The notes under the pieces: generated by a model
What the model was told of the DNA's origin: nothing
What the model saw: only the letters and a program-made list of their open reading frames with translations
The model's database searches: none
Assembly (NCBI GenBank): GCA_963722185.1
Contig: CAVRKD010000004.1
Coordinates: 12,480-76,479, forward strand
DNA: 64,000 nucleotides
Direction: 5' to 3'
Origin: an uncultured Actinomycetes bacterium
Lineage (GTDB): Bacteria; Actinomycetota; Acidimicrobiia; Acidimicrobiales; JACCXE01
Position numbers and translations under genes: made by a program
Shown here: piece after piece, positions 1-64,000 of the stretch
Position numbering within the stretch: position 1 is the stretch's first letter
Layout: each line of letters begins with the position of its first letter

Positions 1-203
1 TGCCGATGATGCTGGGCGTCAACGTGCTCGCTGATGTGTGCCTCGCCGGCTACGTCGGACTGCTCGTGCACCTGCGTTCGGCGGCCGCCGAGCGCGACAT
101 GAAGCTGCGCTTCCTCCCGCAATCGCGCGTCGAACTCGACCTGCGCGACGAGGTCAGCGCGTGGGGCGACCTCAACGCCGGCTACGCCGTCGCCGCGCAC
201 TAA
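1..203 (+). CDS. Hypothetical protein, C-terminal fragment; the gene starts upstream of the window
   Basis: The reading frame is open from the window edge to a TAA at 201-203. The first part is hydrophobic (LGVNVLADVCLAGYVGLLV). I recognise no family. Confidence 0.3.
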   Translation, partial: PMMLGVNVLADVCLAGYVGLLVHLRSAAAERDMKLRFLPQSRVELDLRDEVSAWGDLNAGYAVAAH

Positions 204-252
204 CGACGACTTAGTTCCGCTCGGCCTTCGTCTACGCTGAGCGATCCCAAAC

Positions 253-326
253 GGGGGTGTAGCTCAGCCCGGTAGAGCGCTGCGTTCGCAATGCAGAAGT
301 CGTGGGTTCAAGTCCCATCACCTCCA
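253..326 (+). tRNA. tRNA-Ala (anticodon CGC)
   Basis: I folded a 74-nt cloverleaf by hand. The acceptor stem GGGGGTG/CACCTCC carries the G3:U70 alanine identity pair. The D arm is GCTC/GAGC. The anticodon stem is CTGCG/TGCAG with loop TTCGCAA. The T arm is GTGGG-TTCAAGT-CCCAT and the discriminator is A. No CCA is encoded. Confidence 0.93.
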
Positions 327-399
327 CTCTTTGAAGTCAGAGCCGGTCGCGTGCCCGTCGTGTTTCGCGCCCGCGGTCCAGTCGCGACGCTTTCTTATT

Positions 400-430
400 G
401 GATCTGCATCCCGAATCGGGACACAGATCC
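400..430. other. Interrupted inverted repeat (stem-loop) between tRNA-Ala and the SET gene
   Basis: The sequence is GGATCTG-cat-CCCGA-a-TCGGG-aca-CAGATCC. The outer 7-bp and inner 5-bp arms are perfectly complementary. No U-run follows on either strand. Confidence 0.4.
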
Positions 431-453
431 ACCAAGAAGTCACTGGTAAGAAC

Positions 454-963
454 GTGTGCGTGAAAGTCCGCGTTGGCGAGTCGCCGATCGAGGGGAGAGG
501 CCTCTTCGCGGTTGTGACGATTCGTCGCGGCGAGGCGATCTTCGATGACCAACCGGCGGACACGGCCGACGACACGACCGTGGTCATGACCGACGACGAA
601 TTCCGTGCGTACATCGCGACGGTCGAGAAGTACAACGCCGTGGCGATCGGCGACGGCCTGCATCGGGTCAACCTGAACCTCGATGACCCCTCGACGTGCG
701 GAAACCACTCGTGCGACCCGAGCGTGTGGCTCGGCGACGACAAGACCACGCTCGTGGCGCGGCGCGACATCGCCGTCGGCGAAGAAGTCACGACCGACTA
801 CGCCCTGTGGAGCGACACGACCGACTGGGAGATGCGGTGCAACTGCGGGTCGGTGTCTTGCCGCACAGTGCTCACCGGTCAGGACTGGCGGCTCCCCGAG
901 CTACAAGCGGCGTACCGAGGACATTGGCCGGCGTTTCTGGAGGAACGCATCGAGTCGCTCTAG
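454..963 (+). CDS. SET-domain protein methyltransferase (small bacterial type)
   Basis: SET motifs are present: GRGLFA (GxG), CGNHSCDPS (NHSC), EEVTTDY (ExxxDY), and a post-SET CNCGSVSC. The track ORF starts at 331. I prefer the GTG at 454 because the stem-loop at 400-430 lies upstream of it and the resulting size (169 aa) fits small bacterial SET proteins. The start is uncertain. Confidence 0.75.
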   Translation: MCVKVRVGESPIEGRGLFAVVTIRRGEAIFDDQPADTADDTTVVMTDDEFRAYIATVEKYNAVAIGDGLHRVNLNLDDPSTCGNHSCDPSVWLGDDKTTLVARRDIAVGEEVTTDYALWSDTTDWEMRCNCGSVSCRTVLTGQDWRLPELQAAYRGHWPAFLEERIESL

Positions 964-978
964 GGCTCGGGTCGTACT

Positions 979-1764
979 GTGTCGGCCATGCCCAGCGACG
1001 GCTTCCGTGTGATTTGTGAGGTCGAGCCAGCGACGAGGCCGGACCTCATGCACGTGCGGCATCAGATCGGCGTGCTGAGCCGCGTCGCGTCGGCGTTCCT
1101 TATCCCAGACAACCACATCGGGCGGGCAACGGTGTCGAGCATCGCCGTCGCTCATGAAGTGGCGCTGATGGGCGGCCGCTCGATCGCCTGCCTCAACGCG
1201 CGGGACCGCAATGTGCTCGGGTTCCGGCGCGACTTGCTCACGGCGGCGGCGTATGGCGTCGACGAGTTCCTGTTCGTGTACGGCGACCGTCCCGAAAGCG
1301 GGTCGAGATCCGACGATCTGACTGTTCGCTCCATGCTCGACGAAGCTCGCCGTTTCGAGTCGACTGGCGTATCGCGCCCGATGCGACTCGGCGTGACCAC
1401 ACGTCTGCACGCCTTGCCCGAGTGGAAGAAGCGAGCCGACTTTCTCTTCGTGCAGGTCGGCTTCTCAATTGCCGAACTGGTCGCCTGGCGTCAGGGCCTC
1501 GATTTCGACGGCCCGGTGTTCGCCGGGGTTATGGCGCCGGCGTCGGCGTCCATGGCACGGAAACTGTCGACCGACGTTCCGCAACTCGCGGTGCCGGACG
1601 CGCTGATCAACGCCCTCGAGACTGACCCGCAAGCCGGGGTCGACTTCGCGTGCAACATGGTCGCCGCCGTACGCCGCTCGGAACTTTTCGACGGTGTCCA
1701 CCTCATCGCCGTCTCCCGGTACAGGGAAATCGCCGCACGCCTTGAGGCCGTGGGGCAAGACTGA
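979..1764 (+). CDS. Methylenetetrahydrofolate reductase-like protein (short actinobacterial type)
   Basis: The 261-aa product resembles the short MTHFR family recalled from mycobacteria (FRVICEVEPATRPDL, IPDNHIGRATVSSIAVAHE, FLFVQVGFS). It starts 15 nt after the SET stop. Confidence 0.65.
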   Translation: MSAMPSDGFRVICEVEPATRPDLMHVRHQIGVLSRVASAFLIPDNHIGRATVSSIAVAHEVALMGGRSIACLNARDRNVLGFRRDLLTAAAYGVDEFLFVYGDRPESGSRSDDLTVRSMLDEARRFESTGVSRPMRLGVTTRLHALPEWKKRADFLFVQVGFSIAELVAWRQGLDFDGPVFAGVMAPASASMARKLSTDVPQLAVPDALINALETDPQAGVDFACNMVAAVRRSELFDGVHLIAVSRYREIAARLEAVGQD

Positions 1765-1768
1765 CGAC

Positions 1769-2731
1769 GTGACGTCTGGGGCGCCCGTTCTGGCTGTCGA
1801 CGGCTTGTCGAAGTCATATCGCAGTCGGTCGCGCGGTGAGGTGCGGGCGCTCGAGGACGTTTCGTTCTCCGTCGCTCGCGGCGAGATCATCGGGTTGCTC
1901 GGCGCCAACGGCGCCGGCAAGACCACCACGATCAAGTCGGTGTGCGGCTTGGTCACGCCGACGACCGGTTCGATCACGGTCAACGACGTGGATGCCGTGC
2001 GGTCGCGGCGCGTCGCCGCACGGCACTTCACCGCGGTGCTCGAAGGCAACCGCACCGTCTACTGGCGACTGAACGTGCGGGAGAACCTCGAGTACTTCGC
2101 CGCGCTGCGCGGGCTGCGGGCCCGCGACGTCCGATCGACGATCGACGCCCTCGTCGAGCGCTTCAACCTGGTCGACAAGGCCGAGACCCCGGCCATGCAG
2201 CTGTCCCGCGGCATGCAGCAGAAGCTGGCACTGGCCTGCGCCGTGCTGCCGGGGACGCCGCTGCTGTTGCTCGACGAACCGACGCTCGGTCTCGACGTGG
2301 AGACGTCGCACGAACTACGCGGCTACTTGCGCCGGCTGGCCACCGAAGACGGACGCACGATCGTGTTGTCGAGCCACGATATGCAGGTCGTGCGCGACGT
2401 GTGCGACCGCGTGGTAATCATCAACGCCGGCCGCGTGGTCGCCGACGAGACCATCGACAGCCTCGTCAAGCTCTTCAAGGCCCGCTCCTGTCGCGTCACG
2501 CTGACGACACCGCTTGTGGCGCCCACGCAAGCAGCGCTCGGCGCGCAATTCCAAGGGTTCCGTTCGGTGGACGAAACCACGATCGAAGTGGTCCTGAGTG
2601 ACGGCGCGGCGTTCTACGAGCTGTTCGACCTCTTGCGGTCGAGTGGGTGCGAGATCGATGCCGTCGACTCCGTCGACCCCAACCTCGAGGAGATCTTCCT
2701 CAGCATCGTCAAGGGAAGGGCGCCGCGGTGA
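1769..2731 (+). CDS. ABC transporter ATP-binding protein (ABC-2/DrrA-like)
   Basis: Walker A is GANGAGKTT, the signature is LSRGMQQK and Walker B is LLLLDEP. I chose the GTG start at 1769, just after the upstream stop. The track ORF begins at 1694. Confidence 0.85.
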   Translation: MTSGAPVLAVDGLSKSYRSRSRGEVRALEDVSFSVARGEIIGLLGANGAGKTTTIKSVCGLVTPTTGSITVNDVDAVRSRRVAARHFTAVLEGNRTVYWRLNVRENLEYFAALRGLRARDVRSTIDALVERFNLVDKAETPAMQLSRGMQQKLALACAVLPGTPLLLLDEPTLGLDVETSHELRGYLRRLATEDGRTIVLSSHDMQVVRDVCDRVVIINAGRVVADETIDSLVKLFKARSCRVTLTTPLVAPTQAALGAQFQGFRSVDETTIEVVLSDGAAFYELFDLLRSSGCEIDAVDSVDPNLEEIFLSIVKGRAPR

Positions 2732-3498
2732 TCGCGCTGCTCGTCGGTCTGTCGCGCCGCAACCTCATCGAGCTACGTCGGTACGGGTTCGACACCTTCT
2801 TCCAGTTCGCCGGCATCTTCATGCTGTTCACGCTGCTGTTCTGGGGCGCCAAAGGAGTCGGCGGCGCCGACATTCGCAACGGCGACACCCTGCCGGCGAT
2901 CGTCGTCGGGTTCGTCGTGCTCTCGATCGTGCTCGGCAGCTTCTTCACGACATCGCAGTGGCTTACGCAGGAGGCGACCCTCGGCACGCTCGAGCAGATC
3001 GCCATCTCGCCCTTCGGACTGCTCAGGGTTCTGATCGCCGAGTCGATCGCTTCGCTGTGGTTCTTGGCGCTGATCACGAGCGCGATGCTCGTCGGAGCGG
3101 AGGCTGTCAGCGGCCAATGGCTGCACATCGACATCGTCACCCTTGCGCCCCTGATCGCGCTGTTGCTGGTGCAAATGGTCGGGCTGAGCCTCGTCGTCGG
3201 TGGCGCCTCCGTGGTCTTCAAGCGGGTGGCGTCGCTGGCGAACCTGATGCAGTTTGTGTTCCTGGCTCTGGTCTCCTTGCCGATCGAGCAATACCCGGCG
3301 GTGCGCTACATGCCAATCGGGCTCGCCAACCATCTGATCCGAGAGTCGACCGTCAACAAGGTCGGGTTGTCCGACATGTCGGGCGGCGACTTGCTGCAAC
3401 TCGTGCTGCTCGCCAGCGCGTACTTCGCTGTCGGCGTCGTCGTCTTTCTGCGCTGTGAGCGAGTCGCCCGGGAACGTGGCCTCATCGGCGTCCACTAG
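2728..3498 (+). CDS. ABC-2 type transporter permease
   Basis: The product is a multi-TM hydrophobic protein. Its GTG start overlaps the ATPase stop (GTGA). The architecture is that of an ABC-2 permease. Confidence 0.75.
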   Translation: MIALLVGLSRRNLIELRRYGFDTFFQFAGIFMLFTLLFWGAKGVGGADIRNGDTLPAIVVGFVVLSIVLGSFFTTSQWLTQEATLGTLEQIAISPFGLLRVLIAESIASLWFLALITSAMLVGAEAVSGQWLHIDIVTLAPLIALLLVQMVGLSLVVGGASVVFKRVASLANLMQFVFLALVSLPIEQYPAVRYMPIGLANHLIRESTVNKVGLSDMSGGDLLQLVLLASAYFAVGVVVFLRCERVARERGLIGVH

Positions 3499-3617
3499 AG
3501 CCGCTGTCGCTGGGCGGCGCCGGCGGCCTCGTCGTGCGCCGTCGCTTCGTACCAGTTCGACCGCGCCCGTGTCCGCCTGGGCCACGCGCCGCCGACGCGC
3601 TGACGAACCGTCTTCGC

Positions 3618-4295
3618 TCAGCTCGCGGCGAGTGCCGCCTCGCTGGCTGCTGAACGCTCCGCCTGCTCGATGAGTTCCGCGGCGATGCCGCGGCGCGGTT
3701 GGATGACCGCGTCGATCAGGCCGTACTGCACGGCCTCGTGAGCGGTGAGGTAGTAGTCGCGGTCGATGTCGCGCTCGACTTGCTCGAGTGACTGACCGGA
3801 GTGGTGGGCGATGATTTGCGCCATCCGCTTGGTCGTGGAGAGAACCTCTCGCAAGTGAATCTCCATGTCGCGCGGGGCGCCGTTCGCACCGGCGGACCCT
3901 TGGTGAATCATGATCTTGGCGCTCGGCAACGCGAACCGCTTCCCCGGCGCGCCGCCGCACAGGATCATCGCCGCGGCCGACATCCCCATCCCGACGCAGA
4001 TGGTGGAGACCTCGGCTTGGGTGTGCTGCATCACGTCGTAGATCGCCATGCCGCCATAGGCGAGACCGCCGGGGGAGTTGATGTAGAGCGAGATGTCCTT
4101 CTCCGGATCCTGGGCGTCGAGGTAGAGGATCTCGGCGACGAGCAGGTTGGCGATCTGGTCGTCCACCTCCTGGCCGAGGAAGACGATGCGCTCCTTGAGT
4201 AGGAGCGAGTAGATGTCGAAGGCGCGGTCGCCCCGGCTCGACTGGTCGATGACGGTGGGAATCACGGACTGGCGCAGGCTGGTCATGCCTTTCAC
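3618..4295 (-). CDS. clpP: ATP-dependent Clp protease proteolytic subunit ClpP (catalytic triad present)
   Basis: Motifs IVFLGQEVDD and LYINSPGG are present. The Ser lies in GMGMSAAAM, the His in IMIHQG and the Asp in DIDRDYYLTA. There is an Ala-rich C-terminal extension. An alternative ATG start lies at 4286. Confidence 0.9.
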   Translation of the reverse strand: MKGMTSLRQSVIPTVIDQSSRGDRAFDIYSLLLKERIVFLGQEVDDQIANLLVAEILYLDAQDPEKDISLYINSPGGLAYGGMAIYDVMQHTQAEVSTICVGMGMSAAAMILCGGAPGKRFALPSAKIMIHQGSAGANGAPRDMEIHLREVLSTTKRMAQIIAHHSGQSLEQVERDIDRDYYLTAHEAVQYGLIDAVIQPRRGIAAELIEQAERSAASEAALAAS

Positions 4296-4313
4296 TATCT
4301 CATATTCGAGATA
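4296..4313. promoter_or_regulatory. AT-rich perfect inverted repeat in the divergent clpP/XRE control region (candidate operator)
   Basis: I read TATCTC-ATATTC-GAGATA directly from the sequence. It is a local AT-rich island between two divergent start codons. Confidence 0.4.
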
Positions 4314-4315
4314 TC

Positions 4316-4582
4316 ATGTTTGACGTGAGCCCGCGCCGGCACGACCCCGTGTTTCCCGGCTTCAAAGAGATGGCCGAAGGCCGCCGCGCCCTCGCTGCCG
4401 CCCTCACGGCGCGCCGCGTCGAGCTTGGGCTATCGCAAACCGAGATCGGCGCCCGCATGCGCACCTCGCAATCGGCGGTGGCGCGCCTCGAGTCCGGCGA
4501 CGCCGACGTGCGCCTTTCGACCCTCGAGCGCTACGCCGCGGCGTTGGGGCAACGGCTCGAATGGCGGCTCGACGATGACTGA
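4316..4582 (+). CDS. XRE-family helix-turn-helix transcriptional regulator (ClgR/PopR-like genomic context)
   Basis: The HTH_3 signature is LGLSQTEIGARMRTSQSAVARLESG. An alternative start at ATG 4370 would give 70 aa. The stop overlaps the next gene's start by 8 nt. Confidence 0.8.
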   Translation: MFDVSPRRHDPVFPGFKEMAEGRRALAAALTARRVELGLSQTEIGARMRTSQSAVARLESGDADVRLSTLERYAAALGQRLEWRLDDD

Positions 4583-5117
4583 CCTGTCTCGTTCGAGCGA
4601 CGACTGGTTGCAGGAGCGACTGCTTGATCGGCGTCTCGTTTTCCTGCGCGGCGTCCTGGACGACGAGCTCGCCGGGCGCGTCGCCCTCGAGCTGATGGCC
4701 CTCGACGCCACGGGTGATGATCCGATCAACTTGTACGTCGACAGTCCGAGCGGAACCTTCGAAGGCGCGTTCACCGTGATCGACACGATCGACTTAGTGG
4801 GCATCGACGTTGTGACCACGGCAATGGGCCGCGTCGAAGGGCCGGCAGTAGGAGTAGTCGCCGCGGGCCACCATCGCCGGGCGACTCCGAACGCGCGGTT
4901 CCGCCTCAGTCAGCCCGACCACACGATGACGGGCCGCGCCACCGAACTGGAGACCTGGGCGCGTCATCGCAACGAGCAGCTAGCGAACTTCGTCGCGCGC
5001 CTCGCCCTGGCCACCCGTCAGCCGCCGGAGCACATCGAGCACGCGTTAGACCGAGGCCTGTATCTCGACGCCGCCGCAGCGTTGCACTACCGCCTAGTTG
5101 ACGAGATCCTGCAGTAG
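4575..5117 (+). CDS. ClpP-fold paralog lacking the Ser-His-Asp triad (ClpR-like pseudoprotease)
   Basis: The product is collinear with ClpP (RLVFLRGVLDD, INLYVDSPSG, RFRLSQPD, LYLDAAAALHYRLVDEI). In my hand alignment the Ser column is E/G (GRVEGPAVG), the His column is S (RLSQP) and the Asp column is G (LDRGLYL). Confidence 0.75.
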   Translation: MTDLSRSSDDWLQERLLDRRLVFLRGVLDDELAGRVALELMALDATGDDPINLYVDSPSGTFEGAFTVIDTIDLVGIDVVTTAMGRVEGPAVGVVAAGHHRRATPNARFRLSQPDHTMTGRATELETWARHRNEQLANFVARLALATRQPPEHIEHALDRGLYLDAAAALHYRLVDEILQ

Positions 5118-5154
5118 GTGACTCGCGTGCGCGGAGTGGTTTGGCTCGACGTTC

Positions 5155-5584
5155 GTGTATCCGTTCCTCGGCGCGCAGTCGGCCAAGCGCAAGGGCATCG
5201 AGGGCGCAGCCATTTCCGACGCCGTTATCGCGACCGCCAAGATCGTCACCACACCGTTCGTCTATGGCGCGCTCGTCTTCGGATTGCTGATGGTCGCTCT
5301 GGGCGACAGCTACGACTGGGCTGACACCTTCGTGCAGGTCTCGATCACGTTGCTCATCGTGGCGATCGCGTTCTGCGGCGTTCGTGCACGTCCCCAACCT
5401 CGAGGCGATGAACAAGCTCGCCGCCGAGCTAGCCGGCATGGGCCCGCCGCCCGCGGGCGCGAGCGGACCACCGGCCCAAGCCGTCGAGCTCGAAACGCGC
5501 GGCAAGGCGGCTGCCCGCAACGGCGGCGTTCTGCACGTCCTGTTCGCGGTCGTCCTCGTCCTGATGATCTGGAAGCCGCGCTGA
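5155..5584 (+). pseudogene. Integral membrane protein, reading frame interrupted by a +1 shift near 5378-5381
   Basis: The frame-1 part (TM-rich, VYGALVFGLLMVAL, ITLLIVAIAFCG) continues sensibly in frame 2 (FVHVPNLEAMNKLAAEL ... VLHVLFAVVLVLMIWKPR). Deleting one G at about 5380 joins the two parts. The N-terminus is also uncertain. Confidence 0.4.
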
Positions 5585-5601
5585 AAGCGCGTCCCGGCTA
5601 G

Positions 5602-7407
5602 CTAACAGCTCAAGCACTTGGTGGTGTGCTTGTGCCCGTCCTGCTCGTGGTCGGGGTCGCCGCCCATCTTCGGGTCGTCGGAGACCGAGACGGCTTCGGG
5701 ATCGTTGAAGGCTTCGGTTTCGGCTGTCGACCACCCGCCCTGGACGTAGCGCTTGCCGACGTTCATCTTCATGATCATGCCGGGGCCGGAGATGCCACGT
5801 TCGTCCGGGCCGCTGACCTTCCCGTCGTAGTACACCTCCATGAAGTCCTTGATCGCCGTGGGGTAGGCACGGGTGAAGAACGAGGTAGGCGTCGCCGGTG
5901 TGCCACCGCTCTTGGGATAGGCGAACATGCCGGCCGCGTAGCTCTGCGGCGTCAACTTGGCCCCGGCCATCTGGATGCCGGTGAAGACGAGGCGGGGGAC
6001 CGAAGCGTAGATGTTGATTAGCACGCCTTCGTCGCCGTCCGCCATGTTCGGGTTTCCGTGGTGCGTCTCGCGCCACCCGTACGACTTTTGCACGGTGGCC
6101 CACGTCACCCATAGCGGTGAGATGCCGAAGGCGTGCTGCCACTGCGTCTGGTCGTAGAGGCGCCCGGCGGCGGTCGTGTCGGAGAGACCCGATCCCGTGA
6201 TGATCCACTCGGGGAAGTAGCTCTGGTTGGTGGCGGCCTGGGTGATAAGGATCGGTGACAGCGGGTCCACGAACATGACCAATGAGGTCACGGCATCGCC
6301 GTGGAACTTGATCATCATGTTGGTGAAGTCCTGCTGGTTGCGTCCCGGGTCGTACGTGTAGGCGAAGATGTCGCCGTCGCCGAACTTGGCGCCGTGTTTC
6401 GCCATCTCAGCTACAAGCGAGTCCTTGGCGCGCTTGCCCTCGGGGTCAGCCTTGCCCTTCACGCCTTCGAGATAGATGAGGCCGAACTTGCGCTTCGCCG
6501 TCTGCTGCGGCAGCCAGCCTTGACCGACGAATTTCGCTTGGCGGTTCCACAGCTTCTTGCCGATGTACTCGCCCAACATCTGGCTGTACTCCGTCGAGGT
6601 CGGCAGCGACCCGAAGATGTACGGGTTTTGCGACTGGTAGAAGTCGCTCGACAAGGTCACCGTGCAGATGCAGATGATGTTGCGGGCGGCCATCTCGACG
6701 GCGAAGACCTTCGGTCCACCCCACACGAGGAAAGGCTTGAGCTTCGTGGCGATGTCGATGGCGTCGGCCTTCGCCTGCTCTTCGTTCTCGGGTTCGCCCG
6801 TTGCGCCGTAGTCCTGAAACACGACGTGGCGCCCGTAGGTTTCGTAGTGCTGGTTGAAGTAGGTGAACAGCGCCTTGTAGGCGTTGGTCACCACTTGGGG
6901 GTCGTCGCCGAGCTTCGCGCTTTCGAGGATCGCCTCCGTCGCCGGGTCGACCTTGGGGATGTAGCGCACGATCAGGATCTGGTCCTTGGTCACGCCCGGC
7001 GATGTCGTGCCGCCGTTGTTGCTGCCCTTCACCCAGTTCGCACATGGCGGGGCGACGCGCTCGATCGAGATTTGTCGACCGTCGGCGCGGCAGTTCGGAC
7101 CGGTGCCGAAGGCCGCATTCGCGGCTGCGCCGCCGGTCGTTGGGCCACCGGTCGTCCCGCCGGATGACGTGTTCCCGCTGCCCCCGCTCGCGACGGTGCC
7201 GTCGGGCAACGTCGAGTCGGTGACCACCTGGTCGGTGTTGCCCGCCACGTTCGAGCCGCCCACGGCGAGGTTGCCGTTGCCGGTGCCGGTGTCGACGCTC
7301 GAGTCAGACGACTTGTTCTTCGCCGGCGTCAAGATCACGAGCAACGCCAACGCGACGACGATGACGACTGCCGCGCCGTAGCGGTCGACAGCCTGCCGAA
7401 GTGTCAT
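5602..7407 (-). CDS. Membrane-anchored ABC substrate-binding protein, distant Liv/type I periplasmic-binding fold
   Basis: The start is the ATG at 7407, preceded by GGGGGGA. There is an N-terminal TM anchor (AAVVIVVALALLVILTP) and a Gly/Thr/Ser-rich linker. The large binding domain lies divergent from Liv-type permease/ATPase genes. The track ORF extends to 7554. Confidence 0.72.
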   Translation of the reverse strand: MTLRQAVDRYGAAVVIVVALALLVILTPAKNKSSDSSVDTGTGNGNLAVGGSNVAGNTDQVVTDSTLPDGTVASGGSGNTSSGGTTGGPTTGGAAANAAFGTGPNCRADGRQISIERVAPPCANWVKGSNNGGTTSPGVTKDQILIVRYIPKVDPATEAILESAKLGDDPQVVTNAYKALFTYFNQHYETYGRHVVFQDYGATGEPENEEQAKADAIDIATKLKPFLVWGGPKVFAVEMAARNIICICTVTLSSDFYQSQNPYIFGSLPTSTEYSQMLGEYIGKKLWNRQAKFVGQGWLPQQTAKRKFGLIYLEGVKGKADPEGKRAKDSLVAEMAKHGAKFGDGDIFAYTYDPGRNQQDFTNMMIKFHGDAVTSLVMFVDPLSPILITQAATNQSYFPEWIITGSGLSDTTAAGRLYDQTQWQHAFGISPLWVTWATVQKSYGWRETHHGNPNMADGDEGVLINIYASVPRLVFTGIQMAGAKLTPQSYAAGMFAYPKSGGTPATPTSFFTRAYPTAIKDFMEVYYDGKVSGPDERGISGPGMIMKMNVGKRYVQGGWSTAETEAFNDPEAVSVSDDPKMGGDPDHEQDGHKHTTKCLSC

Positions 7408-7557
7408 TTGTTCAGGTCCCCCCTGTTGTGTCCCAGCCGACAATTCCGCGTGTGCGCGGCTTATGCTGCGGCGCACTGTACGCCGCGGCGTGCACAAGTG
7501 CTCGTCAGGTACGCGCCTGTGGGGACGAACACGGCAAAACAGAGGGGGGAACAACAG

Positions 7558-10500
7558 GTGGCCGCAGAAGTCAGCGGTGGCGGGGGCGACGCACGGTTCG
7601 AACGCGCGCGTGAGTGGGTCATGGACACGTGGCGTCAGTACCAGTGGGCGGTGGCGTTCTGGGTTGTCGCGTTTGTCGCGTTTTACCGGTTCTTCCCTGT
7701 TCCGGTCGCGATCTTGTTCCTCGGCGTGGTGCTCGGGTCGCTCTCGGCACTAACGGCGATGGGCCTGGTGCTCATCTACCGCGCCAATCGGATCATCAAC
7801 TTCGCGCAGAGCCAGGTCGGCGGCGTGGGCGCGGTCATGGCGGCGTCGCTCATCGTCGGCCCGGACTGGGGTTTCTTCCCGGCGGTCGCGGTCGGCTTCA
7901 CGCTCGCTATCGCGCTGGGCGCATTGACCGAGATTCTCTTCGTCCGTCGCTTCGCCAAGGCGCCTCGCCTGCTCTTGACAGTGGCGACGATCGGCATCAT
8001 GCAGCTGTTCGCGTTCGGGCAGTTGGGTATCCCGCGGCTGTTCGACTTCGACGTCGTTCCGCAACCACCGGTTCCGTTCGACTTCACGTTCAAGTGGCAC
8101 CCGGCGGTCTTCAAAGGTGCGCACCTTCTCATCATCGTCGTCGTGCCGTTGGTGGCCGCGGCCCTCGGCGCGTTCTTCCGTCTCTCGCGTGTCGGCATCG
8201 CCGTGCGCGCCTCGGCGGAGTCCGCCGACCGCGCCGCCCTCCTCGGTATCCCCGTCAAGCGGATCGGCACGCTCGTCTGGACCATCGCCGCTGCGCTCTC
8301 GGCGCTGGCCGTCTTGCTGCGCATGCCGATTCAGGGCGTGAACATCGGCGGCATCGAAGGCACGTCGCTGCTCTTGCGGGCGTTGGCCGCCGCCGTCATC
8401 GGGCGCATGGAGAGCCTGCCCAAGGCCTTCGGTGCCGCGCTCATGCTCGGCATGGTGGAGCAGAGCGTCCTGTACGAGACCGGCCGCACGGTGAAAGTCG
8501 ACGGCATGCTGCTGGCGATCATCATCGCCGCGTTGCTGTTGCAGCGGCGCGGCATCGTGTCACGGGCCGACGACTCGGGTGCGTCATCGTGGTCCGCCAC
8601 GCGCGAGGTCCGCCCAATCCCGCGCGAGCTCGCGTTCCTGCCCGAGGTGAAGGTCGGCCAAGTGCTGTTGGGCATCGCCTGCTTCTTTGGACTCGTCGTG
8701 CTCCCGTGGAACATGTCCGTGCACAGCCAGAACCTCATGGGCGTCGGCTTGATCATCGCCATGGTGACGCTGTCGCTGGTCATCCTCACCGGCTGGGCTG
8801 GGCAGATCAGTCTCGGCATGGTGGCGTTCATGGCCTTTGGTGCCGCCACTGGTGGCTCGCTCGCGTTGCAGGGGTGGACCTTCTTCTTGTGCCTTGCCGC
8901 CGCCGGCGTAATGGGCGCGATCATCGCCGTGCTCGTCGGCCTCCCCGCGCTGCGCATCAAAGGCCTCTTCCTCGCGGTCACAACGCTCGCCTTCGCACTG
9001 TCGACCGGCACGTTCCTGCTGAACAATGAATTCTTCGCCTGGCTGGTGCCCGACCCGAACTCGCGCATCGTGCGGCCGGTGCTCTTCAACCGCTTCGACC
9101 TCGACGACGAGCGCACGTACTACTTCGTCGTGCTCGCGTTCTTCCTCTTCACGCTGGCGTCGGTGCGCTCGCTGCGCCGCAGCCGAACGGGCCGCGTCCT
9201 CGTCGCGATCCGCGATAACGAACGGGCCGCGCAGTCCTACGCCATCAGCCCCATCCGAGCGAAGCTGTCGGCCTTTGCGCTGTCGGGTTTCTTCGCCGCC
9301 CTCGCCGGTGGGCTCTACGTGTTTCACCAACGCGGCATGTCGTCGACCGTCCTCGACCCCGACAGCAGCGTGCGCGTCTTCTCGATGGCGGTCATCGGCG
9401 GTCTCGGTTCGATCCCCGGCGCATTGCTGGGTGCCGCGTACCTCACCTTCGTCGACTACTCGAGCTTCACGCGGGCAACCCTCAGCCGCCTGCTCGCGAG
9501 TGGCGTTGGCGTGCTCTTCATCCTGATGTTCATCCCGGCCGGCCTCGGCTCGGTGCTCTACAACCTGCGCGACACAGCGCTGCGCTTCATCGCTCGTCGC
9601 CGCGACATCGTCGTGCCGAGTCTGCTCGCCGACGTGCGCGTCGAAGAGGAGGCGAACCTGCTCGACGAAGAAGCGGACGCTGAGAACCTCGCCCCGACGC
9701 GCGAGGTCACGCATCTGTCGAGGCCAAAGGACCCACTGCTGCTCGTGCGCGGCGTCGACGCCGGTTACGGCAGGACCCAGGTGCTCTTCGGCGTCGACAT
9801 GCATGTCGAGCGCGGCGAGATGGTCGCGTTGCTCGGTACCAACGGCGCCGGCAAGTCGACGTTGCTGTCGGTCATCTCCGGCCTGCTCGAACCCAGCTCT
9901 GGCTCATTGCTGTTCGAAAACGAGGACATCGGAGGCAGGACGCCGCAACAGATCCTCGCGGCCGGGGTTGTGTTCATGCCCGGCGGCAAGGGCGTGTTCC
10001 CGACGCTAACGGTCGAGGAGAACTTCCGGCTCGCGGCGTGGCAGTTCAACAAGGATCAGGAACACGTCGACCGGATGTACGCACAGTGCTTCGAGTATTT
10101 CCCGGTCCTCCGCGAGCGGTGGGACCAGAAGGCGGGCAACCTGTCCGGTGGCGAGCAGCAGATGCTCACGCTGAGCCAGGCGTTGATCGCCAAGCCAAAG
10201 CTGCTCATGATCGACGAGCTGAGCCTGGGTCTGGCGCCGCTCATCGTCGAGCAGTTGCTCGGCATCGTGCGCGCCATTCACGCCAACGGCACGACCGTCG
10301 TGTTGGTCGAACAGTCGGTCAACGTGGCGATCACCCTCGCTGACCGGGCGATTTTCATGGAGAAGGGCGAGGTTCGTTTCGACGGTCCTACGCGCGACCT
10401 GCTCGAACGCCCCGACATCCTTCGAGCGGTGTTCCTTCAGGGTGCCGACGCCGGTCGCGCTTCGGCTGGCGCGAGCACCGAGGCCGGGTCCGGCGTTGTC

Positions 10501-11466
10501 CCGGCTAAGCCGCGCAAGGCGTTTCTCGGCGTGTGCAAGTCATGCGGCCGCGAACACCACGAGGTGCTGGCGGTTGCCGAGATCGGCATGTCCTTCGGCG
10601 GCGTCCGCGCCGTCGACGAGGTATCGCTGAGCGTCCGCGAGGCCGAGGTAGTCGGAATCATCGGCCCGAACGGATCGGGCAAGACGACGCTGTTCGACCT
10701 GATGTCGGGCTTCGTGACGCCCAGTGAAGGCAAGGTCGTGTTGCTGGGCGAAGACGTCACCCACTGGACGCCCGACATGCGCGCCGAGGCCGGGCTCGGC
10801 CGTTCGTTCCAGGACGCGCGCCTCTTCCCGTCCATGACCGTTCGCCAGACGATCGCCACCGCGCTCGAACGCCACCTCGAAATCCGCGATCCGTTCGCGG
10901 CTGCGGTGATCTCGCCGGCTGTGCGCATCGCTGAGCGCCTCGTGGCGGCGGAGGTCGACGACCTGATCGACCTGATGCACCTTGGTGCGTTCGCCGACAA
11001 GTTCGTCGGTGAACTGTCGACCGGCACGCGCCGAGTGGTCGACCTTGCGTGCTCGCTCGCGCATAGCCCGGTGGTCCTGCTACTCGACGAGCCGAGTTCC
11101 GGTATCGCGCAGCGCGAGGCCGAGGCACTCGCGCCGCTGCTGCTCAACATCCGCGATCAGACGAACACGGCACTCATCGTCATCGAACATGACATGCCGC
11201 TGATCCGGTCGGTCTCAGACCGCCTGGTGGCACTCGAGCTCGGCCAGGTCGTCGCCGAAGGCGATCCCGACTCGGTCATCCACGACCCGCGCGTCGTGGA
11301 GGGCTATCTCGGAGGAACGATCGAAGTTATCGAGCGCTCCGGTGGTGGTGGCGGCGCGCCGCGGAAAAAGACTGCAGCTACCAAGAAGGTCGCGGCGAAG
11401 AAGAAGTCGACCAACGGCAACGGCGCGGCACGCAAGGCGGCGCCGCGCCGCAAGGCCGGCGTCTAA
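7558..11466 (+). CDS. Four-domain fused Liv-type ABC importer (LivH-like permease, LivM-like permease, LivF-like ATPase, LivG-like ATPase) with a Lys/Ala-rich tail
   Basis: The GTG at 7558 is preceded by AGAGGGGGGA; an alternative ATG lies at 7621. There are two blocks of multiple TM helices. NBD1 has GTNGAGKST, LSGGEQQMLTL and LLMIDELSLGLAP. NBD2 has GPNGSGKTT, the degenerate signature LSTGTRRVVDL and VLLLDEPSSGIA. The tail is APRKKTAATKKVAAKKKSTNGNGAARKAAPRRKAGV. Confidence 0.85.
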   Translation: MAAEVSGGGGDARFERAREWVMDTWRQYQWAVAFWVVAFVAFYRFFPVPVAILFLGVVLGSLSALTAMGLVLIYRANRIINFAQSQVGGVGAVMAASLIVGPDWGFFPAVAVGFTLAIALGALTEILFVRRFAKAPRLLLTVATIGIMQLFAFGQLGIPRLFDFDVVPQPPVPFDFTFKWHPAVFKGAHLLIIVVVPLVAAALGAFFRLSRVGIAVRASAESADRAALLGIPVKRIGTLVWTIAAALSALAVLLRMPIQGVNIGGIEGTSLLLRALAAAVIGRMESLPKAFGAALMLGMVEQSVLYETGRTVKVDGMLLAIIIAALLLQRRGIVSRADDSGASSWSATREVRPIPRELAFLPEVKVGQVLLGIACFFGLVVLPWNMSVHSQNLMGVGLIIAMVTLSLVILTGWAGQISLGMVAFMAFGAATGGSLALQGWTFFLCLAAAGVMGAIIAVLVGLPALRIKGLFLAVTTLAFALSTGTFLLNNEFFAWLVPDPNSRIVRPVLFNRFDLDDERTYYFVVLAFFLFTLASVRSLRRSRTGRVLVAIRDNERAAQSYAISPIRAKLSAFALSGFFAALAGGLYVFHQRGMSSTVLDPDSSVRVFSMAVIGGLGSIPGALLGAAYLTFVDYSSFTRATLSRLLASGVGVLFILMFIPAGLGSVLYNLRDTALRFIARRRDIVVPSLLADVRVEEEANLLDEEADAENLAPTREVTHLSRPKDPLLLVRGVDAGYGRTQVLFGVDMHVERGEMVALLGTNGAGKSTLLSVISGLLEPSSGSLLFENEDIGGRTPQQILAAGVVFMPGGKGVFPTLTVEENFRLAAWQFNKDQEHVDRMYAQCFEYFPVLRERWDQKAGNLSGGEQQMLTLSQALIAKPKLLMIDELSLGLAPLIVEQLLGIVRAIHANGTTVVLVEQSVNVAITLADRAIFMEKGEVRFDGPTRDLLERPDILRAVFLQGADAGRASAGASTEAGSGVVPAKPRKAFLGVCKSCGREHHEVLAVAEIGMSFGGVRAVDEVSLSVREAEVVGIIGPNGSGKTTLFDLMSGFVTPSEGKVVLLGEDVTHWTPDMRAEAGLGRSFQDARLFPSMTVRQTIATALERHLEIRDPFAAAVISPAVRIAERLVAAEVDDLIDLMHLGAFADKFVGELSTGTRRVVDLACSLAHSPVVLLLDEPSSGIAQREAEALAPLLLNIRDQTNTALIVIEHDMPLIRSVSDRLVALELGQVVAEGDPDSVIHDPRVVEGYLGGTIEVIERSGGGGGAPRKKTAATKKVAAKKKSTNGNGAARKAAPRRKAGV

Positions 11467-12569
11467 CGATCCAGGAAGCGCATGCCGTTACCGGGCCAGG
11501 CCCGGAGCGAACGCGCAATGGCGACGAGTTCGCTCTCCGGCAAGGTGCCGGCGACGACGAGGTAACGACCTTTCGCCGGCGTTGCCCTGACTTCGCGGTA
11601 GCCGAAGGGCCCGTTGCCGCCGATCCCGGCCTGCCCGGCGATCCAACCGAGATCGACATCGTGCGTTTCGATCAAGGATCCGAGATCCTCGGGTCCGACG
11701 TCGCTCAGGTCCAGCTTGCCGCCGCGGTCGACCACGACTGCGTCTCCGCCGCGCACGTACACATCCACCACGCCGCCGGTCACCTTGTGCGATCGCTTCA
11801 GGACTTCGGGCGTCAGGGGCACCACCGAGTACCGACCGACCAACGTGAAACCGGCGGGTGGTGCATCCAGCGAGTAGTCCGTCGCCCCCGCGGGTGCGGT
11901 GTCAGGATCGATGGGTCGAATGCTGCCGCGGGCGGTATCGGAGAATCCTTTGGCGAGCGCGCCAGCAAGTTCGGCCGCGGTTTTCGCTTCAGTGCCGAGG
12001 GTGACCTTGGTGGCGATCTCGACCGAGTTGGCGGTTCGGCTCAGCAGCACGATGCCGTTCTCGTCGACGCAGTCCTCGTTGTTACCGAGGCGGTACGCGG
12101 CGCACAACCGTCCGGCGATGTTGCGCCGGAACCGCGGAACCGAAGCGGGTGGATAGGTGATCGGGCGCGGGTCGTTGGGTAGCGGGCGCACCAGGGTCAC
12201 CCGAGACTTGCCGCCGGCGGCCTCGAGCGCGAAACCTAACGACCGCTCCACGGCGCCCGTCTGGTCGAAAGGCCGCACGACTTCGCGCACGACGTGGGTG
12301 GCGTCAAGCGCCGTCCGACGCTTCGTTCCCTCGCCGACCACCTCGCCCTCGGTGTGGCCGCGCACGTAAAGGTCGTATTCAACGCGATAGCTCGTGGGCG
12401 CCTCGCCGAAGCCGATGGCGCCGCCCGGACGCGTCGGCAGAACCCGAGCCACGAGCTCCTCCAGGGTTTCGACGGGCGGCTTCGGCTTCTCGGAACGACA
12501 GCCACTCAGGCTGATCGCGGCCATCGCCGCTGCGAGACCACAGAGGAGTGCCTGCCGGGGGAATCGCAC
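11463..12569 (-). CDS. Hypothetical lipoprotein
   Basis: The signal peptide has a lipobox (AAISLSGC). I recognise no family. Confidence 0.55.
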   Translation of the reverse strand: MRFPRQALLCGLAAAMAAISLSGCRSEKPKPPVETLEELVARVLPTRPGGAIGFGEAPTSYRVEYDLYVRGHTEGEVVGEGTKRRTALDATHVVREVVRPFDQTGAVERSLGFALEAAGGKSRVTLVRPLPNDPRPITYPPASVPRFRRNIAGRLCAAYRLGNNEDCVDENGIVLLSRTANSVEIATKVTLGTEAKTAAELAGALAKGFSDTARGSIRPIDPDTAPAGATDYSLDAPPAGFTLVGRYSVVPLTPEVLKRSHKVTGGVVDVYVRGGDAVVVDRGGKLDLSDVGPEDLGSLIETHDVDLGWIAGQAGIGGNGPFGYREVRATPAKGRYLVVAGTLPESELVAIARSLRAWPGNGMRFLDR

Positions 12570-12622
12570 CGCCGCAAGCTACCGAACAGATCCGGCCGTC
12601 GAGGGTCTAGGATGCCGTAGAA

Positions 12623-13537
12623 GTGCGGCGAATGGGGCGTATTGCAGCGCTCGTGCTGATGGCGAGCGCGTTGGTCGGGGGCTGTGTCGCCAGTGGCGGC
12701 GGCTCCCGTAACTCCACGATCGTGCATTCGAAGCGTGTCGACGTCGAGCCGCCGGTTGCGCCCGACGCGGTGGCGATGCAACCAATTACGACTCTCGCCA
12801 CGCCCGCCTCGCCGGCGGCGCAGGCCGGTTCGGGAGTCGCCCGGCCGCGCGTTAGCAAGCCGAGCGGAAGCGTGGCTGTTTCACGCACGTCGCCTGGCCC
12901 AGCAGGCTCGGTGTGGTCGCACTACGGCGGTCAACTCACCGGCGGGAACTACGTGGTGGCCCGCGCTCTCGGCGGGGGGCTGAACGTGTCGCCCTCACCC
13001 GATGCCGCGCCGGGCGTCACCCTGTCGAATCCGCTGCCGTCGGGCGCACCCCGGGTCGTGGTCGTCGTCCTCGACAGCGGCGACTGGTTGCAAGTGCTTT
13101 TGCCGATGCGGCCGAACAGCAGCGTGGGCTGGATTCGCCGAGGCGACGTCGAACTGTCGACCGTGCACTTACGCGTCGAGATCGATCGGGCCGCTCACCG
13201 AGTCCGCGTGTTCGACCACGAGAATCTCGTCGCCGACGAACCGGTCGCTGTGGGCACATCACGCACGCCGACGCCTTCGGGTCAGTTCTTCACTGTCGAA
13301 CTGCTGCAACCGACGAACCCAGGCGGCGCCTACGGACCGTATGCGTTCACGCTGTCGGCCTACTCCGAGGTGTATCAAACGTTCGGCTCCGGTGACGGCG
13401 CGGTCGGCATGCACGGCACCAACGAGGCGTCGTCGATCGGTCACGACGCCAGCCACGGTTGCATCCGGTTGCACAACGCGGCCATCGAGCGCCTGGCGAT
13501 GATGTTGCCGCTCGGCACGCCCGTGTTTATTCGCTAG
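12623..13537 (+). CDS. L,D-transpeptidase (YkuD domain) lipoprotein
   Basis: The lipobox-like N-terminus is ALVGGC. The YkuD catalytic motif is HGTNEASSIGHDASHGCIRL. Confidence 0.85.
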   Translation: MRRMGRIAALVLMASALVGGCVASGGGSRNSTIVHSKRVDVEPPVAPDAVAMQPITTLATPASPAAQAGSGVARPRVSKPSGSVAVSRTSPGPAGSVWSHYGGQLTGGNYVVARALGGGLNVSPSPDAAPGVTLSNPLPSGAPRVVVVVLDSGDWLQVLLPMRPNSSVGWIRRGDVELSTVHLRVEIDRAAHRVRVFDHENLVADEPVAVGTSRTPTPSGQFFTVELLQPTNPGGAYGPYAFTLSAYSEVYQTFGSGDGAVGMHGTNEASSIGHDASHGCIRLHNAAIERLAMMLPLGTPVFIR

Positions 13538-16031
13538 CCGCCAGCTCGACTTCGATCGACGCCTCGCCGGCGGCGATGTCGAGTTCGGCTACCACCCCCG
13601 CGGCCATGAGATCGGTGCGCGCCGATTCGACTGCCGCGACCTCTTCGGCCGTGCCGCGGAACGTCACCCGCTGCACCGGCGACTTCATGCCCACTTTGGC
13701 TTCGGTCTTGGCTCGCCGGATGGCACCGAGCACGTGAGCGACGGTGGTCAATACGACTGGGTCGCCGCTGCGGTCGACCTCGTCGGCGCTCGGCCACGCG
13801 GCGCGGTGGATCGATCCCTCTTGCCACCACGACCACACCTCTTCGGTGACGTAGGCGAGGAACGGCGCGAAGAGCCGCAGTTGGATTGACAGCGCGGTGC
13901 GCAGCGTGCGACGCGCGCTGGCCGCCGCTTCGGTTCGCACGCCTTCGCCGCCATAGGCGCGGGTCTTGACGAGTTCGAGGTAGTCGTCGCAGAACGACCA
14001 GAAGAAGGTTTCGGTGATGTCGAGCGCTCTGGTGTAGTCGTACTCCTCGAACGCCTTCGTGGCATCGGCGACCGTGCGCGCGAGTGCGGCCACGAGTGCC
14101 TGGTCCACGGGCTCAGAGATCGTCGCCGCGTCGTCGACCTCGCCGAAGCTCAGAGCGAACTTCGACGCGTTCAGGAGCTTCGTCGCGAGGCGACGGCCGA
14201 TCTTGAACTGGTTCCGGTCGATGTCGACGTCTCGCCCGAGGCGACCGCCAGCAGCCCAGTAACGGATGGCGTCGGAGCCGAACTGACCGGCGAGCAGGAA
14301 CGGGTCGTCGGGGCTATTGCCCGCGGACTTCGACAGCTTCTTGCGGTCGGGGTCGTTGACGAAGCCGGACACGGCGACGTGTTTGAACGGCAGGGTTTCG
14401 AACTCGATCTCGGCGCGCACCGTTGTGTAGAAGAGCCACGTCCGGATGATGTCGTGCGCCTGCGGACGGAGATCCATCGGGAAGACGCGCGCAAACAAGT
14501 CCGCGTCGCGCTCCCACCCGGAGACGAACTCCGGGCTCATCGACGAAGTGGCCCACGTATCCATGACGTCGGGATCGCCGATGAAGCCGCCAGGCTGGTT
14601 GCGCTGGTCGGCGCTGAACCCATCGGGAACGTCGGTGGACGGATCGACGGGGAGCCGACTCGCGTCCGGCGCGATCGGCGCGTTCCAGTCGACCTCGCCT
14701 TGGGCGTCGATCGGGTACCAGACCGGGAACGGCACGCCAAAGAACCTTTGGCGCGTGATGTTCCAGTCGCCGTGGAGACCTTCGATCCAGTTCTCATGCC
14801 GCACCTGCATGAAACCCGGGTGGTACTGGAGTTGCCGGGCGCGCTCGAGCAGCACGTCCTTCGGCGGAAATTTGATGAACCACTGGCGCGTCGTCACGAT
14901 CTCGAGCGGGCTCTTGCCGTTTTCCCAGAACTTCACCGCGTGGGTGATCGGGCGCGGGTCGCCGATGAGATCGCCCGACTCGCGCAGCATCTCGACGATT
15001 CGTTTCCGCGCCTGCTTACCGGTCCGCCCAGCGAGTTCGTCGTAACGATTCTGCGCCTCGGAATTGTCCCATTCGACAGGCACGAGCCGGCCGTCGCGTC
15101 CCATGACGTTGCGCACGGGCAATTGGAGCTCGCGCCACCACACGACGTCGGTCTGGTCGCCGAAGGTGCAAATCATGGCGATGCCCGTGCCCTTTTCGGG
15201 GTCGGCCAGCGTGTGCGGCAGGACGGGAACCTCGGCGTTGAACAACGGGCTACGCACGGTCGTGCCGAACCGGGGTTGGTACCGCGGATCGTCGGGATGA
15301 GCGACGAGCGCAACGCACGCCGGGATGAGTTCCGGTCGCGTGGTGTCGATCTCGATGTCGCTGAATTTGATGCGGTGGTACGCGCCCGTCATCTCGCGGT
15401 CTTCGAGGTCGGCTTGGGCGAGCGACGTTTGAAAGTCGACGTCCCACAGCGTCGGTGCTTCGAGCCGGAACGCATGGCCTCGTTCGACCAGCCGCAGAAA
15501 GGCGAGCTGTGAGATGCGCGTGACGTCGGTGCCAATGGTTCGATACAGGTAACTCCAGTCGACCGAAAGGCCGAGCAGCGTCCAGAGGTTGCGGTACTCC
15601 TCTTCCAACTCCTCGGTCAGTTGCGAGCACAGCTCGACGAAGTTGGGTCTCGACACCGGTACCGGATCGTTCTTCGATTCGCCCGGAGGAACGAATCCTT
15701 CGACGTAGGGCAGCGACGGGTCGCAGATGACGCCGTAGTTGATCTGCGTGCGCCGCTCGATGTTCAGTCCGTTGTCGTCCCAGCCCATCGGGTAGAAGAC
15801 CTCCCACCCTCGCATCCGCTGGTAGCGGACCACGACATCGGTCTGCGTGTACGAGAAGCAGTGGCCAATGTGCAGGTGCCCGCTTACCGTCGGCGGGGGC
15901 GTGTCGACCGAGTAGATCTGGTCACGCGTTTTCGTGCGGTCGAACGCGTAGGTGCCATCGGCTTCCCAACGCTGCCGCCATTTGTCTTCGAGGCCCTCGA
16001 GGGCCGGTTTATCGGGAACAGCTCTGGACAT
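13527..16031 (-). CDS. valS: Valine--tRNA ligase (archaeal/actinobacterial type)
   Basis: The class I HIGH region is TPPPTVSGHLHIGHCFSY. WDDNGL is present and the KMSKS variant is KKLSKSAGN. The start is the ATG at 16031; the track ORF extends to 16076. Confidence 0.88.
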   Translation of the reverse strand: MSRAVPDKPALEGLEDKWRQRWEADGTYAFDRTKTRDQIYSVDTPPPTVSGHLHIGHCFSYTQTDVVVRYQRMRGWEVFYPMGWDDNGLNIERRTQINYGVICDPSLPYVEGFVPPGESKNDPVPVSRPNFVELCSQLTEELEEEYRNLWTLLGLSVDWSYLYRTIGTDVTRISQLAFLRLVERGHAFRLEAPTLWDVDFQTSLAQADLEDREMTGAYHRIKFSDIEIDTTRPELIPACVALVAHPDDPRYQPRFGTTVRSPLFNAEVPVLPHTLADPEKGTGIAMICTFGDQTDVVWWRELQLPVRNVMGRDGRLVPVEWDNSEAQNRYDELAGRTGKQARKRIVEMLRESGDLIGDPRPITHAVKFWENGKSPLEIVTTRQWFIKFPPKDVLLERARQLQYHPGFMQVRHENWIEGLHGDWNITRQRFFGVPFPVWYPIDAQGEVDWNAPIAPDASRLPVDPSTDVPDGFSADQRNQPGGFIGDPDVMDTWATSSMSPEFVSGWERDADLFARVFPMDLRPQAHDIIRTWLFYTTVRAEIEFETLPFKHVAVSGFVNDPDRKKLSKSAGNSPDDPFLLAGQFGSDAIRYWAAGGRLGRDVDIDRNQFKIGRRLATKLLNASKFALSFGEVDDAATISEPVDQALVAALARTVADATKAFEEYDYTRALDITETFFWSFCDDYLELVKTRAYGGEGVRTEAAASARRTLRTALSIQLRLFAPFLAYVTEEVWSWWQEGSIHRAAWPSADEVDRSGDPVVLTTVAHVLGAIRRAKTEAKVGMKSPVQRVTFRGTAEEVAAVESARTDLMAAGVVAELDIAAGEASIEVELAASE

Positions 16032-16051
16032 GGTCGCAGTACCGTACCTGC

Positions 16052-17413
16052 GTGCTCCGCCTCCACGACACTGCAAAAGGACAGGTGACCGAGCTCGCGT
16101 TGCGCGAGCCCGGAAAGGTCTCGATGTACGTGTGCGGGCCGACGGTCTCCAATGTCCCTCACATCGGGCACGGTCGATTCACTTTGGTGTGGGACATCCT
16201 GCGCCGGTTCCTCGAGTGGCGCGGCTTCGAGGTTCGCTACGTGTCGAACATCACCGACATCGAGGACAAGATCATCGCGGCGGCCGACGAAGACGGAACC
16301 AGCACCGACGAGGTCGTCCGCAAGTACGAGCAAGCGTGGTGGGACGCCATGGACCGCCTCGGTGTCATGCACCCCGACGCCGAGCCGCACGCCACCGAAT
16401 ACGTCGAGCAGATGGTCGACTACATCGCCGGGCTGGTCGACCGCGGCCACGCGTACGAGACATCGGATGGCGTTTACTTCGACACCTCGTCGCTGCCGGG
16501 TTACGGACTACTTGCGCTCCAACCGCTCGAGTCGCTGCGCGCCGGCGGAGGCGATCGGGCGGTGGTCGGCGAGGACGAGAAGCAGTCGCCGTTCGATTTC
16601 GTGCTGTGGAAGAAAGCCAAGCCGGGCGAACCCGAGTGGCCTTCGCCGTGGGGTGGCGGGCGTCCGGGCTGGCACATCGAGTGCACCGTGATGTCGCTCG
16701 ACCTGCTCGGCGAGGGTTTCGACCTACACGGTGGAGGCAACGACCTGACGTTCCCGCACCACGAGAACGAGCGGGCGCAAGCGCTCGGCGCCGGCCACGA
16801 ATTCGCCCGCCACTGGGTGCACAACGGCATGGTCATGGCCGACGACGGCCAGAAAATGTCCAAGTCGCTGAACAACTTCGTGACGTTGACCGATCTTCTG
16901 GAGCGAGTCGACGGGCGCGCCTACCGGTTGCTCGTCCTCCAGTCGCACTACCGCTCGCCGCTGCAAGTGACCGACTCCACGATTGAGCGGGCGGTCACGA
17001 CGCTCGACCGTCTCGACGCGTTCGCCCGCCGCTTCAGCGCGGCGCGCGGCGGCGTCGTGAACACGCCCGACATCGATGCGTTCGTAGATCGTATGGAGGA
17101 TGACCTCGACACGCCCGGTGTCATCGCTGCGGCGTTTGACCTCGTGCGCGCGGCCAACGGCGCGGCGGACGCCGGCGACGAGCCGACGGCGCATCGCGCT
17201 GCTGCGTCAGTGTTCACCATCGTCGAAGCGCTCGGCCTCGAGCTGCGGACCGACGTCGAGGAAGCCGACGCCGCGACCGCCGCGCTCATCACGGCGCGCA
17301 ACGCTGCGCGGGTCGCCAAGGATTGGGCCGAGGCGGACCGTCTGCGGGACGAGCTCGTGGCGCTGGGCTGGACCGTGGAGGACGGCCCGACGGGCACCAC
17401 TGTTCATCGGTAG
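16052..17413 (+). CDS. cysS: Cysteine--tRNA ligase
   Basis: Motifs are MYVCGPTV..PHIGHGR, NITDIEDKII and KMSKSLNNF, with a C-terminal ALGWTVEDGPTGTTV. The 453-aa size fits CysRS rather than MshC. Confidence 0.92.
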   Translation: MLRLHDTAKGQVTELALREPGKVSMYVCGPTVSNVPHIGHGRFTLVWDILRRFLEWRGFEVRYVSNITDIEDKIIAAADEDGTSTDEVVRKYEQAWWDAMDRLGVMHPDAEPHATEYVEQMVDYIAGLVDRGHAYETSDGVYFDTSSLPGYGLLALQPLESLRAGGGDRAVVGEDEKQSPFDFVLWKKAKPGEPEWPSPWGGGRPGWHIECTVMSLDLLGEGFDLHGGGNDLTFPHHENERAQALGAGHEFARHWVHNGMVMADDGQKMSKSLNNFVTLTDLLERVDGRAYRLLVLQSHYRSPLQVTDSTIERAVTTLDRLDAFARRFSAARGGVVNTPDIDAFVDRMEDDLDTPGVIAAAFDLVRAANGAADAGDEPTAHRAAASVFTIVEALGLELRTDVEEADAATAALITARNAARVAKDWAEADRLRDELVALGWTVEDGPTGTTVHR

Positions 17414-17517
17414 GAAACAGGCAACAGTTCCCCTTTCGCGCGTCCGCGGCTAGCGTTCGCGCCAGGTCGATACAGATGTTGGCCTGGCAGTAATCATCAC
17501 CGCAGTTGCAAGGGAGA
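17414..17517 (+). promoter_or_regulatory. Long untranslated region upstream of the cold-shock gene (probable promoter plus 5' UTR)
   Basis: The gap is about 104 nt and has locally lower GC. It ends in AAGGGAGA immediately before the csp ATG. csp genes classically carry long regulatory 5' UTRs. Confidence 0.35.
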
Positions 17518-17730
17518 ATGCCCGTGCCCACCGGCACCGTTAAATGGTTCAACAGTGAGAAGGGCTACGGGTTCATCACCCAGTCCGATGGCTCGCCTGA
17601 TGTCTTCGTGCACTTCAGTGCAATTCAGATGGACGGCTACCGCAACCTGACCGAAGGCCAGGCTGTGGAATTCGACGTCCAGCAGGGCGACAAGGGGCTG
17701 CAAGCGGCCAACGTTCGTCCCTCCTCCTAG
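17518..17730 (+). CDS. cspA: Cold-shock protein (CspA family)
   Basis: The product contains [15 protein letters not shown] (RNP1) and VFVHFS (RNP2). The ribosome-binding site is AAGGGAGA. Confidence 0.93.
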
Positions 17731-17753
17731 GAGAGACCAGAGTCGTTCGAAGG

Positions 17754-17790
17754 AGCGGTTGTCCTACTCCGGTAGGGCAGCCGCTTCTTC
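17754..17790 (+). terminator. Stem-loop terminator after cspA (14-bp stem, tetraloop)
   Basis: AGCGGTTGTCCTAC-tccg-GTAGGGCAGCCGCT has 12 Watson-Crick and 2 G:U pairs. It is followed by TCTTC, so the U-tract is weak. Confidence 0.5.
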
Positions 17791-17811
17791 GCGTCTCGGC
17801 TACCGACGCGG

Positions 17812-18369
17812 CTAGTCCCCGAGGAGTGTGCCGCCGAGGTTGAGCACGATGGCGCCGTCGCCGGGCGCGGCGGCGCAGTCGCCGACGGCGAGCACCGTCA
17901 ACGCAATGCCCGTGCAGCCCCCTTCGCCCACACCGAGCGAGACCTGCGCTCCGAGCGCGGGTACGGCGAGGTCAGCTTGGACCGCCGGTGTTGGCTGCGC
18001 CCCGGGAGTCGTCGGCGGCGCCGCCGGGGTTTTACCGGGCGACGTGGGTGCCGGCGGGTTGTAACAACCGGAGCTCGCCGACAAGCAGCCCAGCGGCTCG
18101 GCGGCGCGCGAGCGATCGGAACCACTCACGCGACTGGTTTGCGTGCCGAGCACCGAACCGGGCACGACCGCCTCCGGAGTGTCGACCCTTGCCTTCGCCG
18201 CCGTCGGCGTGTCACCGGCGAAGGGACTCGTGGCGCCGTCGGCCAGGTGCATGCCGAGGCCGATCAAGTCGGCCACCAGGAGCAGCGCCGCGGCGGCCGC
18301 GAGTGGACGCCGGACGCGGTCAAGCAGTCCCTTGTCCAGCGAGCCAGGGAAGTGCGCTACGGCAGTCAC
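17812..18369 (-). CDS. Hypothetical membrane-anchored Pro/Ala/Thr-rich protein
   Basis: The start is a GTG and there is one N-terminal TM (AAAALLLVADLIGLG). Third-codon-position GC is high on this strand and there are four Cys. I recognise no family. Confidence 0.4.
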   Translation of the reverse strand: MTAVAHFPGSLDKGLLDRVRRPLAAAAALLLVADLIGLGMHLADGATSPFAGDTPTAAKARVDTPEAVVPGSVLGTQTSRVSGSDRSRAAEPLGCLSASSGCYNPPAPTSPGKTPAAPPTTPGAQPTPAVQADLAVPALGAQVSLGVGEGGCTGIALTVLAVGDCAAAPGDGAIVLNLGGTLLGD

Positions 18370-18487
18370 GCTGCTCAGGGTACCTATTTGCTGCCGATCG
18401 CAAACCGCGCGGGCCGTATGTTACCGTTGAGTAACAACGCTTGCGGCGCCCGAATTGGGACCGTTTTCACCAAGGGTGAGGTTCGAG

Positions 18488-19705
18488 ATGGCTGAGTTTT
18501 CGCTCGCGCTCAACGAAGATCAATTGCAGATCCAGAAGTGGGTGCATGACTTCGCCGAGAATGTCGTGCGTCCCGCGGGTCACGAATGGGACGAACGGGA
18601 AGAGACCCCGTGGCCCATCATCGAGGAGGCAGCCAAGATCGGGCTGTACTCCTTCGACTTCTTCGCCAACGCGATGTTGGGCGACCCCACGGGCCTCACA
18701 CTGCCGGTCGCACTCGAGGAATTGTTCTGGGGCGACGCCGGCATCGGGCTGTCGATTTTCGGCTCAGGACTCGCCGCCGCCGGCATCGCCTCGAGCGGCA
18801 CGCCCGAGCAGACTCTCGAGTGGGTCCCGCAATGCTTCGGCACGCCCGACGCCATTCAGCTCGGCGCGTACTGCGTGAGCGAGCCCGACGCCGGCTCCGA
18901 CGTGTCGTCGTTGAAGACGCGTGCGGTCTACGACGAGGCGAGCGACGAGTGGGTGCTCAACGGCACCAAGGCGTGGATCACCAACGGTGGCATCGCGGCG
19001 CTGCACGTCGTGGTGGCGGCGGTCGAACCTGGTCTCGGTAGCCGCGGGCAGGCGAGCTTCGTCATTCCTCCCGGCACCAAGGGTCTGTCCCAGGGCGCCA
19101 AGTACAAGAAGCACGGCATCCGGGCGTCGCACACCGCCGAGGTCATTCTCGACGACGTGCGCATCCCGGGCAACTGCCTGCTCGGCGGCAAGCCCAAGCT
19201 CGACGAGAAGATCGCCCGCGCAAAGGAAAACGCGCATACCGGCGCCGTCCAACCGGCCATGGCGACCTTCGAAGCCACCCGCCCGTCGGTTGGCGCGATG
19301 GCGATCGGCATCGCTCGAGCGGCGTACGAGTACTCGCTGCAGTACGCCAAGGAGCGCGTGGCCTTCGGCAAGCCGATCATCATGAACCAGGGGATCGCGT
19401 TCATCCTCGCCGACATGGCGATGGAGATCGACGCGGCGCGCCTGCTGGTGCACCGCGCCGCGTGGCTTGCCCGCAACGGCGGCTACAAGAACGCCGAGGG
19501 TTCGATGAGCAAGCTCAAGGCCGGCCGCGTCGCCGTCTGGTCGACCGAGCGCGCCATCCAGATTCTCGGTGGCTACGGCTACACGCGTGAGTATCCGGTG
19601 GAGCGGTGGCACCGCGACGCCAAGATCTTCGACATCTTCGAAGGCGCCGAGCAGATCCAGCAGCTCGTGATCGCACGGGCGATCAGCGGCTTGCGCGTCG
19701 AGTAG
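18488..19705 (+). CDS. Acyl-CoA dehydrogenase
   Basis: The ACAD fold is collinear along the whole length (CVSEPDAGSDV, WITNGG, catalytic region IFEGAEQIQ). The start is the ATG at 18488, after GGTGAGG. Confidence 0.9.
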   Translation: MAEFSLALNEDQLQIQKWVHDFAENVVRPAGHEWDEREETPWPIIEEAAKIGLYSFDFFANAMLGDPTGLTLPVALEELFWGDAGIGLSIFGSGLAAAGIASSGTPEQTLEWVPQCFGTPDAIQLGAYCVSEPDAGSDVSSLKTRAVYDEASDEWVLNGTKAWITNGGIAALHVVVAAVEPGLGSRGQASFVIPPGTKGLSQGAKYKKHGIRASHTAEVILDDVRIPGNCLLGGKPKLDEKIARAKENAHTGAVQPAMATFEATRPSVGAMAIGIARAAYEYSLQYAKERVAFGKPIIMNQGIAFILADMAMEIDAARLLVHRAAWLARNGGYKNAEGSMSKLKAGRVAVWSTERAIQILGGYGYTREYPVERWHRDAKIFDIFEGAEQIQQLVIARAISGLRVE

Positions 19706-19707
19706 CT

Positions 19708-20130
19708 CTACGCCACGAATTCGTAGTCGACGCCGAGCGCGATGTAGGTCCGCTCGGCGCGTCGGTCTCGCGTCAAGAGCCGGAAACGGTTCTCTCGGGC
19801 CGCGGCCCCAACGAGCGCGTCGAATACCGCGCCGCCGACGATGCCCAGCGATCCGATCTCGCCGGCGAGCGCCTGCGTGCCGTCGGACGTCAGCCAGCAT
19901 CGAAGCGGAAACAGTGTGTCGAGCGCGCCACGGGCTTCGACCGACCCCAAACGAAGCGGAACGGGTAAGCGAGTCAGGACTGAGTACGTCTCGAATGCAG
20001 CGTGTCCGCTTAGCGCGCACCGGGCGGCGGAGACGACGCGGCGGGCTTCGGTGTGCGCTTCGTGGTTCGGGTCAAGCGCGGCCACGGCGACGCTCGTATC
20101 GACGGCGGGCTTAGGCCTGGAGCTCATCAC
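19708..20130 (-). CDS. vapC: Type II toxin VapC (PIN domain ribonuclease)
   Basis: The PIN acidic residues are in context (VDTSV, FDALVGAAA, LLTRDRR). It overlaps the upstream antitoxin gene. Confidence 0.8.
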   Translation of the reverse strand: MMSSRPKPAVDTSVAVAALDPNHEAHTEARRVVSAARCALSGHAAFETYSVLTRLPVPLRLGSVEARGALDTLFPLRCWLTSDGTQALAGEIGSLGIVGGAVFDALVGAAARENRFRLLTRDRRAERTYIALGVDYEFVA

Positions 20131-20353
20131 GCAACCGCCGAACGTGATCGTCGGTTACGACGAAGCCCTCGACCTTCTCCAAGATCGGCAAGCCATCGGC
20201 CATGAGAACGCGCCGCGATGGCGATACAGGATCGAGCCGGATGCTCACCCCGTCGACGACGAGATCGACCTCCGCGTCGGCTACCAGTCCGAGCGCGTCG
20301 CGAACGGTTTTCGGGATAACAACTCGGCCGACCCGGTCGATGGTAATGCGCAT
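20111..20353 (-). CDS. vapB: Type II antitoxin VapB (AbrB/MazE/SpoVT fold)
   Basis: The SpoVT-AbrB motif MRITIDRVGRVVIPKTVRDALGL is present. The product is 80 aa. Confidence 0.8.
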   Translation of the reverse strand: MRITIDRVGRVVIPKTVRDALGLVADAEVDLVVDGVSIRLDPVSPSRRVLMADGLPILEKVEGFVVTDDHVRRLRDELQA

Positions 20354-20389
20354 GGGAAGACAGTACCATCGTCATGCCAATTGACCCGG

Positions 20390-21172
20390 CTACGGCGTGA
20401 GGCGGCGCGCCATCTTGGTCGTCGCCACGCGCACGCCGACTGCTCCCATGATCGCCAGGTACGCCGCGTGGCCGAGCGCGACCATGCCCGCTTGACCGAA
20501 CGCAAGGTCGCGCATCAGCGCCACGCCTTGGTACAGCGGCGTGCACTGCACCACGGTGGCTAACCAACCCGGGTAGCGGTCGAGCTCGAAGAACACGCCC
20601 GAGAACAGGAAGCTCGGGATCACGACAACGTTGACGAAGTCGAAGTCGAAATACGAGCGCATGTACGCCGCGCCGCCGGCACCCACGCCGGCGAAGGCCC
20701 AGCACACCAACGCGGCGCTCGGTAACAGCAGCACTCCTTGCCACGAGTGCACGAGCCCAAGCGCGACCATCGCCGCAAAGAAGAACGACGCGTAGATCAC
20801 GCCGCGCGTCACGGCCCACGCGACCTCACCCCGAACAATGTCGGCGGGCGTAAGTGGTGTCGCCAGCATGCTGTCGAACACCTTCCAGTACTTGAGCTTG
20901 ACGAAGAACATGATCGTGGTGTCGAACACTGCGCCGTTCATCGCCGCCGTCGCCATCAGTCCTGGTGCTACGAAGTCGCGGTAGCTCACGAGTTGACCAC
21001 CGGGTGCGCCGATCTTGCCGACGAGGTCGCCGACGCCGATCCCGATGGACAGCAGGAACAGGAACGGCTCGACGATGCCGACGGCGAAGATGAGCCACAA
21101 CCGCCGGTACGCGAGCGCGTTGCGCTCGAGGACGCGCAGCGGCCCGCTCGGGAGGAGCTCGGCGACCTTCAC
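20390..21172 (-). CDS. ABC-2 type exporter permease (second copy)
   Basis: The GTG at 21172 overlaps the upstream stop (GTGA). The multi-TM product begins LRVLERNALAYRRLWLIF. Only the C-terminal 260 aa of the track ORF are credible. Confidence 0.8.
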   Translation of the reverse strand: MKVAELLPSGPLRVLERNALAYRRLWLIFAVGIVEPFLFLLSIGIGVGDLVGKIGAPGGQLVSYRDFVAPGLMATAAMNGAVFDTTIMFFVKLKYWKVFDSMLATPLTPADIVRGEVAWAVTRGVIYASFFFAAMVALGLVHSWQGVLLLPSAALVCWAFAGVGAGGAAYMRSYFDFDFVNVVVIPSFLFSGVFFELDRYPGWLATVVQCTPLYQGVALMRDLAFGQAGMVALGHAAYLAIMGAVGVRVATTKMARRLTP

Positions 21173-21951
21173 GGTGCGAGCCGCCGAGAGAACGTTTGCC
21201 GGGCCGCCAGCCAGCCACCGACGGCCAGGATCATGAGGATCAAGAGGTGGGCGGCGATTGGCCCGAGGCCGGGGCTGCGTCCGGTCGTTGTCGCCCGCAG
21301 CAGTTCGACGCCGTGGTAGAGCGGAGACAACTGCACGAGTGGCTGGCCCCATCCCGGCAGACTCGCGATCGGGAAGAAGGTGCCCGAGAACAAGAAGAGC
21401 GGCATCACGCCGACGCGCATGATGACGGGGAACGATCGGTCGTTGTCCGTGAAGGTCGACCAGGAAGCGACCGGCGCGGAAATCGCGACGACGAATAGCA
21501 CCGCGAGCACCGGGCTCAGGACGGCCCACCACGACTCGATCGCGCCGAGTGGCACGGCGACGACGAGAAAGGCGAGGGTGGTGGCTGCGGCTCGCAGCGC
21601 CTCCCAAGCCAGGTGGCCACCGAGCACGTCGGTGGTTCCCAGCGGACTGGCGATCATGGCGTGGTAGCGCTTGTCCCACTTGGTGCCGCTCATGACCCAC
21701 CACAGCGAGTCACCGACCGCGGACTGCAGGATGCTCGCGGCGAGCAAGCCCGGCGCGACGAACTGCATGTACGACAACCCGTCAAGCGCCGCGCTCGAAC
21801 GGTCGTCGACATAGCCGCCCACGCCTGCGCCCATCGCGACCAGAAAGAGCAGTGGCGAGACGAAGGCGCTGAAGGCGATGCCGTGCCACAGCCGGCGCAT
21901 GATGAGCGCCTCGCGTTCGACGAGGCGTCCGACGCGAGCCGCGGCGGTCAT
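21169..21951 (-). CDS. ABC-2 type exporter permease (first copy)
   Basis: The N-terminus is LVEREALIMRRLWHGIAF and the product has about six TM segments, which is a NodJ/DrrB-like architecture. It overlaps the ATPase stop. Confidence 0.8.
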   Translation of the reverse strand: MTAAARVGRLVEREALIMRRLWHGIAFSAFVSPLLFLVAMGAGVGGYVDDRSSAALDGLSYMQFVAPGLLAASILQSAVGDSLWWVMSGTKWDKRYHAMIASPLGTTDVLGGHLAWEALRAAATTLAFLVVAVPLGAIESWWAVLSPVLAVLFVVAISAPVASWSTFTDNDRSFPVIMRVGVMPLFLFSGTFFPIASLPGWGQPLVQLSPLYHGVELLRATTTGRSPGLGPIAAHLLILMILAVGGWLAARQTFSRRLAP

Positions 21952-22868
21952 TCGAGTGCCCGTCCCGTCAACACGAGGAATACGTCTTCGAGCGTGCCGC
22001 GCCGGACGAGCGCCGACTCGGTGCTGACGCCGCGGTGAGCGAGGGCGTGCACGGTGGCATCGCCGTCGGCGGTGTACAGCACGATGCGGTCGGTCAGGCG
22101 CTCGACGCGGTCCACGATTCCGTCGACCCGCTCGTATGCGTGCTGGTGGTCCGCGGGGTCGAGAAAGCGCAGTTCGACCACCTCGCGCGTCGAGTAGCGG
22201 CGAATCAGTTCCCGCGGCGAGCCCTCCGCCACGATGTGGCCGCCGTCGATGATCACGAGGCGATCACACAGCTGCTCCGCTTCGTCCATGTAGTGACTTG
22301 TGAGCACGATGGTGACGCCCTGGCGCTTCAGCTGGTAGAGGCGTTCCCACAACAGGTGGCGGGCTTGCGGGTCGAGGCCGGTCGTCGGCTCGTCGAGCAA
22401 CAGCAGCTCGGGATCGTTGATGAGGCCACGCGCCACGGCCAGGCGCCGCTTCATGCCTCCGGAGAGCGGGTCGACCTTCTCATTGGCACGGTCGGCGAGT
22501 TGGAAGAAGTGCAACAGCTCCTCGGCGCGTTCCCGGATCACCGCGCGTGGCAGGCCGAAGTAGCGGCCGTAGATCATCAGGTTGTCCAGCACGCTCAGCT
22601 CGAAGTCGAGGTTGTCCTCCTGCGGCACCGAGCCAAGGCGTGCGCGGATCTCGGAGCCGCTCACCTCCGGGTCCAGGCCGAGGACGCGCAGGTGGCCTCC
22701 GGTGCGCGGCGAGGTGCACGCAATCATGCGCATCGTCGAGCTCTTGCCCGCGCCGTTGGGGCCGAGGAGTCCGAAGGTCTCACCCGGCTCGACGACGAAG
22801 TCGATCTCGTCGACGGCGATCACATCGTCGAAGCGCTTCGAAAGACCGGTGGCTTCCACGAGTGACAC
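21948..22868 (-). CDS. ABC exporter ATP-binding protein (NodI/DrrA-like)
   Basis: Motifs are GPNGAGKSS, LSGGMKRRLAVA and LLLLDEPTTGLD. Confidence 0.9.
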   Translation of the reverse strand: MSLVEATGLSKRFDDVIAVDEIDFVVEPGETFGLLGPNGAGKSSTMRMIACTSPRTGGHLRVLGLDPEVSGSEIRARLGSVPQEDNLDFELSVLDNLMIYGRYFGLPRAVIRERAEELLHFFQLADRANEKVDPLSGGMKRRLAVARGLINDPELLLLDEPTTGLDPQARHLLWERLYQLKRQGVTIVLTSHYMDEAEQLCDRLVIIDGGHIVAEGSPRELIRRYSTREVVELRFLDPADHQHAYERVDGIVDRVERLTDRIVLYTADGDATVHALAHRGVSTESALVRRGTLEDVFLVLTGRALE

Positions 22869-22911
22869 GAGGGGTGACGGTAGGCGCCACCCCGATAGTG
22901 GACGAGTTGTT

Positions 22912-23742
22912 TTATCCGGGGTCGGTTGTCATCAGGCGGACGAACTCAGCGTCGTCGTCCATGTTCCACCGCTCGATGTATTCCTCGTCGGTGAGTGATC
23001 TGCGAACGGCGACGTTGCGTTCCGCGCCCTGACCCGTGAGCCAGCGCAGCTTTGGTCTGTCAGTGCTGATCGCCTCCGCGATGCAGTCGGCCACTTCGTC
23101 GGCGGTTGACGCGTGTGCGAGTTCGGCCATCACGAACTGGACCAGCCGGTTGCGTTTGGGTGCGTAGGGGCCCGTCGGCGGTGTCCTGTCGACCTTGCCC
23201 CAGATCGGCGTCATGATGGCGCCCGGCTCGACGATCGCAACGCGAATGCCGAAAGGTGCGACCTCGACCGCCAGCGCTTCCGACGCCGCTTCGAGCGCGT
23301 ACTTCGAAGCCGCGTACGGCGCCATCGTCGGGGTGACAACTCGCCCCGCCTGACTGGTCACCTGCACGATGCAGCCGGCGCCACGCTCGCGCATCGACGG
23401 CAGGACGGCCTTCGTGCAGCGGAGGGCGCCGAAGAAGTTGGTCTCCATGACCTCGCGAAAGTTCTCGAGCGGCACCTCTTCGACGGGCCGTGCGTCGCCA
23501 CCGAGGCCGGCGTTGTTCACGAGAATGTCGACGCCGCCATGCTCGGCGAACACGTCTTTGAACAACACGTCGACCGACGCGTCGTCGTTCACGTCGAGCG
23601 CTCGAACCTCGATGCCTTCGGGCAGGTCCGCTGCCGCTGGGTTCCGCATCGTCGCGACGACGTGGTGACCGTCCTGCGCGAGTCGTAGCGCCGCCGCCTG
23701 ACCAATGCCGGTGCTGCACCCTGTGACTACTGCGATGCCCAT
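22912..23742 (-). CDS. SDR-family oxidoreductase
   Basis: Motifs are TGCSTGIG, NNAG and the catalytic YAASK. Confidence 0.88.
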   Translation of the reverse strand: MGIAVVTGCSTGIGQAAALRLAQDGHHVVATMRNPAAADLPEGIEVRALDVNDDASVDVLFKDVFAEHGGVDILVNNAGLGGDARPVEEVPLENFREVMETNFFGALRCTKAVLPSMRERGAGCIVQVTSQAGRVVTPTMAPYAASKYALEAASEALAVEVAPFGIRVAIVEPGAIMTPIWGKVDRTPPTGPYAPKRNRLVQFVMAELAHASTADEVADCIAEAISTDRPKLRWLTGQGAERNVAVRRSLTDEEYIERWNMDDDAEFVRLMTTDPG

Positions 23743-23769
23743 TTGCCTGCCTCCCGCGGTTGACCGACC

Positions 23770-24711
23770 CTACGTGGTCGAGGCGTCTCGGCCGCCTTCG
23801 AGCCAGGCTCGAAATTCGGGGTCGAGGCGCGCGGCCCGCTCTTCGTACTGTGCGAGTTCGTCTTCGGTGAGTAGGTCGCGCCAGCGGCCGTTGGTGCCCT
23901 TGAAAATGAACCGGCTCGAACCACCTTCGAAAAATCCGCCTGAGAGTCGTCCAGTTCCGGCCGCGTCCGCGGCGAGCGCTTCCTGTTTCATGGCGTCGAA
24001 TGTGGTGACGCGGACGACCTCGGCGAGTTGCTCGGGCGTCAGTTCGAGACCGAGAAACGCCGCGAGACGCGCTATCTCCGTGGTGGGATCGGCCTTGAGG
24101 TCGGCGTGGTGCAGGAGCAAGACGTTCGGCCGATCGCGCGCCGTCCACCACGTTCCGAGGTGATGGTGATGCGACCAGAACGGCCAGCCGTCTTCCTCCC
24201 AGTCGAACCAACCCCGGCTGATCCAGGCCCTCCACAACGCGTGGGCGTCGCCGTCGAAGCGCGGCAGCGGTTCTCCGGGACGGTCACCGTCATTTAACGC
24301 CGCCATGGCCACGTCGGTATAGGCGTCGTAGTGGTTGAGCAGCGACATGAAGACGTCGCGGGTGTCGCGGCCGACGACGACAAAGCGCACGCGGTCGTCC
24401 CACCGAATGCCGTCGAGAGCGAGGTGGCTCTTTAGAAACCGCCGATGCGGCTGTGCGTTGGCCGCCGCCGCCGTCGACTCGATCGGGCCCGTGAAGCGGG
24501 CGTCGATCCACGGCGACAGGTCGCGCGTCATCGGCTGGTCTGGCCCGTGGAGCAGCGCGCATGCGATCCGTTGCGTCCACGTGGTGCCGCACTTGTACGG
24601 CGTCGTGATGACTATGTCATCGTCGCGATACGGCACGTGATCCCACCGCGTCGAGTCGAGATGGTGGTGTTGGTAAACGCGCGTGCCTGCCAACGCGGGT
24701 GCGCCGGTCAC
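23770..24711 (-). CDS. PAPS-dependent sulfotransferase (Sulfotransfer_1 type)
   Basis: The 5'-PSB loop is PYKCGTTW and the 3'-PB region is VGRDTRDVFMS. The C-terminus is FKGTNGRWRD. The GTG start at 24711 overlaps the cupin stop (GTGA). Confidence 0.85.
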   Translation of the reverse strand: MTGAPALAGTRVYQHHHLDSTRWDHVPYRDDDIVITTPYKCGTTWTQRIACALLHGPDQPMTRDLSPWIDARFTGPIESTAAAANAQPHRRFLKSHLALDGIRWDDRVRFVVVGRDTRDVFMSLLNHYDAYTDVAMAALNDGDRPGEPLPRFDGDAHALWRAWISRGWFDWEEDGWPFWSHHHHLGTWWTARDRPNVLLLHHADLKADPTTEIARLAAFLGLELTPEQLAEVVRVTTFDAMKQEALAADAAGTGRLSGGFFEGGSSRFIFKGTNGRWRDLLTEDELAQYEERAARLDPEFRAWLEGGRDASTT

Positions 24712-25262
24712 TTCCCTTCGGCTTCCCACCGCGCGTTGGCTTCTTGGAAGCGACGCAGCGTGCCGTCGACGTCGCGCGGCGCTTCGGTGAAGGTCTCGAA
24801 GTCCCACTCCGATCGTCCTGGGCCGAAGAAGTCGCCGCCGTAGACGTGGATGGCAACCGCGAACTCGCGGCGGGTGTTCGATACCGAGTGGATGGCGTCG
24901 TGGCCGAGAACCAACACGTCGCCCGCCGAGACCTCCCGTCCTCCGGCTGCCTCGATCGTGTCACCGGCCCGCCGGTAGAAGGCGTTGTCTTCCACGCCGC
25001 CGTACAAACCGATCACCGCCCACATCTGGTGGTCGTGCGGGTTGAGCACCATGCCCGGAGTCCACGCCACTTGCAGCACGGTGAGGTCCGGCGCGTTGTG
25101 CAGCGTCGTGATGCCGCCGCGCTCTACCGCGGGCAGCGCCGCGCCCAGCGCGGTCGGCTCCGATACCAACTGGTCCAGCACATCGCGAGTAGCCAGCGAA
25201 GGCGACGTCTCGTGGAGCGACGTCTTGAAGCGCTCCACGATGGTCTCGACGTCGAGTTTCAT
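24708..25262 (-). CDS. Cupin-superfamily metalloenzyme (cysteine-dioxygenase-like double-stranded beta-helix)
   Basis: Cupin His motifs are NPHDHQMW and HSV. The size and pattern fit the COG5553-type family. The assignment is from memory only. Confidence 0.6.
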   Translation of the reverse strand: MKLDVETIVERFKTSLHETSPSLATRDVLDQLVSEPTALGAALPAVERGGITTLHNAPDLTVLQVAWTPGMVLNPHDHQMWAVIGLYGGVEDNAFYRRAGDTIEAAGGREVSAGDVLVLGHDAIHSVSNTRREFAVAIHVYGGDFFGPGRSEWDFETFTEAPRDVDGTLRRFQEANARWEAEGK

Positions 25263-25269
25263 GGTGTAA

Positions 25270-28200
25270 CTATGCCGCGGCTTCGTCGCCCTCGGAAGTG
25301 AACGAGTGCCATAGCTCGGCGTAGCGGGGGCTGGTGCGCAGCAGCTCGTCGTGCGGGCCGACGGCTACGACGCGACCTTCGTCGATCACGAAGATGCGGT
25401 CGGCGGTACGGGCCGTGGGTAGGCGGTGGGCGACCAGGATCGTGGTGCGCCCTTGGGCGACGACACCCATCGCCCGTTGGACCTCGGCCTCGGTTTGCAG
25501 GTCGAGGTTCGAGGTCGCTTCGTCGAGCAGCAGGATGACCGGATCGACGAGCCGGGCGCGAGCCAGCGAGATCAGCTGGCGCTGCCCGGCAGACAGGCTG
25601 CGGCCGCGCTCCTTCACGTGCGACAGGTAGCCGAGTGGCATCCGGGCGATGAAGTCGTGCGCGCCGACGGCACGGGCGGCCTCTTCGACTTCGGCGTCGG
25701 TGGCGTCGGGTCGGCCGTAGGCGATGTTGTCGCGGATCGTGCCGGTGAACAGGAACGCTTCTTGGGGCACGATGCCGAGCTGGCGGCGGTAGGCGGAGCT
25801 GTCGAGGTCGCGCAGATCGTGGCCGTCGACCCTCACAACGCCCGCCGTCGGATCGTAGAAGCGGGCGACGAGCTTGACGATCGTCGACTTGCCGGCGCCC
25901 GTCTCGCCGACCAGCGCCACGGTCTCGCCCGGGCCGATGACAAGGTCCGCGCCCGTCAACGCCTCGTTGATCGCGGTGGCGTACTTGAAGTGCACGCCCT
26001 CGAAACTGATCTCGCCGCGGAGCCGGCCTGGGTCCACAGGCGACACTGCTTCCGGTGTGGTGGTGGCCGTCGTCATGAGCTCGTCGATCTTGTTCATCGA
26101 CGCCGTGGCCTGTTGCCAGGAATCGAAGACCTGCGAGATCTGCTGGATCGGCGCGAAGAACAAGTCGAGGAACAGCACGAAGCTGATGACGGTGCCGACG
26201 GTGACGACGTCGGAGCGCACGAACGACGAGCCGAAACCGAGCACCGCGGCGGCCGTGAGCTGGCCGACGAGGAGCACGAACGGGAAGTACAGCGAGATGT
26301 AGCGCTGCGCCTTCACGCGGGCGGCGAGATAGTCGCTGTTCACGTCGCGGAACCCGGAGATGTTCTTGTCCTCGCGGGTGTACGCCTGCGTGACCCGAAC
26401 ACCGGACAGGCTCTCCTGGAAGTTGGCGTTGACCGCGGCGATGCGGTCCCGCGCTTCGGCGTAGGTCACCGACGACTTGCGCTGGTACACGAACGTCGCC
26501 AGTAGCAGCGGCGGGAGCGCGCCGGCGGCGACGAGGGCGAGCTTGGGCGAGAGCACGGCAAGGAACACGAACACGCCCGTGCAGGTGAAGAGGCTGACGA
26601 TGGCGCTGACGAGTCCGGTCTGCAGAAGTTGCTGCAGCGAGTCGATGTCGGTGGTCATGCGCGTCATCACGCGTCCGGCCATCTCACCGTCGTAGTAGTC
26701 GAGCGACATGCGCTGCAGGTGGGCGAAGACGCGAATGCGCAGCGCATACAGCAGTCGCTCCGCTGTGCGGCCGGTTATGCGGGTGTAGCTCGTCGTCGTC
26801 ACCCAGCGGAAAAGCGCGACGAGCGTGAAGCCGGCGGTCGCCAGCCACAGCGGACCGCTGTCGAAACGGCGCACGCCGTGGTCGACGCCGTACTTCACCG
26901 AGAACGGGCCAAGCAGGGTGAGCACGGCGTCGAAGGCCACGAGGGCGAAGCCGAGCGCAAGCCAGCGCGTGTACGGCGCGATGAAACGTCGGAGGCTGAA
27001 CGACCCCGTGGGCGACGCCTCGCGAGCCACGTCGACCTTGGGGTCGTCGTTCGGCTCCGGCAGCTTGGCCAGGCCGGCGAGAAGTTCGGGCGTGGGGGCC
27101 AGGCTGCCACCCCAACCGCCGGCTCCGCCGCCACCGCCGCCGGGTCCGCCGATGCGGGGCGGCGCGGCCGTCGCCGTCGCCCGGGGTCCTTCCTCGGCCG
27201 CTTCGTACGGCCAAGCGGACGCGGTCACTCCGCCGAGGCGCAGCGATTCGGTCGGCGCGTCGACAACTGCTTGCTCGACGCTGTCATCGGGTCCGGCCAA
27301 AAGCGCCCGGTACAAGGCCGAGCGGCGGATCAGTTCTTCGTGCGTGCCCATGTCGTCGACCGCGCCATCGTCGACCACGACGATGCGGTCAGCGAGTCGC
27401 AGCGTCGAGCGACGATGGGCGACGAGGATTGTCGTCCGGCCGGCCATCAGGTGACGGAGCGTGTCGTGGATCTCTTCTTCGGTCTTGGCGTCGATCGACG
27501 ACGTGGCGTCGTCGAGCACGAGCGCCGCGGGGTCGGTGAGCAGCGCGCGGGCGAGCGCGACGCGCTGACGCTGACCGCCCGACAGCGTCAGACCGCGTTC
27601 GCCGACGACCGTGTCGTAGCCGTAGGGGAGGGCGCGGATAAATACGTCGGCTTCGGCGGCTACGGCCGCCGCCTCGATCTCGTCGTCGGTGGCCCCGGGT
27701 CGGCCGTAGGCGATGTTGGCGCGCAGCGAGTCCGAGAACAGGAACGGGTCCTCGAACACCACGCCGACGCCGCGTCGCAACGAGTCGAGCGTGACGTCGC
27801 GTACGTCGACGCCGTCGATGGTGACCGATCCCGAGGCCACGTCGTAGAAGCGCGGGAGCAACAGGGCGACGGTCGACTTGCCCGATCCGCTCGCACCGAC
27901 GAGTGCCACCGTTTCGCCAGGCGCGACGTCGAGGCTGAAGCCCTTGAGCACCGGCTCGCTCACCGTGTAGCCGAAGGTGACGTTGTCGAACACCACGTGG
28001 CCCGCGCCGCGCACGAGCGCCGGCGCGTCCGGCTTCTCGGTAATGGTCGGGTTGGCGTCGAGGATGTCAAGCAGGCGCTCGGCACCGGCCCGGGCTTGCT
28101 GCCCGATCGCCAGCAGCTGGGCGAACATGCGGACGGGCGCCACCAGCTGCACGAGGTACGACGAGAACGCGGTGAAGGCACCGAGGCTGAGCTGGCCGTG

Positions 28201-29046
28201 CAAGGCCAGCCAGCCCCCGTAGCCGAGTACCGCCACCTGGCTCAGCACGGGAATCGACTGCATCATCGGCGTGTAGCGAGCCTGCAGGCGATTGAGGCGG
28301 ACGCGCGACGCGTAAAGGTCACGGCTGACCTGCGCGAGGTCGGCGAGCTCGCGCTGCTCTTGGCCGAAGCCCTTCACGATGCGAACGCCGGTGACCGACT
28401 CGTCGACGACACCCGCGACTTCAGCGGCGCGTTGTTGGGCGTGCCACGAAGCGGGGAAGATCGCTTGGCGCAGACGCATGGCCACGACGAACATCAACGG
28501 GATCGCGAGCAAGGCGACGAGGGTGAGCTGGAGCGACGTGGTCGCCATTACGACCAGCGCCACGATGAGCAAGATGAGGTTGCCGAGCATGATCGGCAGG
28601 AACGTCAACATCCCGTTGATCAGCGCGGTGTCGCTCGACGCGCGGCTCACGAGTTGACCGGTCTGGAGGTTGTCGTGACTGGCGAAGTCGAGGCGTTGCA
28701 ACCGTTCGTACACCGCGTTGCGCAGGTCGTACTGCACGTCGAGCGCGACCCGTCCGCCGGCGTAGCGGCGCACGAACGCCAGCCCGAACGACACGATGCC
28801 AGTCAAGATGAGCAGGATCATCCAGGGCGCCAGCGGGCGCCGGTGGTGGATGATGACGTCGTCGATGATGGTCTTGGACCACAGCGGCGCGAGCGCAGTG
28901 AGGCCTTGGCCGATCACTGCGGCGCCGAACGCCGTGATGACGTTGCGCTTGTGTGCCAGCAAGAACGGCGCCATGCGCCGGATCCATCCGCCCGCATCTT
29001 TCGGCGCCGGTTCCGGTGTCGGGCGGGCGTGCGCCGCTGCGGTCAC
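25270..29046 (-). CDS. Fused full-length ABC exporter (TMD-NBD-TMD-NBD, Rv0194-like architecture)
   Basis: There are two type I exporter TMDs. NBD1 has GASGSGKST and LSGGQRQR. NBD2 has GETGAGKST and LSAGQRQL. The halves are joined by a Gly-rich linker (GGPGGGGGGAGGWGG). Confidence 0.9.
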   Translation of the reverse strand: MTAAAHARPTPEPAPKDAGGWIRRMAPFLLAHKRNVITAFGAAVIGQGLTALAPLWSKTIIDDVIIHHRRPLAPWMILLILTGIVSFGLAFVRRYAGGRVALDVQYDLRNAVYERLQRLDFASHDNLQTGQLVSRASSDTALINGMLTFLPIMLGNLILLIVALVVMATTSLQLTLVALLAIPLMFVVAMRLRQAIFPASWHAQQRAAEVAGVVDESVTGVRIVKGFGQEQRELADLAQVSRDLYASRVRLNRLQARYTPMMQSIPVLSQVAVLGYGGWLALHGQLSLGAFTAFSSYLVQLVAPVRMFAQLLAIGQQARAGAERLLDILDANPTITEKPDAPALVRGAGHVVFDNVTFGYTVSEPVLKGFSLDVAPGETVALVGASGSGKSTVALLLPRFYDVASGSVTIDGVDVRDVTLDSLRRGVGVVFEDPFLFSDSLRANIAYGRPGATDDEIEAAAVAAEADVFIRALPYGYDTVVGERGLTLSGGQRQRVALARALLTDPAALVLDDATSSIDAKTEEEIHDTLRHLMAGRTTILVAHRRSTLRLADRIVVVDDGAVDDMGTHEELIRRSALYRALLAGPDDSVEQAVVDAPTESLRLGGVTASAWPYEAAEEGPRATATAAPPRIGGPGGGGGGAGGWGGSLAPTPELLAGLAKLPEPNDDPKVDVAREASPTGSFSLRRFIAPYTRWLALGFALVAFDAVLTLLGPFSVKYGVDHGVRRFDSGPLWLATAGFTLVALFRWVTTTSYTRITGRTAERLLYALRIRVFAHLQRMSLDYYDGEMAGRVMTRMTTDIDSLQQLLQTGLVSAIVSLFTCTGVFVFLAVLSPKLALVAAGALPPLLLATFVYQRKSSVTYAEARDRIAAVNANFQESLSGVRVTQAYTREDKNISGFRDVNSDYLAARVKAQRYISLYFPFVLLVGQLTAAAVLGFGSSFVRSDVVTVGTVISFVLFLDLFFAPIQQISQVFDSWQQATASMNKIDELMTTATTTPEAVSPVDPGRLRGEISFEGVHFKYATAINEALTGADLVIGPGETVALVGETGAGKSTIVKLVARFYDPTAGVVRVDGHDLRDLDSSAYRRQLGIVPQEAFLFTGTIRDNIAYGRPDATDAEVEEAARAVGAHDFIARMPLGYLSHVKERGRSLSAGQRQLISLARARLVDPVILLLDEATSNLDLQTEAEVQRAMGVVAQGRTTILVAHRLPTARTADRIFVIDEGRVVAVGPHDELLRTSPRYAELWHSFTSEGDEAAA

Positions 29047-29468
29047 GCGGCGTTCCGATCGCGGCGCGTCACCAACGCCTGGTGTAAGGCCACGAGTCCG
29101 TCGAGCGCGCGCCGCGCTGTCTTTGCGTCGGCGCCGCCGAGCAGTTCTTGAACGGCGGCACCCATCGCGGCTTGCGCGTCCTCGTAGGCCTGCGCGCCCT
29201 CAGCGGTGATCCCCAGCGAGACACCGCGGCGGTCGCCGTCGACGTCGGAACGCTCGACCCAACCCTTGGCGACGAGTCCGTCGAGCAAGCCGGTGAGCGA
29301 GGGGCGGGTCACGTCGGCGGCGAGCGCGATCCGGCTCGCACGATCCGGGCTGTTGGCGATGAGCGTGAGCACCCGGTACTGCGGCAGCGTCATGCGCTCC
29401 AGCGCCTTCTCCAGCGTGCGGCTCGCAAACGCCAACCCCTTCACGGCCGAAATCAGTTCGTCATCCAC
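29043..29468 (-). CDS. MarR-family transcriptional regulator
   Basis: The winged-HTH core is LPQYRVLTLIANSPDRASRIA...DRRGVSLGITAEG. Its stop overlaps the exporter's GTG start (GTGA). Confidence 0.88.
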   Translation of the reverse strand: MDDELISAVKGLAFASRTLEKALERMTLPQYRVLTLIANSPDRASRIALAADVTRPSLTGLLDGLVAKGWVERSDVDGDRRGVSLGITAEGAQAYEDAQAAMGAAVQELLGGADAKTARRALDGLVALHQALVTRRDRNAA

Positions 29469-29472
29469 ATAG

Positions 29473-30339
29473 TTAGGGTACCAAACTACCTACGGGACTC
29501 AGTAACCCGATGAGCTGCTCGGTGCCCCATTCAGACTGGACGACGACGTCGTGCCAGGTCAGCCGCCCGCATTGCCAACGGGTGATCGTCGTGACAAGGG
29601 TCTGCCGGCGAGCGTCGTATATCGGCTGGTCCTTGTGCTGCTGGCCGTCGAGTTCGACGAAGATCCCTAGCTCCGGCCACGCAAGGTCGAGGCGGGCGAC
29701 GAGCCTGCCTGTGGCCGGGTCGTAGACCCGGTGCTGCCGCACCGGCGTCGGCAGGCCCGCGCGTCGAATGAGTTGGATCGCCAGCGTCTCGAGCAGCGAG
29801 TCCGTGTGCGGTACATCGAGCCCACCTCTGTTCCGAATCACACGCCGCATGCGCCGCGCAGCGACCGTGTTGCCCGTTGCCCACGCCGCAAGCTGCTCAC
29901 GCGTGACGTGATGCTTGCGAAGACAGAACTCGAGCGCCTGCTCCGAAACGTCGTCGGCGAGGCGGCCGGCCAACTCAAGCAACGTGTCGGCAGCAGTCGT
30001 GCAGAACACCTGAGCGATGCTGACGGTTGCAGTCGGCATGGCTGTCTTGCGTGACACGCCGTCTCGGCGGCTGTTGCACGAGCGCGGGACCCAGACCTCG
30101 GGTTCGCCAGCAGCAATATTGTCGAAGCGGAACAACTCGCCGGCGAGCAGGCCGTGACACACGCCGCTCGTCACGAGCGCCGTGGCCCTCCCGATGTCGA
30201 GTGCCGACGGTGGCTCCGGTCCACGGCCGACAACGCCATGAACGACTTGCGTCCACCGGCCTCGCTTTACGGCCCAACGAATGTGGTCCTCGGACTTGCC
30301 GCTCGCGAGCACGCGCTCGACTGTGCGAAGTTCCCGCAC
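29473..30339 (-). CDS. Hypothetical protein with a DUF559/Vsr-like endonuclease C-terminal region
   Basis: The C-terminal pattern is LDLAWPELGIFVELDGQQH...W, as in actinobacterial DUF559 proteins. The assignment is from memory. Confidence 0.55.
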   Translation of the reverse strand: MRELRTVERVLASGKSEDHIRWAVKRGRWTQVVHGVVGRGPEPPSALDIGRATALVTSGVCHGLLAGELFRFDNIAAGEPEVWVPRSCNSRRDGVSRKTAMPTATVSIAQVFCTTAADTLLELAGRLADDVSEQALEFCLRKHHVTREQLAAWATGNTVAARRMRRVIRNRGGLDVPHTDSLLETLAIQLIRRAGLPTPVRQHRVYDPATGRLVARLDLAWPELGIFVELDGQQHKDQPIYDARRQTLVTTITRWQCGRLTWHDVVVQSEWGTEQLIGLLSPVGSLVP

Positions 30340-30441
30340 ACTTCTGTCCCTTCACGGTTGGTGCAGAAACCGGTGCGATCGAAGTCGGATCACACCGGAA
30401 AGTGCACCATCTGGTGCGTGAGGGGAGTGGCGTTGCGGAGG

Positions 30442-30678
30442 TTACGCGAGGGGTGTGTCGAAGAGGGGCGCTACCTCGAGGTCCCGTTGCACGAACGTTG
30501 CTGCGCTTTGGTCCCACATCGCAGCCTCGAGCTTGGCGCGGGCTTCCACGTCCCACAGATCCTCGAGCATCTCATCGGGGCAGAAGCGCACCGCCGGCAT
30601 CGACGCCTCGAGTTGCTTGGCGAGCGTCGTCTTGCCGCAGCCAGGGAGGCCGCAGATGACGACGAAGCGCGCCGTCAA
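30442..30678 (-). CDS. P-loop NTPase (AAA_33/kinase-like), apparently 3'-truncated
   Basis: Walker A is GLPGCGKTT. The ORF stops after 78 aa, whereas family members are about twice as long. No continuation exists in either of the other frames. Confidence 0.5.
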   Translation of the reverse strand: MTARFVVICGLPGCGKTTLAKQLEASMPAVRFCPDEMLEDLWDVEARAKLEAAMWDQSAATFVQRDLEVAPLFDTPLA

Positions 30679-30971
30679 CCTTGGAGGGCTTCGTGGTGAC
30701 GGATGACCTCGGCGATGATGAAGTCGAGAAACGCCGCGGCGAACTCCGGATCGAGCTGCGCCTCTTCGGCCAGTTGCCGTAGCCGCGCCACCTGCCGGGC
30801 TTCGCGGGCGGGGTCAGCCGGCGGCATGCCTTGGGCCGCCTTCAATCGACCGACGCGCTGCGTGCACTTGAACCGCTCGGCTAGCAAATGGACGAGCGCG
30901 GCGTCGAGGTTGTCGATGCTGGAGCGGAGCTCCTCGAGCTCTTCGAGCGCCGCGGGATCCGGACGTGACAT
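30675..30971 (-). CDS. Chorismate mutase (AroQ class)
   Basis: Motifs are LRSSIDNLDAALVHLLAERF and DPAREARQV. The product is 98 aa. It overlaps the P-loop gene by 4 nt. Confidence 0.85.
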   Translation of the reverse strand: MSRPDPAALEELEELRSSIDNLDAALVHLLAERFKCTQRVGRLKAAQGMPPADPAREARQVARLRQLAEEAQLDPEFAAAFLDFIIAEVIRHHEALQG

Positions 30972-30985
30972 GCGAACATGCTCTC

Positions 30986-31924
30986 ATGAGCTTTGACAAC
31001 CGCGTGACGCAGATGCTCGGCGTCGAGATTCCCATCGTGCAGGCGCCCATGGGATGGATCGCCCGGTCGCAGCTGGCGTCGGCCGTGTCGAACGCTGGTG
31101 CCATGGGGATCATCGAGACGTCGTCGGGCGAGCTCGACAACGTCAAGGACGAGATCCGCAAGATGCGCGATCTGACCGACAAGCCCTTCGGCGTCAACAT
31201 CGCGCAAGCATTCGTGCGCGACCCGGCGATCGCCGAGTTCGTGATCGACCAAGGCGTGAAGTTCGTCACGACCTCCGCCGGCAGCCCGACCAAGTACACG
31301 TCGGTGCTGAAGGAAGGAGGGCTGACGGTCTTCCACGTCGTGCCCAACCTCACTGGAGCGATGAAAGCCGTCGACGCCGGCGTCGACGGCCTCATCGTCG
31401 AGGGCGGCGAGGGTGGCGGTTTCAAGAGCCCGCGCCCGATCGCGTCGATGGTGCTGCTGCCACTGATCCGGTCGAAGACCGATGTGCCGATCATCGCTGC
31501 GGGAGGCTTCATTGACGGGGCGACGATGGCGGCGGCGCTGGCCATGGGTGCAGAGGGCATCCAGATGGGCACGCGCATGGTCAGTTCGGCGGAGTCGCCC
31601 GTCCATCAGAACTGGAAAGACGCGATCGTGGCCGCGGGGGAGGACGACACCGTCGTACTTGGACGCGCCGGACGCATGGCGATGCGGGCGCTGCGCACCG
31701 ATCGCACGAACGCACTCGAGTTCGAGACCGAAGGCGAACCCATGGCGGCGTTCGGCGACGCGATGAAGCTCTACTTTGGCGGCGACATGGAAGCCGGCAT
31801 CGCGCTCGGCGGGCAAGTGATGGGACGCATCGAAGCGGTGCGCCCGGTGGCCGACGTCATCAACGAGACCTCTGCCGACTGCCTGGCCATCATCGAGGCG
31901 TTGGCCAAGCAGTACCCGCGGTAG
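30986..31924 (+). CDS. Nitronate monooxygenase (2-nitropropane dioxygenase family)
   Basis: Motifs are IPIVQAPMG, VVPNL, and GGFIDG in a TIM-barrel FMN pattern. I chose the ATG at 30986. Confidence 0.88.
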   Translation: MSFDNRVTQMLGVEIPIVQAPMGWIARSQLASAVSNAGAMGIIETSSGELDNVKDEIRKMRDLTDKPFGVNIAQAFVRDPAIAEFVIDQGVKFVTTSAGSPTKYTSVLKEGGLTVFHVVPNLTGAMKAVDAGVDGLIVEGGEGGGFKSPRPIASMVLLPLIRSKTDVPIIAAGGFIDGATMAAALAMGAEGIQMGTRMVSSAESPVHQNWKDAIVAAGEDDTVVLGRAGRMAMRALRTDRTNALEFETEGEPMAAFGDAMKLYFGGDMEAGIALGGQVMGRIEAVRPVADVINETSADCLAIIEALAKQYPR

Positions 31925-31927
31925 CGG

Positions 31928-32728
31928 CTACGGAAGGCCAGACGACCGTTCGCAGTTGGTGGCGGTGTCGTTGCCCGGGCCTGCCGAGCAGCGGTCGTTG
32001 GTGCCGGCGCCGCCGTTGAGCGTGTCGTCGCCGTCGTTGCCGTAGAGCCGATCGTTGCCGGCGCCGCCGTTGATACCGTCGTTGCCCTTGCCGCCACAGA
32101 TGACGTCGTCGCCGCCGAGGCCGCTGATGGTGTCATTGCCGCCGCCGCCGGAAATGACGTCAGGCCCTGTCGTGCCGGTCAGCGTGTCGTCCCTGAATGT
32201 GCCCTTAATCGTGGGGTTGTCGCACGGACCGGTCCCGGGCGTCGTCGTCGTGGTCGTGCCACCGCCGCCGGTCGTGGTCGTGGTCGGCCGTGTCGTCGTC
32301 GTTGTGGGACCGGCTGTGGTGGTCGTGTTGCCGGCCGCGAAGGAGATGGGGTGCTGCGCGACGTGGGCGGAGCCGGTGTCGCGGGCAACCATGTAGCAGT
32401 TGTTCGCCGGGATACAACTCGTGCTCGAGTTGATGTTGTGCAGGGCCGGGACCTGCGTGGTGAAGCCCCCGGTGTTGTTGACCTCCGCGGCGCCGACGTT
32501 GCGGCACGTCGGTGGGGCGCCCGCTTTGCACTGCTGGATGATGACGGTGTCGTTCGGCGTAAACCCGGTTCCGGACGCGTTCACGACCTGTGCGTTCGTG
32601 AGATTGCTGTCGGGACTGATGTCCAGCTGCGCGTCGGCACCGCTCGCCGCGCCGACGCTGAGCGTCAGGAACGATCCGATGGCGAGAGCGATGACAGTCC
32701 CGATGAGCCGCTGGTGGCGTTTGCGCAT
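31928..32728 (-). CDS. Secreted chimera: neocarzinostatin-family domain, Thr-rich linker and RTX (GGxGxD) calcium-binding repeats
   Basis: The signal peptide is [31 protein letters not shown]. The NCS-like core has four Cys and a terminal ISF. The linker is [29 protein letters not shown]. The repeats are [42 protein letters not shown]. The start is the ATG at 32728. Confidence 0.75.
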
Positions 32729-32785
32729 CTCGCAACACTCGCCCAGCCGTGATCTGCGGTCAAGCGGCTGCCGTACCCTTGAGAC

Positions 32786-33431
32786 GTGACAACCCTCGAA
32801 AACGCCCGAGCGTCGCTGGATTTCTCCGGTCTCGTAGGCCAACTTCGGGACACGTTCGACAGTCGCGTGACGCGTCCGCTGGCGTGGCGGCATCAGCAGC
32901 TCACGCAAATGGAGAAGCTGCTCGTCGAGAACGAAGACGAGCTCATCGCCGCCTTGGCCTCCGACCTGGGCAAGCCGGCGATCGAAGGCTGGGTCACGGA
33001 CCTCAAGTTCACCCGTGGCGAAATCACCCTGCAGCCGGCGGCTGGCACCGGCCATCGCCGCGGGCTGCGCCGTGGTCGGCAAGCCGAGCGAACTCGCGCC
33101 GGGTGATCGCCCGCGCCGCGGCCGAACACCTCACTGCGGTCACGCTCGAGCTCGGCGGCAAGAGCCCGGTCATCGTCGCCACGACGCCGACCTGAAGGTG
33201 GCGGCCAATCAGATCGCGTGGGGCAAGTTCCTCAACGCCGGTCAAACTTGCGTCGCCCCTGACCACCTCCTGGTGCACGAGGACGTCGTCGACGAGTTCA
33301 GCGACCTGTCCCCGACTCCCCTACGCCGCCAAAGGCTGACGAAGCCGACCCGAATGGATCCGCCGTTGCTCTACCCGCCGTTCACGAAGCTGAAGAAGTG
33401 GATCTTGCGCCAGGCCTTGACGCGTCTGTAA
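32786..33431 (+). pseudogene. Aldehyde dehydrogenase (ALDH3-like) remnant with three large internal deletions and frame changes
   Basis: ALDH motifs are spread over three frames within about 650 nt. They are the N-terminal DLGKPAIEG, then [20 protein letters not shown], then [25 protein letters not shown], then [20 protein letters not shown], and a C-terminal [10 protein letters not shown]. An intact gene would be about 1.4 kb. Confidence 0.75.
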
Positions 33432-34221
33432 GAGCCGCGGCGGTCTCCTCGTCGGCGGGCAGAAATGTTTCGATGACGAGTTCCGACGTGGTTGCGTCGA
33501 CGGCGCTGCCGAAGGTGGCGATCAGGCTGACGAAGCGCAGCGTGGTGTCGCCGCGCCGCAGCTCCATGGTGACGGCGAGTCCCAGGTCGGACTCGGGTTC
33601 GGCGGGGATGTCGCCGACATAGCCGCGCAACTCGTCGGCGAGGGCGGCCAATACGGGGTCGCCGAGCGCGTCGATTTGACGCTGCAGGTTGCCGAGCACG
33701 TGGTGCGCCATGGCGCCGAGATTGCCGATGCGCGGCGCCAAGCCTTCAGGATGCAGGCACACGCGCAAGACGTTTAGCGGTGGCGCCAGCAGTTCGGCGG
33801 GCACACCTTCGACGAGCAACATCGCCGCCTTGTTGGCGTGTACGAGGTTCCAGTGCCGATCGACGACCAGCGCGGGCCACGGCTCATGCGCCTCCAACAC
33901 CCGCGTTATGGCCGCCATGGTGGCGCGCTGTTCGGGCGCGTTGAGCGGTGCGTCGCCGAACACCGGTGCGAAGCCCGCCGCCAGGAGAAGCCGATTGCAG
34001 TCCCGCATCGGCACGCTCATGGCGCGTCCGAGATGAAGCAACATTTCGCGGCTCGGCTGCGCGCGGCCCGTCTCCACGAAGCTCAAGTGGCGCGTCGACA
34101 CGCCGGCGCGGTTGGACAACTCGAGCTGGCTCATCCGCCGGTGCATGCGCCATTGGCGCAGCAGCGCGCCCGCCCGACTGGGGGATTCAACTTCGACATC
34201 CTCAACCGGTAGCGCCGTCAT
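33382..34221 (-). CDS. MmyB-like XRE-family transcriptional regulator
   Basis: The HTH is [28 protein letters not shown], followed by an MmyB-type ligand-binding region. The start is the ATG at 34221. Confidence 0.8.
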
Positions 34222-34308
34222 GGGGTCGAAGGTAACGAACCTGCTTACCCGTGACCATGACGTGGGAGGTAATTGGCTCGATGACCCAACAAGCGCAGGG
34301 TGGTCGCC

Positions 34309-34977
34309 ATGGACACCCTTCAATCACGCGAAGAAATCATCGACGCCTTCCAGGCGGTGCTCAGCCGGTTCTCGAATCTCGTGCGACCGCTCAGCGCCGA
34401 CCAACTCGCCACCCCGAGTCGCTGCGAGGGCTGGAACGTGGGCGATGTGGCCGGCCACTTCGTCGGCTCGATCGCCGAGATCGCCGCCGGCGAGATCGAA
34501 GGCCAGGGCACGCCGCCGGTCACGAAACGCCAAGTCGAGGCGCGCAAGGGCCATACAGGTACACAGTTGGCCGACGAACTCGACGCCGCAGCGGCGACGG
34601 TGCCCGCGCTTGTCGCGGCCTTCGGGGACGACGCCTGGGACGCGCCGCTCGCCGGCTTCAACGGCACGCTCGGCCAAGGCGTCGAGGCGTTGCTCTTCGA
34701 CGGTGCTGTACACGCCGACGACATCGACAGCGCTCTCGGCCTCGGGCACCATCCCACCCACGAAGAGTTGGTCGCCGCGGTGTCGCACGTTGCGTTCCAC
34801 CTCGACGATCAAGGTTGGGGCCCAGCCACGCTGGCGCTCGACGGCATGCCGGAAGTCGAGATCGGCGGCGGCGGGCCTCGCGTCACCGGCAATCCCGGTC
34901 TGTTCGTCCTGGCGGCCACCGGTCGCGGCAACCCCGCAGATTTCGGCCTCGACGACACGGTGAACATCTATCGCTAA
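34309..34977 (+). CDS. DinB/maleylpyruvate-isomerase-N family (mycothiol-dependent enzyme family) protein
   Basis: The N-terminal pattern is CEGWNVGDVAGHFVG with a conserved His. It lies divergent from the MmyB regulator. Confidence 0.68.
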   Translation: MDTLQSREEIIDAFQAVLSRFSNLVRPLSADQLATPSRCEGWNVGDVAGHFVGSIAEIAAGEIEGQGTPPVTKRQVEARKGHTGTQLADELDAAAATVPALVAAFGDDAWDAPLAGFNGTLGQGVEALLFDGAVHADDIDSALGLGHHPTHEELVAAVSHVAFHLDDQGWGPATLALDGMPEVEIGGGGPRVTGNPGLFVLAATGRGNPADFGLDDTVNIYR

Positions 34978-35039
34978 AGCGATACATGTTCACCGTCGCA
35001 TCTTTGGTGCCTCCGCCCTTCGGGCTCCGCCACTGAGTC

Positions 35040-35063
35040 CGGCGGGGACCCAGCCCCGCCGGC
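35040..35063 (+). terminator. GC-rich stem-loop downstream of the DinB-like gene
   Basis: CCGGCGGGG-acccag-CCCCGCCGG forms a 9-bp perfect stem. There is no U-tract. Confidence 0.35.
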
Positions 35064-35114
35064 AGGCTCACGTCGGTTGAAAACTTCGGCAGGCCGCAAC
35101 CTACGATCACGGCC

Positions 35115-36008
35115 ATGAGTGAACTGGGTTTTGACGGCAAGGTAGCGATCATCACGGGTGCGGGCGGCGGTCTCGGCCGCTCGCACGCGCTGGAGTTGGC
35201 GAAGCGCGGCGCGCTGGTCGTGGTCAACGACCTCGGCGGAGCGACCGACGGCACCGGCTCTTCGGAGACCGCGGCCGAAGCCGTCGTCAACGAGATCAAG
35301 GCCGCCGGGGGTGAGGCCGTCGCCAACTACGACAGCGTCGGTACGCCCGAAGGCGGCGCGGCGATCGTGCAAACGGCGATCGACGCCTACGGGCGCATCG
35401 ACATCGTCGTGAACAACGCCGGCATCCTGCGCGACAAGTCGTTTCACAACATGACGCCCGACCTGCTCAACCCGGTCATCGATGTGCACCTCAAGGGCGC
35501 GTTCCACGTGACCCAGCCGGCGTACATCCGCATGCGCGAGCAGGGCTACGGCCGCATCGTCAACACGACGTCGCCGGCGGGTGTGTTCGGCAACTTCGGT
35601 CAGACCAACTACGGCGCCGCCAAGATGGGCCTCGTGGGCTTCACTCGCGTGCTGGCGGTTGAAGGCGCCAAGAACAACATCAAGGCCAACGCCATCTCGC
35701 CCGTCGCCAAGACCCGCATGACCGAAGACCTGCTCGGCCCGATGGCCGACAACCTCCTGCCCGAGCACATCACGCCGGTCGTGGCGTGGCTGGCGCACGA
35801 GGACTGCCCGGTGTCGGGTGAGGTGTACTCGTGCGGCGGCGGCCGCGTCGCCCGCATCTTCATCGGCGTGGCGCCCGGCTACGCCAATAAGGACCTCACG
35901 GTCGAAGACGTGCGCGACAACTTCGAGAAGATCCGCTCGGAGGAGGGCTATATCGTGCCGACCAACCTCGGCGAAGAAACGATGCTCATGATGAAGGCGC
36001 TCAGCTAA
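35115..36008 (+). CDS. SDR-family oxidoreductase (hydroxyacyl-CoA dehydrogenase/MFE-2-like)
   Basis: Motifs are TGAGGGLG, NNAG and YGAAK. The N-terminus resembles MFE-2-type dehydrogenases. Confidence 0.88.
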   Translation: MSELGFDGKVAIITGAGGGLGRSHALELAKRGALVVVNDLGGATDGTGSSETAAEAVVNEIKAAGGEAVANYDSVGTPEGGAAIVQTAIDAYGRIDIVVNNAGILRDKSFHNMTPDLLNPVIDVHLKGAFHVTQPAYIRMREQGYGRIVNTTSPAGVFGNFGQTNYGAAKMGLVGFTRVLAVEGAKNNIKANAISPVAKTRMTEDLLGPMADNLLPEHITPVVAWLAHEDCPVSGEVYSCGGGRVARIFIGVAPGYANKDLTVEDVRDNFEKIRSEEGYIVPTNLGEETMLMMKALS

Positions 36009-36022
36009 GAGAGCGTCAGTCA

Positions 36023-37417
36023 CTAGGTGACGACAACCGTGCCGATCATCTTCGGATGAATGAGGCACGCGTAGGGATAGGTGCCCGGCTTCGAGATCCG
36101 CAGGGTGTATTCCAGGTACGGACCGGCACCGACCAAACCGCTTGACCAGAACCCCTCGCCGTCGTAGGTGCCACCGTCGAGCTTCTGTATGCCTTCGGCG
36201 TCTTCGTCCTCTTCAGGTATCGGAGGCGCTCCACCGGCGGGCTCCGAGACCTTCGGATTCAGTCGCACGCTCTTGGCTCCGAACTGGATAATCGGCAAGT
36301 ACGGCGGCACATCGAAGCTGACACTGTGATCAGAGCCAATGAACTTCCAGGTAATCGGCGCGCCCGCTTTGGCGCGGATCGTGCGCGGCACGAACTCGTT
36401 GATCGAGCCGTGGATCGGCGTGGGTAGCCCGGCAAACGGACCTGAGACGCGCTCGCCCTCGATGGTCACCGTATTCGTGCGTACGGCGTCGCGGTAGGTC
36501 TTTTCGAGCGGTAGCGCGACGTCCTCGGCCTCCTCTCGCGCGGCGCGCCGCACAGCGCCGGCGGACGGTACGTCGGTGCCGGGTTTGCGCACTTGCACTT
36601 CCGAAAGCTGGCCGGGGCCGTGCACCGCGCAATAGAAGAAGTACGTGCCTGGCTTGGTGTCCTCCGCGATCTGCATCTCGAACGTGTTTCCTCGCGGGCC
36701 TTCGTAGGGGAGGATGCCGCTGCTGTAGAAGCTCTGCGTTCCGTCGAACGCGGGCTGCTCTTGCTGCGCCTTGGAACACGGCTTGCTCGCGTCCTCAGGC
36801 GGCGTGCCGGACTTGAGGAAGCAGGGTTGGCTGACGTTTTGCGCCAGGCCGTCGGTCTCCTCGTCGAACGCGAACAGCAAGTCCTCGAACAGGGGGTCGG
36901 TCGCCTCGTTGATCTGTTCGTTGATCTCGGCGAAGGGCTGGCTCGTGGGGTTGTCGATGTCGCCGAGGAAGGCGTATTTCGCCTGAAGGGATCGGTAGGC
37001 CTTCAACACCTGGTCGCGTTTGCTCGCGGGTTTGGCGGCTTTCAGCGCGACCGCGAAGTCTTGAAGTGTCGCGTCGCCGGGTTCCTCTGGGTTCACAAGA
37101 TCTGGGTTACTGGCGACCATGTCGTCATAGGTGAGGAAGAGGTCCAACCAGTCGCTGACGGGCACCAACGTCTTGTTCACCGAGGTGCCGCCGGTAATCG
37201 TGTGCGGCTCGCCCGTCCACGTCTGTTTGAACACCACGGTCTGACCCGGCAGCACCGAAACCGATTTCGGAAAGTTGTTGGCGAGGAACATCGCGAACTC
37301 GTCGCTGCTGTAGTCCACGAGCACTTCGCGCTGATTCGAATCGTTGCCGCCACAAGCCCCGATGAGCACCACTGCCGCCGCCGCTGACACCACTCGCCTG
37401 AACATGCCGCCGAACAT
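36023..37417 (-). CDS. Lipoprotein with two cupredoxin-like copper sites
   Basis: The lipobox is LIGAC. The C-terminal site YACLIHPKM has amicyanin-like C-x2-H-x2-M spacing, with upstream GSDHSV. The internal site is FYCAVHGPGQL, with upstream GEPHTI. Confidence 0.7.
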   Translation of the reverse strand: MFGGMFRRVVSAAAAVVLIGACGGNDSNQREVLVDYSSDEFAMFLANNFPKSVSVLPGQTVVFKQTWTGEPHTITGGTSVNKTLVPVSDWLDLFLTYDDMVASNPDLVNPEEPGDATLQDFAVALKAAKPASKRDQVLKAYRSLQAKYAFLGDIDNPTSQPFAEINEQINEATDPLFEDLLFAFDEETDGLAQNVSQPCFLKSGTPPEDASKPCSKAQQEQPAFDGTQSFYSSGILPYEGPRGNTFEMQIAEDTKPGTYFFYCAVHGPGQLSEVQVRKPGTDVPSAGAVRRAAREEAEDVALPLEKTYRDAVRTNTVTIEGERVSGPFAGLPTPIHGSINEFVPRTIRAKAGAPITWKFIGSDHSVSFDVPPYLPIIQFGAKSVRLNPKVSEPAGGAPPIPEEDEDAEGIQKLDGGTYDGEGFWSSGLVGAGPYLEYTLRISKPGTYPYACLIHPKMIGTVVVT

Positions 37418-37437
37418 AGGCCACGATGGTGCCCGTG

Positions 37438-38700
37438 ATGAGCGTTCTCAATACACCGCTGTCAATCGGGACGATGACCGTGCGGAACCGGTTGTACCGC
37501 GCGCCCGTCCTCGAAGGCGCGGGCGACGGTCCCGATGCCGGCGAGCAGTACGCCAAGCACTTCGTCGAGAACGCACGCCACGGCGTCGGCATGATCATCC
37601 AGGGCGCGTCGTGCGTCACCGCTGAAGGCCGGTCGGGCCCGGGCATGTCGTGTGTCGACACCCGGGAAAAGGTGATGCGGTTCGCGCCGATGGTCGAGGC
37701 CGTGCACCGCGAGGGCGCGGCGATCGTCCTTCAACTCGGGCACGGTGGGTTGTACGCCATGGAGGCATGGCACGAGCCCTACGCCTCGCAGCGGACCAAG
37801 CCCCTTGCCGCGCCGTCGAAGGTGCCGTGGCAGATCAAGATCGCGTTTCGAGGTGTGCCCGTGCAGGCGATGAGCACGGCCGAGGTATACGCGCTCGTCG
37901 ATCGGTACGGGCGTATCGGGGAGTGGGCGCGGGAAGCGGGCTACGACGCCGTCCAACTCGGCAACTCAAATGCCAAGTTGCTCGACCAGTTCCTGTCGCC
38001 GTTCTACAACCGCCGGACCGACGAGTTCGGCGGCTCATTGGAGAACCGGGCGCGCATCCTGCGACTCATTCGCGCATCGATCGCCGAACACGCCGGCGCC
38101 GACTACCCATGCCTGGTGAAGGTCGCGTCCGAAGTCGGCGGGATTCCGTTCACGAAGCACACCTCGTTCGAGGACGCGCTGGCGCTCTCGCCGCTGCTCG
38201 AGGAGTGGGGATTCGACGCGCTGACACCGTGTGAGGTGTCCGCGTTCCCGGACACGACCTTGTGTCGCGGCGGCGTGCCCGACGGTCTGTGGACGAACAA
38301 GGGCATGGCGAAACGGTTGCGCGCAGCCGCTCCGACGCGACTGAAGCGAGCGACGCTCAAGGCGGGTGCGTGGTATGGCGGCAAGCGAGCGCCGTACAAG
38401 CCGATCTGGAACCACCATCTGTTCTCTGCGGTCTCGCAGCGCGTTTCCATCCCGGTGTTCGCCGTCGGCGGCATTCGAACCGCGGCGGAGGTCAACGAAA
38501 TCCTCGACGCTGGCGACGCCGCCATGGTCGGCATCGGCCGGCCGTTCTACGCCGAGCCTGATCTGGCGGCGCGCATCCTCGAATCGGATGACGCGCCGCG
38601 GCTATGCCTCAACTCGAACAAGTGCGTGTCAGCTCAGATGCTCGGGATGAAAGGCGTCTGTTACAACCCCGCCGTCGAGAAGCGGCGGTCGGTTTCGTAG
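37438..38700 (+). CDS. NADH:flavin oxidoreductase (Old Yellow Enzyme family)
   Basis: The N-terminus is L.IG.MTVRNRLYRAPV, and the OYE TIM-barrel pattern runs along the whole length. Confidence 0.85.
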   Translation: MSVLNTPLSIGTMTVRNRLYRAPVLEGAGDGPDAGEQYAKHFVENARHGVGMIIQGASCVTAEGRSGPGMSCVDTREKVMRFAPMVEAVHREGAAIVLQLGHGGLYAMEAWHEPYASQRTKPLAAPSKVPWQIKIAFRGVPVQAMSTAEVYALVDRYGRIGEWAREAGYDAVQLGNSNAKLLDQFLSPFYNRRTDEFGGSLENRARILRLIRASIAEHAGADYPCLVKVASEVGGIPFTKHTSFEDALALSPLLEEWGFDALTPCEVSAFPDTTLCRGGVPDGLWTNKGMAKRLRAAAPTRLKRATLKAGAWYGGKRAPYKPIWNHHLFSAVSQRVSIPVFAVGGIRTAAEVNEILDAGDAAMVGIGRPFYAEPDLAARILESDDAPRLCLNSNKCVSAQMLGMKGVCYNPAVEKRRSVS

Positions 38701-38705
38701 CGGCG

Positions 38706-39455
38706 CTACTTGGAGAGGCGCTTGGCCAGCAGTTCCTTGCCCTGCTGCGCGCCCTTGGTGTCCGTCTCGATCCGTCCGTCTCGCAGCGTCACGCGGCGCT
38801 TGGCTCTCTCGGCGACTTCGGTGGCGTGCGTAACGAGCACAACGGTCACGTCGTCCTCCCACAGGCCGCCGAGAATCTCGACGATCTCGCCCGTAGTCGC
38901 AGTGTCCAGGTTGCCGGTCGGCTCGTCGGCGAGCAGCACGCGCGGTCGGTTCACCAGCGCGCGTGCGATGGCGACGCGCTGCTGCTCGCCGCCTGACAAT
39001 GTCGACGGCAGGTGATCGAGGCGGTCGCCCAGGCCGAGGCGCTGCAGCATCGCGTCGGCGCGCGCATTGCGCTCTTTCTTGGCGACGCGACCCGGCGCCA
39101 GGGCTAGGGCGACGTTGTCCCGCGCGGTGAGCGTCGGGATCAAGTTGAAGTGCTGGAAGACGAAGCCGATCGCCTGATTGCGAAGCGCGGTGAGCTCGGT
39201 GTCGCCCAGCGTGCTCATCTCCTGGCCGTCAAGCTCGAGTCGTCCCGCGGTCGCCTTCTCCAACCCGCCGATCAACTGGAGCAGCGTTGACTTGCCCGAG
39301 CCACTCGGGCCTTCGATGGCGATGAACTCCCCGGGCGCGATCGACAGCGAGATGCCGTCGACGGCGCGCACGTCGCCGCCTCCGGTGCGGTACACCCGGC
39401 TGACATCGTCGAGCAGGTAGCGGGGCTTGGTTGTCACGGCAGGCGCGATGGTCAT
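38706..39455 (-). CDS. ABC transporter ATP-binding protein (MacB/LolD type)
   Basis: Motifs are GPSGSGKST, LSGGEQQRVAIARAL and LLADEPTGNLD. The ATG at 39455 overlaps the permease stop (ATGA). Confidence 0.9.
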   Translation of the reverse strand: MTIAPAVTTKPRYLLDDVSRVYRTGGGDVRAVDGISLSIAPGEFIAIEGPSGSGKSTLLQLIGGLEKATAGRLELDGQEMSTLGDTELTALRNQAIGFVFQHFNLIPTLTARDNVALALAPGRVAKKERNARADAMLQRLGLGDRLDHLPSTLSGGEQQRVAIARALVNRPRVLLADEPTGNLDTATTGEIVEILGGLWEDDVTVVLVTHATEVAERAKRRVTLRDGRIETDTKGAQQGKELLAKRLSK

Positions 39456-41188
39456 CCGAGATTCCTTAGGGCAACGGCGGGCTGGAGTCGGCTGGCGCGC
39501 CAGGCGCCGATGCCGCCGGCGAGCAGGCCGCCGAGGAGCGCGAGGAACACGCCGAGCACGATGGTGGACACGTCGACGGGCACAGTCAGATGCAGGGTGC
39601 GGGTGGCGTTGGTCACGGCCTCGGCGCTGGTGGCCCCGACCGACTGCAGGAGGCGAGCCGAGTTGTCGACCGCCGGCACGGTAGCGGTAAGGGACGGCGA
39701 GAACGCTCCGATGGCGGCGCCGCCGACGAGGCCGAGGATGACGCCGAGAACCGCCCCGATGGCGCTTATCCCGAGCGTCTCCACCAGGATCTGACGCACG
39801 ACCATCTTGCGCGACCACCCGACGGCGCGCAGCGTGCCGATTTCACGGACGCGCTTGCCGATCGATCCGAGCGTGAGCAGAGCGGCGAGCGAAAACGCCG
39901 AGCCGAGCACGATGACGGCGAGCACGCCACCGAACCGGTCGGCCAGCTTCTTGGTGTCCTTGAGGCTGCCCGTTACCTGCGACGCCAGCGAGGCGGTCGT
40001 GACGACCTGCGCCTCGTCCCCGAGTTCCTTCGAGATCGCCGCCGCGACCTTCTCCACATCGTCGGCGCTGTTGGCGCGGACGAGCACCGTGTTGACGCGC
40101 GCCTGCCGGCTCGAGAGTTCTTGCAGCGACGCCAGCGGGAAGTAGATGTCGGCGGCGCCACCTTGCACCGCGGGTTCGACCAGGCCGACGACCTTGAACG
40201 TCTTGCCGTTGATCGGAATCGTGCTGCCGACGGCGAGCTGGTTGGTCTTGGCGTACGAGGCCGCGACCATGACCTCGTCGGCCGCGCCCGCCTTGATGTA
40301 GCGGCCGTCGGTGACCTGGCTGGCGGTCACGAGACCCGACTCCGGATGTGCCGGGTCGACGCCGCCGGCGGTGTAGGTGGTCGATGTGATGTCTGTCTGC
40401 GGCGGGTTCAGCGCCTGCGTGAGCGTGCGTTGCGGGATGGTCAAGGCTTGGAAACGCTTCGGCATGCACTCGAGAAACTCATCACCCCCGATGGAAACGA
40501 ACCCGCCAGGCTTCTCCCCGGCACCGGGCGGTGGCTCGGAGCGTTCGATGGTGACTCCGCCTGAGGCCTCGCCGATGCTGACGCCCTTATCCTGCAAACA
40601 CTTCTCGGTCGCGGCGCGCTCTTCGGCGTTTGGCGGTTCGGGTCGCAACGTCTGCTCGGGCTGGTTCACTTCGGCGACGATCGCCGGCACCGTGCCGGTC
40701 TGATGCGTCGCCACCATCGTTAGCCCCGCGACCACTTGCTCGACACCGGCGACCGCCTTCAGCCGCGCCAGGACGTCGTCGGAAAACGTGAGGCCGCCCG
40801 ACGCCACGAAGAAGTCGTGGGTGAATTGATCACCGGGATTACCGAGTTTCGACAAATCGGTCTTGATGGCATTGGTTTCCTCGGCGCGCGCCGCCGCGTC
40901 CTCGCCGAAGCCCGTACGGATGCGGGGTGGCCCTTGCCCCGTGACCGGCGCCCCGGCCGTCGCGGTGACGGTGTCTGGCTGATCGGAGGAGCCTCGGGTG
41001 ACGAGGATGTCGGTGCCGACCGACGACAGGGGCGTGAGCACGCGATCCTGCGCGTCAGCCAGTCCGGCTGATGTCCCCACGATCGACAGCACCAGCGCGA
41101 CTCCGGAAGCGAGACCGAGGGCGGTGACGATCGCACGACCTTTGCGGCGACCCAGTTCGTGGCGCGCGTATGACTCGATGAATCCCAT
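39452..41188 (-). CDS. FtsX/MacB-type ABC permease with a large extracytoplasmic domain
   Basis: The layout is TM1, then an extracellular region of about 350 aa, then three C-terminal TMs containing the FtsX motif region. Confidence 0.85.
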   Translation of the reverse strand: MGFIESYARHELGRRKGRAIVTALGLASGVALVLSIVGTSAGLADAQDRVLTPLSSVGTDILVTRGSSDQPDTVTATAGAPVTGQGPPRIRTGFGEDAAARAEETNAIKTDLSKLGNPGDQFTHDFFVASGGLTFSDDVLARLKAVAGVEQVVAGLTMVATHQTGTVPAIVAEVNQPEQTLRPEPPNAEERAATEKCLQDKGVSIGEASGGVTIERSEPPPGAGEKPGGFVSIGGDEFLECMPKRFQALTIPQRTLTQALNPPQTDITSTTYTAGGVDPAHPESGLVTASQVTDGRYIKAGAADEVMVAASYAKTNQLAVGSTIPINGKTFKVVGLVEPAVQGGAADIYFPLASLQELSSRQARVNTVLVRANSADDVEKVAAAISKELGDEAQVVTTASLASQVTGSLKDTKKLADRFGGVLAVIVLGSAFSLAALLTLGSIGKRVREIGTLRAVGWSRKMVVRQILVETLGISAIGAVLGVILGLVGGAAIGAFSPSLTATVPAVDNSARLLQSVGATSAEAVTNATRTLHLTVPVDVSTIVLGVFLALLGGLLAGGIGAWRASRLQPAVALRNLG

Positions 41189-41250
41189 CCGCGCATCTTT
41201 CAGTCACCGCGTGAGGAAACGCTTCGCGGTACCTGTGAAATTGGTGTGAG

Positions 41251-41598
41251 TCAGTCCTCGAGTGGAATACGCAGCCACGCCAACATCTGCTTGAGCGCGT
41301 CGTAAGCCGCGAGGCGCGCCTCGTCGGTCCCGAAGGTTTCGGCGGCTTCCACCTGCTCCCACATCCGGTTGATCATCGACGGTCCGACTTCAAGCAGCGC
41401 CGCGCTCCCCGCGCTGGCCCAGCGCGCCAGCACATAGTGGACGAGGCCGCCGACGGGCATTCCGAGGTTGGCGCCGAGCTGCTCCAGCGTGGCCAGTGGG
41501 TCGCTGTGCGCGTAGAGCGCCACGTCAGCTTTGAAGTTGGCGTCCTTGTCGTCGTCGGGCCAGGAGCCGTCCCACGGCTCCACCGCGATGTCGGGCAT
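41251..41598 (-). CDS. Hypothetical conserved cytoplasmic protein
   Basis: The ORF is 115 aa and starts 3 nt downstream of the TetR stop. Third-position GC is high. I do not recognise the family. Confidence 0.5.
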   Translation of the reverse strand: MPDIAVEPWDGSWPDDDKDANFKADVALYAHSDPLATLEQLGANLGMPVGGLVHYVLARWASAGSAALLEVGPSMINRMWEQVEAAETFGTDEARLAAYDALKQMLAWLRIPLED

Positions 41599-41601
41599 CG
41601 C

Positions 41602-42183
41602 TTAGCGGTGAACGGCGCGGAGGCCGGCCCACGCGAGGTCGGCCACGCGTCCGGCAGCGACGTTGGCCGGTTCGGTAGCGCCCGTGGCGACCCAGCGCCG
41701 GCTCGCGCTCTCGGCCATGCCGACGATGGCGTGGGCGAGCAGCTGGCGGTGGTCGTCGTCGAGTCCGGCGTCGATCAGGGCCGCCACGAAGTCGGCGATA
41801 TTGCCTTCGACGTTTTCGACCGCGGCCGCGAAATCCTCGTCGCGGCGCGACCCGTCGCCGAACAACAGGACGAACGACGCGTGGTGATCCGCCACGAACT
41901 GGAAGTAGGCGGTCAGGCCGTTCTCGACTTGCTGCCGGGGAGTTGCAGCACCGCTGGTCGCTGCGGCGATCGCGCCGAGTAGGTGCCGGCCGACGTCGTC
42001 GAGCAGTTCGAGGAACAGGGCCCGCTTCGAGGCGAAATGCTGGTACAGCACCGGCTTGGTGACCCCGGCGGCGTCGGCGATGTCGTCCATCGAGGTGCCG
42101 TGCATGCCGCGCTCGGCGAACATTGTGAGGGCGATTTCGATGAGCTGTTGCCGCCGTTCGGCGGCGGGAAGTCGGACGGCCAT
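41602..42183 (-). CDS. TetR-family transcriptional regulator
   Basis: The HTH is GMHGTSMDDIADAAGVTKPVLYQHFASKRALF. Confidence 0.9.
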   Translation of the reverse strand: MAVRLPAAERRQQLIEIALTMFAERGMHGTSMDDIADAAGVTKPVLYQHFASKRALFLELLDDVGRHLLGAIAAATSGAATPRQQVENGLTAYFQFVADHHASFVLLFGDGSRRDEDFAAAVENVEGNIADFVAALIDAGLDDDHRQLLAHAIVGMAESASRRWVATGATEPANVAAGRVADLAWAGLRAVHR

Positions 42184-42193
42184 ATCGGTTACT

Positions 42194-42207
42194 TGACAGT
42201 AATGTCA
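42194..42207. promoter_or_regulatory. Inverted repeat TGACA-N4-TGTCA in the TetR/VOC divergent region (candidate TetR operator)
   Basis: I read it directly from the sequence. It overlaps a TTGACA hexamer (42193-42198). TAGGGT at 42219-42224 lies 7 nt before the VOC ATG. Confidence 0.45.
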
Positions 42208-42231
42208 CACCCCAGGCGTAGGGTGCGCGCC

Positions 42232-42999
42232 ATGGCTAAGCGAACTTCCTATCCCGCCGGTACGCCGTCCTATGTCGACATCGGCAGCCCGGATCCAGAC
42301 GCCACCGCCGCCTTCTACAGCGGCTTGTTCGGGTGGACGGTAAACGACCTCGGGCCCGACGCCGGCGGCTACAAGATGGCGCAGATCGAAGGCGACGACG
42401 TCGCCGGCATTGGTCCGGCGCAGAATCCCGGTCCCCCGTTCTGGACCACGTACTTCACCGTGGACGACGTTGACGTCACTGCGAAAACGGTGGAGGCCGC
42501 CGGCGGCAGCGTGCTGGCCCCTCCGTTCGACGTCATGACCGCCGGCCGCATGGCGGTGTTCATGGACCCCAACGGGGCCGCGTTCAGTGTGTGGCAGAAG
42601 AAGGACTCCATCGGCGCCTACCGGGTGAACGAGCACGGCGCGCTGTGTTGGAACGAGCTGAACACACGCAACCTCGAAGGCGCGAAGAAGTTCTACGCCG
42701 ACGTGTTCGGCTGGACGTATCACGGCGACGACAACTACACCGGCTTCGAAGTCGACGGGAACGGCGTCGGCGGCTTCATGCCGATGACGCCTGATCGCGT
42801 CCCGCCCGAGGTGCCCGAGCACTGGCTCGTGTACTTCGCCGTCGACGACGTCGACGCCGCGCACGCCAAGATCAAGGAACTCGGCGGCACGCCGATGATG
42901 GATCCGTTCGCGGTGCCCGACGTCGGCACGATGACCGTGGCCGCCGACCCCCAAGGGGCGACGTTCGCCGTAATTCAACTGAATCAACCGGCGGAATAA
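42232..42999 (+). CDS. VOC-family (glyoxalase/bleomycin-resistance fold) protein, two-domain
   Basis: Two repeats of the VOC module are present (FYSGLFGW..., FYADVFGW...). The start is the ATG at 42232. Confidence 0.85.
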   Translation: MAKRTSYPAGTPSYVDIGSPDPDATAAFYSGLFGWTVNDLGPDAGGYKMAQIEGDDVAGIGPAQNPGPPFWTTYFTVDDVDVTAKTVEAAGGSVLAPPFDVMTAGRMAVFMDPNGAAFSVWQKKDSIGAYRVNEHGALCWNELNTRNLEGAKKFYADVFGWTYHGDDNYTGFEVDGNGVGGFMPMTPDRVPPEVPEHWLVYFAVDDVDAAHAKIKELGGTPMMDPFAVPDVGTMTVAADPQGATFAVIQLNQPAE

Positions 43000-43128
43000 C
43001 CACCGGCTAAGAGAGCCCCCGCGGCAAGACTTAAAGCGGACGGATCCGGCTTCGCCGGTCCGGCCGCTCGCGAGACTTTGGTTTTGGGTTTCACTCGGCG
43101 AGCAACCTCTGGTTGCGAGCCGAAGGCT

Positions 43129-44235
43129 CTAGTACTTGATGACGGAACGAGCGACTTCGCCGCTTTCCATGGCGGTGAAGGCCTCGTTCACGTCGTCGAG
43201 TTCGATCGTGCGGCTGATCAACTCGTCGAGCTTGAGCTCGCCCTTCTTGTAAAGGTCGACCAGCTTCGGCACGTCCTTCTGCACGTTCGACGAGCCGTAC
43301 CAGCAGCCCTTGATCGTCTTCTCGGCGAGAACGACGCCGAAGAACGCTGGCAGGGTGACCATGGCGTCCATCTTCGGTACTCCAACCAGGATCGCTTGGC
43401 CGCCGCGGCGCGTCATGTTGATCGTCTGGTCGATGGTGGCCTGGAGGCCGATGACCTCGAAGGCGACGTCGGCGCCGCGGCCACCGGTCATTTCCATGAC
43501 CTGAGCGACGGGATCACCTTGGCTGGCGTTGACCGTCGCCGTGGCTCCGAACTCCTTCGCCAGTTGGAGCTTGGACTCGACCATGTCGACGGCGATGATC
43601 TCGGTCGCACCCTTGATGCGCGCGCCCTGGATCACATTGAGGCCGACGCCACCGCAGCCGATGACGGCCACGCTGTCGCCGGGCTTGATGTCGGCGGTGT
43701 TCATCGCGGCGCCGGTACCGGTGAGCACACCACAGCCGATGAGCGCGGCGACGCGCATGTCGACATCATCATCGATCTTGACCACGGCTACGTCGGGAAG
43801 GATTGAGACCTCGGAGAAGGTGCCGGCGCCGGCCATCTGCGGCAGCGGAGCGCCTTCGGAGGTGGCTCGGGTCGTACCGTCCATCATCGTGCCCGCGGCG
43901 AGGGCGGCCGAAGCGGCTTCGCACAGGTAGCCCTGGTCCTTCTTGCAGAAGAAACACTCGCCGCACTGCGGCACCCACGAAATCACGACGTGATCGCCGA
44001 CCTTGACGTTGGTGACGCCTTCACCGACTTCCTCGACCACGCCGGCTCCCTCGTGGCCGAGGATGATCGGCGGCATGGCGAACATCGTGCCGTTGATCAT
44101 CGACAGGTCGGAGTGACACACGCCCGACGCGCCCATGCGGACTTTGACTTCGCGGGCGTGCGGCGCTTCAACCTCAACGTCGGTGCGGATGACGAGCGGC
44201 TGGTTCTGCCCGACCATGACGGCGGCCTTGGACAT
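43129..44235 (-). CDS. Zinc-dependent alcohol dehydrogenase (class III/mycothiol-formaldehyde-dehydrogenase-like)
   Basis: Motifs are GVCHSD, GHEGAGVVEEVG, the structural-Zn Cys cluster CGECFFC, and the GCGGVG Rossmann motif. Confidence 0.9.
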   Translation of the reverse strand: MSKAAVMVGQNQPLVIRTDVEVEAPHAREVKVRMGASGVCHSDLSMINGTMFAMPPIILGHEGAGVVEEVGEGVTNVKVGDHVVISWVPQCGECFFCKKDQGYLCEAASAALAAGTMMDGTTRATSEGAPLPQMAGAGTFSEVSILPDVAVVKIDDDVDMRVAALIGCGVLTGTGAAMNTADIKPGDSVAVIGCGGVGLNVIQGARIKGATEIIAVDMVESKLQLAKEFGATATVNASQGDPVAQVMEMTGGRGADVAFEVIGLQATIDQTINMTRRGGQAILVGVPKMDAMVTLPAFFGVVLAEKTIKGCWYGSSNVQKDVPKLVDLYKKGELKLDELISRTIELDDVNEAFTAMESGEVARSVIKY

Positions 44236-44308
44236 GGGTCCCTCCCTGACTGGATCTGACGAAGGGAGCGACCCTACCCCGCAGTACGGAGCGGATTCAC
44301 ACCGGAAC

Positions 44309-46102
<1,794 letters not shown>

Positions 46103-46127
46103 CTACGTAAGAAGCAGGATGCTGGGA

Positions 46128-46198
46128 CGCGGTCATCGACGAAATCGTACCGCACTCCGCCGGAGCGCGGTCATCGACGTAATCGTACCGCACTCCGC
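46128..46198. repeat. Tandem direct repeat, 2 x 33 nt with a 38-nt period and one mismatch, in the leuA leader
   Basis: The copies are CGCGGTCATCGACGAAATCGTACCGCACTCCGC (46128-46160) and CGCGGTCATCGACGTAATCGTACCGCACTCCGC (46166-46198). Each contains GCGGT...ACCGC, and the 46128-46160 copy also contains the small inverted repeat ACGA-aa-TCGT (the 46166-46198 copy, with T at the mismatch, reads ACG-taa-TCGT). Confidence 0.85.
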
Positions 46199-46214
46199 TT
46201 GCATCCGTCTCGCC

Positions 46215-46706
46215 CTACTCCTGCAGTGACTTGCCCGTTTCCAGCAGCGACTTGAGGTCGCTGAGGATGAACGGGTAGCCGCCGCCGCCGTCGGTCAGCT
46301 TGCTGTCGCCGCCGGAAACGATGGCCGCGGTGACGGGGGAGTTGTTGACATCGGTGACCACGGTCAGCCGCGTGAGACCGCCGTCGTCCTCGGGCTCGAT
46401 GAAATACGTGACGATGATGCCCGGCTCGGCGGCCATCTCGTCGCTGAAGTACGCGTGAAAGCTGTGCGCCAGCTTCTTCGGTGGATCCGACTCCAGCACT
46501 TGACCATCGATGACGGCCTCGGGCATGCCGACGGCGCGCATCTCGGCGGTCGCCAGTGAGCGGTAGTTGCCGCCGGCGTGCAATTCGTACTCGGAGACGC
46601 TCTTGTAGCCGTAGCGCGCGTTCCAATCGGGTGACGTAATGGCTTCCCAAATCGCTTCGGGCGTGGCCTGGATGTACACGCGAAAGATCTGTGTGTCGTT
46701 GGTCAT
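46215..46706 (-). CDS. SRPBCC-superfamily protein (AHSA1/activator-of-Hsp90-ATPase-like)
   Basis: The N-terminus is FRVYIQATPEAIWEAITSP. It forms the classic pairing with an ArsR gene through a 4-nt overlap. Confidence 0.8.
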   Translation of the reverse strand: MTNDTQIFRVYIQATPEAIWEAITSPDWNARYGYKSVSEYELHAGGNYRSLATAEMRAVGMPEAVIDGQVLESDPPKKLAHSFHAYFSDEMAAEPGIIVTYFIEPEDDGGLTRLTVVTDVNNSPVTAAIVSGGDSKLTDGGGGYPFILSDLKSLLETGKSLQE

Positions 46707-47047
46707 GATGTCTTCTTCTTCTCCAATTGATGTTTGAGGTCGACGAGCGCGGAGACCCGACGCTCGGTGTACTTGTCGATCCAGCGGTCGTGCAGAAGGC
46801 GGATGGGAACGGGGTTGAGGTAGTGCAACTTCTCCCGTCCGACTTTGTCGGTCACCACCAGGTCGGCGTCCTCGAGAACTTTGAGGTGCTTCATCACACC
46901 GAATCGCGTGAGGTGAGGTAACTCGGCTTCGAGGTTGATGAGGGTCCGACCGTCCTGCTCGAAGAGGCGATCAAGCAGGAGTCGCCTCGACGGATCGGAG
47001 AGCGCCTTGAACACCAGATCGGTGTCTTTGAAACCGGCGTCCTTCAC
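46703..47047 (-). CDS. ArsR/SmtB-family transcriptional regulator
   Basis: The winged-HTH region is FKALSDPSRRLLLDRL...HLTRFGVMKHLKVLEDADLV. The start is the GTG at 47047. Confidence 0.88.
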   Translation of the reverse strand: MKDAGFKDTDLVFKALSDPSRRLLLDRLFEQDGRTLINLEAELPHLTRFGVMKHLKVLEDADLVVTDKVGREKLHYLNPVPIRLLHDRWIDKYTERRVSALVDLKHQLEKKKTS

Positions 47048-47053
47048 GGTTCC

Positions 47054-47083
47054 AGCTTACGTGACTAATTAGTCACCTGTCAA
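47054..47083 (-). promoter_or_regulatory. Candidate promoter of the ArsR operon with a 16-bp perfect palindromic operator in the spacer
   Basis: On the minus strand, TTGACA (47083-47078) is followed by an 18-nt spacer and then TAAGCT (47059-47054). The spacer contains the perfect palindrome GTGACTAATTAGTCAC (47061-47076). The GTG start lies 6 nt after the -10 element, which suggests a leaderless mRNA. Confidence 0.5.
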
Positions 47084-47183
47084 CGTGTTGTCATTCGCGC
47101 CCAAGAAAGGCCCAACGGCCCATCAACTCCGCGTAGTCCGTGCCGATTGAGGGGATACCAACCCCGCAACTCACGGAGTAGAA

Positions 47184-49134
47184 GTGCCCCCGCTTCCCCG
47201 ATGCCGCATCGTAAAAACCCTCTTCTTCGTCGCGCTCATCGCCGGAGGACTGAGCGTTCCGGCCCGCGCCGCGAGCATGCCCAGCCTCCCGATCGCGACG
47301 ACCTCGCTCCCGCCGATCCGCGTGGCGTCGATGAGCGCGCAGGCACTCAGCGTCGCCGGCGTTCCCGTACGCCGACACGTTCAAGTTGCACAGCGCACCG
47401 GGCGCGCAGCGCGTCATCTACCTCGACTTCAACGGCGAGACGGTCGCCGACACGGGGTGGAACCCCAAGTACACCGGCGGCGCCGCGTTTCACGCGATCG
47501 CGTTCGACACCGACGGCAACGCTTCGTCATTCAGCGACGCTGAACTCGGCATCATCCAGGAGACGTGGCAACGCGTCGCCGAGGACTACGCCCCGCTGGC
47601 GGTCGATGTGACGACGGAGGATCCGGGTCTCGCGGCGATTGACCGCGCCGGCGCGGGCGACCTCTACTTCGGCACCCGCGCGCTCATTACCGACACCTCG
47701 ACCATCGCGGACACCTGCGGGTGTTCCGGCACCGCCTTCCGGAATGCCTTCCCGATCGAATCTGGTCACCAGTACTACCAACCGGCATTCATCTTCGGAA
47801 AGACGCTCGGCACCTCCGCGAAGGACATCGCTGACGTCACGTCGCACGAAGTTGGTCACAACCTCGGGCTGCAACACGATGGCAACGCGTCAACCGACTA
47901 TTACGCCGGTCACGGCGCGTGGGCACCCATCATGGGGATGGGCTACTACCACGGCCTCACGCAATTCAGTAAGGGCGAGTTCAGCAGCGCCGCAAACACC
48001 GAGAATGACTTCGCGGTCATGGCGCAGTTGGGCTTGCCGACCCGCAACGACGACCACAGCGACAGCACGGCCGGTGCGACACCGCTCGGCGCGAGCGGGA
48101 CCGGGATCATCACCACCGACGCCGATGTCGACGTCTTCTCGATCAACGCTTCGGGCGGTGCGTTGTCCTTTACCGCCATGCCGGCACCCAAGGGTCCGAA
48201 CCTCGACATCAAGCTCGAACTGCTGGACGGAAGCGGTGGCGTCGTCGCCGCCAACGACCCGATCTCCGCGCAGCCGAACAATTCGAATCCCGACTACGTC
48301 ACGGGGCTCTCGGCCAGCGTGAGCGCATCGGTTGCCGCGGGTACCTACTTCCTGCGAGTGCAGGGTGTCGGTGCCGGCAACGCGGCGACCACGGGCTACA
48401 GCGGCTACGGCAGTGTGGGCGCCTACACGCTGACGGCCTCGAGCGGCGGCGGGAGCACTCCATCGCTGTCGGTCGGCGACGCCACGGTCACCGAAGGCAA
48501 CGCCGGTTTGACCAACGTCACGTTCACAGTCTCCTTGTCCGCGGCCGCGGCCGCACCGGTGAGCGTCAACGTCAGCACGACCAACGGCACCGGTCTCGCG
48601 GGCTCCGACTACATCGCCGCCGGCGGGGTCGTCACGATTCCCGCCGGGCAGACGAGTGCACCGTTCACCGTCAACGCGGTGGGCGACACTGCGCCCGAAC
48701 CGCACGAGAAGTTTTCGCTGGTCATGGCCAACCCGAGCGGCGCGACGATCGCAAGATCGAGTGGCGCGGCGACGCTTGTGAACGACGACGGTGTCGGCAT
48801 CAAGATCTCCGACGTCGCCAAGTTCGAGGGCGCGGCCGGCAACACCACGACCTTCACGTTCACCGTCAGTTTGTCGACGGTTCCGAGCTGGACCATCGGT
48901 GTAACCGTCAAGACGGCGAACGGATCTGCCGCCAGCACAGCCGACTACACGTCGAAGACGCAGATCCTGAGCTTCGTGGCCGGGCAGAAGACCAAAACGT
49001 TCACCGTCACCGTGAAGGGCGACGGCATGAAAGAGGGCAACGAAACCTTCTTCGTCAACCTGTCGAATCCCACGGGCACCGGAGCCAAGATCACCGACGC
49101 GCAAGGCATCGGGACGATCAGCAACGACGACTAA
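47184..49134 (+). CDS. Secreted metzincin zinc metalloprotease with a PPC domain and two Calx-beta domains; a +1 frameshift near 47361 separates the signal peptide from the body
   Basis: The signal peptide (IVKTLFFVALIAGGLSVPARA) is in frame 3, starting at GTG 47184 after GGAG. The body is in frame 1 and carries HEVGHNLGLQHDG. The two Calx-beta modules each end in NDD. Deleting the G at 47361 fuses the two frames. The longest uninterrupted ORF is 47386-49134 and has only a TTG start. Confidence 0.7.
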
Positions 49135-49137
49135 CCG

Positions 49138-49398
49138 TTAGTGGCCCGTCTTGCCGGTGCGTTCCTCGCGCTCGGCGGCCTTGGCCGCGTAACCGAGGAT
49201 GATCGACGGGCCCAGGACGACGGCCGCCACCGCCATGCAGACGGCGATCGCCGTGGTGAAGGTGTCGTTGAGGCCGACCGCGAGCCCGACGCCGAACAGC
49301 ACGAGGGCGACGAGTAGGAGGAGGTAACCGACGCGTTGACCGGTGTTGGCCAGGCGCAGCGCTTGGGCGCGGCGATGCAGGATCGGGTCGTCGTCCAC
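49138..49398 (-). CDS. Small hypothetical membrane protein (2 TM)
   Basis: There are two hydrophobic helices (VGYLLLLVALVLFGVGLAVGL and AIAVCMAVAAVVLGPSIILGY). It lies 6 nt downstream of the glycosyltransferase gene. Confidence 0.5.
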   Translation of the reverse strand: MDDDPILHRRAQALRLANTGQRVGYLLLLVALVLFGVGLAVGLNDTFTTAIAVCMAVAAVVLGPSIILGYAAKAAEREERTGKTGH

Positions 49399-49404
49399 TC
49401 CCGG

Positions 49405-50409
49405 TCAGTCTCGCAGCCCGAGTAGCGACGCGAGCTTGTCGGGCAGGTCGCGCAGGTTGAAGTTGGCGCGGGCGATTTCGTAATTGCGGTCAAGGGCGCT
49501 GGTGTCGTCGAGTTCGACGCTGTCGCCGTCGTACCACTCAAAGCCGAACGCCAGCAGCTCGTCGAGCACGGGGTAGTGGGCCACCACGAGCGGCTTGCGG
49601 TGAATAGCGGACTCGATGGTCGGATTGCCGAAGCCCTCCCAGGTCGAGGGAAACGTCACCAGGTCACACGCCTCGTAGGCGTCGGCGATCGTGACGCCGG
49701 CCGGGAGCCCGCGGATCGTCGGAACCCGGCGCTGATCGAGCAACGCGTCGAGCACCGGTCCGTAATCCTCTTCCGGCGCGCCGGCGAGCCACAGCGTCGC
49801 GCCGATTCTTTCGGCGACGCGGATCGACTCCGGAATGTTCTTGCGCGCAATCGCCCGCGTCGGTTGAAGGGCCAGCAGGCCGTCCTCGCCCAGTGCGTCG
49901 CGGGCAGTGGCGGCGCTTCCCGAAGGCGTGAAGTCGAAGTGGTTGTAGATCCGGTGCGCCTCGATGCCGCGATCGGCGAGTTGACGGCGCGTGAGTTCGT
50001 TGATGGTGATGTGGGTCCACACGGCGTCGCTCGGGATCGGCTCGGTCCAGTGTGCGAAACGCTCACGCTGCCACGGCACGTCGTGATGTCGCAGCACGGC
50101 GCGTCGCCCGTGCACGGCGTCGGCGACCGCCGCGCCGGCGCGCGGGTTCAACGGCAGCGAGCAGATGTTTTCGACAAAGACGACATCCGCGGTCGCGAAC
50201 GCGGCGTCGAGCTGACTCCGCGACGGCGGATCCACCTGCGACGGCGCGTCGTGAGCCAGACCCGGCAGCACGACGTCGGCGACTCCGTCGCCCGCCACCG
50301 TGACGACGTCCCATCCAAGCGCGTACAGCGCGTCGATCCACTTCGCCGCTTCCACCGACACCCCGTCGGCGTGCCCGAGGCGGTACGAGACGACGGCGGC
50401 TGTGGGCAT
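49405..50409 (-). CDS. Glycosyltransferase (GT-B fold, family 4-like)
   Basis: The C-terminal motif region is FPSTWEGFGNPTIES (the EX7E type). The overall size fits a GT4 enzyme. Confidence 0.72.
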   Translation of the reverse strand: MPTAAVVSYRLGHADGVSVEAAKWIDALYALGWDVVTVAGDGVADVVLPGLAHDAPSQVDPPSRSQLDAAFATADVVFVENICSLPLNPRAGAAVADAVHGRRAVLRHHDVPWQRERFAHWTEPIPSDAVWTHITINELTRRQLADRGIEAHRIYNHFDFTPSGSAATARDALGEDGLLALQPTRAIARKNIPESIRVAERIGATLWLAGAPEEDYGPVLDALLDQRRVPTIRGLPAGVTIADAYEACDLVTFPSTWEGFGNPTIESAIHRKPLVVAHYPVLDELLAFGFEWYDGDSVELDDTSALDRNYEIARANFNLRDLPDKLASLLGLRD

Positions 50410-50438
50410 GGCGGGTCCGAGACTACGGTCGCCGAGTC

Positions 50439-51215
50439 ATGAGCGAGCTTCTGTACGGCGTGCGCGACGGCGTCGCCACGATGGCGATCAACCGACCGGA
50501 ACGGCGCAACGCGCTGTCGTGGGACGTGATCGCGCAGATGCGCACGCGGCTCGCGGAAGCCAAAGTGGACGACGGCGTGCGGGTTGTGGTCGTGACGGGA
50601 TCAGGCGACAAGGCGTTTTGCGCCGGCGCCGATCTCGGCAACATGGCCGACGGCGCCAGCTTCCTGGAACTGCACGAAGGCCGCGGCGGCTTGGCGGAGT
50701 TGTTCCAGGAGATGTGGGCGCTGGGCAAGCCCACCATCGCCCGCGTCCACGGCTACGCGCTCGCCGGTGGCTTCGGTCTCGCTCTCGCGTGCGACATGGT
50801 CATTGCTGCTGACAACGCCGTGTTCGGCACGCCCGAGATCGACGTCGGCCTGTGGCCGTACATGATCACCGTCCCCTTAACGCGGTCGATGGCGCCGAAG
50901 AAGGTGCTGGAGCTCATGTTGACGGGGCGGCGCGTCGACGCCGCCGAGGCTGACCGCATCGGCTTCGTCACGCGCGTGGTTCCGGTGGCCGACCTCGACG
51001 CTGCCGTGGACGAACTGGCGACGACCTTGGCCTCAAAGTCGCCGGCGATCGTCAAACTCGGACGCGACTCCTTCTACGACGTATGGGATCGCGCCGCCGA
51101 GGACGCGCTCGCCCTTCTGCACCCGTTGCTCACGCTCACCACCTTGACCGACGACGCCAAGGAAGGCATCGCCGCATTCGCCGAGAAGCGCCCGCCGGAG
51201 TGGCGGGGTTCTTAA
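50439..51215 (+). CDS. Enoyl-CoA hydratase/isomerase (crotonase family)
   Basis: Motifs are FCAGADL and GYALAGGFGLALACD. Confidence 0.9.
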   Translation: MSELLYGVRDGVATMAINRPERRNALSWDVIAQMRTRLAEAKVDDGVRVVVVTGSGDKAFCAGADLGNMADGASFLELHEGRGGLAELFQEMWALGKPTIARVHGYALAGGFGLALACDMVIAADNAVFGTPEIDVGLWPYMITVPLTRSMAPKKVLELMLTGRRVDAAEADRIGFVTRVVPVADLDAAVDELATTLASKSPAIVKLGRDSFYDVWDRAAEDALALLHPLLTLTTLTDDAKEGIAAFAEKRPPEWRGS

Positions 51216-51237
51216 CCGTTTCTGCGAGACTTCGGTA

Positions 51238-52222
51238 ATGGCGCCTCGTGCATTGATCACCGGTATCACCGGGCAGGACGGTTCGTACCTGGCCGAGCTG
51301 TTACTGGACAAGGGATACGAAGTCGTCGGCGTCGTGCGCCGCACGAGCACGCCGAACTTCGAGCGCATCGGTCATCTCCGCGAGCGCATCAAGCTGGTGG
51401 GTGCCGACCTCACCGATCAGACGTCGCTTATCAACGTCGTGAAAGAGCATCGGCCGACCGAGGTGTACAACCTGGCCGCTCAAAGCTTCGTCTACGAAAG
51501 CTTCGCCCAGCCCGTGGTCACGGGCGACGCGACTGCTCTCGGCGTGACGCGGCTGCTCGACGCCATCAGGATCGTCGACCCGTCGATTCGTTTCTACCAA
51601 GCGTCGTCGTCGGAGATGTTCGGCAAGGTGGTCGAAACGCCGCAGCGCGAGACGACGCCGTTTCACCCGCGCAGCCCGTACGGCGTGGCCAAGGTGTACG
51701 GCCACTGGATCACCGTCAATTACCGCGAGAGCTACGAGATGCATGCGTCGAGCGGAATCCTGTTCAATCACGAAAGCCCGCGTCGTGGCCTCGAGTTCGC
51801 CAGCCGGAAGATCAGCAACGGCGTGGCGCGCATTCACCACAAGATCGACAAGGAACTTGTGATGGGCAACCTCAGCTCAAAGCGCGACTACGGGTTCGCG
51901 GGCGATTACGTCGAGGCCATGTGGTTGATGATGCAGCAGGACGAGCCGGCTGACTTTGTCGTCGCCACCGGCGAGACGCACGCGATTCAAGAGTTCTGCG
52001 ACCTCGCCTTCGCGCGCGTCGGGCTGAAGTCGGAAGACCACGTGCGCATCAGCGAGGAGTTCTTCCGTCCGGCTGAGGTCGATCTTTTGATCGGCGACGC
52101 GACGCTGGCGCGCGACGAAGCTCGGCTGGACCCCAAAGGTCGAGTTCGAGGGTCTGGTGGCGATGATGGTCGACGCGGATGTCGAACGCATCGGCGTGCT
52201 CAACGCCGCCGGCCTCCTCTAA
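51238..52222 (+). CDS. gmd: GDP-mannose 4,6-dehydratase, with a +1 frameshift near 52117
   Basis: Motifs are ITGITGQDGSYLAELLL, YNLAAQSFV and YGVAKVY. After LARD the conserved C-terminus KLGWTPKVEFEGLVAMMVDADVERIGVLNAAGLL continues in the +1 frame and ends at 52222. The uncorrected ORF runs to 52260 with a nonsense tail. Confidence 0.85.
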
Positions 52223-52229
52223 AAGACCG

Positions 52230-52472
52230 CTACGCAACCTCGCGCTTCTGCAGGAAGTAGACGATGCCCGCCGCGGCGAGAACCTGAAGCACGACCTGGA
52301 GGGTCTCCGTGTCGGGGAAGAGAAGCGCACCAACCAGGCCGCCCGCCAAGCTTCCGCCGATTCCGACGAGGAGCGTCTTGCCGATGCTCATTGGGTTTGG
52401 ACCCGGAATCGCGAGTCGGCCGAGTCCGCCGATGATCAAGCCCGACACGAGGATCGAAAGAATGATGAACAC
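52230..52472 (-). CDS. GlsB/YeaQ/YmgE-family stress-response membrane protein
   Basis: The 80-aa product is Gly-rich with three TM segments (ILVSGLIIGGLGRL, LLVGIGGSLAGGLVG). Confidence 0.85.
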   Translation of the reverse strand: MFIILSILVSGLIIGGLGRLAIPGPNPMSIGKTLLVGIGGSLAGGLVGALLFPDTETLQVVLQVLAAAGIVYFLQKREVA

Positions 52473-52490
52473 GCCTACTGTCTACTTGTC

Positions 52491-53222
52491 ATGAGCGACG
52501 TCGTCTCCGCAGCGGTCGATCGCGTCGTCACCATCACGATCGATCGGCAAGCGCGTCGCAACTCGGTGGACCTGGCGGCATGCCACGCGATCGCCGATGC
52601 CGTCGAAGCGGCGGTCGGCAGTGGCGCCCGCGCGATTGTGATTACCGGTGCCGGCGGTCACTTCTGCGCCGGCGCCGACCTCAGCGGCGACAAGGCCGAG
52701 GGCGTCCGCGCCGGGATCCAGCGGTGTATCGAGGGACTGCGGGCCGCGCCGGTCGTGACCATCGCGGCGGTCGACGGGTTCGCGCTCGGTGCCGGCGTGC
52801 AGCTGGCGGTCGCCTGCGATCTGCGCCTCGCCGCACCGACGGCCCGCTTCGGCGTTCCGGCGGCCAAGCTCGGCCTGGCGGTCGACCACCGCACCGTGCA
52901 ACTGGCGGCGTTGATGATAGGTGGCAGCCAGGCGCGCGCCCTCTTGCTGGCGTCGGAGGAGATCGACGGAGCACGCGCCTACGACCTGGGTTTCGTGAAC
53001 CGTCTCGGCACGCTCGCCGACGCCCAGGCGTGGGCCGCGGAGATCGCCGCCCTGGCGCCGCTGACGATCGCCGCCCACAAGTTGGCGCTCAACCGCCTCG
53101 AAGACGCGCTCGGCGATGATGAGGTTGTCGCCGCCGTGAATCGGGCTTGGGGGAGTAACGATCTCCAAGAAGGCCGCGCTGCGTTCGCCGAGAAGCGAAC
53201 GCCGAACTTCACGGGCGAGTAG
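52491..53222 (+). CDS. Enoyl-CoA hydratase/isomerase family protein
   Basis: Motifs are FCAGADLSG and GFALGAGVQLAVACD. The start is the ATG at 52491. Confidence 0.85.
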   Translation: MSDVVSAAVDRVVTITIDRQARRNSVDLAACHAIADAVEAAVGSGARAIVITGAGGHFCAGADLSGDKAEGVRAGIQRCIEGLRAAPVVTIAAVDGFALGAGVQLAVACDLRLAAPTARFGVPAAKLGLAVDHRTVQLAALMIGGSQARALLLASEEIDGARAYDLGFVNRLGTLADAQAWAAEIAALAPLTIAAHKLALNRLEDALGDDEVVAAVNRAWGSNDLQEGRAAFAEKRTPNFTGE

Positions 53223-53225
53223 AAG

Positions 53226-53963
53226 GTGGCCGACCCGAGCATCCCCGCGGCGTTCGGCGCCGGCCTGCTGTCATTCGTCTCGCCGTGCGTGTTGCCGCTG
53301 GTGCCCGGCTACCTGTCGCTCATGTCAGGGCTGTCGGGCGAAGAACTCGCGGAGGCACGCGGCGTCGAGCAACGCCGCGTGCTGCGATCCACGCTGCTAT
53401 TCGTCGGCGGATTCACCCTCGTGTTCGTGGCCTTGGGCGCCTCGGCGAGCGCGATCGGTGAGTTGCTCAACGACCACAAGCGCGGGCTGAATCAGGTCAC
53501 CGGCGTCATCGTGATTGTGATGGGCCTATTCCTCGCAGGCGTCGCGTCACCGCAGCTCTTGCAAGCGGAGAAGCGCTTCCACGTATCGCCGCGACGGCTC
53601 GGTCCCTACGCCGCACCGGTCATGGGCATGGCGTTCGCCTTCGGCTGGACGCCGTGTCTCGGCCCGGTGCTCGCTGGCGTGCTCACCCTCGCTTCGAACG
53701 AGTCCAGCGTGGCCAAGGGCGCCGCGCTTTTGGTCGTGTACTCGGCCGGACTCGGTGTGCCGTTCATCGCCAGCGGCCTTGGACTGGCGCGGTTGCAGTC
53801 GACGTTTCGCTGGATCAAACGTCACTACCGCGCCATCAATCTCGTCTCGGGCGCGCTCCTCGCCGCGTTCGGCGTCTTGCTCTTCACGAACCGCCTGACG
53901 TACATCGCGTCCGACCTCGTCGAGTTCTTCGACTCCCACGGCATGGGCTGGCTGCTGCGCTAG
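53226..53963 (+). CDS. ccdA: Cytochrome c biogenesis thiol-reductant transporter CcdA
   Basis: The first motif is LSFVSPCVLPLVPGY and the second Cys motif is GWTPCLGP. The product has six TM segments. Confidence 0.88.
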   Translation: MADPSIPAAFGAGLLSFVSPCVLPLVPGYLSLMSGLSGEELAEARGVEQRRVLRSTLLFVGGFTLVFVALGASASAIGELLNDHKRGLNQVTGVIVIVMGLFLAGVASPQLLQAEKRFHVSPRRLGPYAAPVMGMAFAFGWTPCLGPVLAGVLTLASNESSVAKGAALLVVYSAGLGVPFIASGLGLARLQSTFRWIKRHYRAINLVSGALLAAFGVLLFTNRLTYIASDLVEFFDSHGMGWLLR

Positions 53964-54832
53964 ACGTTGGCGGGGAGGAGTCGGGCGACGTTCTCGAAGA
54001 AGATGAACAGCGTCGCAGCCATTGGGATCGCGGCTACCGGCCACACGATCCATTTGTGGCCGAGCTGCCGGCGGATGCCGTAGGCCAGGGCCCAGACGGC
54101 GCCGAATGCGAGGCCCCACAAGATGGCCGGTGTCCTGGCGGTAGTGCCTCCGCTCAGGCCGGCTTCGGTGCCGAGCGTCGGTTCCTTCGGTTCTTCGTCC
54201 GGCTTTGCTGGTTCGGGCGGTGGCGCCGGCAGCGCAGCACCGATCAGCTTCGCTGTCACGATCATCCGCTGGCTCGCGGAGAACCGCGGGTGGCATGTCG
54301 TCAACGTCAACCGGTTGTCTTTGGTTTCGTTGAGCACGTCGACCTTGGTCGGCCGCACGATCGTCGTTTCGAGCACCTCGTACCGGAACGCGCCCTGCAC
54401 GGTGGTCACGAGGATCGGGTCGTTCGGCTGGAGCTGGTCGAGGTTGTAGAAGGGCGCGCCATAGGTCGTGCGGTGCCCGGCGATGGCCGCGTTGCCGGTT
54501 TGTCCGGGCATGGGCGTGTCGGGGTAATGACCCGGGCCCTTCTTCAAGTCGTCCACGCCGACGCCCTGCACGACGGTCTTTTCCACGCCGAGGCGCGGAA
54601 TCTTGATGATGGCGATCGCGGAGCCGGTCGGCGCCGGCGGGGCGTACTCCGTACGGGTCTCGTCGACCGGCGCCTTGGCCTGCGCCACCTTGAAGTCCTG
54701 GCGGAGATCCTTCTGGCTGCGCGCTTCGGCGAAACCCGTGCCCCAGAGTTCGTACGCGACGAACAGCAGCATCAAGATCCCGGCCGCCATGAAGACGCGG
54801 CCGATCGCCGACACAATCGGTCGCCATCCCAC
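53960..54832 (-). CDS. Class E sortase
   Basis: There is an N-terminal TM. The catalytic motif is TLTTCHP with His in AIAGHRTTYG, and there is a C-terminal TM tail. Confidence 0.88.
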   Translation of the reverse strand: MGWRPIVSAIGRVFMAAGILMLLFVAYELWGTGFAEARSQKDLRQDFKVAQAKAPVDETRTEYAPPAPTGSAIAIIKIPRLGVEKTVVQGVGVDDLKKGPGHYPDTPMPGQTGNAAIAGHRTTYGAPFYNLDQLQPNDPILVTTVQGAFRYEVLETTIVRPTKVDVLNETKDNRLTLTTCHPRFSASQRMIVTAKLIGAALPAPPPEPAKPDEEPKEPTLGTEAGLSGGTTARTPAILWGLAFGAVWALAYGIRRQLGHKWIVWPVAAIPMAATLFIFFENVARLLPANV

Positions 54833-54895
54833 GGGTAGGAACGTAGCCCCTGCTTGGTGGTTGACCGATGCCGCCCCGTACGATGGTTCCGCCTC

Positions 54896-55558
54896 ATGGA
54901 GCCCGTTGTCCGTCTCCGATCCGTCGTCGCGTTACTCGGCGGCTTCCCCGCACTGGCGGGCGCTGACCTCACCGTCGACGCCGGCGAGGCGGTTCTGTTG
55001 CGCGGTCCCAACGGTGCGGGGAAATCCACGGTGCTGCGGGTGTGCGCCGGTCTCGTGCCCGTCACCTCCGGCGAGGCCACCGTGCTCGGCGTCGACATGG
55101 TGCGCGACCGCACGTCGGTGCGGCGGCGCGTCGCCATGCTCGGCCACCACGGTTTTCTCTATGACGACCTGACCGTGCACGAGAACGTGACGTTCGCCGT
55201 TCGTGCCTGCGGCGGCGACGCCGGCGCGATCCCGGGCGCTCTGGGCCGGCTCGGTCTCGACGGACGGCTCGCGACGACCCGGGTCGCCTCGCTCTCGGCC
55301 GGTCAGCGTCGGCGCACGTCGCTGGCAGCACTCGTGGCGCGTGGCGCCGAGTTGTGGTTGCTCGACGAACCGCACGCCGGACTGGATGACGACGGGCGCG
55401 ACCTCGTCGACGGCGTCGTGCGCGAGGCAACGGCGACCGGAGCGACGGTCCTCATGGCCAGCCACGACACCGACCGCGCCACGGCGCTGGCGGCACGCGT
55501 GCTTACCGTCGCCGGCGGCATGATCACGCCGACCAAGGAGCCTCTGCGTGTTCCGTGA
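54896..55558 (+). CDS. ccmA: Heme exporter ATP-binding protein CcmA
   Basis: Motifs are GPNGAGKST, LSAGQRRR and LWLLDEP. It is the first gene of the ccm operon. Confidence 0.85.
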   Translation: MEPVVRLRSVVALLGGFPALAGADLTVDAGEAVLLRGPNGAGKSTVLRVCAGLVPVTSGEATVLGVDMVRDRTSVRRRVAMLGHHGFLYDDLTVHENVTFAVRACGGDAGAIPGALGRLGLDGRLATTRVASLSAGQRRRTSLAALVARGAELWLLDEPHAGLDDDGRDLVDGVVREATATGATVLMASHDTDRATALAARVLTVAGGMITPTKEPLRVP

Positions 55559-56216
55559 CGCCTCGTTGGTGGCGGGCAAGGACTTGCGCATCGAACGGCG
55601 GTCGCGAGTGACGACGCAGCAGATCGCACCGTTCGCAGTGCTCGTGCTGGTGCTGTTCGCGTTCGCCCTCGACCCCGATCGCGGCGTGCTCGGCCGGGCC
55701 TCGGCGGGCCTGTACTGGCTGGCCGTGGTGTTCTGCACGGTGCTGGCCGTACAGCGCTCAGCCGCCGTGGAGGTCGCCGACCACGCGGGCGAGGGCCTGC
55801 GGCTCGCCGGCCTCGAACCCGGCGGCGTGTTTCTCGGCAAAGCGCTCGCCGTGGCCGCCCAGCTGGCGCTGCTCGAGGTGCTGCTCAGTTTCGGGATCGT
55901 GTTCCTGTACGGCAGCGACCTGCAAGAGCCGCTCGTTCTTGTGGCGACGGCCGGGTTGGCCACCATCGGACTCGCCGCGGCGGGCACGGCGTACGCCGCG
56001 ATTGCCGCCAGTCTCCGCGTGGGCAACACGCTGTTGCCCTTGCTGTTGTTGCCGGTCCTCGCTCCCGTCCTGCTGGCCGCCACCAGGGCGTGGGAGGCCG
56101 GATTGGCAGGTGTGCCCGGGGACGCGATTAGCTGGCTGCAGTTGCTGGCCGCGTTCGCGGTGCTGTACGTCGCAGTTGGTGTCGTCGGTTACGGCACCTT
56201 GCAGGAGGAGTCATGA
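55548..56216 (+). CDS. ccmB: Heme exporter protein CcmB
   Basis: The six-TM product has the size and position of CcmB. The GTG start overlaps the end of ccmA. Confidence 0.82.
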   Translation: MFRDASLVAGKDLRIERRSRVTTQQIAPFAVLVLVLFAFALDPDRGVLGRASAGLYWLAVVFCTVLAVQRSAAVEVADHAGEGLRLAGLEPGGVFLGKALAVAAQLALLEVLLSFGIVFLYGSDLQEPLVLVATAGLATIGLAAAGTAYAAIAASLRVGNTLLPLLLLPVLAPVLLAATRAWEAGLAGVPGDAISWLQLLAAFAVLYVAVGVVGYGTLQEES

Positions 56217-56923
56217 AGTCCATCCGCGTGCTCGGCGCGCTCGCCGTCGTCACGCTCACCGGCACCGTCGCCCTCGGGCTGGGCCTTCCGGCGACGTATG
56301 AGCAACGGACGTATTCGCGCATGCTGGCGCTCCACCCACCGCTCGCGTGGACGGCCTACATCGCCTTCGGGGTCGTGGCCGCGGCGTCGATCCTGTACCT
56401 GTGGCCCCGCACCCGCCGGGCGCGCTTCGACGCCATCGCCGCCGCCTCCGCCGAACTCGGCGTGCTCTTCACTGGGCTCACCCTGGCTACGGGCAGCCTC
56501 TGGGGCCGGCCGACGTGGGGGGTGTGGTGGACCTGGGACGCACGGCTTACAACGACGGCGCTGATGCTCGTCATCTACTTGGGCTATCTCGCGCAGCGCT
56601 CGGTGGCGGACACGGCGCCGGCGCGCGCCAAGCGCTCGGCGATCATCGGTGTGATGGCGATCATCGTCGTGCCGATCAACCATATGGCGGTGGAGTGGTG
56701 GCGCACGCTGCACCAAGGGCGCTCGCTGGCGTCGCTCAAGCCGAGCGCGACGCTCGACGGGGACTTCATCGCCGCCATGCTCCTCGGGTTCCTCGCCATG
56801 ACGCTGACCTACGCCTGGCTGCTCGCCATGCGCACGCGGGTGATCGAAGCCGAGGCCGACATGGAAGAGGACGCGTTGGCCAACGCCATCGCCGCCCGCC
56901 GCCGAGAGGCGGTCGCGCAGTGA
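56213..56923 (+). CDS. ccmC: Heme exporter/heme-handling protein CcmC
   Basis: The Trp-rich WWD motif is WGRPTWGVWWTWDARL, with flanking His residues. It overlaps ccmB through ATGA. Confidence 0.9.
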   Translation: MKSIRVLGALAVVTLTGTVALGLGLPATYEQRTYSRMLALHPPLAWTAYIAFGVVAAASILYLWPRTRRARFDAIAAASAELGVLFTGLTLATGSLWGRPTWGVWWTWDARLTTTALMLVIYLGYLAQRSVADTAPARAKRSAIIGVMAIIVVPINHMAVEWWRTLHQGRSLASLKPSATLDGDFIAAMLLGFLAMTLTYAWLLAMRTRVIEAEADMEEDALANAIAARRREAVAQ

Positions 56924-57033
56924 GCGGGTATGTCATCGCGTGTTATGTGGTGACGATCGGGACCCTGGTGTCGTACTCGCTCTGGACGCTGTCTCGCTTT
57001 CGCGCCGTCACCAAGCGCGGACCGCGTCAGTGA
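56920..57033 (+). CDS. ccmD: Small membrane protein CcmD
   Basis: The 37-aa single-TM product (YVIACYVVTIGTLVSYSLW) sits between ccmC and ccmE, with GTGA overlaps at both ends. Confidence 0.6.
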   Translation: MSGYVIACYVVTIGTLVSYSLWTLSRFRAVTKRGPRQ

Positions 57034-57437
57034 AGCCGCGCGTCGCGGCACTCTTTCTCGCCGCAGCCGTCGCCGTCGCCGGGCTCTTGTTGTGGAAAGG
57101 GCTGACGAACGCGACGGTGTACTTCAAGACCGTCGACGAGGCGGTGGCCGAACGCGCCCAACTCGGTGACCGTCGCTTCCGTCTCGAAGGCGTCGTGCAA
57201 GCGGGCTCCGTGCACGAGGTGCAGGGAGGTGGTGTCGACTTCGTGGTCGAAGAGAACGGTGCGGAGATCGCGGTGCACCACGTCGGTGATCCCCCGGAGC
57301 TGTTCCGGCCCGGGATCCCGGTCGTACTCGAAGGGCGTTTCACCGGCCAGCGCTTCGCCAGCGACCGCATCCTGGTGAAGCACACCTCCGAGTACCGCCG
57401 CGACAACCCCGACCGTGTGAAGGATTACGAGAAGTGA
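57030..57437 (+). CDS. ccmE: Heme chaperone CcmE
   Basis: There is an N-terminal anchor and an OB-fold. The heme-binding motif is LVKHTSEY (HxxxY). Confidence 0.88.
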   Translation: MKPRVAALFLAAAVAVAGLLLWKGLTNATVYFKTVDEAVAERAQLGDRRFRLEGVVQAGSVHEVQGGGVDFVVEENGAEIAVHHVGDPPELFRPGIPVVLEGRFTGQRFASDRILVKHTSEYRRDNPDRVKDYEK

Positions 57438-59416
57438 CCGGGATCGTCGGCCACAGCGCAGCGTTGCTCGGCCTGCTGGCGTCGCTGATCGGTGTTGTCA
57501 CCCTCGTCGTGGGCCTGACGAAAAAGCGCACCACGTACGTCCGCGCCGCGTGGAGCTATGTGTGGTTCGTCGTCGGCGCGGCGGTAATCGGGTTCGGCGC
57601 GATGGAGGTCGCGCTGCTGCGCAACGACTTCTCGCTGCGCTACGTGGCCGACAACGGCAGCCGTGCGACGCCCCTGCTGTACAAGTTCGCATCGGCTTGG
57701 TCGGCGCTCGAGGGTTCGATCCTGTTATGGGTCCTGGTGCTGTCGGCGTACCTGGGGGCGCTCGCACTCCGCCACCGCGCCCAGCGCGACAACGCCGTAG
57801 TGGGATGGGCACTGGTCGTCATGTTCGTGGTGACGGCGTTTTTCTTCATGCTCCTGATGGGGCCGGCGGATCCGTTCCGAACGGTTGCCGGGGCGACCCC
57901 GCTCGACGGGCCCGGACCGAATCCACTGCTCCAGAACCATCCCTTGATGGCGTTTCACCCTCCGATCCTGTACGCGGGTTACGTCGGGTTCACAGTGCCG
58001 TTCGCGTTCGCCGTGGCGTCGCTGGTCACGGGCCGCATCGACGAGGCGTGGGTGCTGGCGATGCGGCGCTGGACCCTCGTGGCTTTCGGGCTGCTGACCG
58101 TCGGCATCATCCTCGGCGCGTGGTGGTCGTACGAGGTCCTCGGGTGGGGTGGCTTCTGGGCCTGGGACCCGGTGGAGAACGCGTCGTTCCTGCCGTGGCT
58201 CACGGCGACGGCGTACTTGCACTCCGTGCTCGTGCAGGAACGCCGGGGGATGTTGCGCGTCTGGAACCTCTCGTTGGTCACCGCCACGTTCGCTCTGACG
58301 ATCTTGGGCACCTTCCTCACGCGGTCCGGCGTCCTTGACTCCGTGCATTCCTTCACTGAGTCGGGCATCGGTCCGCTGCTGCTCGGCTTCTTCGCGGTGA
58401 TCGTCGTCACCGTGTGTGGGCTGCTCGCCTGGCGCGGCGACGCCCTGCGCTCACCCGGCACCCTCGACTCGCCGGTCTCGCGCGAGGCGGCGTTCCTCAT
58501 GAACAACCTGTTGTTCGCGGCGTTCGCCTTCGTCGTGCTGCTGGGCACGGTTTTCCCGCTCATCGCCGAGGCGGTCAACAACACGCGCTTGTCGATCGGA
58601 CGGCCCTACTTCGACCGCATGACAACGCCGATCGGGCTGGCGTTGCTGTTCTTGATGGCGGTGGCGCCGGCGCTCCCGTGGCGGAAGGCCAGCAAAGGCG
58701 TCATGCGCGACCGCCTGCTGATTCCGGCGTGGATCGGCGGGCTGACGTTGGTCGTGCTGGTCGCCGCAGGCATGCGCAGCCTCGCGGCGCTGAGCGCGTT
58801 CGCGCTCGGCGCCTTCGCCGGCGCGGCCGCGCTGCGACAACTCGCCTTGGCGGCGCGGGCGGCGCGGCGCGCCGGCGAGCCGTGGTGGCGCGGCGTGTCC
58901 GGTCGCGCCAACGGCGGCATGGTCGTGCACCTAGGAGTCGTGGTCCTCGCGGTCGCGTTCGCGGCGTCGATGTCGTTCGTGCAACGCGACGAGTTCCGCC
59001 TCAAGCCGGGGCAGTCGGCGTCACTGCGTGGTCACGACATCACGTACCTGGGTGCGGACACGGTGAAGCATCCGAACCGCACATCGGTGGTGGCGTCGGT
59101 GCGGGTGGACGGCCAGCGCGTGTATCGGCCGGCAGTCAGCACGTATCCATTCGCCACCCAGTCCATCGGCACACCGTCGGTGCGCGGCGGGCTGTTCGAC
59201 GACGTGTACCTCACGCTGGTGGCGGCGCCGACGACGCCTACGGGCACGGCCGTCATCGGAGTCGTCGTGACGCCGTTGGTCAACTGGTTGTGGGCCGGAG
59301 GCGGGATCATCGCCGTGGGCACGGCGTTGGCGTTGGTGCCCGGCCGGCGCCGGCGCCCCACCGCGCCGGTTTCGGAGCCCACGTTCGTGGCCGAATCCGC
59401 CTCGGTCCCGGTATGA
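57434..59416 (+). CDS. ccmF: Cytochrome c heme lyase subunit CcmF
   Basis: The WWD motif is WGGFWAWDPVENASFLPW. The product is 660 aa with many TM segments. Confidence 0.92.
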   Translation: MTGIVGHSAALLGLLASLIGVVTLVVGLTKKRTTYVRAAWSYVWFVVGAAVIGFGAMEVALLRNDFSLRYVADNGSRATPLLYKFASAWSALEGSILLWVLVLSAYLGALALRHRAQRDNAVVGWALVVMFVVTAFFFMLLMGPADPFRTVAGATPLDGPGPNPLLQNHPLMAFHPPILYAGYVGFTVPFAFAVASLVTGRIDEAWVLAMRRWTLVAFGLLTVGIILGAWWSYEVLGWGGFWAWDPVENASFLPWLTATAYLHSVLVQERRGMLRVWNLSLVTATFALTILGTFLTRSGVLDSVHSFTESGIGPLLLGFFAVIVVTVCGLLAWRGDALRSPGTLDSPVSREAAFLMNNLLFAAFAFVVLLGTVFPLIAEAVNNTRLSIGRPYFDRMTTPIGLALLFLMAVAPALPWRKASKGVMRDRLLIPAWIGGLTLVVLVAAGMRSLAALSAFALGAFAGAAALRQLALAARAARRAGEPWWRGVSGRANGGMVVHLGVVVLAVAFAASMSFVQRDEFRLKPGQSASLRGHDITYLGADTVKHPNRTSVVASVRVDGQRVYRPAVSTYPFATQSIGTPSVRGGLFDDVYLTLVAAPTTPTGTAVIGVVVTPLVNWLWAGGGIIAVGTALALVPGRRRRPTAPVSEPTFVAESASVPV

Positions 59417-59979
59417 CCGTCGCCGCGCCGGGGCGTCATCGTCGCATCGCGCCGTGGATCGCCGGCGCGGTCGGGGTGGTGTTGCTCGCAGTCGTGGTCG
59501 TGGCCGCAACGGCCAAACCCGCGCAGCAGCGCGTCGCCGACAGTCCGCTCCTCGGCCACGCCGCGCCCGCCGCCGCCGGAGAGGTCATCTCCGGCCCTCA
59601 GCAGACGCTCGCAACCTTGCGCGGCAAGTACGTCATCGTCAACTTCTTCGCCACGTGGTGCGTGCCGTGTCGGCGTGAGCACCCGGAACTGATCAAGTTC
59701 GCCGCTCGACACGCGACCGTCGACGACGCGGCGGTCCTCCAGGTCGTCTACGGCGACCGCGCGTCGACCGTGCGTTCCTTCCTCGAGGACCATGGCGGCG
59801 AGTGGACGGTGCTCGACGACCCGACCGGAAAGATCTCGCTGGACTGGGGCGTCGGGGGCCTGCCCGAGAGCTACCTCGTCGACCCGAACGGGTTCGTGCT
59901 TTACAAGATCACGGGCGGCGCTGACGCGCAAGGCCTAGAGGACCTGCTCCGTCAAGCGAAGGCGGGCCCGGCCGGGTGA
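59413..59979 (+). CDS. ccmG: Thiol:disulfide oxidoreductase CcmG/DsbE
   Basis: There is a TM anchor and a thioredoxin fold with FFATWCVPCRRE. It overlaps ccmF through ATGA. Confidence 0.88.
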   Translation: MTVAAPGRHRRIAPWIAGAVGVVLLAVVVVAATAKPAQQRVADSPLLGHAAPAAAGEVISGPQQTLATLRGKYVIVNFFATWCVPCRREHPELIKFAARHATVDDAAVLQVVYGDRASTVRSFLEDHGGEWTVLDDPTGKISLDWGVGGLPESYLVDPNGFVLYKITGGADAQGLEDLLRQAKAGPAG

Positions 59980-60434
59980 CACGGAAGCGTCTGGCTTGGC
60001 TCGCCCTCGTCGCCGTCGTCGCAGTGGCGCTCGTCCTCGCCGCCCTCGGGCCGGGCGACGAGAAGTCGTCCCCGGCCAAACAAGCCGACACCATCGCTCG
60101 GAGCGTTCGCTGTCCGACGTGCCGCGGTCAGTCGGTGGCGGAGTCGGCGGCACCCGCCGCGCAGGCGATCCGCACCGAGATCCGTCGCCGGCTCGACGCC
60201 GGCGAGTCCCGCGCTGAGATCGAGGCGTACTTCGTCGGCCGCTACGGCGGCGACATCCTCCTGACCCCGCCCCGCGGCGGCATCGGCGGCCTCGTGTGGA
60301 TCGTGCCCGTCGTCGCAATCGTGGGTGCGGCCGCCGGCCTCGGCCTCGCGTTGCAGCGCTGGTCGCGCCGCTCGCTGGCCCATCCGACCGAGGCAGACCG
60401 CGCCTTGGTCGCCAACGCGGATCCGCCGTCGTGA
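59976..60434 (+). CDS. ccmH: Cytochrome c maturation protein CcmH
   Basis: The motif is VRCPTCRGQSVAES (LRCxxC type), with a C-terminal TM. Confidence 0.88.
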   Translation: MTRKRLAWLALVAVVAVALVLAALGPGDEKSSPAKQADTIARSVRCPTCRGQSVAESAAPAAQAIRTEIRRRLDAGESRAEIEAYFVGRYGGDILLTPPRGGIGGLVWIVPVVAIVGAAAGLGLALQRWSRRSLAHPTEADRALVANADPPS

Positions 60435-61153
60435 ACGAGGCCGAACGCGCCGAGCTGGTTGCCGAGCGCGACTTCTTGTTGCGTTCGATCGCCGATCTCG
60501 ATGCTGAGCAGGAAGCCGGCGATCTCGCCGACGACGACTTCGCCGGCCTGCGCGACGACTACGTCGCCCGCGCCGCCGCCGTCATGCGCGCGCTGGAGGA
60601 ACGTTCTGAGGAGGTTCGCGCCGCTCCTGGCGCGGAAAACCTCCTCAGAAAGCGGCGGGGGCTCGTGGTCGTCGCCACCTGCCTTTTGGTCGCGCTCTTA
60701 GCCGGTGTCGCGCTCGCCAACTCAGCGGGCTCGCGGTCGCCGGGCGCGCCGCTGTCTGGGTCGCTGCCGACGTCGACGGCGGACCGCCTGGCGCGCGCGT
60801 CGGAACTCACCGGCGCGGGAAAGCTGGTCGAGGCGATCAAGGTGTACGACGAGATCCTCGAGGACGACCCGGAACAGCCGGCGGCCCTGGCCTACCGCGG
60901 CTGGATCGTGCGGCTCGCGGGACTCAAAGACGAAGGTCTCGCCTACGAGGACAGGGCGGTGGCGGCGGACCCGTCCTATCCCGACGCTCATTTCTTCCGC
61001 GGGATGATGCTGTGGCAGGACAAAGGGGACCCCGCGGCGGCGGTGGCGGAGTTTCGTCTCTTTCTTTCCAATCGTCCCCCGCAGGCGATGGTCAAGTTGG
61101 TCGAGGACGCGTTGGCGGAGGCCTCAAAAGAAGCTGGCATTACCGACGAGTAA
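60431..61153 (+). CDS. ccmI: TPR-containing CcmI-like protein
   Basis: The GTG overlaps the ccmH stop. There is one TM (VVVATCLLVALLAGVALA) followed by TPR-like repeats. Confidence 0.62.
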   Translation: MNEAERAELVAERDFLLRSIADLDAEQEAGDLADDDFAGLRDDYVARAAAVMRALEERSEEVRAAPGAENLLRKRRGLVVVATCLLVALLAGVALANSAGSRSPGAPLSGSLPTSTADRLARASELTGAGKLVEAIKVYDEILEDDPEQPAALAYRGWIVRLAGLKDEGLAYEDRAVAADPSYPDAHFFRGMMLWQDKGDPAAAVAEFRLFLSNRPPQAMVKLVEDALAEASKEAGITDE

Positions 61154-61309
61154 CCGGGCGCTCGCGAAAGTTCCTCTTTACCTGGCCGTAACTCTGTCGT
61201 ACTTTGCCAGTCCATACGCACGGCGTGGCTGGGGTTGCGCCGCAAGTGCTCTGAATCTGCCGGTCGGGCTGAGGTGGGGGTGGTCCGGCCGGCGGATCCA
61301 GGGGTTCGG

Positions 61310-62425
61310 TTAGGCCCCGAGCGCGCGCAACTTTGCAACGACCGTTGGGAACGCCGCGCTGAACGCGGCGATGTCGGCGTCGGTGGTCGACCAGCCGACC
61401 GACAATCGCAAACTGCGCTGGGCGTCCACGCCCATCGCCTCGAGCACCGGCGACGGCTCGAGCGATTCGGACGAACACGCACTGCCGGAGTGCGCGGCGA
61501 CGCCCGACTGATCGAGGCCCAGGAGCACCGCTTCGGACTCCACCCCCTCGACGCCCACGCACACGATGTGCGGCACCCGACCGATCGGGTCGCCGTACTG
61601 CACGACACCGTCGACCGCGGTAGCGGCGTCGGCGGCGGCGCCCGTTTGGAGGTACGCCGCGTTCGCTTCGCGCTCCTGCGACTCGGCGAGTACGTCGGCC
61701 GCCGCGGCGAAGGCCTCGACGAGCGCGACGGCTTCGAGGCCCGCTCGCCGCGCCCGCTCCTGATCGCCGCCCACGAGGAAGGGATCGAGACGCAGCCCGC
61801 GCCGCACCAGCAGCGCGCCCACCCCCACCGGTGCTCCGAACTTCGGGCCGCTGATCGACATGAGGTCGGCCCCGAGCTCGTCGAACTCGATTGGTACGTG
61901 TCCCGCCGCCGCCGCGGCGTCGACGTGCAGTAGGACGCCGCGCTCCTGACACAACGCGGCGATCTCGGCGACTGGTTGCAAGGTCGCGACTTCGTGGTTG
62001 GCCCACTGGCAATGCACGAGCGCCACGTTCTCTTCCAGCAGCGCGCGCACGGCGTCGACCGAGATGCGACCCTGGCCGTCGACTTCGGGCACGCGCACGC
62101 TTCCGTGACGCGCTGACGCGTCGCGCACCGCGGAGTGTTCTACCGCGGCCGCCACGAATCCACCCGTTGGACGTCGGGCGGCGGCACCAAAGCACGCCGC
62201 GTTGATCGCTTCGGTGGCCCCACTGGTGAACACCACCGACCGCGGTCGCGTCCCGAAGAACGCGGCGACTCGTGCGCGGGCGTCTTCGAGCGCCACGCGT
62301 GCCATGCGGCCTTCGGTGTGGACCCGTCCGGGGTCGCCGGTCACGTCGAGCCACTCGAGCAGCGCGGCTCGCGCCTCGGGGCGCAACGGCGACACGGACG
62401 CGTGGTCCAGGTACGCGCGTGTCAC
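61310..62425 (-). CDS. Cysteine desulfurase (class V aminotransferase, NifS/IscS-like)
   Basis: Motifs are YLDHAS, the PLP-Lys region ISGPKFGAP, and the active-site loop SGSACSS. The GTG at 62425 is preceded by GGGAG. The track ORF extends to 62470. Confidence 0.85.
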   Translation of the reverse strand: MTRAYLDHASVSPLRPEARAALLEWLDVTGDPGRVHTEGRMARVALEDARARVAAFFGTRPRSVVFTSGATEAINAACFGAAARRPTGGFVAAAVEHSAVRDASARHGSVRVPEVDGQGRISVDAVRALLEENVALVHCQWANHEVATLQPVAEIAALCQERGVLLHVDAAAAAGHVPIEFDELGADLMSISGPKFGAPVGVGALLVRRGLRLDPFLVGGDQERARRAGLEAVALVEAFAAAADVLAESQEREANAAYLQTGAAADAATAVDGVVQYGDPIGRVPHIVCVGVEGVESEAVLLGLDQSGVAAHSGSACSSESLEPSPVLEAMGVDAQRSLRLSVGWSTTDADIAAFSAAFPTVVAKLRALGA

Positions 62426-62438
62426 GCGACGGCTCCCG

Positions 62439-63161
62439 TTAGGAGAGCGAGGTGACGCACGATGTGCCACCCATTGCGCGCGAGCTCTCGGTCACAGGGG
62501 CCGTGTCGCCGTAGAGGCCCGCGAGCATGCCTCGCACCATGCCGCGGTCGACCGCGCACATCACCGGGTGATCATGGGCCGCCGCGCCAAAGGGGCACTG
62601 ATCGGAGATGATCGCCAGCGACGTGCCGCGCGCTTCGGCGTGGGCGGCAAAACCGTGGGCGGTGAGCGCGTCGGCCACTGCGGCGAGCGCCGACTTGAAC
62701 GAGCGGTGGACTTCACCGGGCGACATGCGCTCGGCGAGCGAGCGACCGTACTCCTCGCCGACGGACTCGGCGAGCTTCTCGGCCTGGTCTGCGGGCAGCA
62801 TCGCCAACGCTCGCCCGAGCAGGGTCGAGAGCAGATCGTCGCGCCGTCCGTTGAGGTCGAGCGGCTCGACGATGGCCGAGGCCTTGTAATGCTTCGACGG
62901 TCTTCCGGCGCCGGTGTGGCCGCTGCGGTGAACGGTGACCTCGAGGTAACCGCCGGCGGCGAGCTTGTCGAGATGGTGGCGGGCCACGTTCGGATGCAGC
63001 GCGAACTTCTCGGCCACGGCGGTGGCAGTCACGCCATCGGCGGCGTCGCGGGCGAACAGATAGATGTCGCGCCGCGTGGGATCGCCGAAGGCGGACGTGA
63101 CCGCGGAGACGGCCGCGGCGAACTCGTCGTCGGTACGCCGAGTAGAAGCTTCAGCAGGCAC
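62439..63161 (-). CDS. ArsR-type winged-HTH regulator with a C-terminal Cys-containing sensor domain (SufR-like)
   Basis: The N-terminal region is GDPTRRDIYLF...VARHHLDKLAAGGYL. C-terminal Cys residues lie in DQCPFG, VMCAVD and TSCV. It sits upstream of a cysteine desulfurase. Confidence 0.68.
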   Translation of the reverse strand: MPAEASTRRTDDEFAAAVSAVTSAFGDPTRRDIYLFARDAADGVTATAVAEKFALHPNVARHHLDKLAAGGYLEVTVHRSGHTGAGRPSKHYKASAIVEPLDLNGRRDDLLSTLLGRALAMLPADQAEKLAESVGEEYGRSLAERMSPGEVHRSFKSALAAVADALTAHGFAAHAEARGTSLAIISDQCPFGAAAHDHPVMCAVDRGMVRGMLAGLYGDTAPVTESSRAMGGTSCVTSLS

Positions 63162-63173
63162 CCCGATATTCTA

Positions 63174-63187
63174 CCTATCCAGATAGG
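63174..63187. promoter_or_regulatory. Inverted repeat CCTATC-ca-GATAGG between the SufR-like gene and apbC (candidate operator)
   Basis: I read it directly from the sequence. It overlaps the apbC ribosome-binding site AGGAGA (63185-63190). Confidence 0.4.
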
Positions 63188-63197
63188 AGAAATCCCC

Positions 63198-64000
63198 GTG
63201 CCCCTTACGCAAGAGCAGATCACCGAGGCGCTCCGTCCGGTCGAAGACCCCGAACTCCGGCGCAGCATCGTCGACCTCGGCATGGTCAAGAACATCGCCA
63301 TCGACGGCGACAGCGTCGCTGTCACGGTCGCGCTCGACGATCGCCGGCTGCCCGCTGCGGGCTGAGCTCACCAACCGCGTGACGAGCGCCGTTTCGGCCC
63401 TGGGCGCTCGCGACGTCGCAGTCGAGTTCACCGTCATGACCGACGAAGAGCGGGCCAAGGTCTCCGAAATGATGAACGGCGCCGGCCACGGTCATGCCCA
63501 CGCCGGCCACGGACATGACCACGCCCCCGCCAAGCCGCTGCCGTTCCGCGAGGGAAGCCGCACCCGGATCATCGCCGTCAACTCCGGAAAGGGCGGCGTC
63601 GGCAAGAGCTCGGTCACCGTCAACCTCGCGATCGCGCTGAAGCAACTCGGCCACGACGTCGCCATCCTCGACGCCGACGTGTACGGCTTCTCCATCCCGG
63701 CGATGCTCGGCGTCGATCACCCGCCGACCGTGATCGACCAGATGATGGTGCCGCCCGAAGCGCAAGGAATCCGTTGCATCTCGATGGGCTTCTTCATCGA
63801 CGAAGACCAAGCGGTCATCTGGCGCGGCCCGATGCTGCACAAGGCGCTCGAGCAGTTCCTGAGCGACGTGTACTGGGACGAGCCCGACTTCCTCGTCGTC
63901 GACATGCCGCCGGGAACCGGCGACGTGTCGTTGTCGATGGCGCAGTACCTGCCGCGCGCCGAGATCTACGTCGTGACTACGCCGCAGGCCGCGGCGCAGC
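63198..64000 (+). CDS. apbC: Fe-S cluster carrier ATPase ApbC/Mrp (DUF59 plus ParA-type P-loop), with a +1 frameshift near 63336; 3' end beyond the window
   Basis: The DUF59 N-terminus is LRPVEDPELRRSIVDLGMV. After VAL the conserved TIAGCPLRAEL, then SGKGGVGKSS, then the DMPPGTGD motifs continue in the +1 frame. The uncorrected ORF stops at 63365. Confidence 0.85.

Follow-up and report, generated by a model that had tools for sequence, protein, structure and literature searches.

The window, meaning the whole 64-kb stretch of DNA analysed here, carries a canonical clpP gene on the minus strand and, divergent from it, a gene for an XRE-family regulator that runs into a gene for a second ClpP-like protein, which lacks the catalytic triad and which we call pseudo-ClpP. 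The genes and the elements between them are as follows.

3618 to 4286, minus strand: clpP, canonical and catalytic, 222 aa from ATG 4286; the mechanical ORF reaches GTG 4295
4287 to 4324, no strand: shared control region of 38 bp between the divergent start codons, with the starts assigned by homology
4299 to 4294, minus strand: GATAGT, the mirror image of TATCAT (below), 7 nt 5' of clpP ATG 4286; putative, read by hand
4296 to 4313, no strand: perfect inverted repeat TATCTC-ATATTC-GAGATA, the putative XRE operator
4312 to 4317, plus strand: TATCAT, a -10-like hexamer (TAnnnT), 7 nt 5' of GTG 4325; putative, read by hand
4325 to 4582, plus strand: gene for the HTH regulator of the XRE family; 85 aa if started at GTG 4325, 88 aa if started at ATG 4316
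4575 to 4582, plus strand: overlap of 8 nt, ATGACTGA, in which the pseudo-ClpP gene starts and the XRE gene stops
4575 to 5117, plus strand: gene for the triad-less ClpP paralog (pseudo-ClpP), 180 aa, supported by Pfam CLP_protease, alignments, AlphaFold2 and Foldseek

The clpP gene most likely starts at ATG 4286, because its orthologs begin M-(x)-S-V-I-P-T-V. The XRE gene probably starts at GTG 4325 rather than at ATG 4316, because the orthologs open M-S-E-R-R-H, and because the related locus L028 has CTG at the position of 4316. With these two starts the intergenic gap is therefore 38 bp, which agrees with the 20 to 80 bp that a sequence-only reading of this DNA had given for the divergent pair. 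The same reading had described the inverted repeat of the control region as AT-rich within GC-rich DNA, and this also holds. The GC content of the 38-bp region is 36.8%, compared with 66.7% for the window overall, and the GC minimum of the window, 34%, is reached by the 38-mers with first positions 4283-4291, which span the greater part of the gap.

A strict consensus scan of positions 3400-5400 found no sigma-70 promoter, and a strict scan of the same region found no terminator. Because there was no strict promoter match, the promoter geometry between clpP and xre is what we infer from the hand-read hexamers; TATCAT, if used as a -10, would give a leaderless xre mRNA. The 8-nt overlap of xre and pseudo-clpP, which had been noted previously and is found as described, is consistent with translational coupling. 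It is conserved in close relatives, as ATGACTGA in L027 and GTGACTGA in L028. Across the related loci the junction varies from a 20-nt overlap to a 5-nt gap, as judged from gene calls, and is tight in all of them.

The minus-strand ORF (3618 to 4295, read from the GTG) scores 244 bits against Pfam CLP_protease, and its product matches NCBIfam PRK00277 at 278 bits, which is above the cutoff. The catalytic columns are filled by Ser in GMGMSAAAM, His in IMIHQG and Asp in DIDRDYYL; a profile alignment places these residues at the catalytic positions, in agreement with the sequence-only reading. The best solved relatives are ClpPs of the E. coli type (237 bits to E. coli ClpP itself), with the full N-terminal loop aligned, and the protein retains this loop together with pocket positions Y62, I90, F112 and L114. 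Judged by its closest solved relatives, the neighbouring ClpP is of the E. coli type, and not an actinomycete ClpP1 or ClpP2. It has a lineage signature of GMGMS and IHQG with a C-terminal extension PRRGI(A/S)AEL. Orthologs in the cassette loci are 75-85% identical, and GMGMSA and IHQG are present in all 22 of the 22 distinct sequences.

The product of 4575 to 5117 also matches Pfam CLP_protease, at 103 bits (E = 1.9e-29). When it is aligned with solved ClpPs by phmmer, the Ser column is occupied by Gly (the last G of GRVEG), the His column by Ser (from RLSQP) and the Asp column by Gly (from LDRGLY). The same Gly/Ser/Gly comes out of a profile alignment with E. coli ClpP (S97, H122 and D171) among its sequences, and none of the catalytic Ser, His and Asp stands in its own column. 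The earlier proposal that all three triad positions are replaced is thus upheld, except that at the Ser column, where Glu or Gly had been offered, both alignments select Gly and not Glu. The AlphaFold2 model has a pLDDT of 91.8, and its best Foldseek matches are ClpP structures, with a TM score of 0.9 and an rmsd of 1.3 Å; the protein is confidently predicted to have the ClpP (crotonase-like) fold. Alignments and fold together bear out the description of the gene as a triad-less clpP paralog, coupled in an operon to xre and divergent from a catalytic clpP.

Pseudo-ClpP is 29-35% identical to solved ClpPs and about equidistant from all of them. In the window protein there is no axial N-terminal loop and no C-terminal tail. 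In comparison with L027, dN/dS is 0.133 for pseudo-clpP, 0.035 for clpP and 0.009 for xre, at a dS of approximately 0.6-0.8. The reading frame of pseudo-clpP is intact and its GC3 is 80%. On the evidence of its substitution pattern, pseudo-clpP is a functional gene under purifying selection.

The protein belongs to a large family, with 420 representatives at 50% identity (E ≤ 1e-30) and at least 757 clusters at 90% identity (E ≤ 1e-20). The Ser column is Gly in 309 of 317 family sequences and the Asp column is Gly in 262 of the 317, while the His column is variable. From these alignments the loss of the triad is family-wide and old. All sources in which a member has a name call it "ATP-dependent Clp protease proteolytic subunit"; given what occupies the catalytic columns, the labelling of these genes as active proteases is wrong. 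One entry, P0200, is a frameshift artefact that fuses xre to pseudo-clpP. In two others, P0096 and P0153, ClpP-like domains are fused; these are single, unverified metagenomic predictions, no more than weak hints of assembly with catalytic ClpP, and we count none of the three entries as evidence.

Other parts of the ClpP surface are altered as well. Positions Y60, Y62, I90, M92, F112, L114 and L189, which we take to be the residues of the ClpP hydrophobic pocket, are for the most part polar across the family. Its N-terminal axial loop is not conserved, the region being variable or absent. This degeneration of loop and pocket argues against a ring that docks ATPases in the manner of ClpP2, and docking of Clp ATPases by pseudo-ClpP appears unlikely. 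An Asp-Arg pair beside the catalytic Asp helps to join the two rings of ClpP. It is not conserved in the family, which weakens a simple model of stacked rings.

Most of the longer-tailed relatives end in P-R-R-P-(F/I/L)-G-F-R-P. Of the 149 tails that are 10 aa or longer, 98 contain the motif [LIVFMP]G[FY], against a mean of 7.9 and a maximum of 15 for shuffled tails, at a median distance of 4 residues from the C-terminus. This (I/L/F)GF tail suggests that contact with ClpP may be made in a way not considered in the sequence-only reading. The tail is absent from the window protein and its closest relatives, P0002 and P0003, and therefore a mechanism based on it does not apply at the window locus as such.

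The XRE ORF (4316 to 4582) matches Pfam HTH_3 at 43.6 bits and HTH_31 at 35.5 bits. Against NCBIfam the protein matches no family at cutoff; its best match, far below the cutoff, is to the HipB/Y4mF-type antitoxin family. It begins with an invariant N-terminal arm, RRH(D/E)PVFPGF(K/R)EMA, which is found in 119 of its 120 best homologs (77-92% identity). The AlphaFold2 model has a mean pLDDT of 86.8. Residues 1-12 are non-helical, the first ten averaging 57, and are followed by a long helix and the HTH.

The inverted repeat TATCTC-N6-GAGATA had already been pointed out in the shared control region. At 4296-4313 it is the sole perfect match in the 64-kb window. When up to 2 mismatches are allowed, there are 3 matches in the window compared to 0.26 expected, and none of 100 shuffles reaches 3. 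A related form, TATCTC-N8-GATA with at most 1 mismatch, is found a single time in each locus that has clpP next to xre and nowhere else in these loci, which are about 10 kb or less. It lies mostly 20-74 bp 5' of the aligned XRE start, and at 124 and 172 bp in two loci, and the form shared between loci is G-TATCTC-N6/8-GATA-C. By this conservation, once per cassette locus, the palindrome is a phylogenetic footprint of an operator-like site.

The grouping of XRE, triad-less ClpP and clpP that the sequence-only reading noticed in this one window is widespread. The cassette has clpP on one side and xre followed by pseudo-clpP on the other. Of 20 species-representative loci, 16 have it complete, amid unrelated flanking genes; their labels are Acidimicrobiia, Acidimicrobiales, Acidimicrobiaceae or only Actinomycetota. 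It is also complete in L001-L006, L027, L029, L030 and L034-L040, where the flanking genes are unrelated, and look-ups starting from the XRE protein likewise returned it. Pseudo-ClpP occurs without an adjacent clpP in L007, L012 and L032/L033, and without XRE in L011 and L022. The surroundings are housekeeping chromosomal contexts. The best reading of this distribution is that the Acidimicrobiia inherit the cassette vertically, as a Clp control module complete in itself; the vertical pattern is indicated by the conserved synteny across species representatives and by the 75-85% identity of the neighbouring clpP. Some contigs with pseudo-ClpP are labelled Methylomirabilota or Rokuibacteriota. 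Pfam scans of the large ORFs of the window found housekeeping genes and no Clp ATPase, and the sole Rfam/tRNA match in the whole window is a tRNA-Ala. The clpP may be alone in its genome, as the sequence-only reading put it; the DNA covered on this point is the 64-kb window and about 5 kb of flank in related loci. In the full-text literature searched, neither a triad-less ClpP from actinobacteria nor a pairing of XRE with a ClpP-like protein is described.

To our knowledge, non-catalytic ClpP subunits have so far been a hallmark of cyanobacteria and plastids. ClpR is a structural, non-proteolytic subunit of the ClpP core in cyanobacteria, plastids and the apicoplast. Pseudo-ClpP resembles it in having the ClpP fold, in having lost Ser, His and Asp, and in being maintained by selection beside catalytic ClpP genes. 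It differs in its hosts, which are uncultured Acidimicrobiia (apart from the contigs with other labels mentioned above), and in gene order, since it lies behind an XRE gene and divergent from clpP rather than in an operon with a catalytic clpP. It differs also in its degenerate axial loop and hydrophobic pocket, and in the C-terminal (I/L/F)GF tail of many members. For plastids, the ClpR subunits are described as non-catalytic in PMC6508832.

The actinobacterial ClpP1P2 of Mycobacterium and Streptomyces is described as a hetero-tetradecamer, an asymmetric two-ring particle that binds the ATPase on one face (PMC4416901, PMC6889138). Here too a single actinobacterial genome encodes two proteins of the ClpP family, and a particle of two unlike rings, with one ATPase-binding face, is a possibility. 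However, ClpP1 and ClpP2 are both catalytic and encoded in tandem, and ClpP2 docks the ATPase, whereas pseudo-ClpP is dead and has neither the docking pocket nor the loop. In addition, the cassette genes are divergent with the XRE gene between them, and the active partner resembles a single-copy ClpP of the E. coli type.

In the ClgR system, the core motif is CGC-N5-GCG, and the site is approximately 100 bp upstream of clpP1 and is activating (PMC3613350). ClgR and PopR are small XRE-type HTH regulators devoted to clpP expression, and they recognise a palindrome upstream of clpP (PMC3613350). The XRE protein of the cassette is likewise a small HTH protein; its gene lies next to clpP, a palindrome is present upstream of clpP, and from the footprint the protein may act on clpP. 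In contrast to the ClgR motif, the cassette site is TATCTC-N6-GAGATA, and it overlaps the start regions of two divergent genes. The XRE also differs from both ClgR and PopR in being always coupled to a pseudo-ClpP and in its distinctive RRHxPVFPGF arm.

A further comparison concerns the tails. The tripeptide (L/I/V)-G-(F/L) of the Clp ATPases is the ligand of the ClpP hydrophobic pockets (PMC8745299). The tail consensus P-R-R-P-(F/I/L)-G-F-R-P resembles this tripeptide, found in the IGF/LGF loops of ClpX, ClpA and ClpC and mimicked by ADEP, although in pseudo-ClpP it is at the extreme C-terminus of a ClpP-fold protein and not in an AAA+ loop, and it is missing from the window protein.

We propose with moderate confidence that XRE controls both promoters through one operator, and that the dead paralog is a non-catalytic partner or modulator of ClpP. 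From the anatomy and conservation of the locus, an XRE dimer would bind the single palindromic operator, which would lie between two back-to-back core promoters and overlap them, and in this way would co-regulate clpP and its own xre/pseudo-clpP operon. Regulation would most likely be by repression or autorepression, because the operator abuts or overlaps the -10 and start regions. Translational coupling would keep pseudo-ClpP in a fixed proportion to XRE. Because the triad, axial loop and hydrophobic pocket are degenerate, pseudo-ClpP would be unable to cleave substrates or to dock Clp ATPases, and it may act on the ClpP machine by protein contact, without proteolysis. It may assemble with ClpP, whether as a whole inert ring or as single inert subunits, or may cap and modulate it. 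In most members of the family, though not in the sub-clade of the window, the P-R-R-P-(F/I/L)-G-F-R-P tail might enter the pockets of catalytic ClpP, as do the (L/I/V)-G-(F/L) loops of ClpX and ClpC, and might thereby tune ATPase docking or the opening of the gate.

A more far-reaching version of this proposal is a tentative one, which we consider possible but rather improbable. It is that the family is an unrecognised class of ClpP regulator, in which a dead ring would plug the docking pockets of ClpP with its (I/L/F)GF tails as an endogenous cap, either blocking the ATPases or opening the gate as ADEP does. Made in a fixed ratio to an XRE repressor that shares the clpP operator, it would close a homeostatic loop in which ClpP activity is adjusted to demand. 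The sub-clade of the window, without tails, would then be a derived variant, acting through ring contacts or through the FPGF arm of XRE. If the (I/L/F)GF tail does dock in ClpP, it would be the first natural protein known to us, apart from the Clp ATPases, to use the ATPase/ADEP pocket, and the module would offer a compact model, open to testing, of how a compartmental protease is controlled by feedback. ClpP is central among proteases and is also a drug target. The cassette, from a host class that is abundant in soil and freshwater, points to an unstudied way of controlling this central bacterial protease. With it comes a large unnamed bacterial family of dead ClpP paralogs, firmly tied to a regulator of its own and to a clpP that is catalytic.

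There are other ways to account for the cassette. It may be a purely transcriptional sensor pair, in which pseudo-ClpP never contacts ClpP but is a signal-sensing partner of XRE, a co-repressor or anti-repressor, comparable to a toxin-like partner or a ligand-binding domain. The dead substrate groove of pseudo-ClpP might take up unfolded peptides, or the protein might bind the N-terminal FPGF arm of XRE, and by setting the occupancy of the operator would fit clpP expression to the proteotoxic load. The coupling and strict adjacency of xre and pseudo-clpP persist where there is no adjacent clpP (L007, L032/L033), which is in keeping with such a pair, as are the extreme constraint on XRE and its invariant flexible arm, RRHxPVFPGF, before the HTH. 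The N-terminal arms of type II antitoxins such as HigA2 can be partner-binding peptides, but the Arg/His-rich arm of XRE may merely contact DNA. A sensor of this kind also leaves unexplained why it is a ClpP fold that has been kept, why the tripeptide of the ClpP pocket is mimicked by most tails, and why catalytic clpP is the divergent neighbour in 16 of the 20 species representatives; we think it somewhat unlikely. A selfish toxin-antitoxin or defence-type module, with XRE as antitoxin and pseudo-ClpP as a toxin, poisoning ClpP or deregulating it either like ADEP or as a dominant negative, has the gene order of a type II system (a small HTH gene first and a downstream partner overlapping it, here by 8 nt) and could draw on the sub-cutoff HipB/Y4mF match of XRE. 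A pocket-occupying tail could in principle deregulate ClpP. Against this, neither Clp protein is matched by any PADLOC model, no member of the pseudo-ClpP family is found in IMG/VR viral contigs, and PLSDB plasmids hold only generic ClpPs (<36% identity). The distribution is vertical rather than patchy and mobile, in housekeeping chromosomal contexts with labels from Acidimicrobiaceae up to the phylum, and we regard a selfish module as distinctly improbable.

The most ordinary explanation would be that hand alignment had misread the normal, active ClpP2 of the lineage, or that the gene is a decaying duplicate. Two clpP genes are common in actinomycetes, and the paralog evolves 3-4 times faster than clpP. 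Its frame is nevertheless intact, with a dN/dS of 0.13 and a GC3 of 80%, the genes diverge, with xre between them, where those of a clpP1P2 operon are in tandem, and the ClpP next to it is like that of E. coli. We give this explanation hardly any weight: both an active ClpP2 and a pseudogene are refuted by the Gly/Ser/Gly of the triad columns, obtained from profile and pairwise alignments, and the substitutions are common to hundreds of diverged sequences throughout the family.

The analysis establishes a conserved module in which a catalytic ClpP is linked with a dedicated HTH regulator and with an ancient, dead ClpP paralog, referred to here as pseudo-ClpP. In the window its features are:

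3618 to 4295, minus strand: clpP (from the ORF listing and direct reading)
4296 to 4313: palindrome TATCTC-ATATTC-GAGATA, the sole perfect match in the window
4316 to 4582, plus strand: XRE-type HTH gene (from the ORF listing, with Pfam matches to HTH_3 and HTH_31)
4575 to 5117, plus strand: pseudo-ClpP, an ORF of 180 aa (from the ORF listing, with a CLP_protease match)

The clpP product scores 244 bits against CLP_protease (Pfam), and aligns with E. coli ClpP over its full length, N-terminal loop included (237 bits). It keeps all three catalytic columns, as the sequence-only reading had stated, with Ser in GMGMSAAAM, His in IMIHQG and Asp in DIDRDYYL. The pseudo-ClpP product also matches CLP_protease (Pfam, 103 bits, E 1.9e-29). 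Its triad columns were read from phmmer alignments to solved ClpPs and from a profile alignment that took in E. coli ClpP, in which S97, H122 and D171 were verified. The two are concordant at all three columns: the Ser column holds Gly (the last G of GRVEG), the His column Ser (RLSQP) and the Asp column Gly (LDRGLY), so that the profile does not place the catalytic residues there. The replacements of His by Ser and Asp by Gly had been proposed from the sequence and hold in both alignments; the "Glu/Gly" proposed for the Ser column is right as to Gly but not as to Glu. The AlphaFold2 model of pseudo-ClpP is of high confidence (pLDDT 91.8), and superposes on ClpP structures with a TM of about 0.9 and an rmsd of 1.3 Å. 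Pseudo-ClpP is rated a non-catalytic ClpP paralog. The reading in which it is an ordinary ClpP2 is refuted.

The family is a large one. A word-based search gave 51 relatives; a profile search run exhaustively over 1.84 billion representatives gave 420 at E ≤ 1e-30, the best 150 all scoring at least 162 bits; and a second profile search gave at least 757 clusters at 90% identity with E ≤ 1e-20. Gly occupies the Ser column in 309 of 317 family sequences and the Asp column in 262, while the His column varies, R, S, F, A, T and C each being frequent there. The names given in the sources are always "ATP-dependent Clp protease proteolytic subunit". The representative searches also returned two metagenomic proteins with two ClpP-like domains joined, P0096 (470 aa; an inactive domain, then one bearing S/H/D) and P0153 (363 aa; a Ser-to-Ala domain, then a dead domain of the family type), and a frameshifted xre/pseudo-clpP read-through, P0200 (375 aa). 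All three may be artefacts of assembly or gene calling.

The window genes were compared with those of a close relative, L027 (dS about 0.6–0.8). The dN/dS values are 0.133 for pseudo-ClpP, 0.035 for clpP, 0.009 for XRE and about 0.08 for the flanking ABC genes. The value of 0.133 indicates that pseudo-ClpP is a functional protein under purifying selection, and the fastest-evolving of the three; the pseudogene reading is refuted. Identities across species are 42–57% for pseudo-ClpP, 75–85% for ClpP and 60–83% for XRE.

Orthologous ClpPs begin M-(x)-S-V-I-P-T-V, and the start of the window clpP is therefore most likely ATG 4286. Similarly, orthologous XREs open with M-S-E-R-R-H, whose aligned counterpart in the window is V-S-P-R-R-H at GTG 4325, and a second close relative, L028, has CTG at the position of ATG 4316, so the XRE start is probably GTG 4325. 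With these starts the intergenic gap is 38 bp. The XRE gene overlaps pseudo-ClpP by 8 nt, ATGACTGA, which direct reading confirms as first described, and the junction is tight in every locus, the extremes being a 20-nt overlap and a 5-nt gap.

The AT-rich perfect inverted repeat noted by the sequence-only reading, TATCTC-N6-GAGATA, does lie in the lowest-GC stretch of the window: 38-mers starting at 4283–4291 have 34% GC, the minimum in the 64 kb, against 66.7% for the window. Allowing up to 2 mismatches, the palindrome has 3 matches in the window against 0.26 expected. With no more than 1 mismatch, the form TATCTC-N8-GATA is found a single time in each locus with a divergent clpP, always upstream of the XRE gene (the distance to where the XRE alignment begins is mostly 20–74 bp, and in two loci 124 and 172 bp); these loci, of about 10 kb or less, contain no other copy. 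It is absent from loci without an adjacent clpP; in one of these, L007, the diverged sequence GATCTT-N6-GAGATC is present instead. Across loci the site reads G-TATCTC-(AT-rich N6)-GAGATA-C in consensus. We take the palindrome to be the phylogenetic footprint of a putative operator for a dimeric HTH protein, distinct from the ClgR core motif, CGC-N5-GCG (PMC3613350). Read by eye in the window sequence, the right arm runs into TATCAT (4312–4317), 7 nt before GTG 4325, and the mirror-image GATAGT is 7 nt before the clpP ATG. Since hexamers sit 7 nt before both starts, one bound dimer could occlude two divergent, possibly leaderless, promoters. A strict consensus promoter scan found no promoter. 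The XRE proteins carry an invariant arm near the N-terminus, RRH(D/E)PVFPGF(K/R)EMA, in 119 of the 120 best homologs (window 4325–4366, residues 1–14). In the AF2 model it is non-helical and of lower confidence, followed by a long helix and the HTH, and it may contact DNA or a partner.

The XRE and triad-less ClpP pairing was surveyed in 20 loci from species-representative genomes, all MAGs, labelled Acidimicrobiia, Acidimicrobiales, Acidimicrobiaceae, Actinomycetes or Actinomycetota, with two Methylomirabilota. The pairing recurs, mostly within the full cassette of divergent clpP, XRE and pseudo-ClpP (16 of 20); two loci have XRE and pseudo-ClpP only, and two pseudo-ClpP alone. The cassette was also reached from other family members (L001–L006, L027, L029, L030) and from XRE homologs (L034–L040). 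Flanking genes vary between loci, and therefore the three genes are the unit. The 3′ boundary is confirmed by the downstream gene, which differs even in the closest relative: the window has an ORF without Pfam match (5155–5601), and L027 an unrelated NfeD-domain gene (5479–5940). A tail-less subfamily typified by P0283 has XRE and pseudo-ClpP without clpP. The loci L012 and L022 (labelled Methylomirabilota), L032/L033, and P0254, a protein of the related P0053-like group named Candidatus Rokuibacteriota, likewise have XRE and pseudo-ClpP or pseudo-ClpP alone, without clpP. Membership on contigs assigned to Methylomirabilota or Rokuibacteriota could reflect inter-phylum transfer or mis-binning.

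All 22 distinct cassette ClpPs (L001–L040 and window 3618–4286) have GMGMS and IHQG in place of the GQAAS and HQP of E. coli ClpP. A C-terminal extension, PRRG(I/V)(S/A)AEL, is present in most of those with a recovered C-terminus. These features may reflect adaptation to the module, or may simply mark the lineage. In three long-read MAG loci, clpP (L021, 3880–4478) or pseudo-ClpP (L025, 5001–5505; L026, 5001–5508) matches in two pieces, in two frames or overlapping, which may be indel errors or genuine pseudogenes.

The pocket residues of E. coli ClpP we take to be Y60, Y62, I90, M92, F112, L114 and L189. The neighbouring ClpP retains the N-terminal loop and Y62, I90, F112 and L114. In the pseudo-ClpP family these positions are mostly polar and no N-terminal axial loop is conserved, and because of this pseudo-ClpP probably does not serve as a ring for ATPase docking in the manner of mycobacterial ClpP2. 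The domain end could be located in 286 family sequences, and in 149 of them it is followed by 10 residues or more. Of these tails 98 contain [LIVFMP]-G-[FY] (shuffled tails: mean 7.9, maximum 15), with the consensus P-[RG]-R-P-[F/I/L]-G-F-[R/G]-P at a median distance of 4 residues from the C-terminus. Examples are L007 (4977–5561, ending RRPFGFGPA), L011 (4977–5558, ending RRRLGFGPP) and the proteins P0010, P0024 and P0055. ADEP antibiotics are mimics of the (L/I/V)-G-(F/L) tripeptide by which Clp ATPases dock in ClpP pockets (PMC8745299), and the GF tail resembles this ClpX/ClpC tripeptide. In the window protein, as in its two nearest relatives, the sequence stops straight after the domain, which looks like a derived loss of the tail.

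The best-supported mechanism is one in which XRE would control both divergent transcription units via the shared operator, and pseudo-ClpP, produced in a fixed ratio with XRE, would modulate the ClpP machine by contact. For this it could form an inert ring or supply inert subunits, or, in tailed members, set the GF tail in the pockets of the catalytic ClpP. In the main rival the regulation is retained, and pseudo-ClpP would serve XRE as a sensor or co-regulator and would not touch ClpP. A toxin–antitoxin or defence module would agree with the way the operon is built but not with a distribution that is vertical, chromosomal and clpP-linked. No family members were found in viral contigs or plasmids, and no PADLOC model covers either Clp protein.

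Functionally, the closest known system is ClpR of cyanobacteria and plastids, and the regulatory logic resembles that of ClgR/PopR. On the features compared, the module belongs with neither: gene arrangement, operator, loss of pocket and loop, and GF tail all differ. A full-text literature search found no description of such a triad-less ClpP or of an XRE/ClpP-like gene pair. We see a modest but genuine chance that pseudo-ClpP represents a new kind of protein that regulates ClpP.

No Clp ATPase or second clpP was found elsewhere within the 64-kb window, the remainder of which is ordinary chromosome (class I aminoacyl-tRNA synthetase, LeuA, CcmF, ABC transporters). A single 1352-aa ORF (7408–11466, plus strand) appears to be a fusion between branched-chain-type ABC permease segments and two ATPase domains, whose Walker A motifs read GTNGAGKST and GPNGSGKTT in the translation. 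It is adjoined on the opposite strand by a 650-aa ORF (5602–7554) with no Pfam match. A tRNA-Ala (CGC) at 253–327 lies within 4 bp of an ORF at 331–963, with its start as mechanically listed, which matches the Pfam SET domain at 37.5 bits.

Follow-up and report, generated by a model that had tools for sequence, protein, structure and literature searches.

Why should a soil actinobacterium carry an operon for System I cytochrome c maturation? Reviews rarely mention System I for Gram-positive lineages, and a sequence-only reading of this locus proposed either horizontal acquisition or an under-described lineage-specific arrangement. The locus spans positions 53226–61153 of the window (the whole stretch of DNA analysed, 64 kb) and consists of ccdA, a class E sortase gene on the opposite strand, ccmA-B-C-D-E-F-G-H and a TPR "ccmI-like" gene, with all ORFs intact (Table 1). 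With a probability of about 0.9, we read it as a functional canonical System I (Ccm) operon that is native to soil Acidimicrobiales, vertically inherited within the order and placed amid core genes.

The host comes from soil and belongs to Acidimicrobiales, an order of the Actinomycetota. An actinobacterial host had been proposed from the sequence, and the best 80 relatives of its CcmF bear this out, coming from Acidimicrobiales/Actinomycetota-type genomes at 54–83% identity (one MAG among them carries an Acidobacteriota label). The sequence occurs in soil-metagenome DNA runs only.

Table 1. Features of the ccdA–sortase–ccm locus, with window coordinates and supporting profile matches.
Feature	Coordinates	Strand	Match and description
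ccdA	53226-53963	+	PF02683 DsbD_TM, E 3.9e-17; six-TM thiol-reductant transporter
class E (housekeeping-type) sortase	53960-54832	-	NF033747 class_E_sortase, 184.9 bits vs cut-off 160; PF04203, E 1.3e-36
divergent intergenic region sortase/ccmA	54833-54895	.	63 bp
ccmA	54896-55558	+	TIGR01189, 142.3 bits vs cut-off 131.6; ATPase subunit, CcmAB ABC complex
ccmB	55548-56216	+	PF03379 CcmB, E 3.6e-27; ABC complex membrane subunit
ccmC	56213-56923	+	TIGR01191, E 1.8e-42; WWD-domain heme-handling protein
ccmD (putative)	56920-57033	+	TIGR03141, E 0.0017 (weak, below cut-off); 37 aa, single TM
ccmE	57030-57437	+	PF03100, E 2.1e-22; membrane-anchored heme chaperone
ccmF	57434-59416	+	PF16327 CcmF_C, E 4.1e-54, and PF01578; holocytochrome c synthase (heme lyase) subunit
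ccmG	59413-59979	+	TIGR00385 dsbE, E 6.6e-28; Redoxin and AhpC-TSA domains
ccmH	59976-60434	+	PF03918 CcmH, E 9.9e-27; thiol-redox partner of CcmF
ccmI-like gene	60431-61153	+	TPR_16, E 8.9e-11

Searches with Pfam and NCBIfam profiles confirmed the gene calls of the sequence-only reading, and the motifs that it quoted are present in the sequence. CcdA has two Cys motifs (SPCVLPL and TPCLGP), and the sortase has the active-site motif TLTTC and a C-terminal TM segment. CcmA carries Walker A (GPNGAGKS), signature (LSAGQ) and Walker B (LWLLDEP) motifs. The WWD motif of CcmC (WGVWWTWD) is accompanied by both conserved His ligands, and alignment with E. coli CcmC (7F02_C, E 1.2e-28) pairs lalHpp with ylHvp, wwrtlHqg with wwntlHqg, and the WWD motifs. 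CcmE is of the His type (KHTSEY), with KHtseY pairing with KHdenY of E. coli CcmE (8CE8_E and 1SR3). In CcmF, the WWD motif is WGGFWAWDPVEN, WAWDPVEN can be read directly and all four conserved His are there; it aligns over its full length with Thermus thermophilus CcmF (6ZMQ, E 9.4e-130), the His falling in FHPP, YLHS, SVHSF and VVHLG. CcmG is a membrane-anchored thioredoxin-like apocytochrome/CcmH reductase with the motif WCVPC. CcmH has RCPTC and two TM segments, the first being its N-terminal anchor, and its RCPxC motif pairs with those of the P. aeruginosa and E. coli CcmH structures (2HL7 and 2KW0). Most components score under the NCBIfam equivalog cut-offs (CcmB, TIGR01190, 54 vs 156; CcmE 87 vs 126; CcmF 438 vs 569; CcmH/NrfF 58 vs 159), and the proteins are therefore divergent from these mostly proteobacterial models.

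The same reading had counted all nine Ccm functions. The genes do stand in order, but CcmI lacks a family-level match and CcmD, taken alone, falls below its curated cut-off. Conservation in relatives is what argues for the putative ccmD: in 63 of 69 related loci, ccmC and ccmE are separated by a homologous small ORF (M.YV.AGY...Y....R.R.L.R), and of these ORFs 12 of 30 match TIGR03141 (best E 1e-6) and 7 of 30 an alternative CcmD family. The ccmI-like protein opens with a conserved helical segment, spans the membrane once and places a TPR domain outside the cytoplasm. It gave generic TPR matches only, with none to NCBIfam CcmI (TIGR03142) at E<=0.1, while weak TIGR03142 matches were found in 7 of 22 orthologues. 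Most related loci keep the 4-nt overlap between ccmH and the TPR gene, and in 11 of 56 (e.g. L071) the two are fused in frame, a natural fusion seen in one sister clade. Its position, its TM and TPR architecture and this natural CcmH–TPR fusion point to a CcmI, which would act as the apocytochrome chaperone of a CcmFH(I) lyase.

The nine genes are translationally coupled. Seven consecutive 4-nt overlaps, reported earlier as a sign of tight coupling, were read directly at each junction (B/C ATGA, C/D GTGA, D/E GTGA, E/F GTGA, F/G ATGA, G/H GTGA, H/I GTGA), and ccmA and ccmB overlap by 11 nt if ccmB starts at its GTG at 55548. The operon is probably transcribed from the 63-bp region that it shares with the divergent sortase gene. 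A sigma-70 consensus scan of this region found no promoter; a TACGAT hexamer (TAnnnT, −10-like) lies 11 nt upstream of the ccmA ATG at 54896. This start is kept in close relatives, and the hexamer is kept in alignment with three related loci (L001, L002 and L052), which suggests a promoter giving a short or leaderless ccmA transcript. On the other side, ccdA and the sortase gene converge on a shared palindromic CTAG that contains both stop codons.

In component set and ccmA–H order, the locus matches System I of E. coli, Rhodobacter capsulatus and Pseudomonas, and it has the canonical features of WWD motifs with His in CcmC and CcmF, HxxxY in CcmE, CxxC in CcmG and RCxxC in CcmH. After CcmH comes the TPR partner, a protein of its own like that of Rhodobacter and Pseudomonas; the sister clade has the fused form known from E. 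coli. Rhodobacter imports reductant through CcdA rather than DsbD, and the importer here would likewise be CcdA. The closest solved structure to this CcmF is that of Thermus thermophilus, which belongs to a different phylum. Unlike canonical System I, the operon sits in a monoderm, high-GC lineage of the Actinomycetota, all Ccm proteins but CcmA are below the equivalog cut-offs, a one-TM TPR protein whose TM follows a conserved cytoplasmic helix stands in for a family-level CcmI, and ccdA is linked to the operon. System I*, the archaeal and Desulfovibrio variant, has CxxxY in CcmE and no CcmH. The locus resembles it in the CcmABCEF core and in occurring where there is no classical Gram-negative periplasm (as in archaea), but it is not System I*, since CcmE has HxxxY and CcmH is present. 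System II (ResB/ResC, i.e. CcsBA, with CcdA and ResA; Bacillota and model Actinomycetota) yields the same end product and likewise employs CcdA, a membrane-anchored thioredoxin-like reductase and the WWD superfamily PF01578. It differs in passing heme through the CcsBA channel and not via a CcmE chaperone, and no ResB/CcsB or third WWD protein is encoded in the window.

Among the 80 closest species-level genomes, the 77 primary ccmF loci share this operon order: all eight detectable genes stand in order in 52 of the 80, and in-order subsets in 25 more. One of the relatives that carry the operon is cultured, Aquihabitans sp. G128 (L022). Unrelated flanking genes recur too (enoyl-CoA hydratase in 39 loci, cysteine desulfurase/regulator genes in 39), and the window around the operon contains housekeeping genes such as those for ClpP, aminoacyl-tRNA synthetases and LeuA. 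The comparison of GC content with the flanks suggested by the sequence-only reading gave a match: the operon has GC 0.62–0.74 and GC3 0.79–0.92, as do its neighbours. All eleven genes are under purifying selection, with dN/dS against three relatives of 0.07–0.38 (ccdA 0.17–0.26, ccmB 0.07–0.14).

In a neighbour-joining tree without support values and with few labelled tips, the CcmF of the window and those of 78 related loci form one clade, to which the successive sister groups, by label, are Actinomycetota, then Chloroflexota, then Deinococcus. The nearest relatives outside the order share 39–51% identity; Deinococcus and Chloroflexota CcmF (43–49%) are among the nearest outside Actinomycetota, a 'Deltaproteobacteria' MAG CcmF (45%) falls in the outermost group, and no alpha- or gammaproteobacterial group appears among the labelled nearest groups. 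How far back vertical descent reaches is a matter on which a second history deserves tentative consideration, less probable than not yet a serious contender: a very ancient transfer to the ancestor of Acidimicrobiia, or an early terrabacterial inheritance later replaced by System II in the class Actinomycetes, so that vertical descent would reach back no further than the rise of the class. The grouping with Chloroflexota (Limnocylindria) and Deinococcus beyond the Actinomycetota sisters, and the divergence of the Ccm components from proteobacterial models, would fit such a history, but the tree behind it has the limits given above.

The sortase was described earlier as wedged between ccdA and ccmA, which is true here but not special to this genome. 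Upstream of ccmA, in 59 loci with enough sequence, ccdA alone is found in 29, the sortase alone in 18, both in 6 and neither in 6, so that ccdA lies directly upstream in 35 and the sortase in 24, in a pattern that follows clades. A functional coupling of the two, by co-regulated wall anchoring of c-type cytochromes or by CcdA-fed reduction of the sortase catalytic Cys, is unlikely. In those 24 loci, across clades at 40–75% sortase identity, the sortase gene directly precedes ccmA in divergent orientation, and the short intergenic region is common to both genes. However, clearly unrelated flanking genes are conserved equally well, and the adjacency therefore reflects general synteny; ccdA also adjoins ccmA without the sortase in the 29 loci, and a search of the window and of 1.17 Mb of related loci yielded no ORF with both CXXCH and an LPxTG/LAxTG sorting signal. 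The adjacency is synteny particular to certain clades and gives no sign of a functional link.

Recent horizontal transfer from a Gram-negative donor, e.g. a proteobacterium, is very improbable. It would accord with reviews that assign System I to Gram-negative bacteria, archaea and plant mitochondria, with the use of ResB/ResC by model Actinomycetota such as C. glutamicum, and with potential mobility of System I in the phylum, as the ccm cluster of Serinicoccus sp. CUA-874 adjoins three integrase genes. In the window, however, no mobile-element genes surround the operon, and the order and flanks conserved across Acidimicrobiales at 54–83% CcmF identity, the native GC and GC3, and the monophyletic CcmF with Actinomycetota sisters mean that recent acquisition is not supported. 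Of the two origins first proposed, these data, with the dN/dS values, single out the under-described lineage-specific arrangement as the right one.

It is highly doubtful that the cluster serves one special cytochrome as a dedicated NrfEFG-type lyase, for although CcmF also matches the NrfE model TIGR03145 (417 bits) and the best NCBIfam match of CcmH is NrfF, both score far under the cut-offs (927 and 159), the full heme-delivery module ccmABCDE and ccmG, which dedicated clusters lack, is present, and separate, divergent ccmF paralogues in some relatives (L064, L070, L077 and L080), with only ccdA, ccmG and ccmH alongside, fit that role better.

As a general maturation system, the operon would work much as its homologues in E. 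coli, Rhodobacter and Thermus. CcmC–CcmD would load heme onto the conserved His of membrane-anchored CcmE, and ATP hydrolysis by CcmAB would drive release of holo-CcmE. Reducing equivalents would cross the membrane via CcdA to the anchored thioredoxin CcmG; that CcdA feeds CcmG had been proposed before and is a reasonable view. CcmG and CcmH (RCPTC) would keep reduced the CXXCH cysteines of the presumed substrates, Sec-exported apocytochromes, and CcmF–CcmH with the TPR protein would take heme from CcmE and form the two thioether bonds. A count of CXXCH-containing proteins, also proposed earlier, was run over the 64-kb window, which encodes no such substrate. As all extracytoplasmic components are membrane-anchored, a wall-bearing monoderm cell can operate the pathway at the outer face of its membrane.

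The novelty first attached to the locus depended on System I not being the norm for its group, and is weakened, as in genome data System I is the inherited norm for the whole order Acidimicrobiales. NCBI and JGI pipelines already give these proteins Ccm names such as CcmF; a literature search found no paper that mentions Acidimicrobiia together with ccmF or discusses System I in Acidimicrobiia. The operon is an ordinary inherited set, lineage-specific but under-described, and not a foreign acquisition.

Judged on its gene content and residues, the operon is a canonical System I (Ccm heme-attachment pathway), and production of holocytochrome c is predicted. Eleven intact genes are found in the ORF list and by direct translation, namely ccdA (+), a class E sortase gene (-), and ccmA to ccmH followed by a TPR gene (+), with assignments made by Pfam and NCBIfam profile matches. 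Both parts of the CcmAB ABC-type module are present, the ATPase (TIGR01189 ccmA, 142.3 bits against a cut-off of 131.6) and the CcmB permease (PF03379, E 3.6e-27), as are CcmC (TIGR01191, E 1.8e-42), CcmE (PF03100, E 2.1e-22), CcmF (PF16327, CcmF_C, E 4.1e-54, plus PF01578), the thioredoxin-like CcmG (TIGR00385, E 6.6e-28) and CcmH (PF03918, E 9.9e-27). A pseudogene or relic is ruled out by the intact ORFs and by dN/dS values of 0.07-0.38 for every gene against three relatives.

Conservation extends beyond mere domain presence to the catalytic and ligand residues, as read from alignments, and the five motifs quoted in the sequence-only reading all occur in the translations. In CcmC the WWD motif reads WGVWWTWD; this motif and both His line up with their counterparts in the solved structure of E. 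coli CcmC (7F02_C, E 1.2e-28). The set of His residues in CcmF comprises two periplasmic and two TM His, the latter being heme b ligands; the full-length alignment of the window CcmF with that of Thermus thermophilus (6ZMQ, E 9.4e-130) keeps the WWD motif and four His (FHPP, YLHS, SVHSF, VVHLG). The CxxC of CcmG reads WCVPC, and the RCPTC of CcmH aligns with RCPKC of 2HL7. In CcmE the covalent-heme His position is of the HxxxY type (HTSEY), with KHTSEY pairing with KHDENY of E. coli CcmE in the structure alignment. The archaeal/Desulfovibrio variant, System I* (Stevens et al.), has CxxxY in CcmE and no CcmH, whereas here CcmE has the His and CcmH is present, which points to canonical System I and not System I*.

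For CcmD, recognised as a small single-TM protein beside CcmC, a single-TM product of 37 aa adjoins CcmC (TIGR03141, E 0.0017, below the curated score taken alone). In 63 of 69 related loci ccmC and ccmE are separated by a homologous ORF that also encodes a single TM segment; among 30 sampled orthologues, 12 match TIGR03141 (best E 1e-6) and seven an alternative CcmD family. The product of the ninth gene has a Pfam TPR_16 match and no match to TIGR03142 (NCBIfam CcmI), while 7 of 22 orthologues match TIGR03142 weakly (best E 0.003), and a PDB profile search returned generic TPR proteins only. The gene keeps its position after ccmH, which it overlaps by 4 nt in most loci, and its product consists of a helix on the cytoplasmic side, a single TM segment and a TPR domain outside the membrane. 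In one Acidimicrobiales clade the two genes are fused in frame (11 of 56 loci, verified in locus L071; see table), mirroring E. coli CcmH, which is fused likewise. On this conserved position and overlap, TM-TPR architecture and natural fusion, the ninth gene is named CcmI-like; its sequence does not place it in the CcmI family.

The sequence-only reading had left a choice between horizontal acquisition of System I and an under-described lineage-specific arrangement. The second stands, with vertical inheritance, while recent horizontal acquisition is contradicted by synteny, by base composition and by the CcmF clade. At least 581 CcmF relatives were detected among GTDB species representatives; the best 80 are 54-83% identical and almost all come from MAGs labelled Acidimicrobiales or, more broadly, Actinomycetota, with one labelled Acidobacteriota and one isolate, Aquihabitans sp. 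G128. The best 120 CcmF protein matches are already named CcmF by NCBI/JGI, under Acidimicrobiales/Actinomycetota labels; a look-up by exact sequence gave no record for the window CcmF itself. When all window proteins were compared with the 80 loci by tblastn, the eight readily detectable ccm genes were found in the same order in 52; a further 25 loci, most of them on truncated contigs, have subsets of these genes without a change of order. Flanking genes without relation to ccm, an enoyl-CoA hydratase upstream and a cysteine desulfurase and HTH regulator downstream, are each retained in 39 loci. The downstream pair is NifS/IscS-like and SufR-like, and after it an Mrp/NUBPL-type P-loop Fe-S carrier gene (+) runs off the window end. 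The GC comparison proposed earlier yielded no foreign signal, the ccm genes equalling their neighbours in both GC and GC3. Within the window the operon is surrounded by housekeeping genes and no mobile elements, and the window DNA was found only in soil metagenomes (three DNA runs).

To find deeper relatives, 50%-identity representatives were searched exhaustively and clusters were then looked up. Beyond the order, the closest CcmFs are 39-51% identical; their sources are other Actinomycetota MAGs, Serinicoccus (class Actinomycetes), Chloroflexota (Limnocylindria), Deinococcus and one 'Deltaproteobacteria' MAG. A neighbour-joining tree, which is without support values, has few labelled tips and is indicative only, unites the window CcmF with 78 locus CcmFs in one clade, with one unlabelled 60%-identical sequence as the single outsider inside it, and successive sister groups labelled Actinomycetota, then Chloroflexota, then Deinococcus. 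Among the Ccm components only CcmA scores above its NCBIfam curated cut-off, which suits a branch that is old and divergent better than one imported recently from Proteobacteria. In class Actinomycetes, a 13-kb contig of Serinicoccus sp. CUA-874 (GCA_001942225.1) carries ccmA-B-C-E-F-H-TPR-ccmG-ccdA, with three phage-integrase-family genes and an rve fragment immediately after it; the cluster looks like a mobile island, and System I may therefore move horizontally into that class.

System II (ResB/CcsB plus the ResC/CcsA WWD protein) was not found within the 64-kb window, and a six-frame scan of the window gave only two WWD motifs, those of CcmC and CcmF. Neither a credible CXXCH gene for a cytochrome substrate nor an LPxTG/LAxTG gene for a sortase substrate occurs in the window or the 80 loci, the raw matches being antisense ORFs inside ccmC. 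Some Acidimicrobiales (related loci L064, L070, L077 and L080) have a second, long-branch ccmF paralogue adjoined by ccdA, ccmG and ccmH, with no ccmABCDE; it may be a dedicated NrfEFG-like lyase, and no cytochrome gene was seen beside it in these four loci.

Seven consecutive ATGA/GTGA overlaps had been described, and they are present at junctions B/C through H/I; ccmA and ccmB overlap by 11 nt if the GTG listed in the table is the ccmB start. In the 63-bp divergent region a conserved TAnnnT hexamer lies 11 nt upstream of the conserved ATG, which supports that ATG as the ccmA start; the transcript may thus be leaderless or have a short leader. A scan for sigma-70 consensus promoters found none, and the terminator-like matches all fall within coding sequence and are uninformative in DNA this GC-rich. 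Upstream, the convergent ccdA and sortase genes have their stop codons within one palindromic CTAG, so that no terminator could fit between them; tight convergence of the CTAG type is also seen in three related loci (L001, L002, L052).

CcdA, a protein of 245 residues, matches PF02683 (DsbD_TM, E 3.9e-17) from residue 7 to residue 198, has no periplasmic DsbD domains, and keeps the conserved membrane-embedded Cys in SPCVLPL and TPCLGP. The sortase scores 184.9 bits against the class E model NF033747 (cut-off 160) and has the catalytic-Cys motif TLTTC (TLxTC type). In the 59 loci with enough sequence upstream of ccmA, ccdA stands there alone on the same strand in 29, a divergent sortase gene alone in 18, both as in the window in six, and neither in six. 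The idea that CcdA would supply CcmG, as is known for Rhodobacter-type systems, gains support from this frequent ccdA-ccmA adjacency. The sortase wedge between ccdA and ccmA is real and not peculiar to this genome; the configuration tracks CcmF clades, so the wedge is a clade-level rearrangement.

A more far-reaching reading would make System I the ancestral and sole route of cytochrome c maturation in a whole monoderm Actinomycetota class, with coupling to the housekeeping class E sortase in the divergent-sortase clades. If true, the coupling would elaborate the Ccm pathway in a way specific to Gram-positives, for example by anchoring c-type cytochromes to the wall or by keeping the sortase thiol reduced with electrons from CcdA. 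Unrelated flanking genes are as well conserved as the sortase, and neither the window nor 1.17 Mb of related loci has a gene that joins CXXCH to a sorting signal, which leaves no evidence of functional coupling between sortase and Ccm; we regard this reading as very improbable.

Further genes of the window are included in the table. Both halves of the 1258-aa ABC ORF score above the curated cut-offs of CydD, CydC and MsbA-related models, and the protein, if it is a CydDC-like thiol exporter, would bear on the redox balance outside the cytoplasm. The 464-aa cupredoxin-like protein may carry electrons as a blue-copper protein, in a respiratory context shared with c-type cytochromes, and the 1352-aa ORF resembles, by its domains, a LivH-LivM-LivG-LivF system in one polypeptide.

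Features of the operon, of related loci and of the rest of the window (window positions unless a locus is named)
Feature	Position	Strand	Observation
Operon under study	53226-61153		ccdA to TPR gene
ccdA/sortase convergence	53960-53963		CTAG
ccmA start ATG (supported)	54896	+
ccmB start GTG (possible)	55548	+
Fused ccmH-TPR ORF, L071	L071:10600-11979
Fused ccmH-TPR ORF, other loci			L041, L053, L054, L055, L062, L067, L068, L072, L075, L079
Serinicoccus ccm cluster	L081:644-12099
Region directly 3' of the operon	61310-64000		Cysteine desulfurase (-), then regulator (-), then Fe-S carrier (+)
286-aa ORF	2598-3458	+	Coding-like GC3; no Pfam match (Pfam only)
650-aa ORF	5602-7554	-	Coding-like GC3; no Pfam or NCBIfam match
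1352-aa ORF	7408-11466	+	Two branched-chain-amino-acid/urea-type permease and two ATPase domains
368-aa ORF	11463-12569	-	Coding-like GC3; no Pfam or NCBIfam match
PIN-domain protein	19708-20154	-	VapC-like
1258-aa ABC ORF	25270-29046	-	Single ORF; two full ABC exporter halves fused (TMD-NBD twice)
MarR gene	29043-29489	-	Adjoins the 1258-aa ABC ORF
Probable secreted protein	31928-33082	-	RTX calcium-binding repeats and neocarzinostatin-like domain
464-aa protein	36023-37417	-	Weak cupredoxin (plastocyanin/amicyanin-like) matches, one C-terminal
DUF6027 protein	41251-41601	-	Adjoins a TetR regulator
Probable secreted protease	47386-49134	+	Metzincin type, with PPC and Calx-beta domains

As a representative of a well-known system the window operon is ordinary, and its lineage is one for which reviews leave that system out; the operon holds nothing mechanistically new, and its genes are routinely recognised by annotation pipelines. 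No literature linking Acidimicrobiia with ccmF was found in our search, and where Acidimicrobi* does appear together with cytochrome c biogenesis or maturation, in a few papers, the matter is unrelated. Databases thus show System I throughout the Acidimicrobiales lineage, a distribution that, as far as searched, the literature leaves undiscussed. ResB/ResC are listed for the model actinobacterium C. glutamicum. The textbook simplification is that Gram-positives and Actinobacteria use System II, and the main value of the finding is its correction: the rule for Actinobacteria fails in the order Acidimicrobiales, where a complete, conserved System I is itself the rule, while related ccm clusters are sporadic in class Actinomycetes, e.g. 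in Serinicoccus. The order thus offers a natural case of a predicted nine-protein Ccm machine in a cell without an outer membrane, with Aquihabitans sp. G128 as a cultured representative of the operon's carriers, and it bears on attempts to work out which early terrabacterial lineages had System I and which System II.
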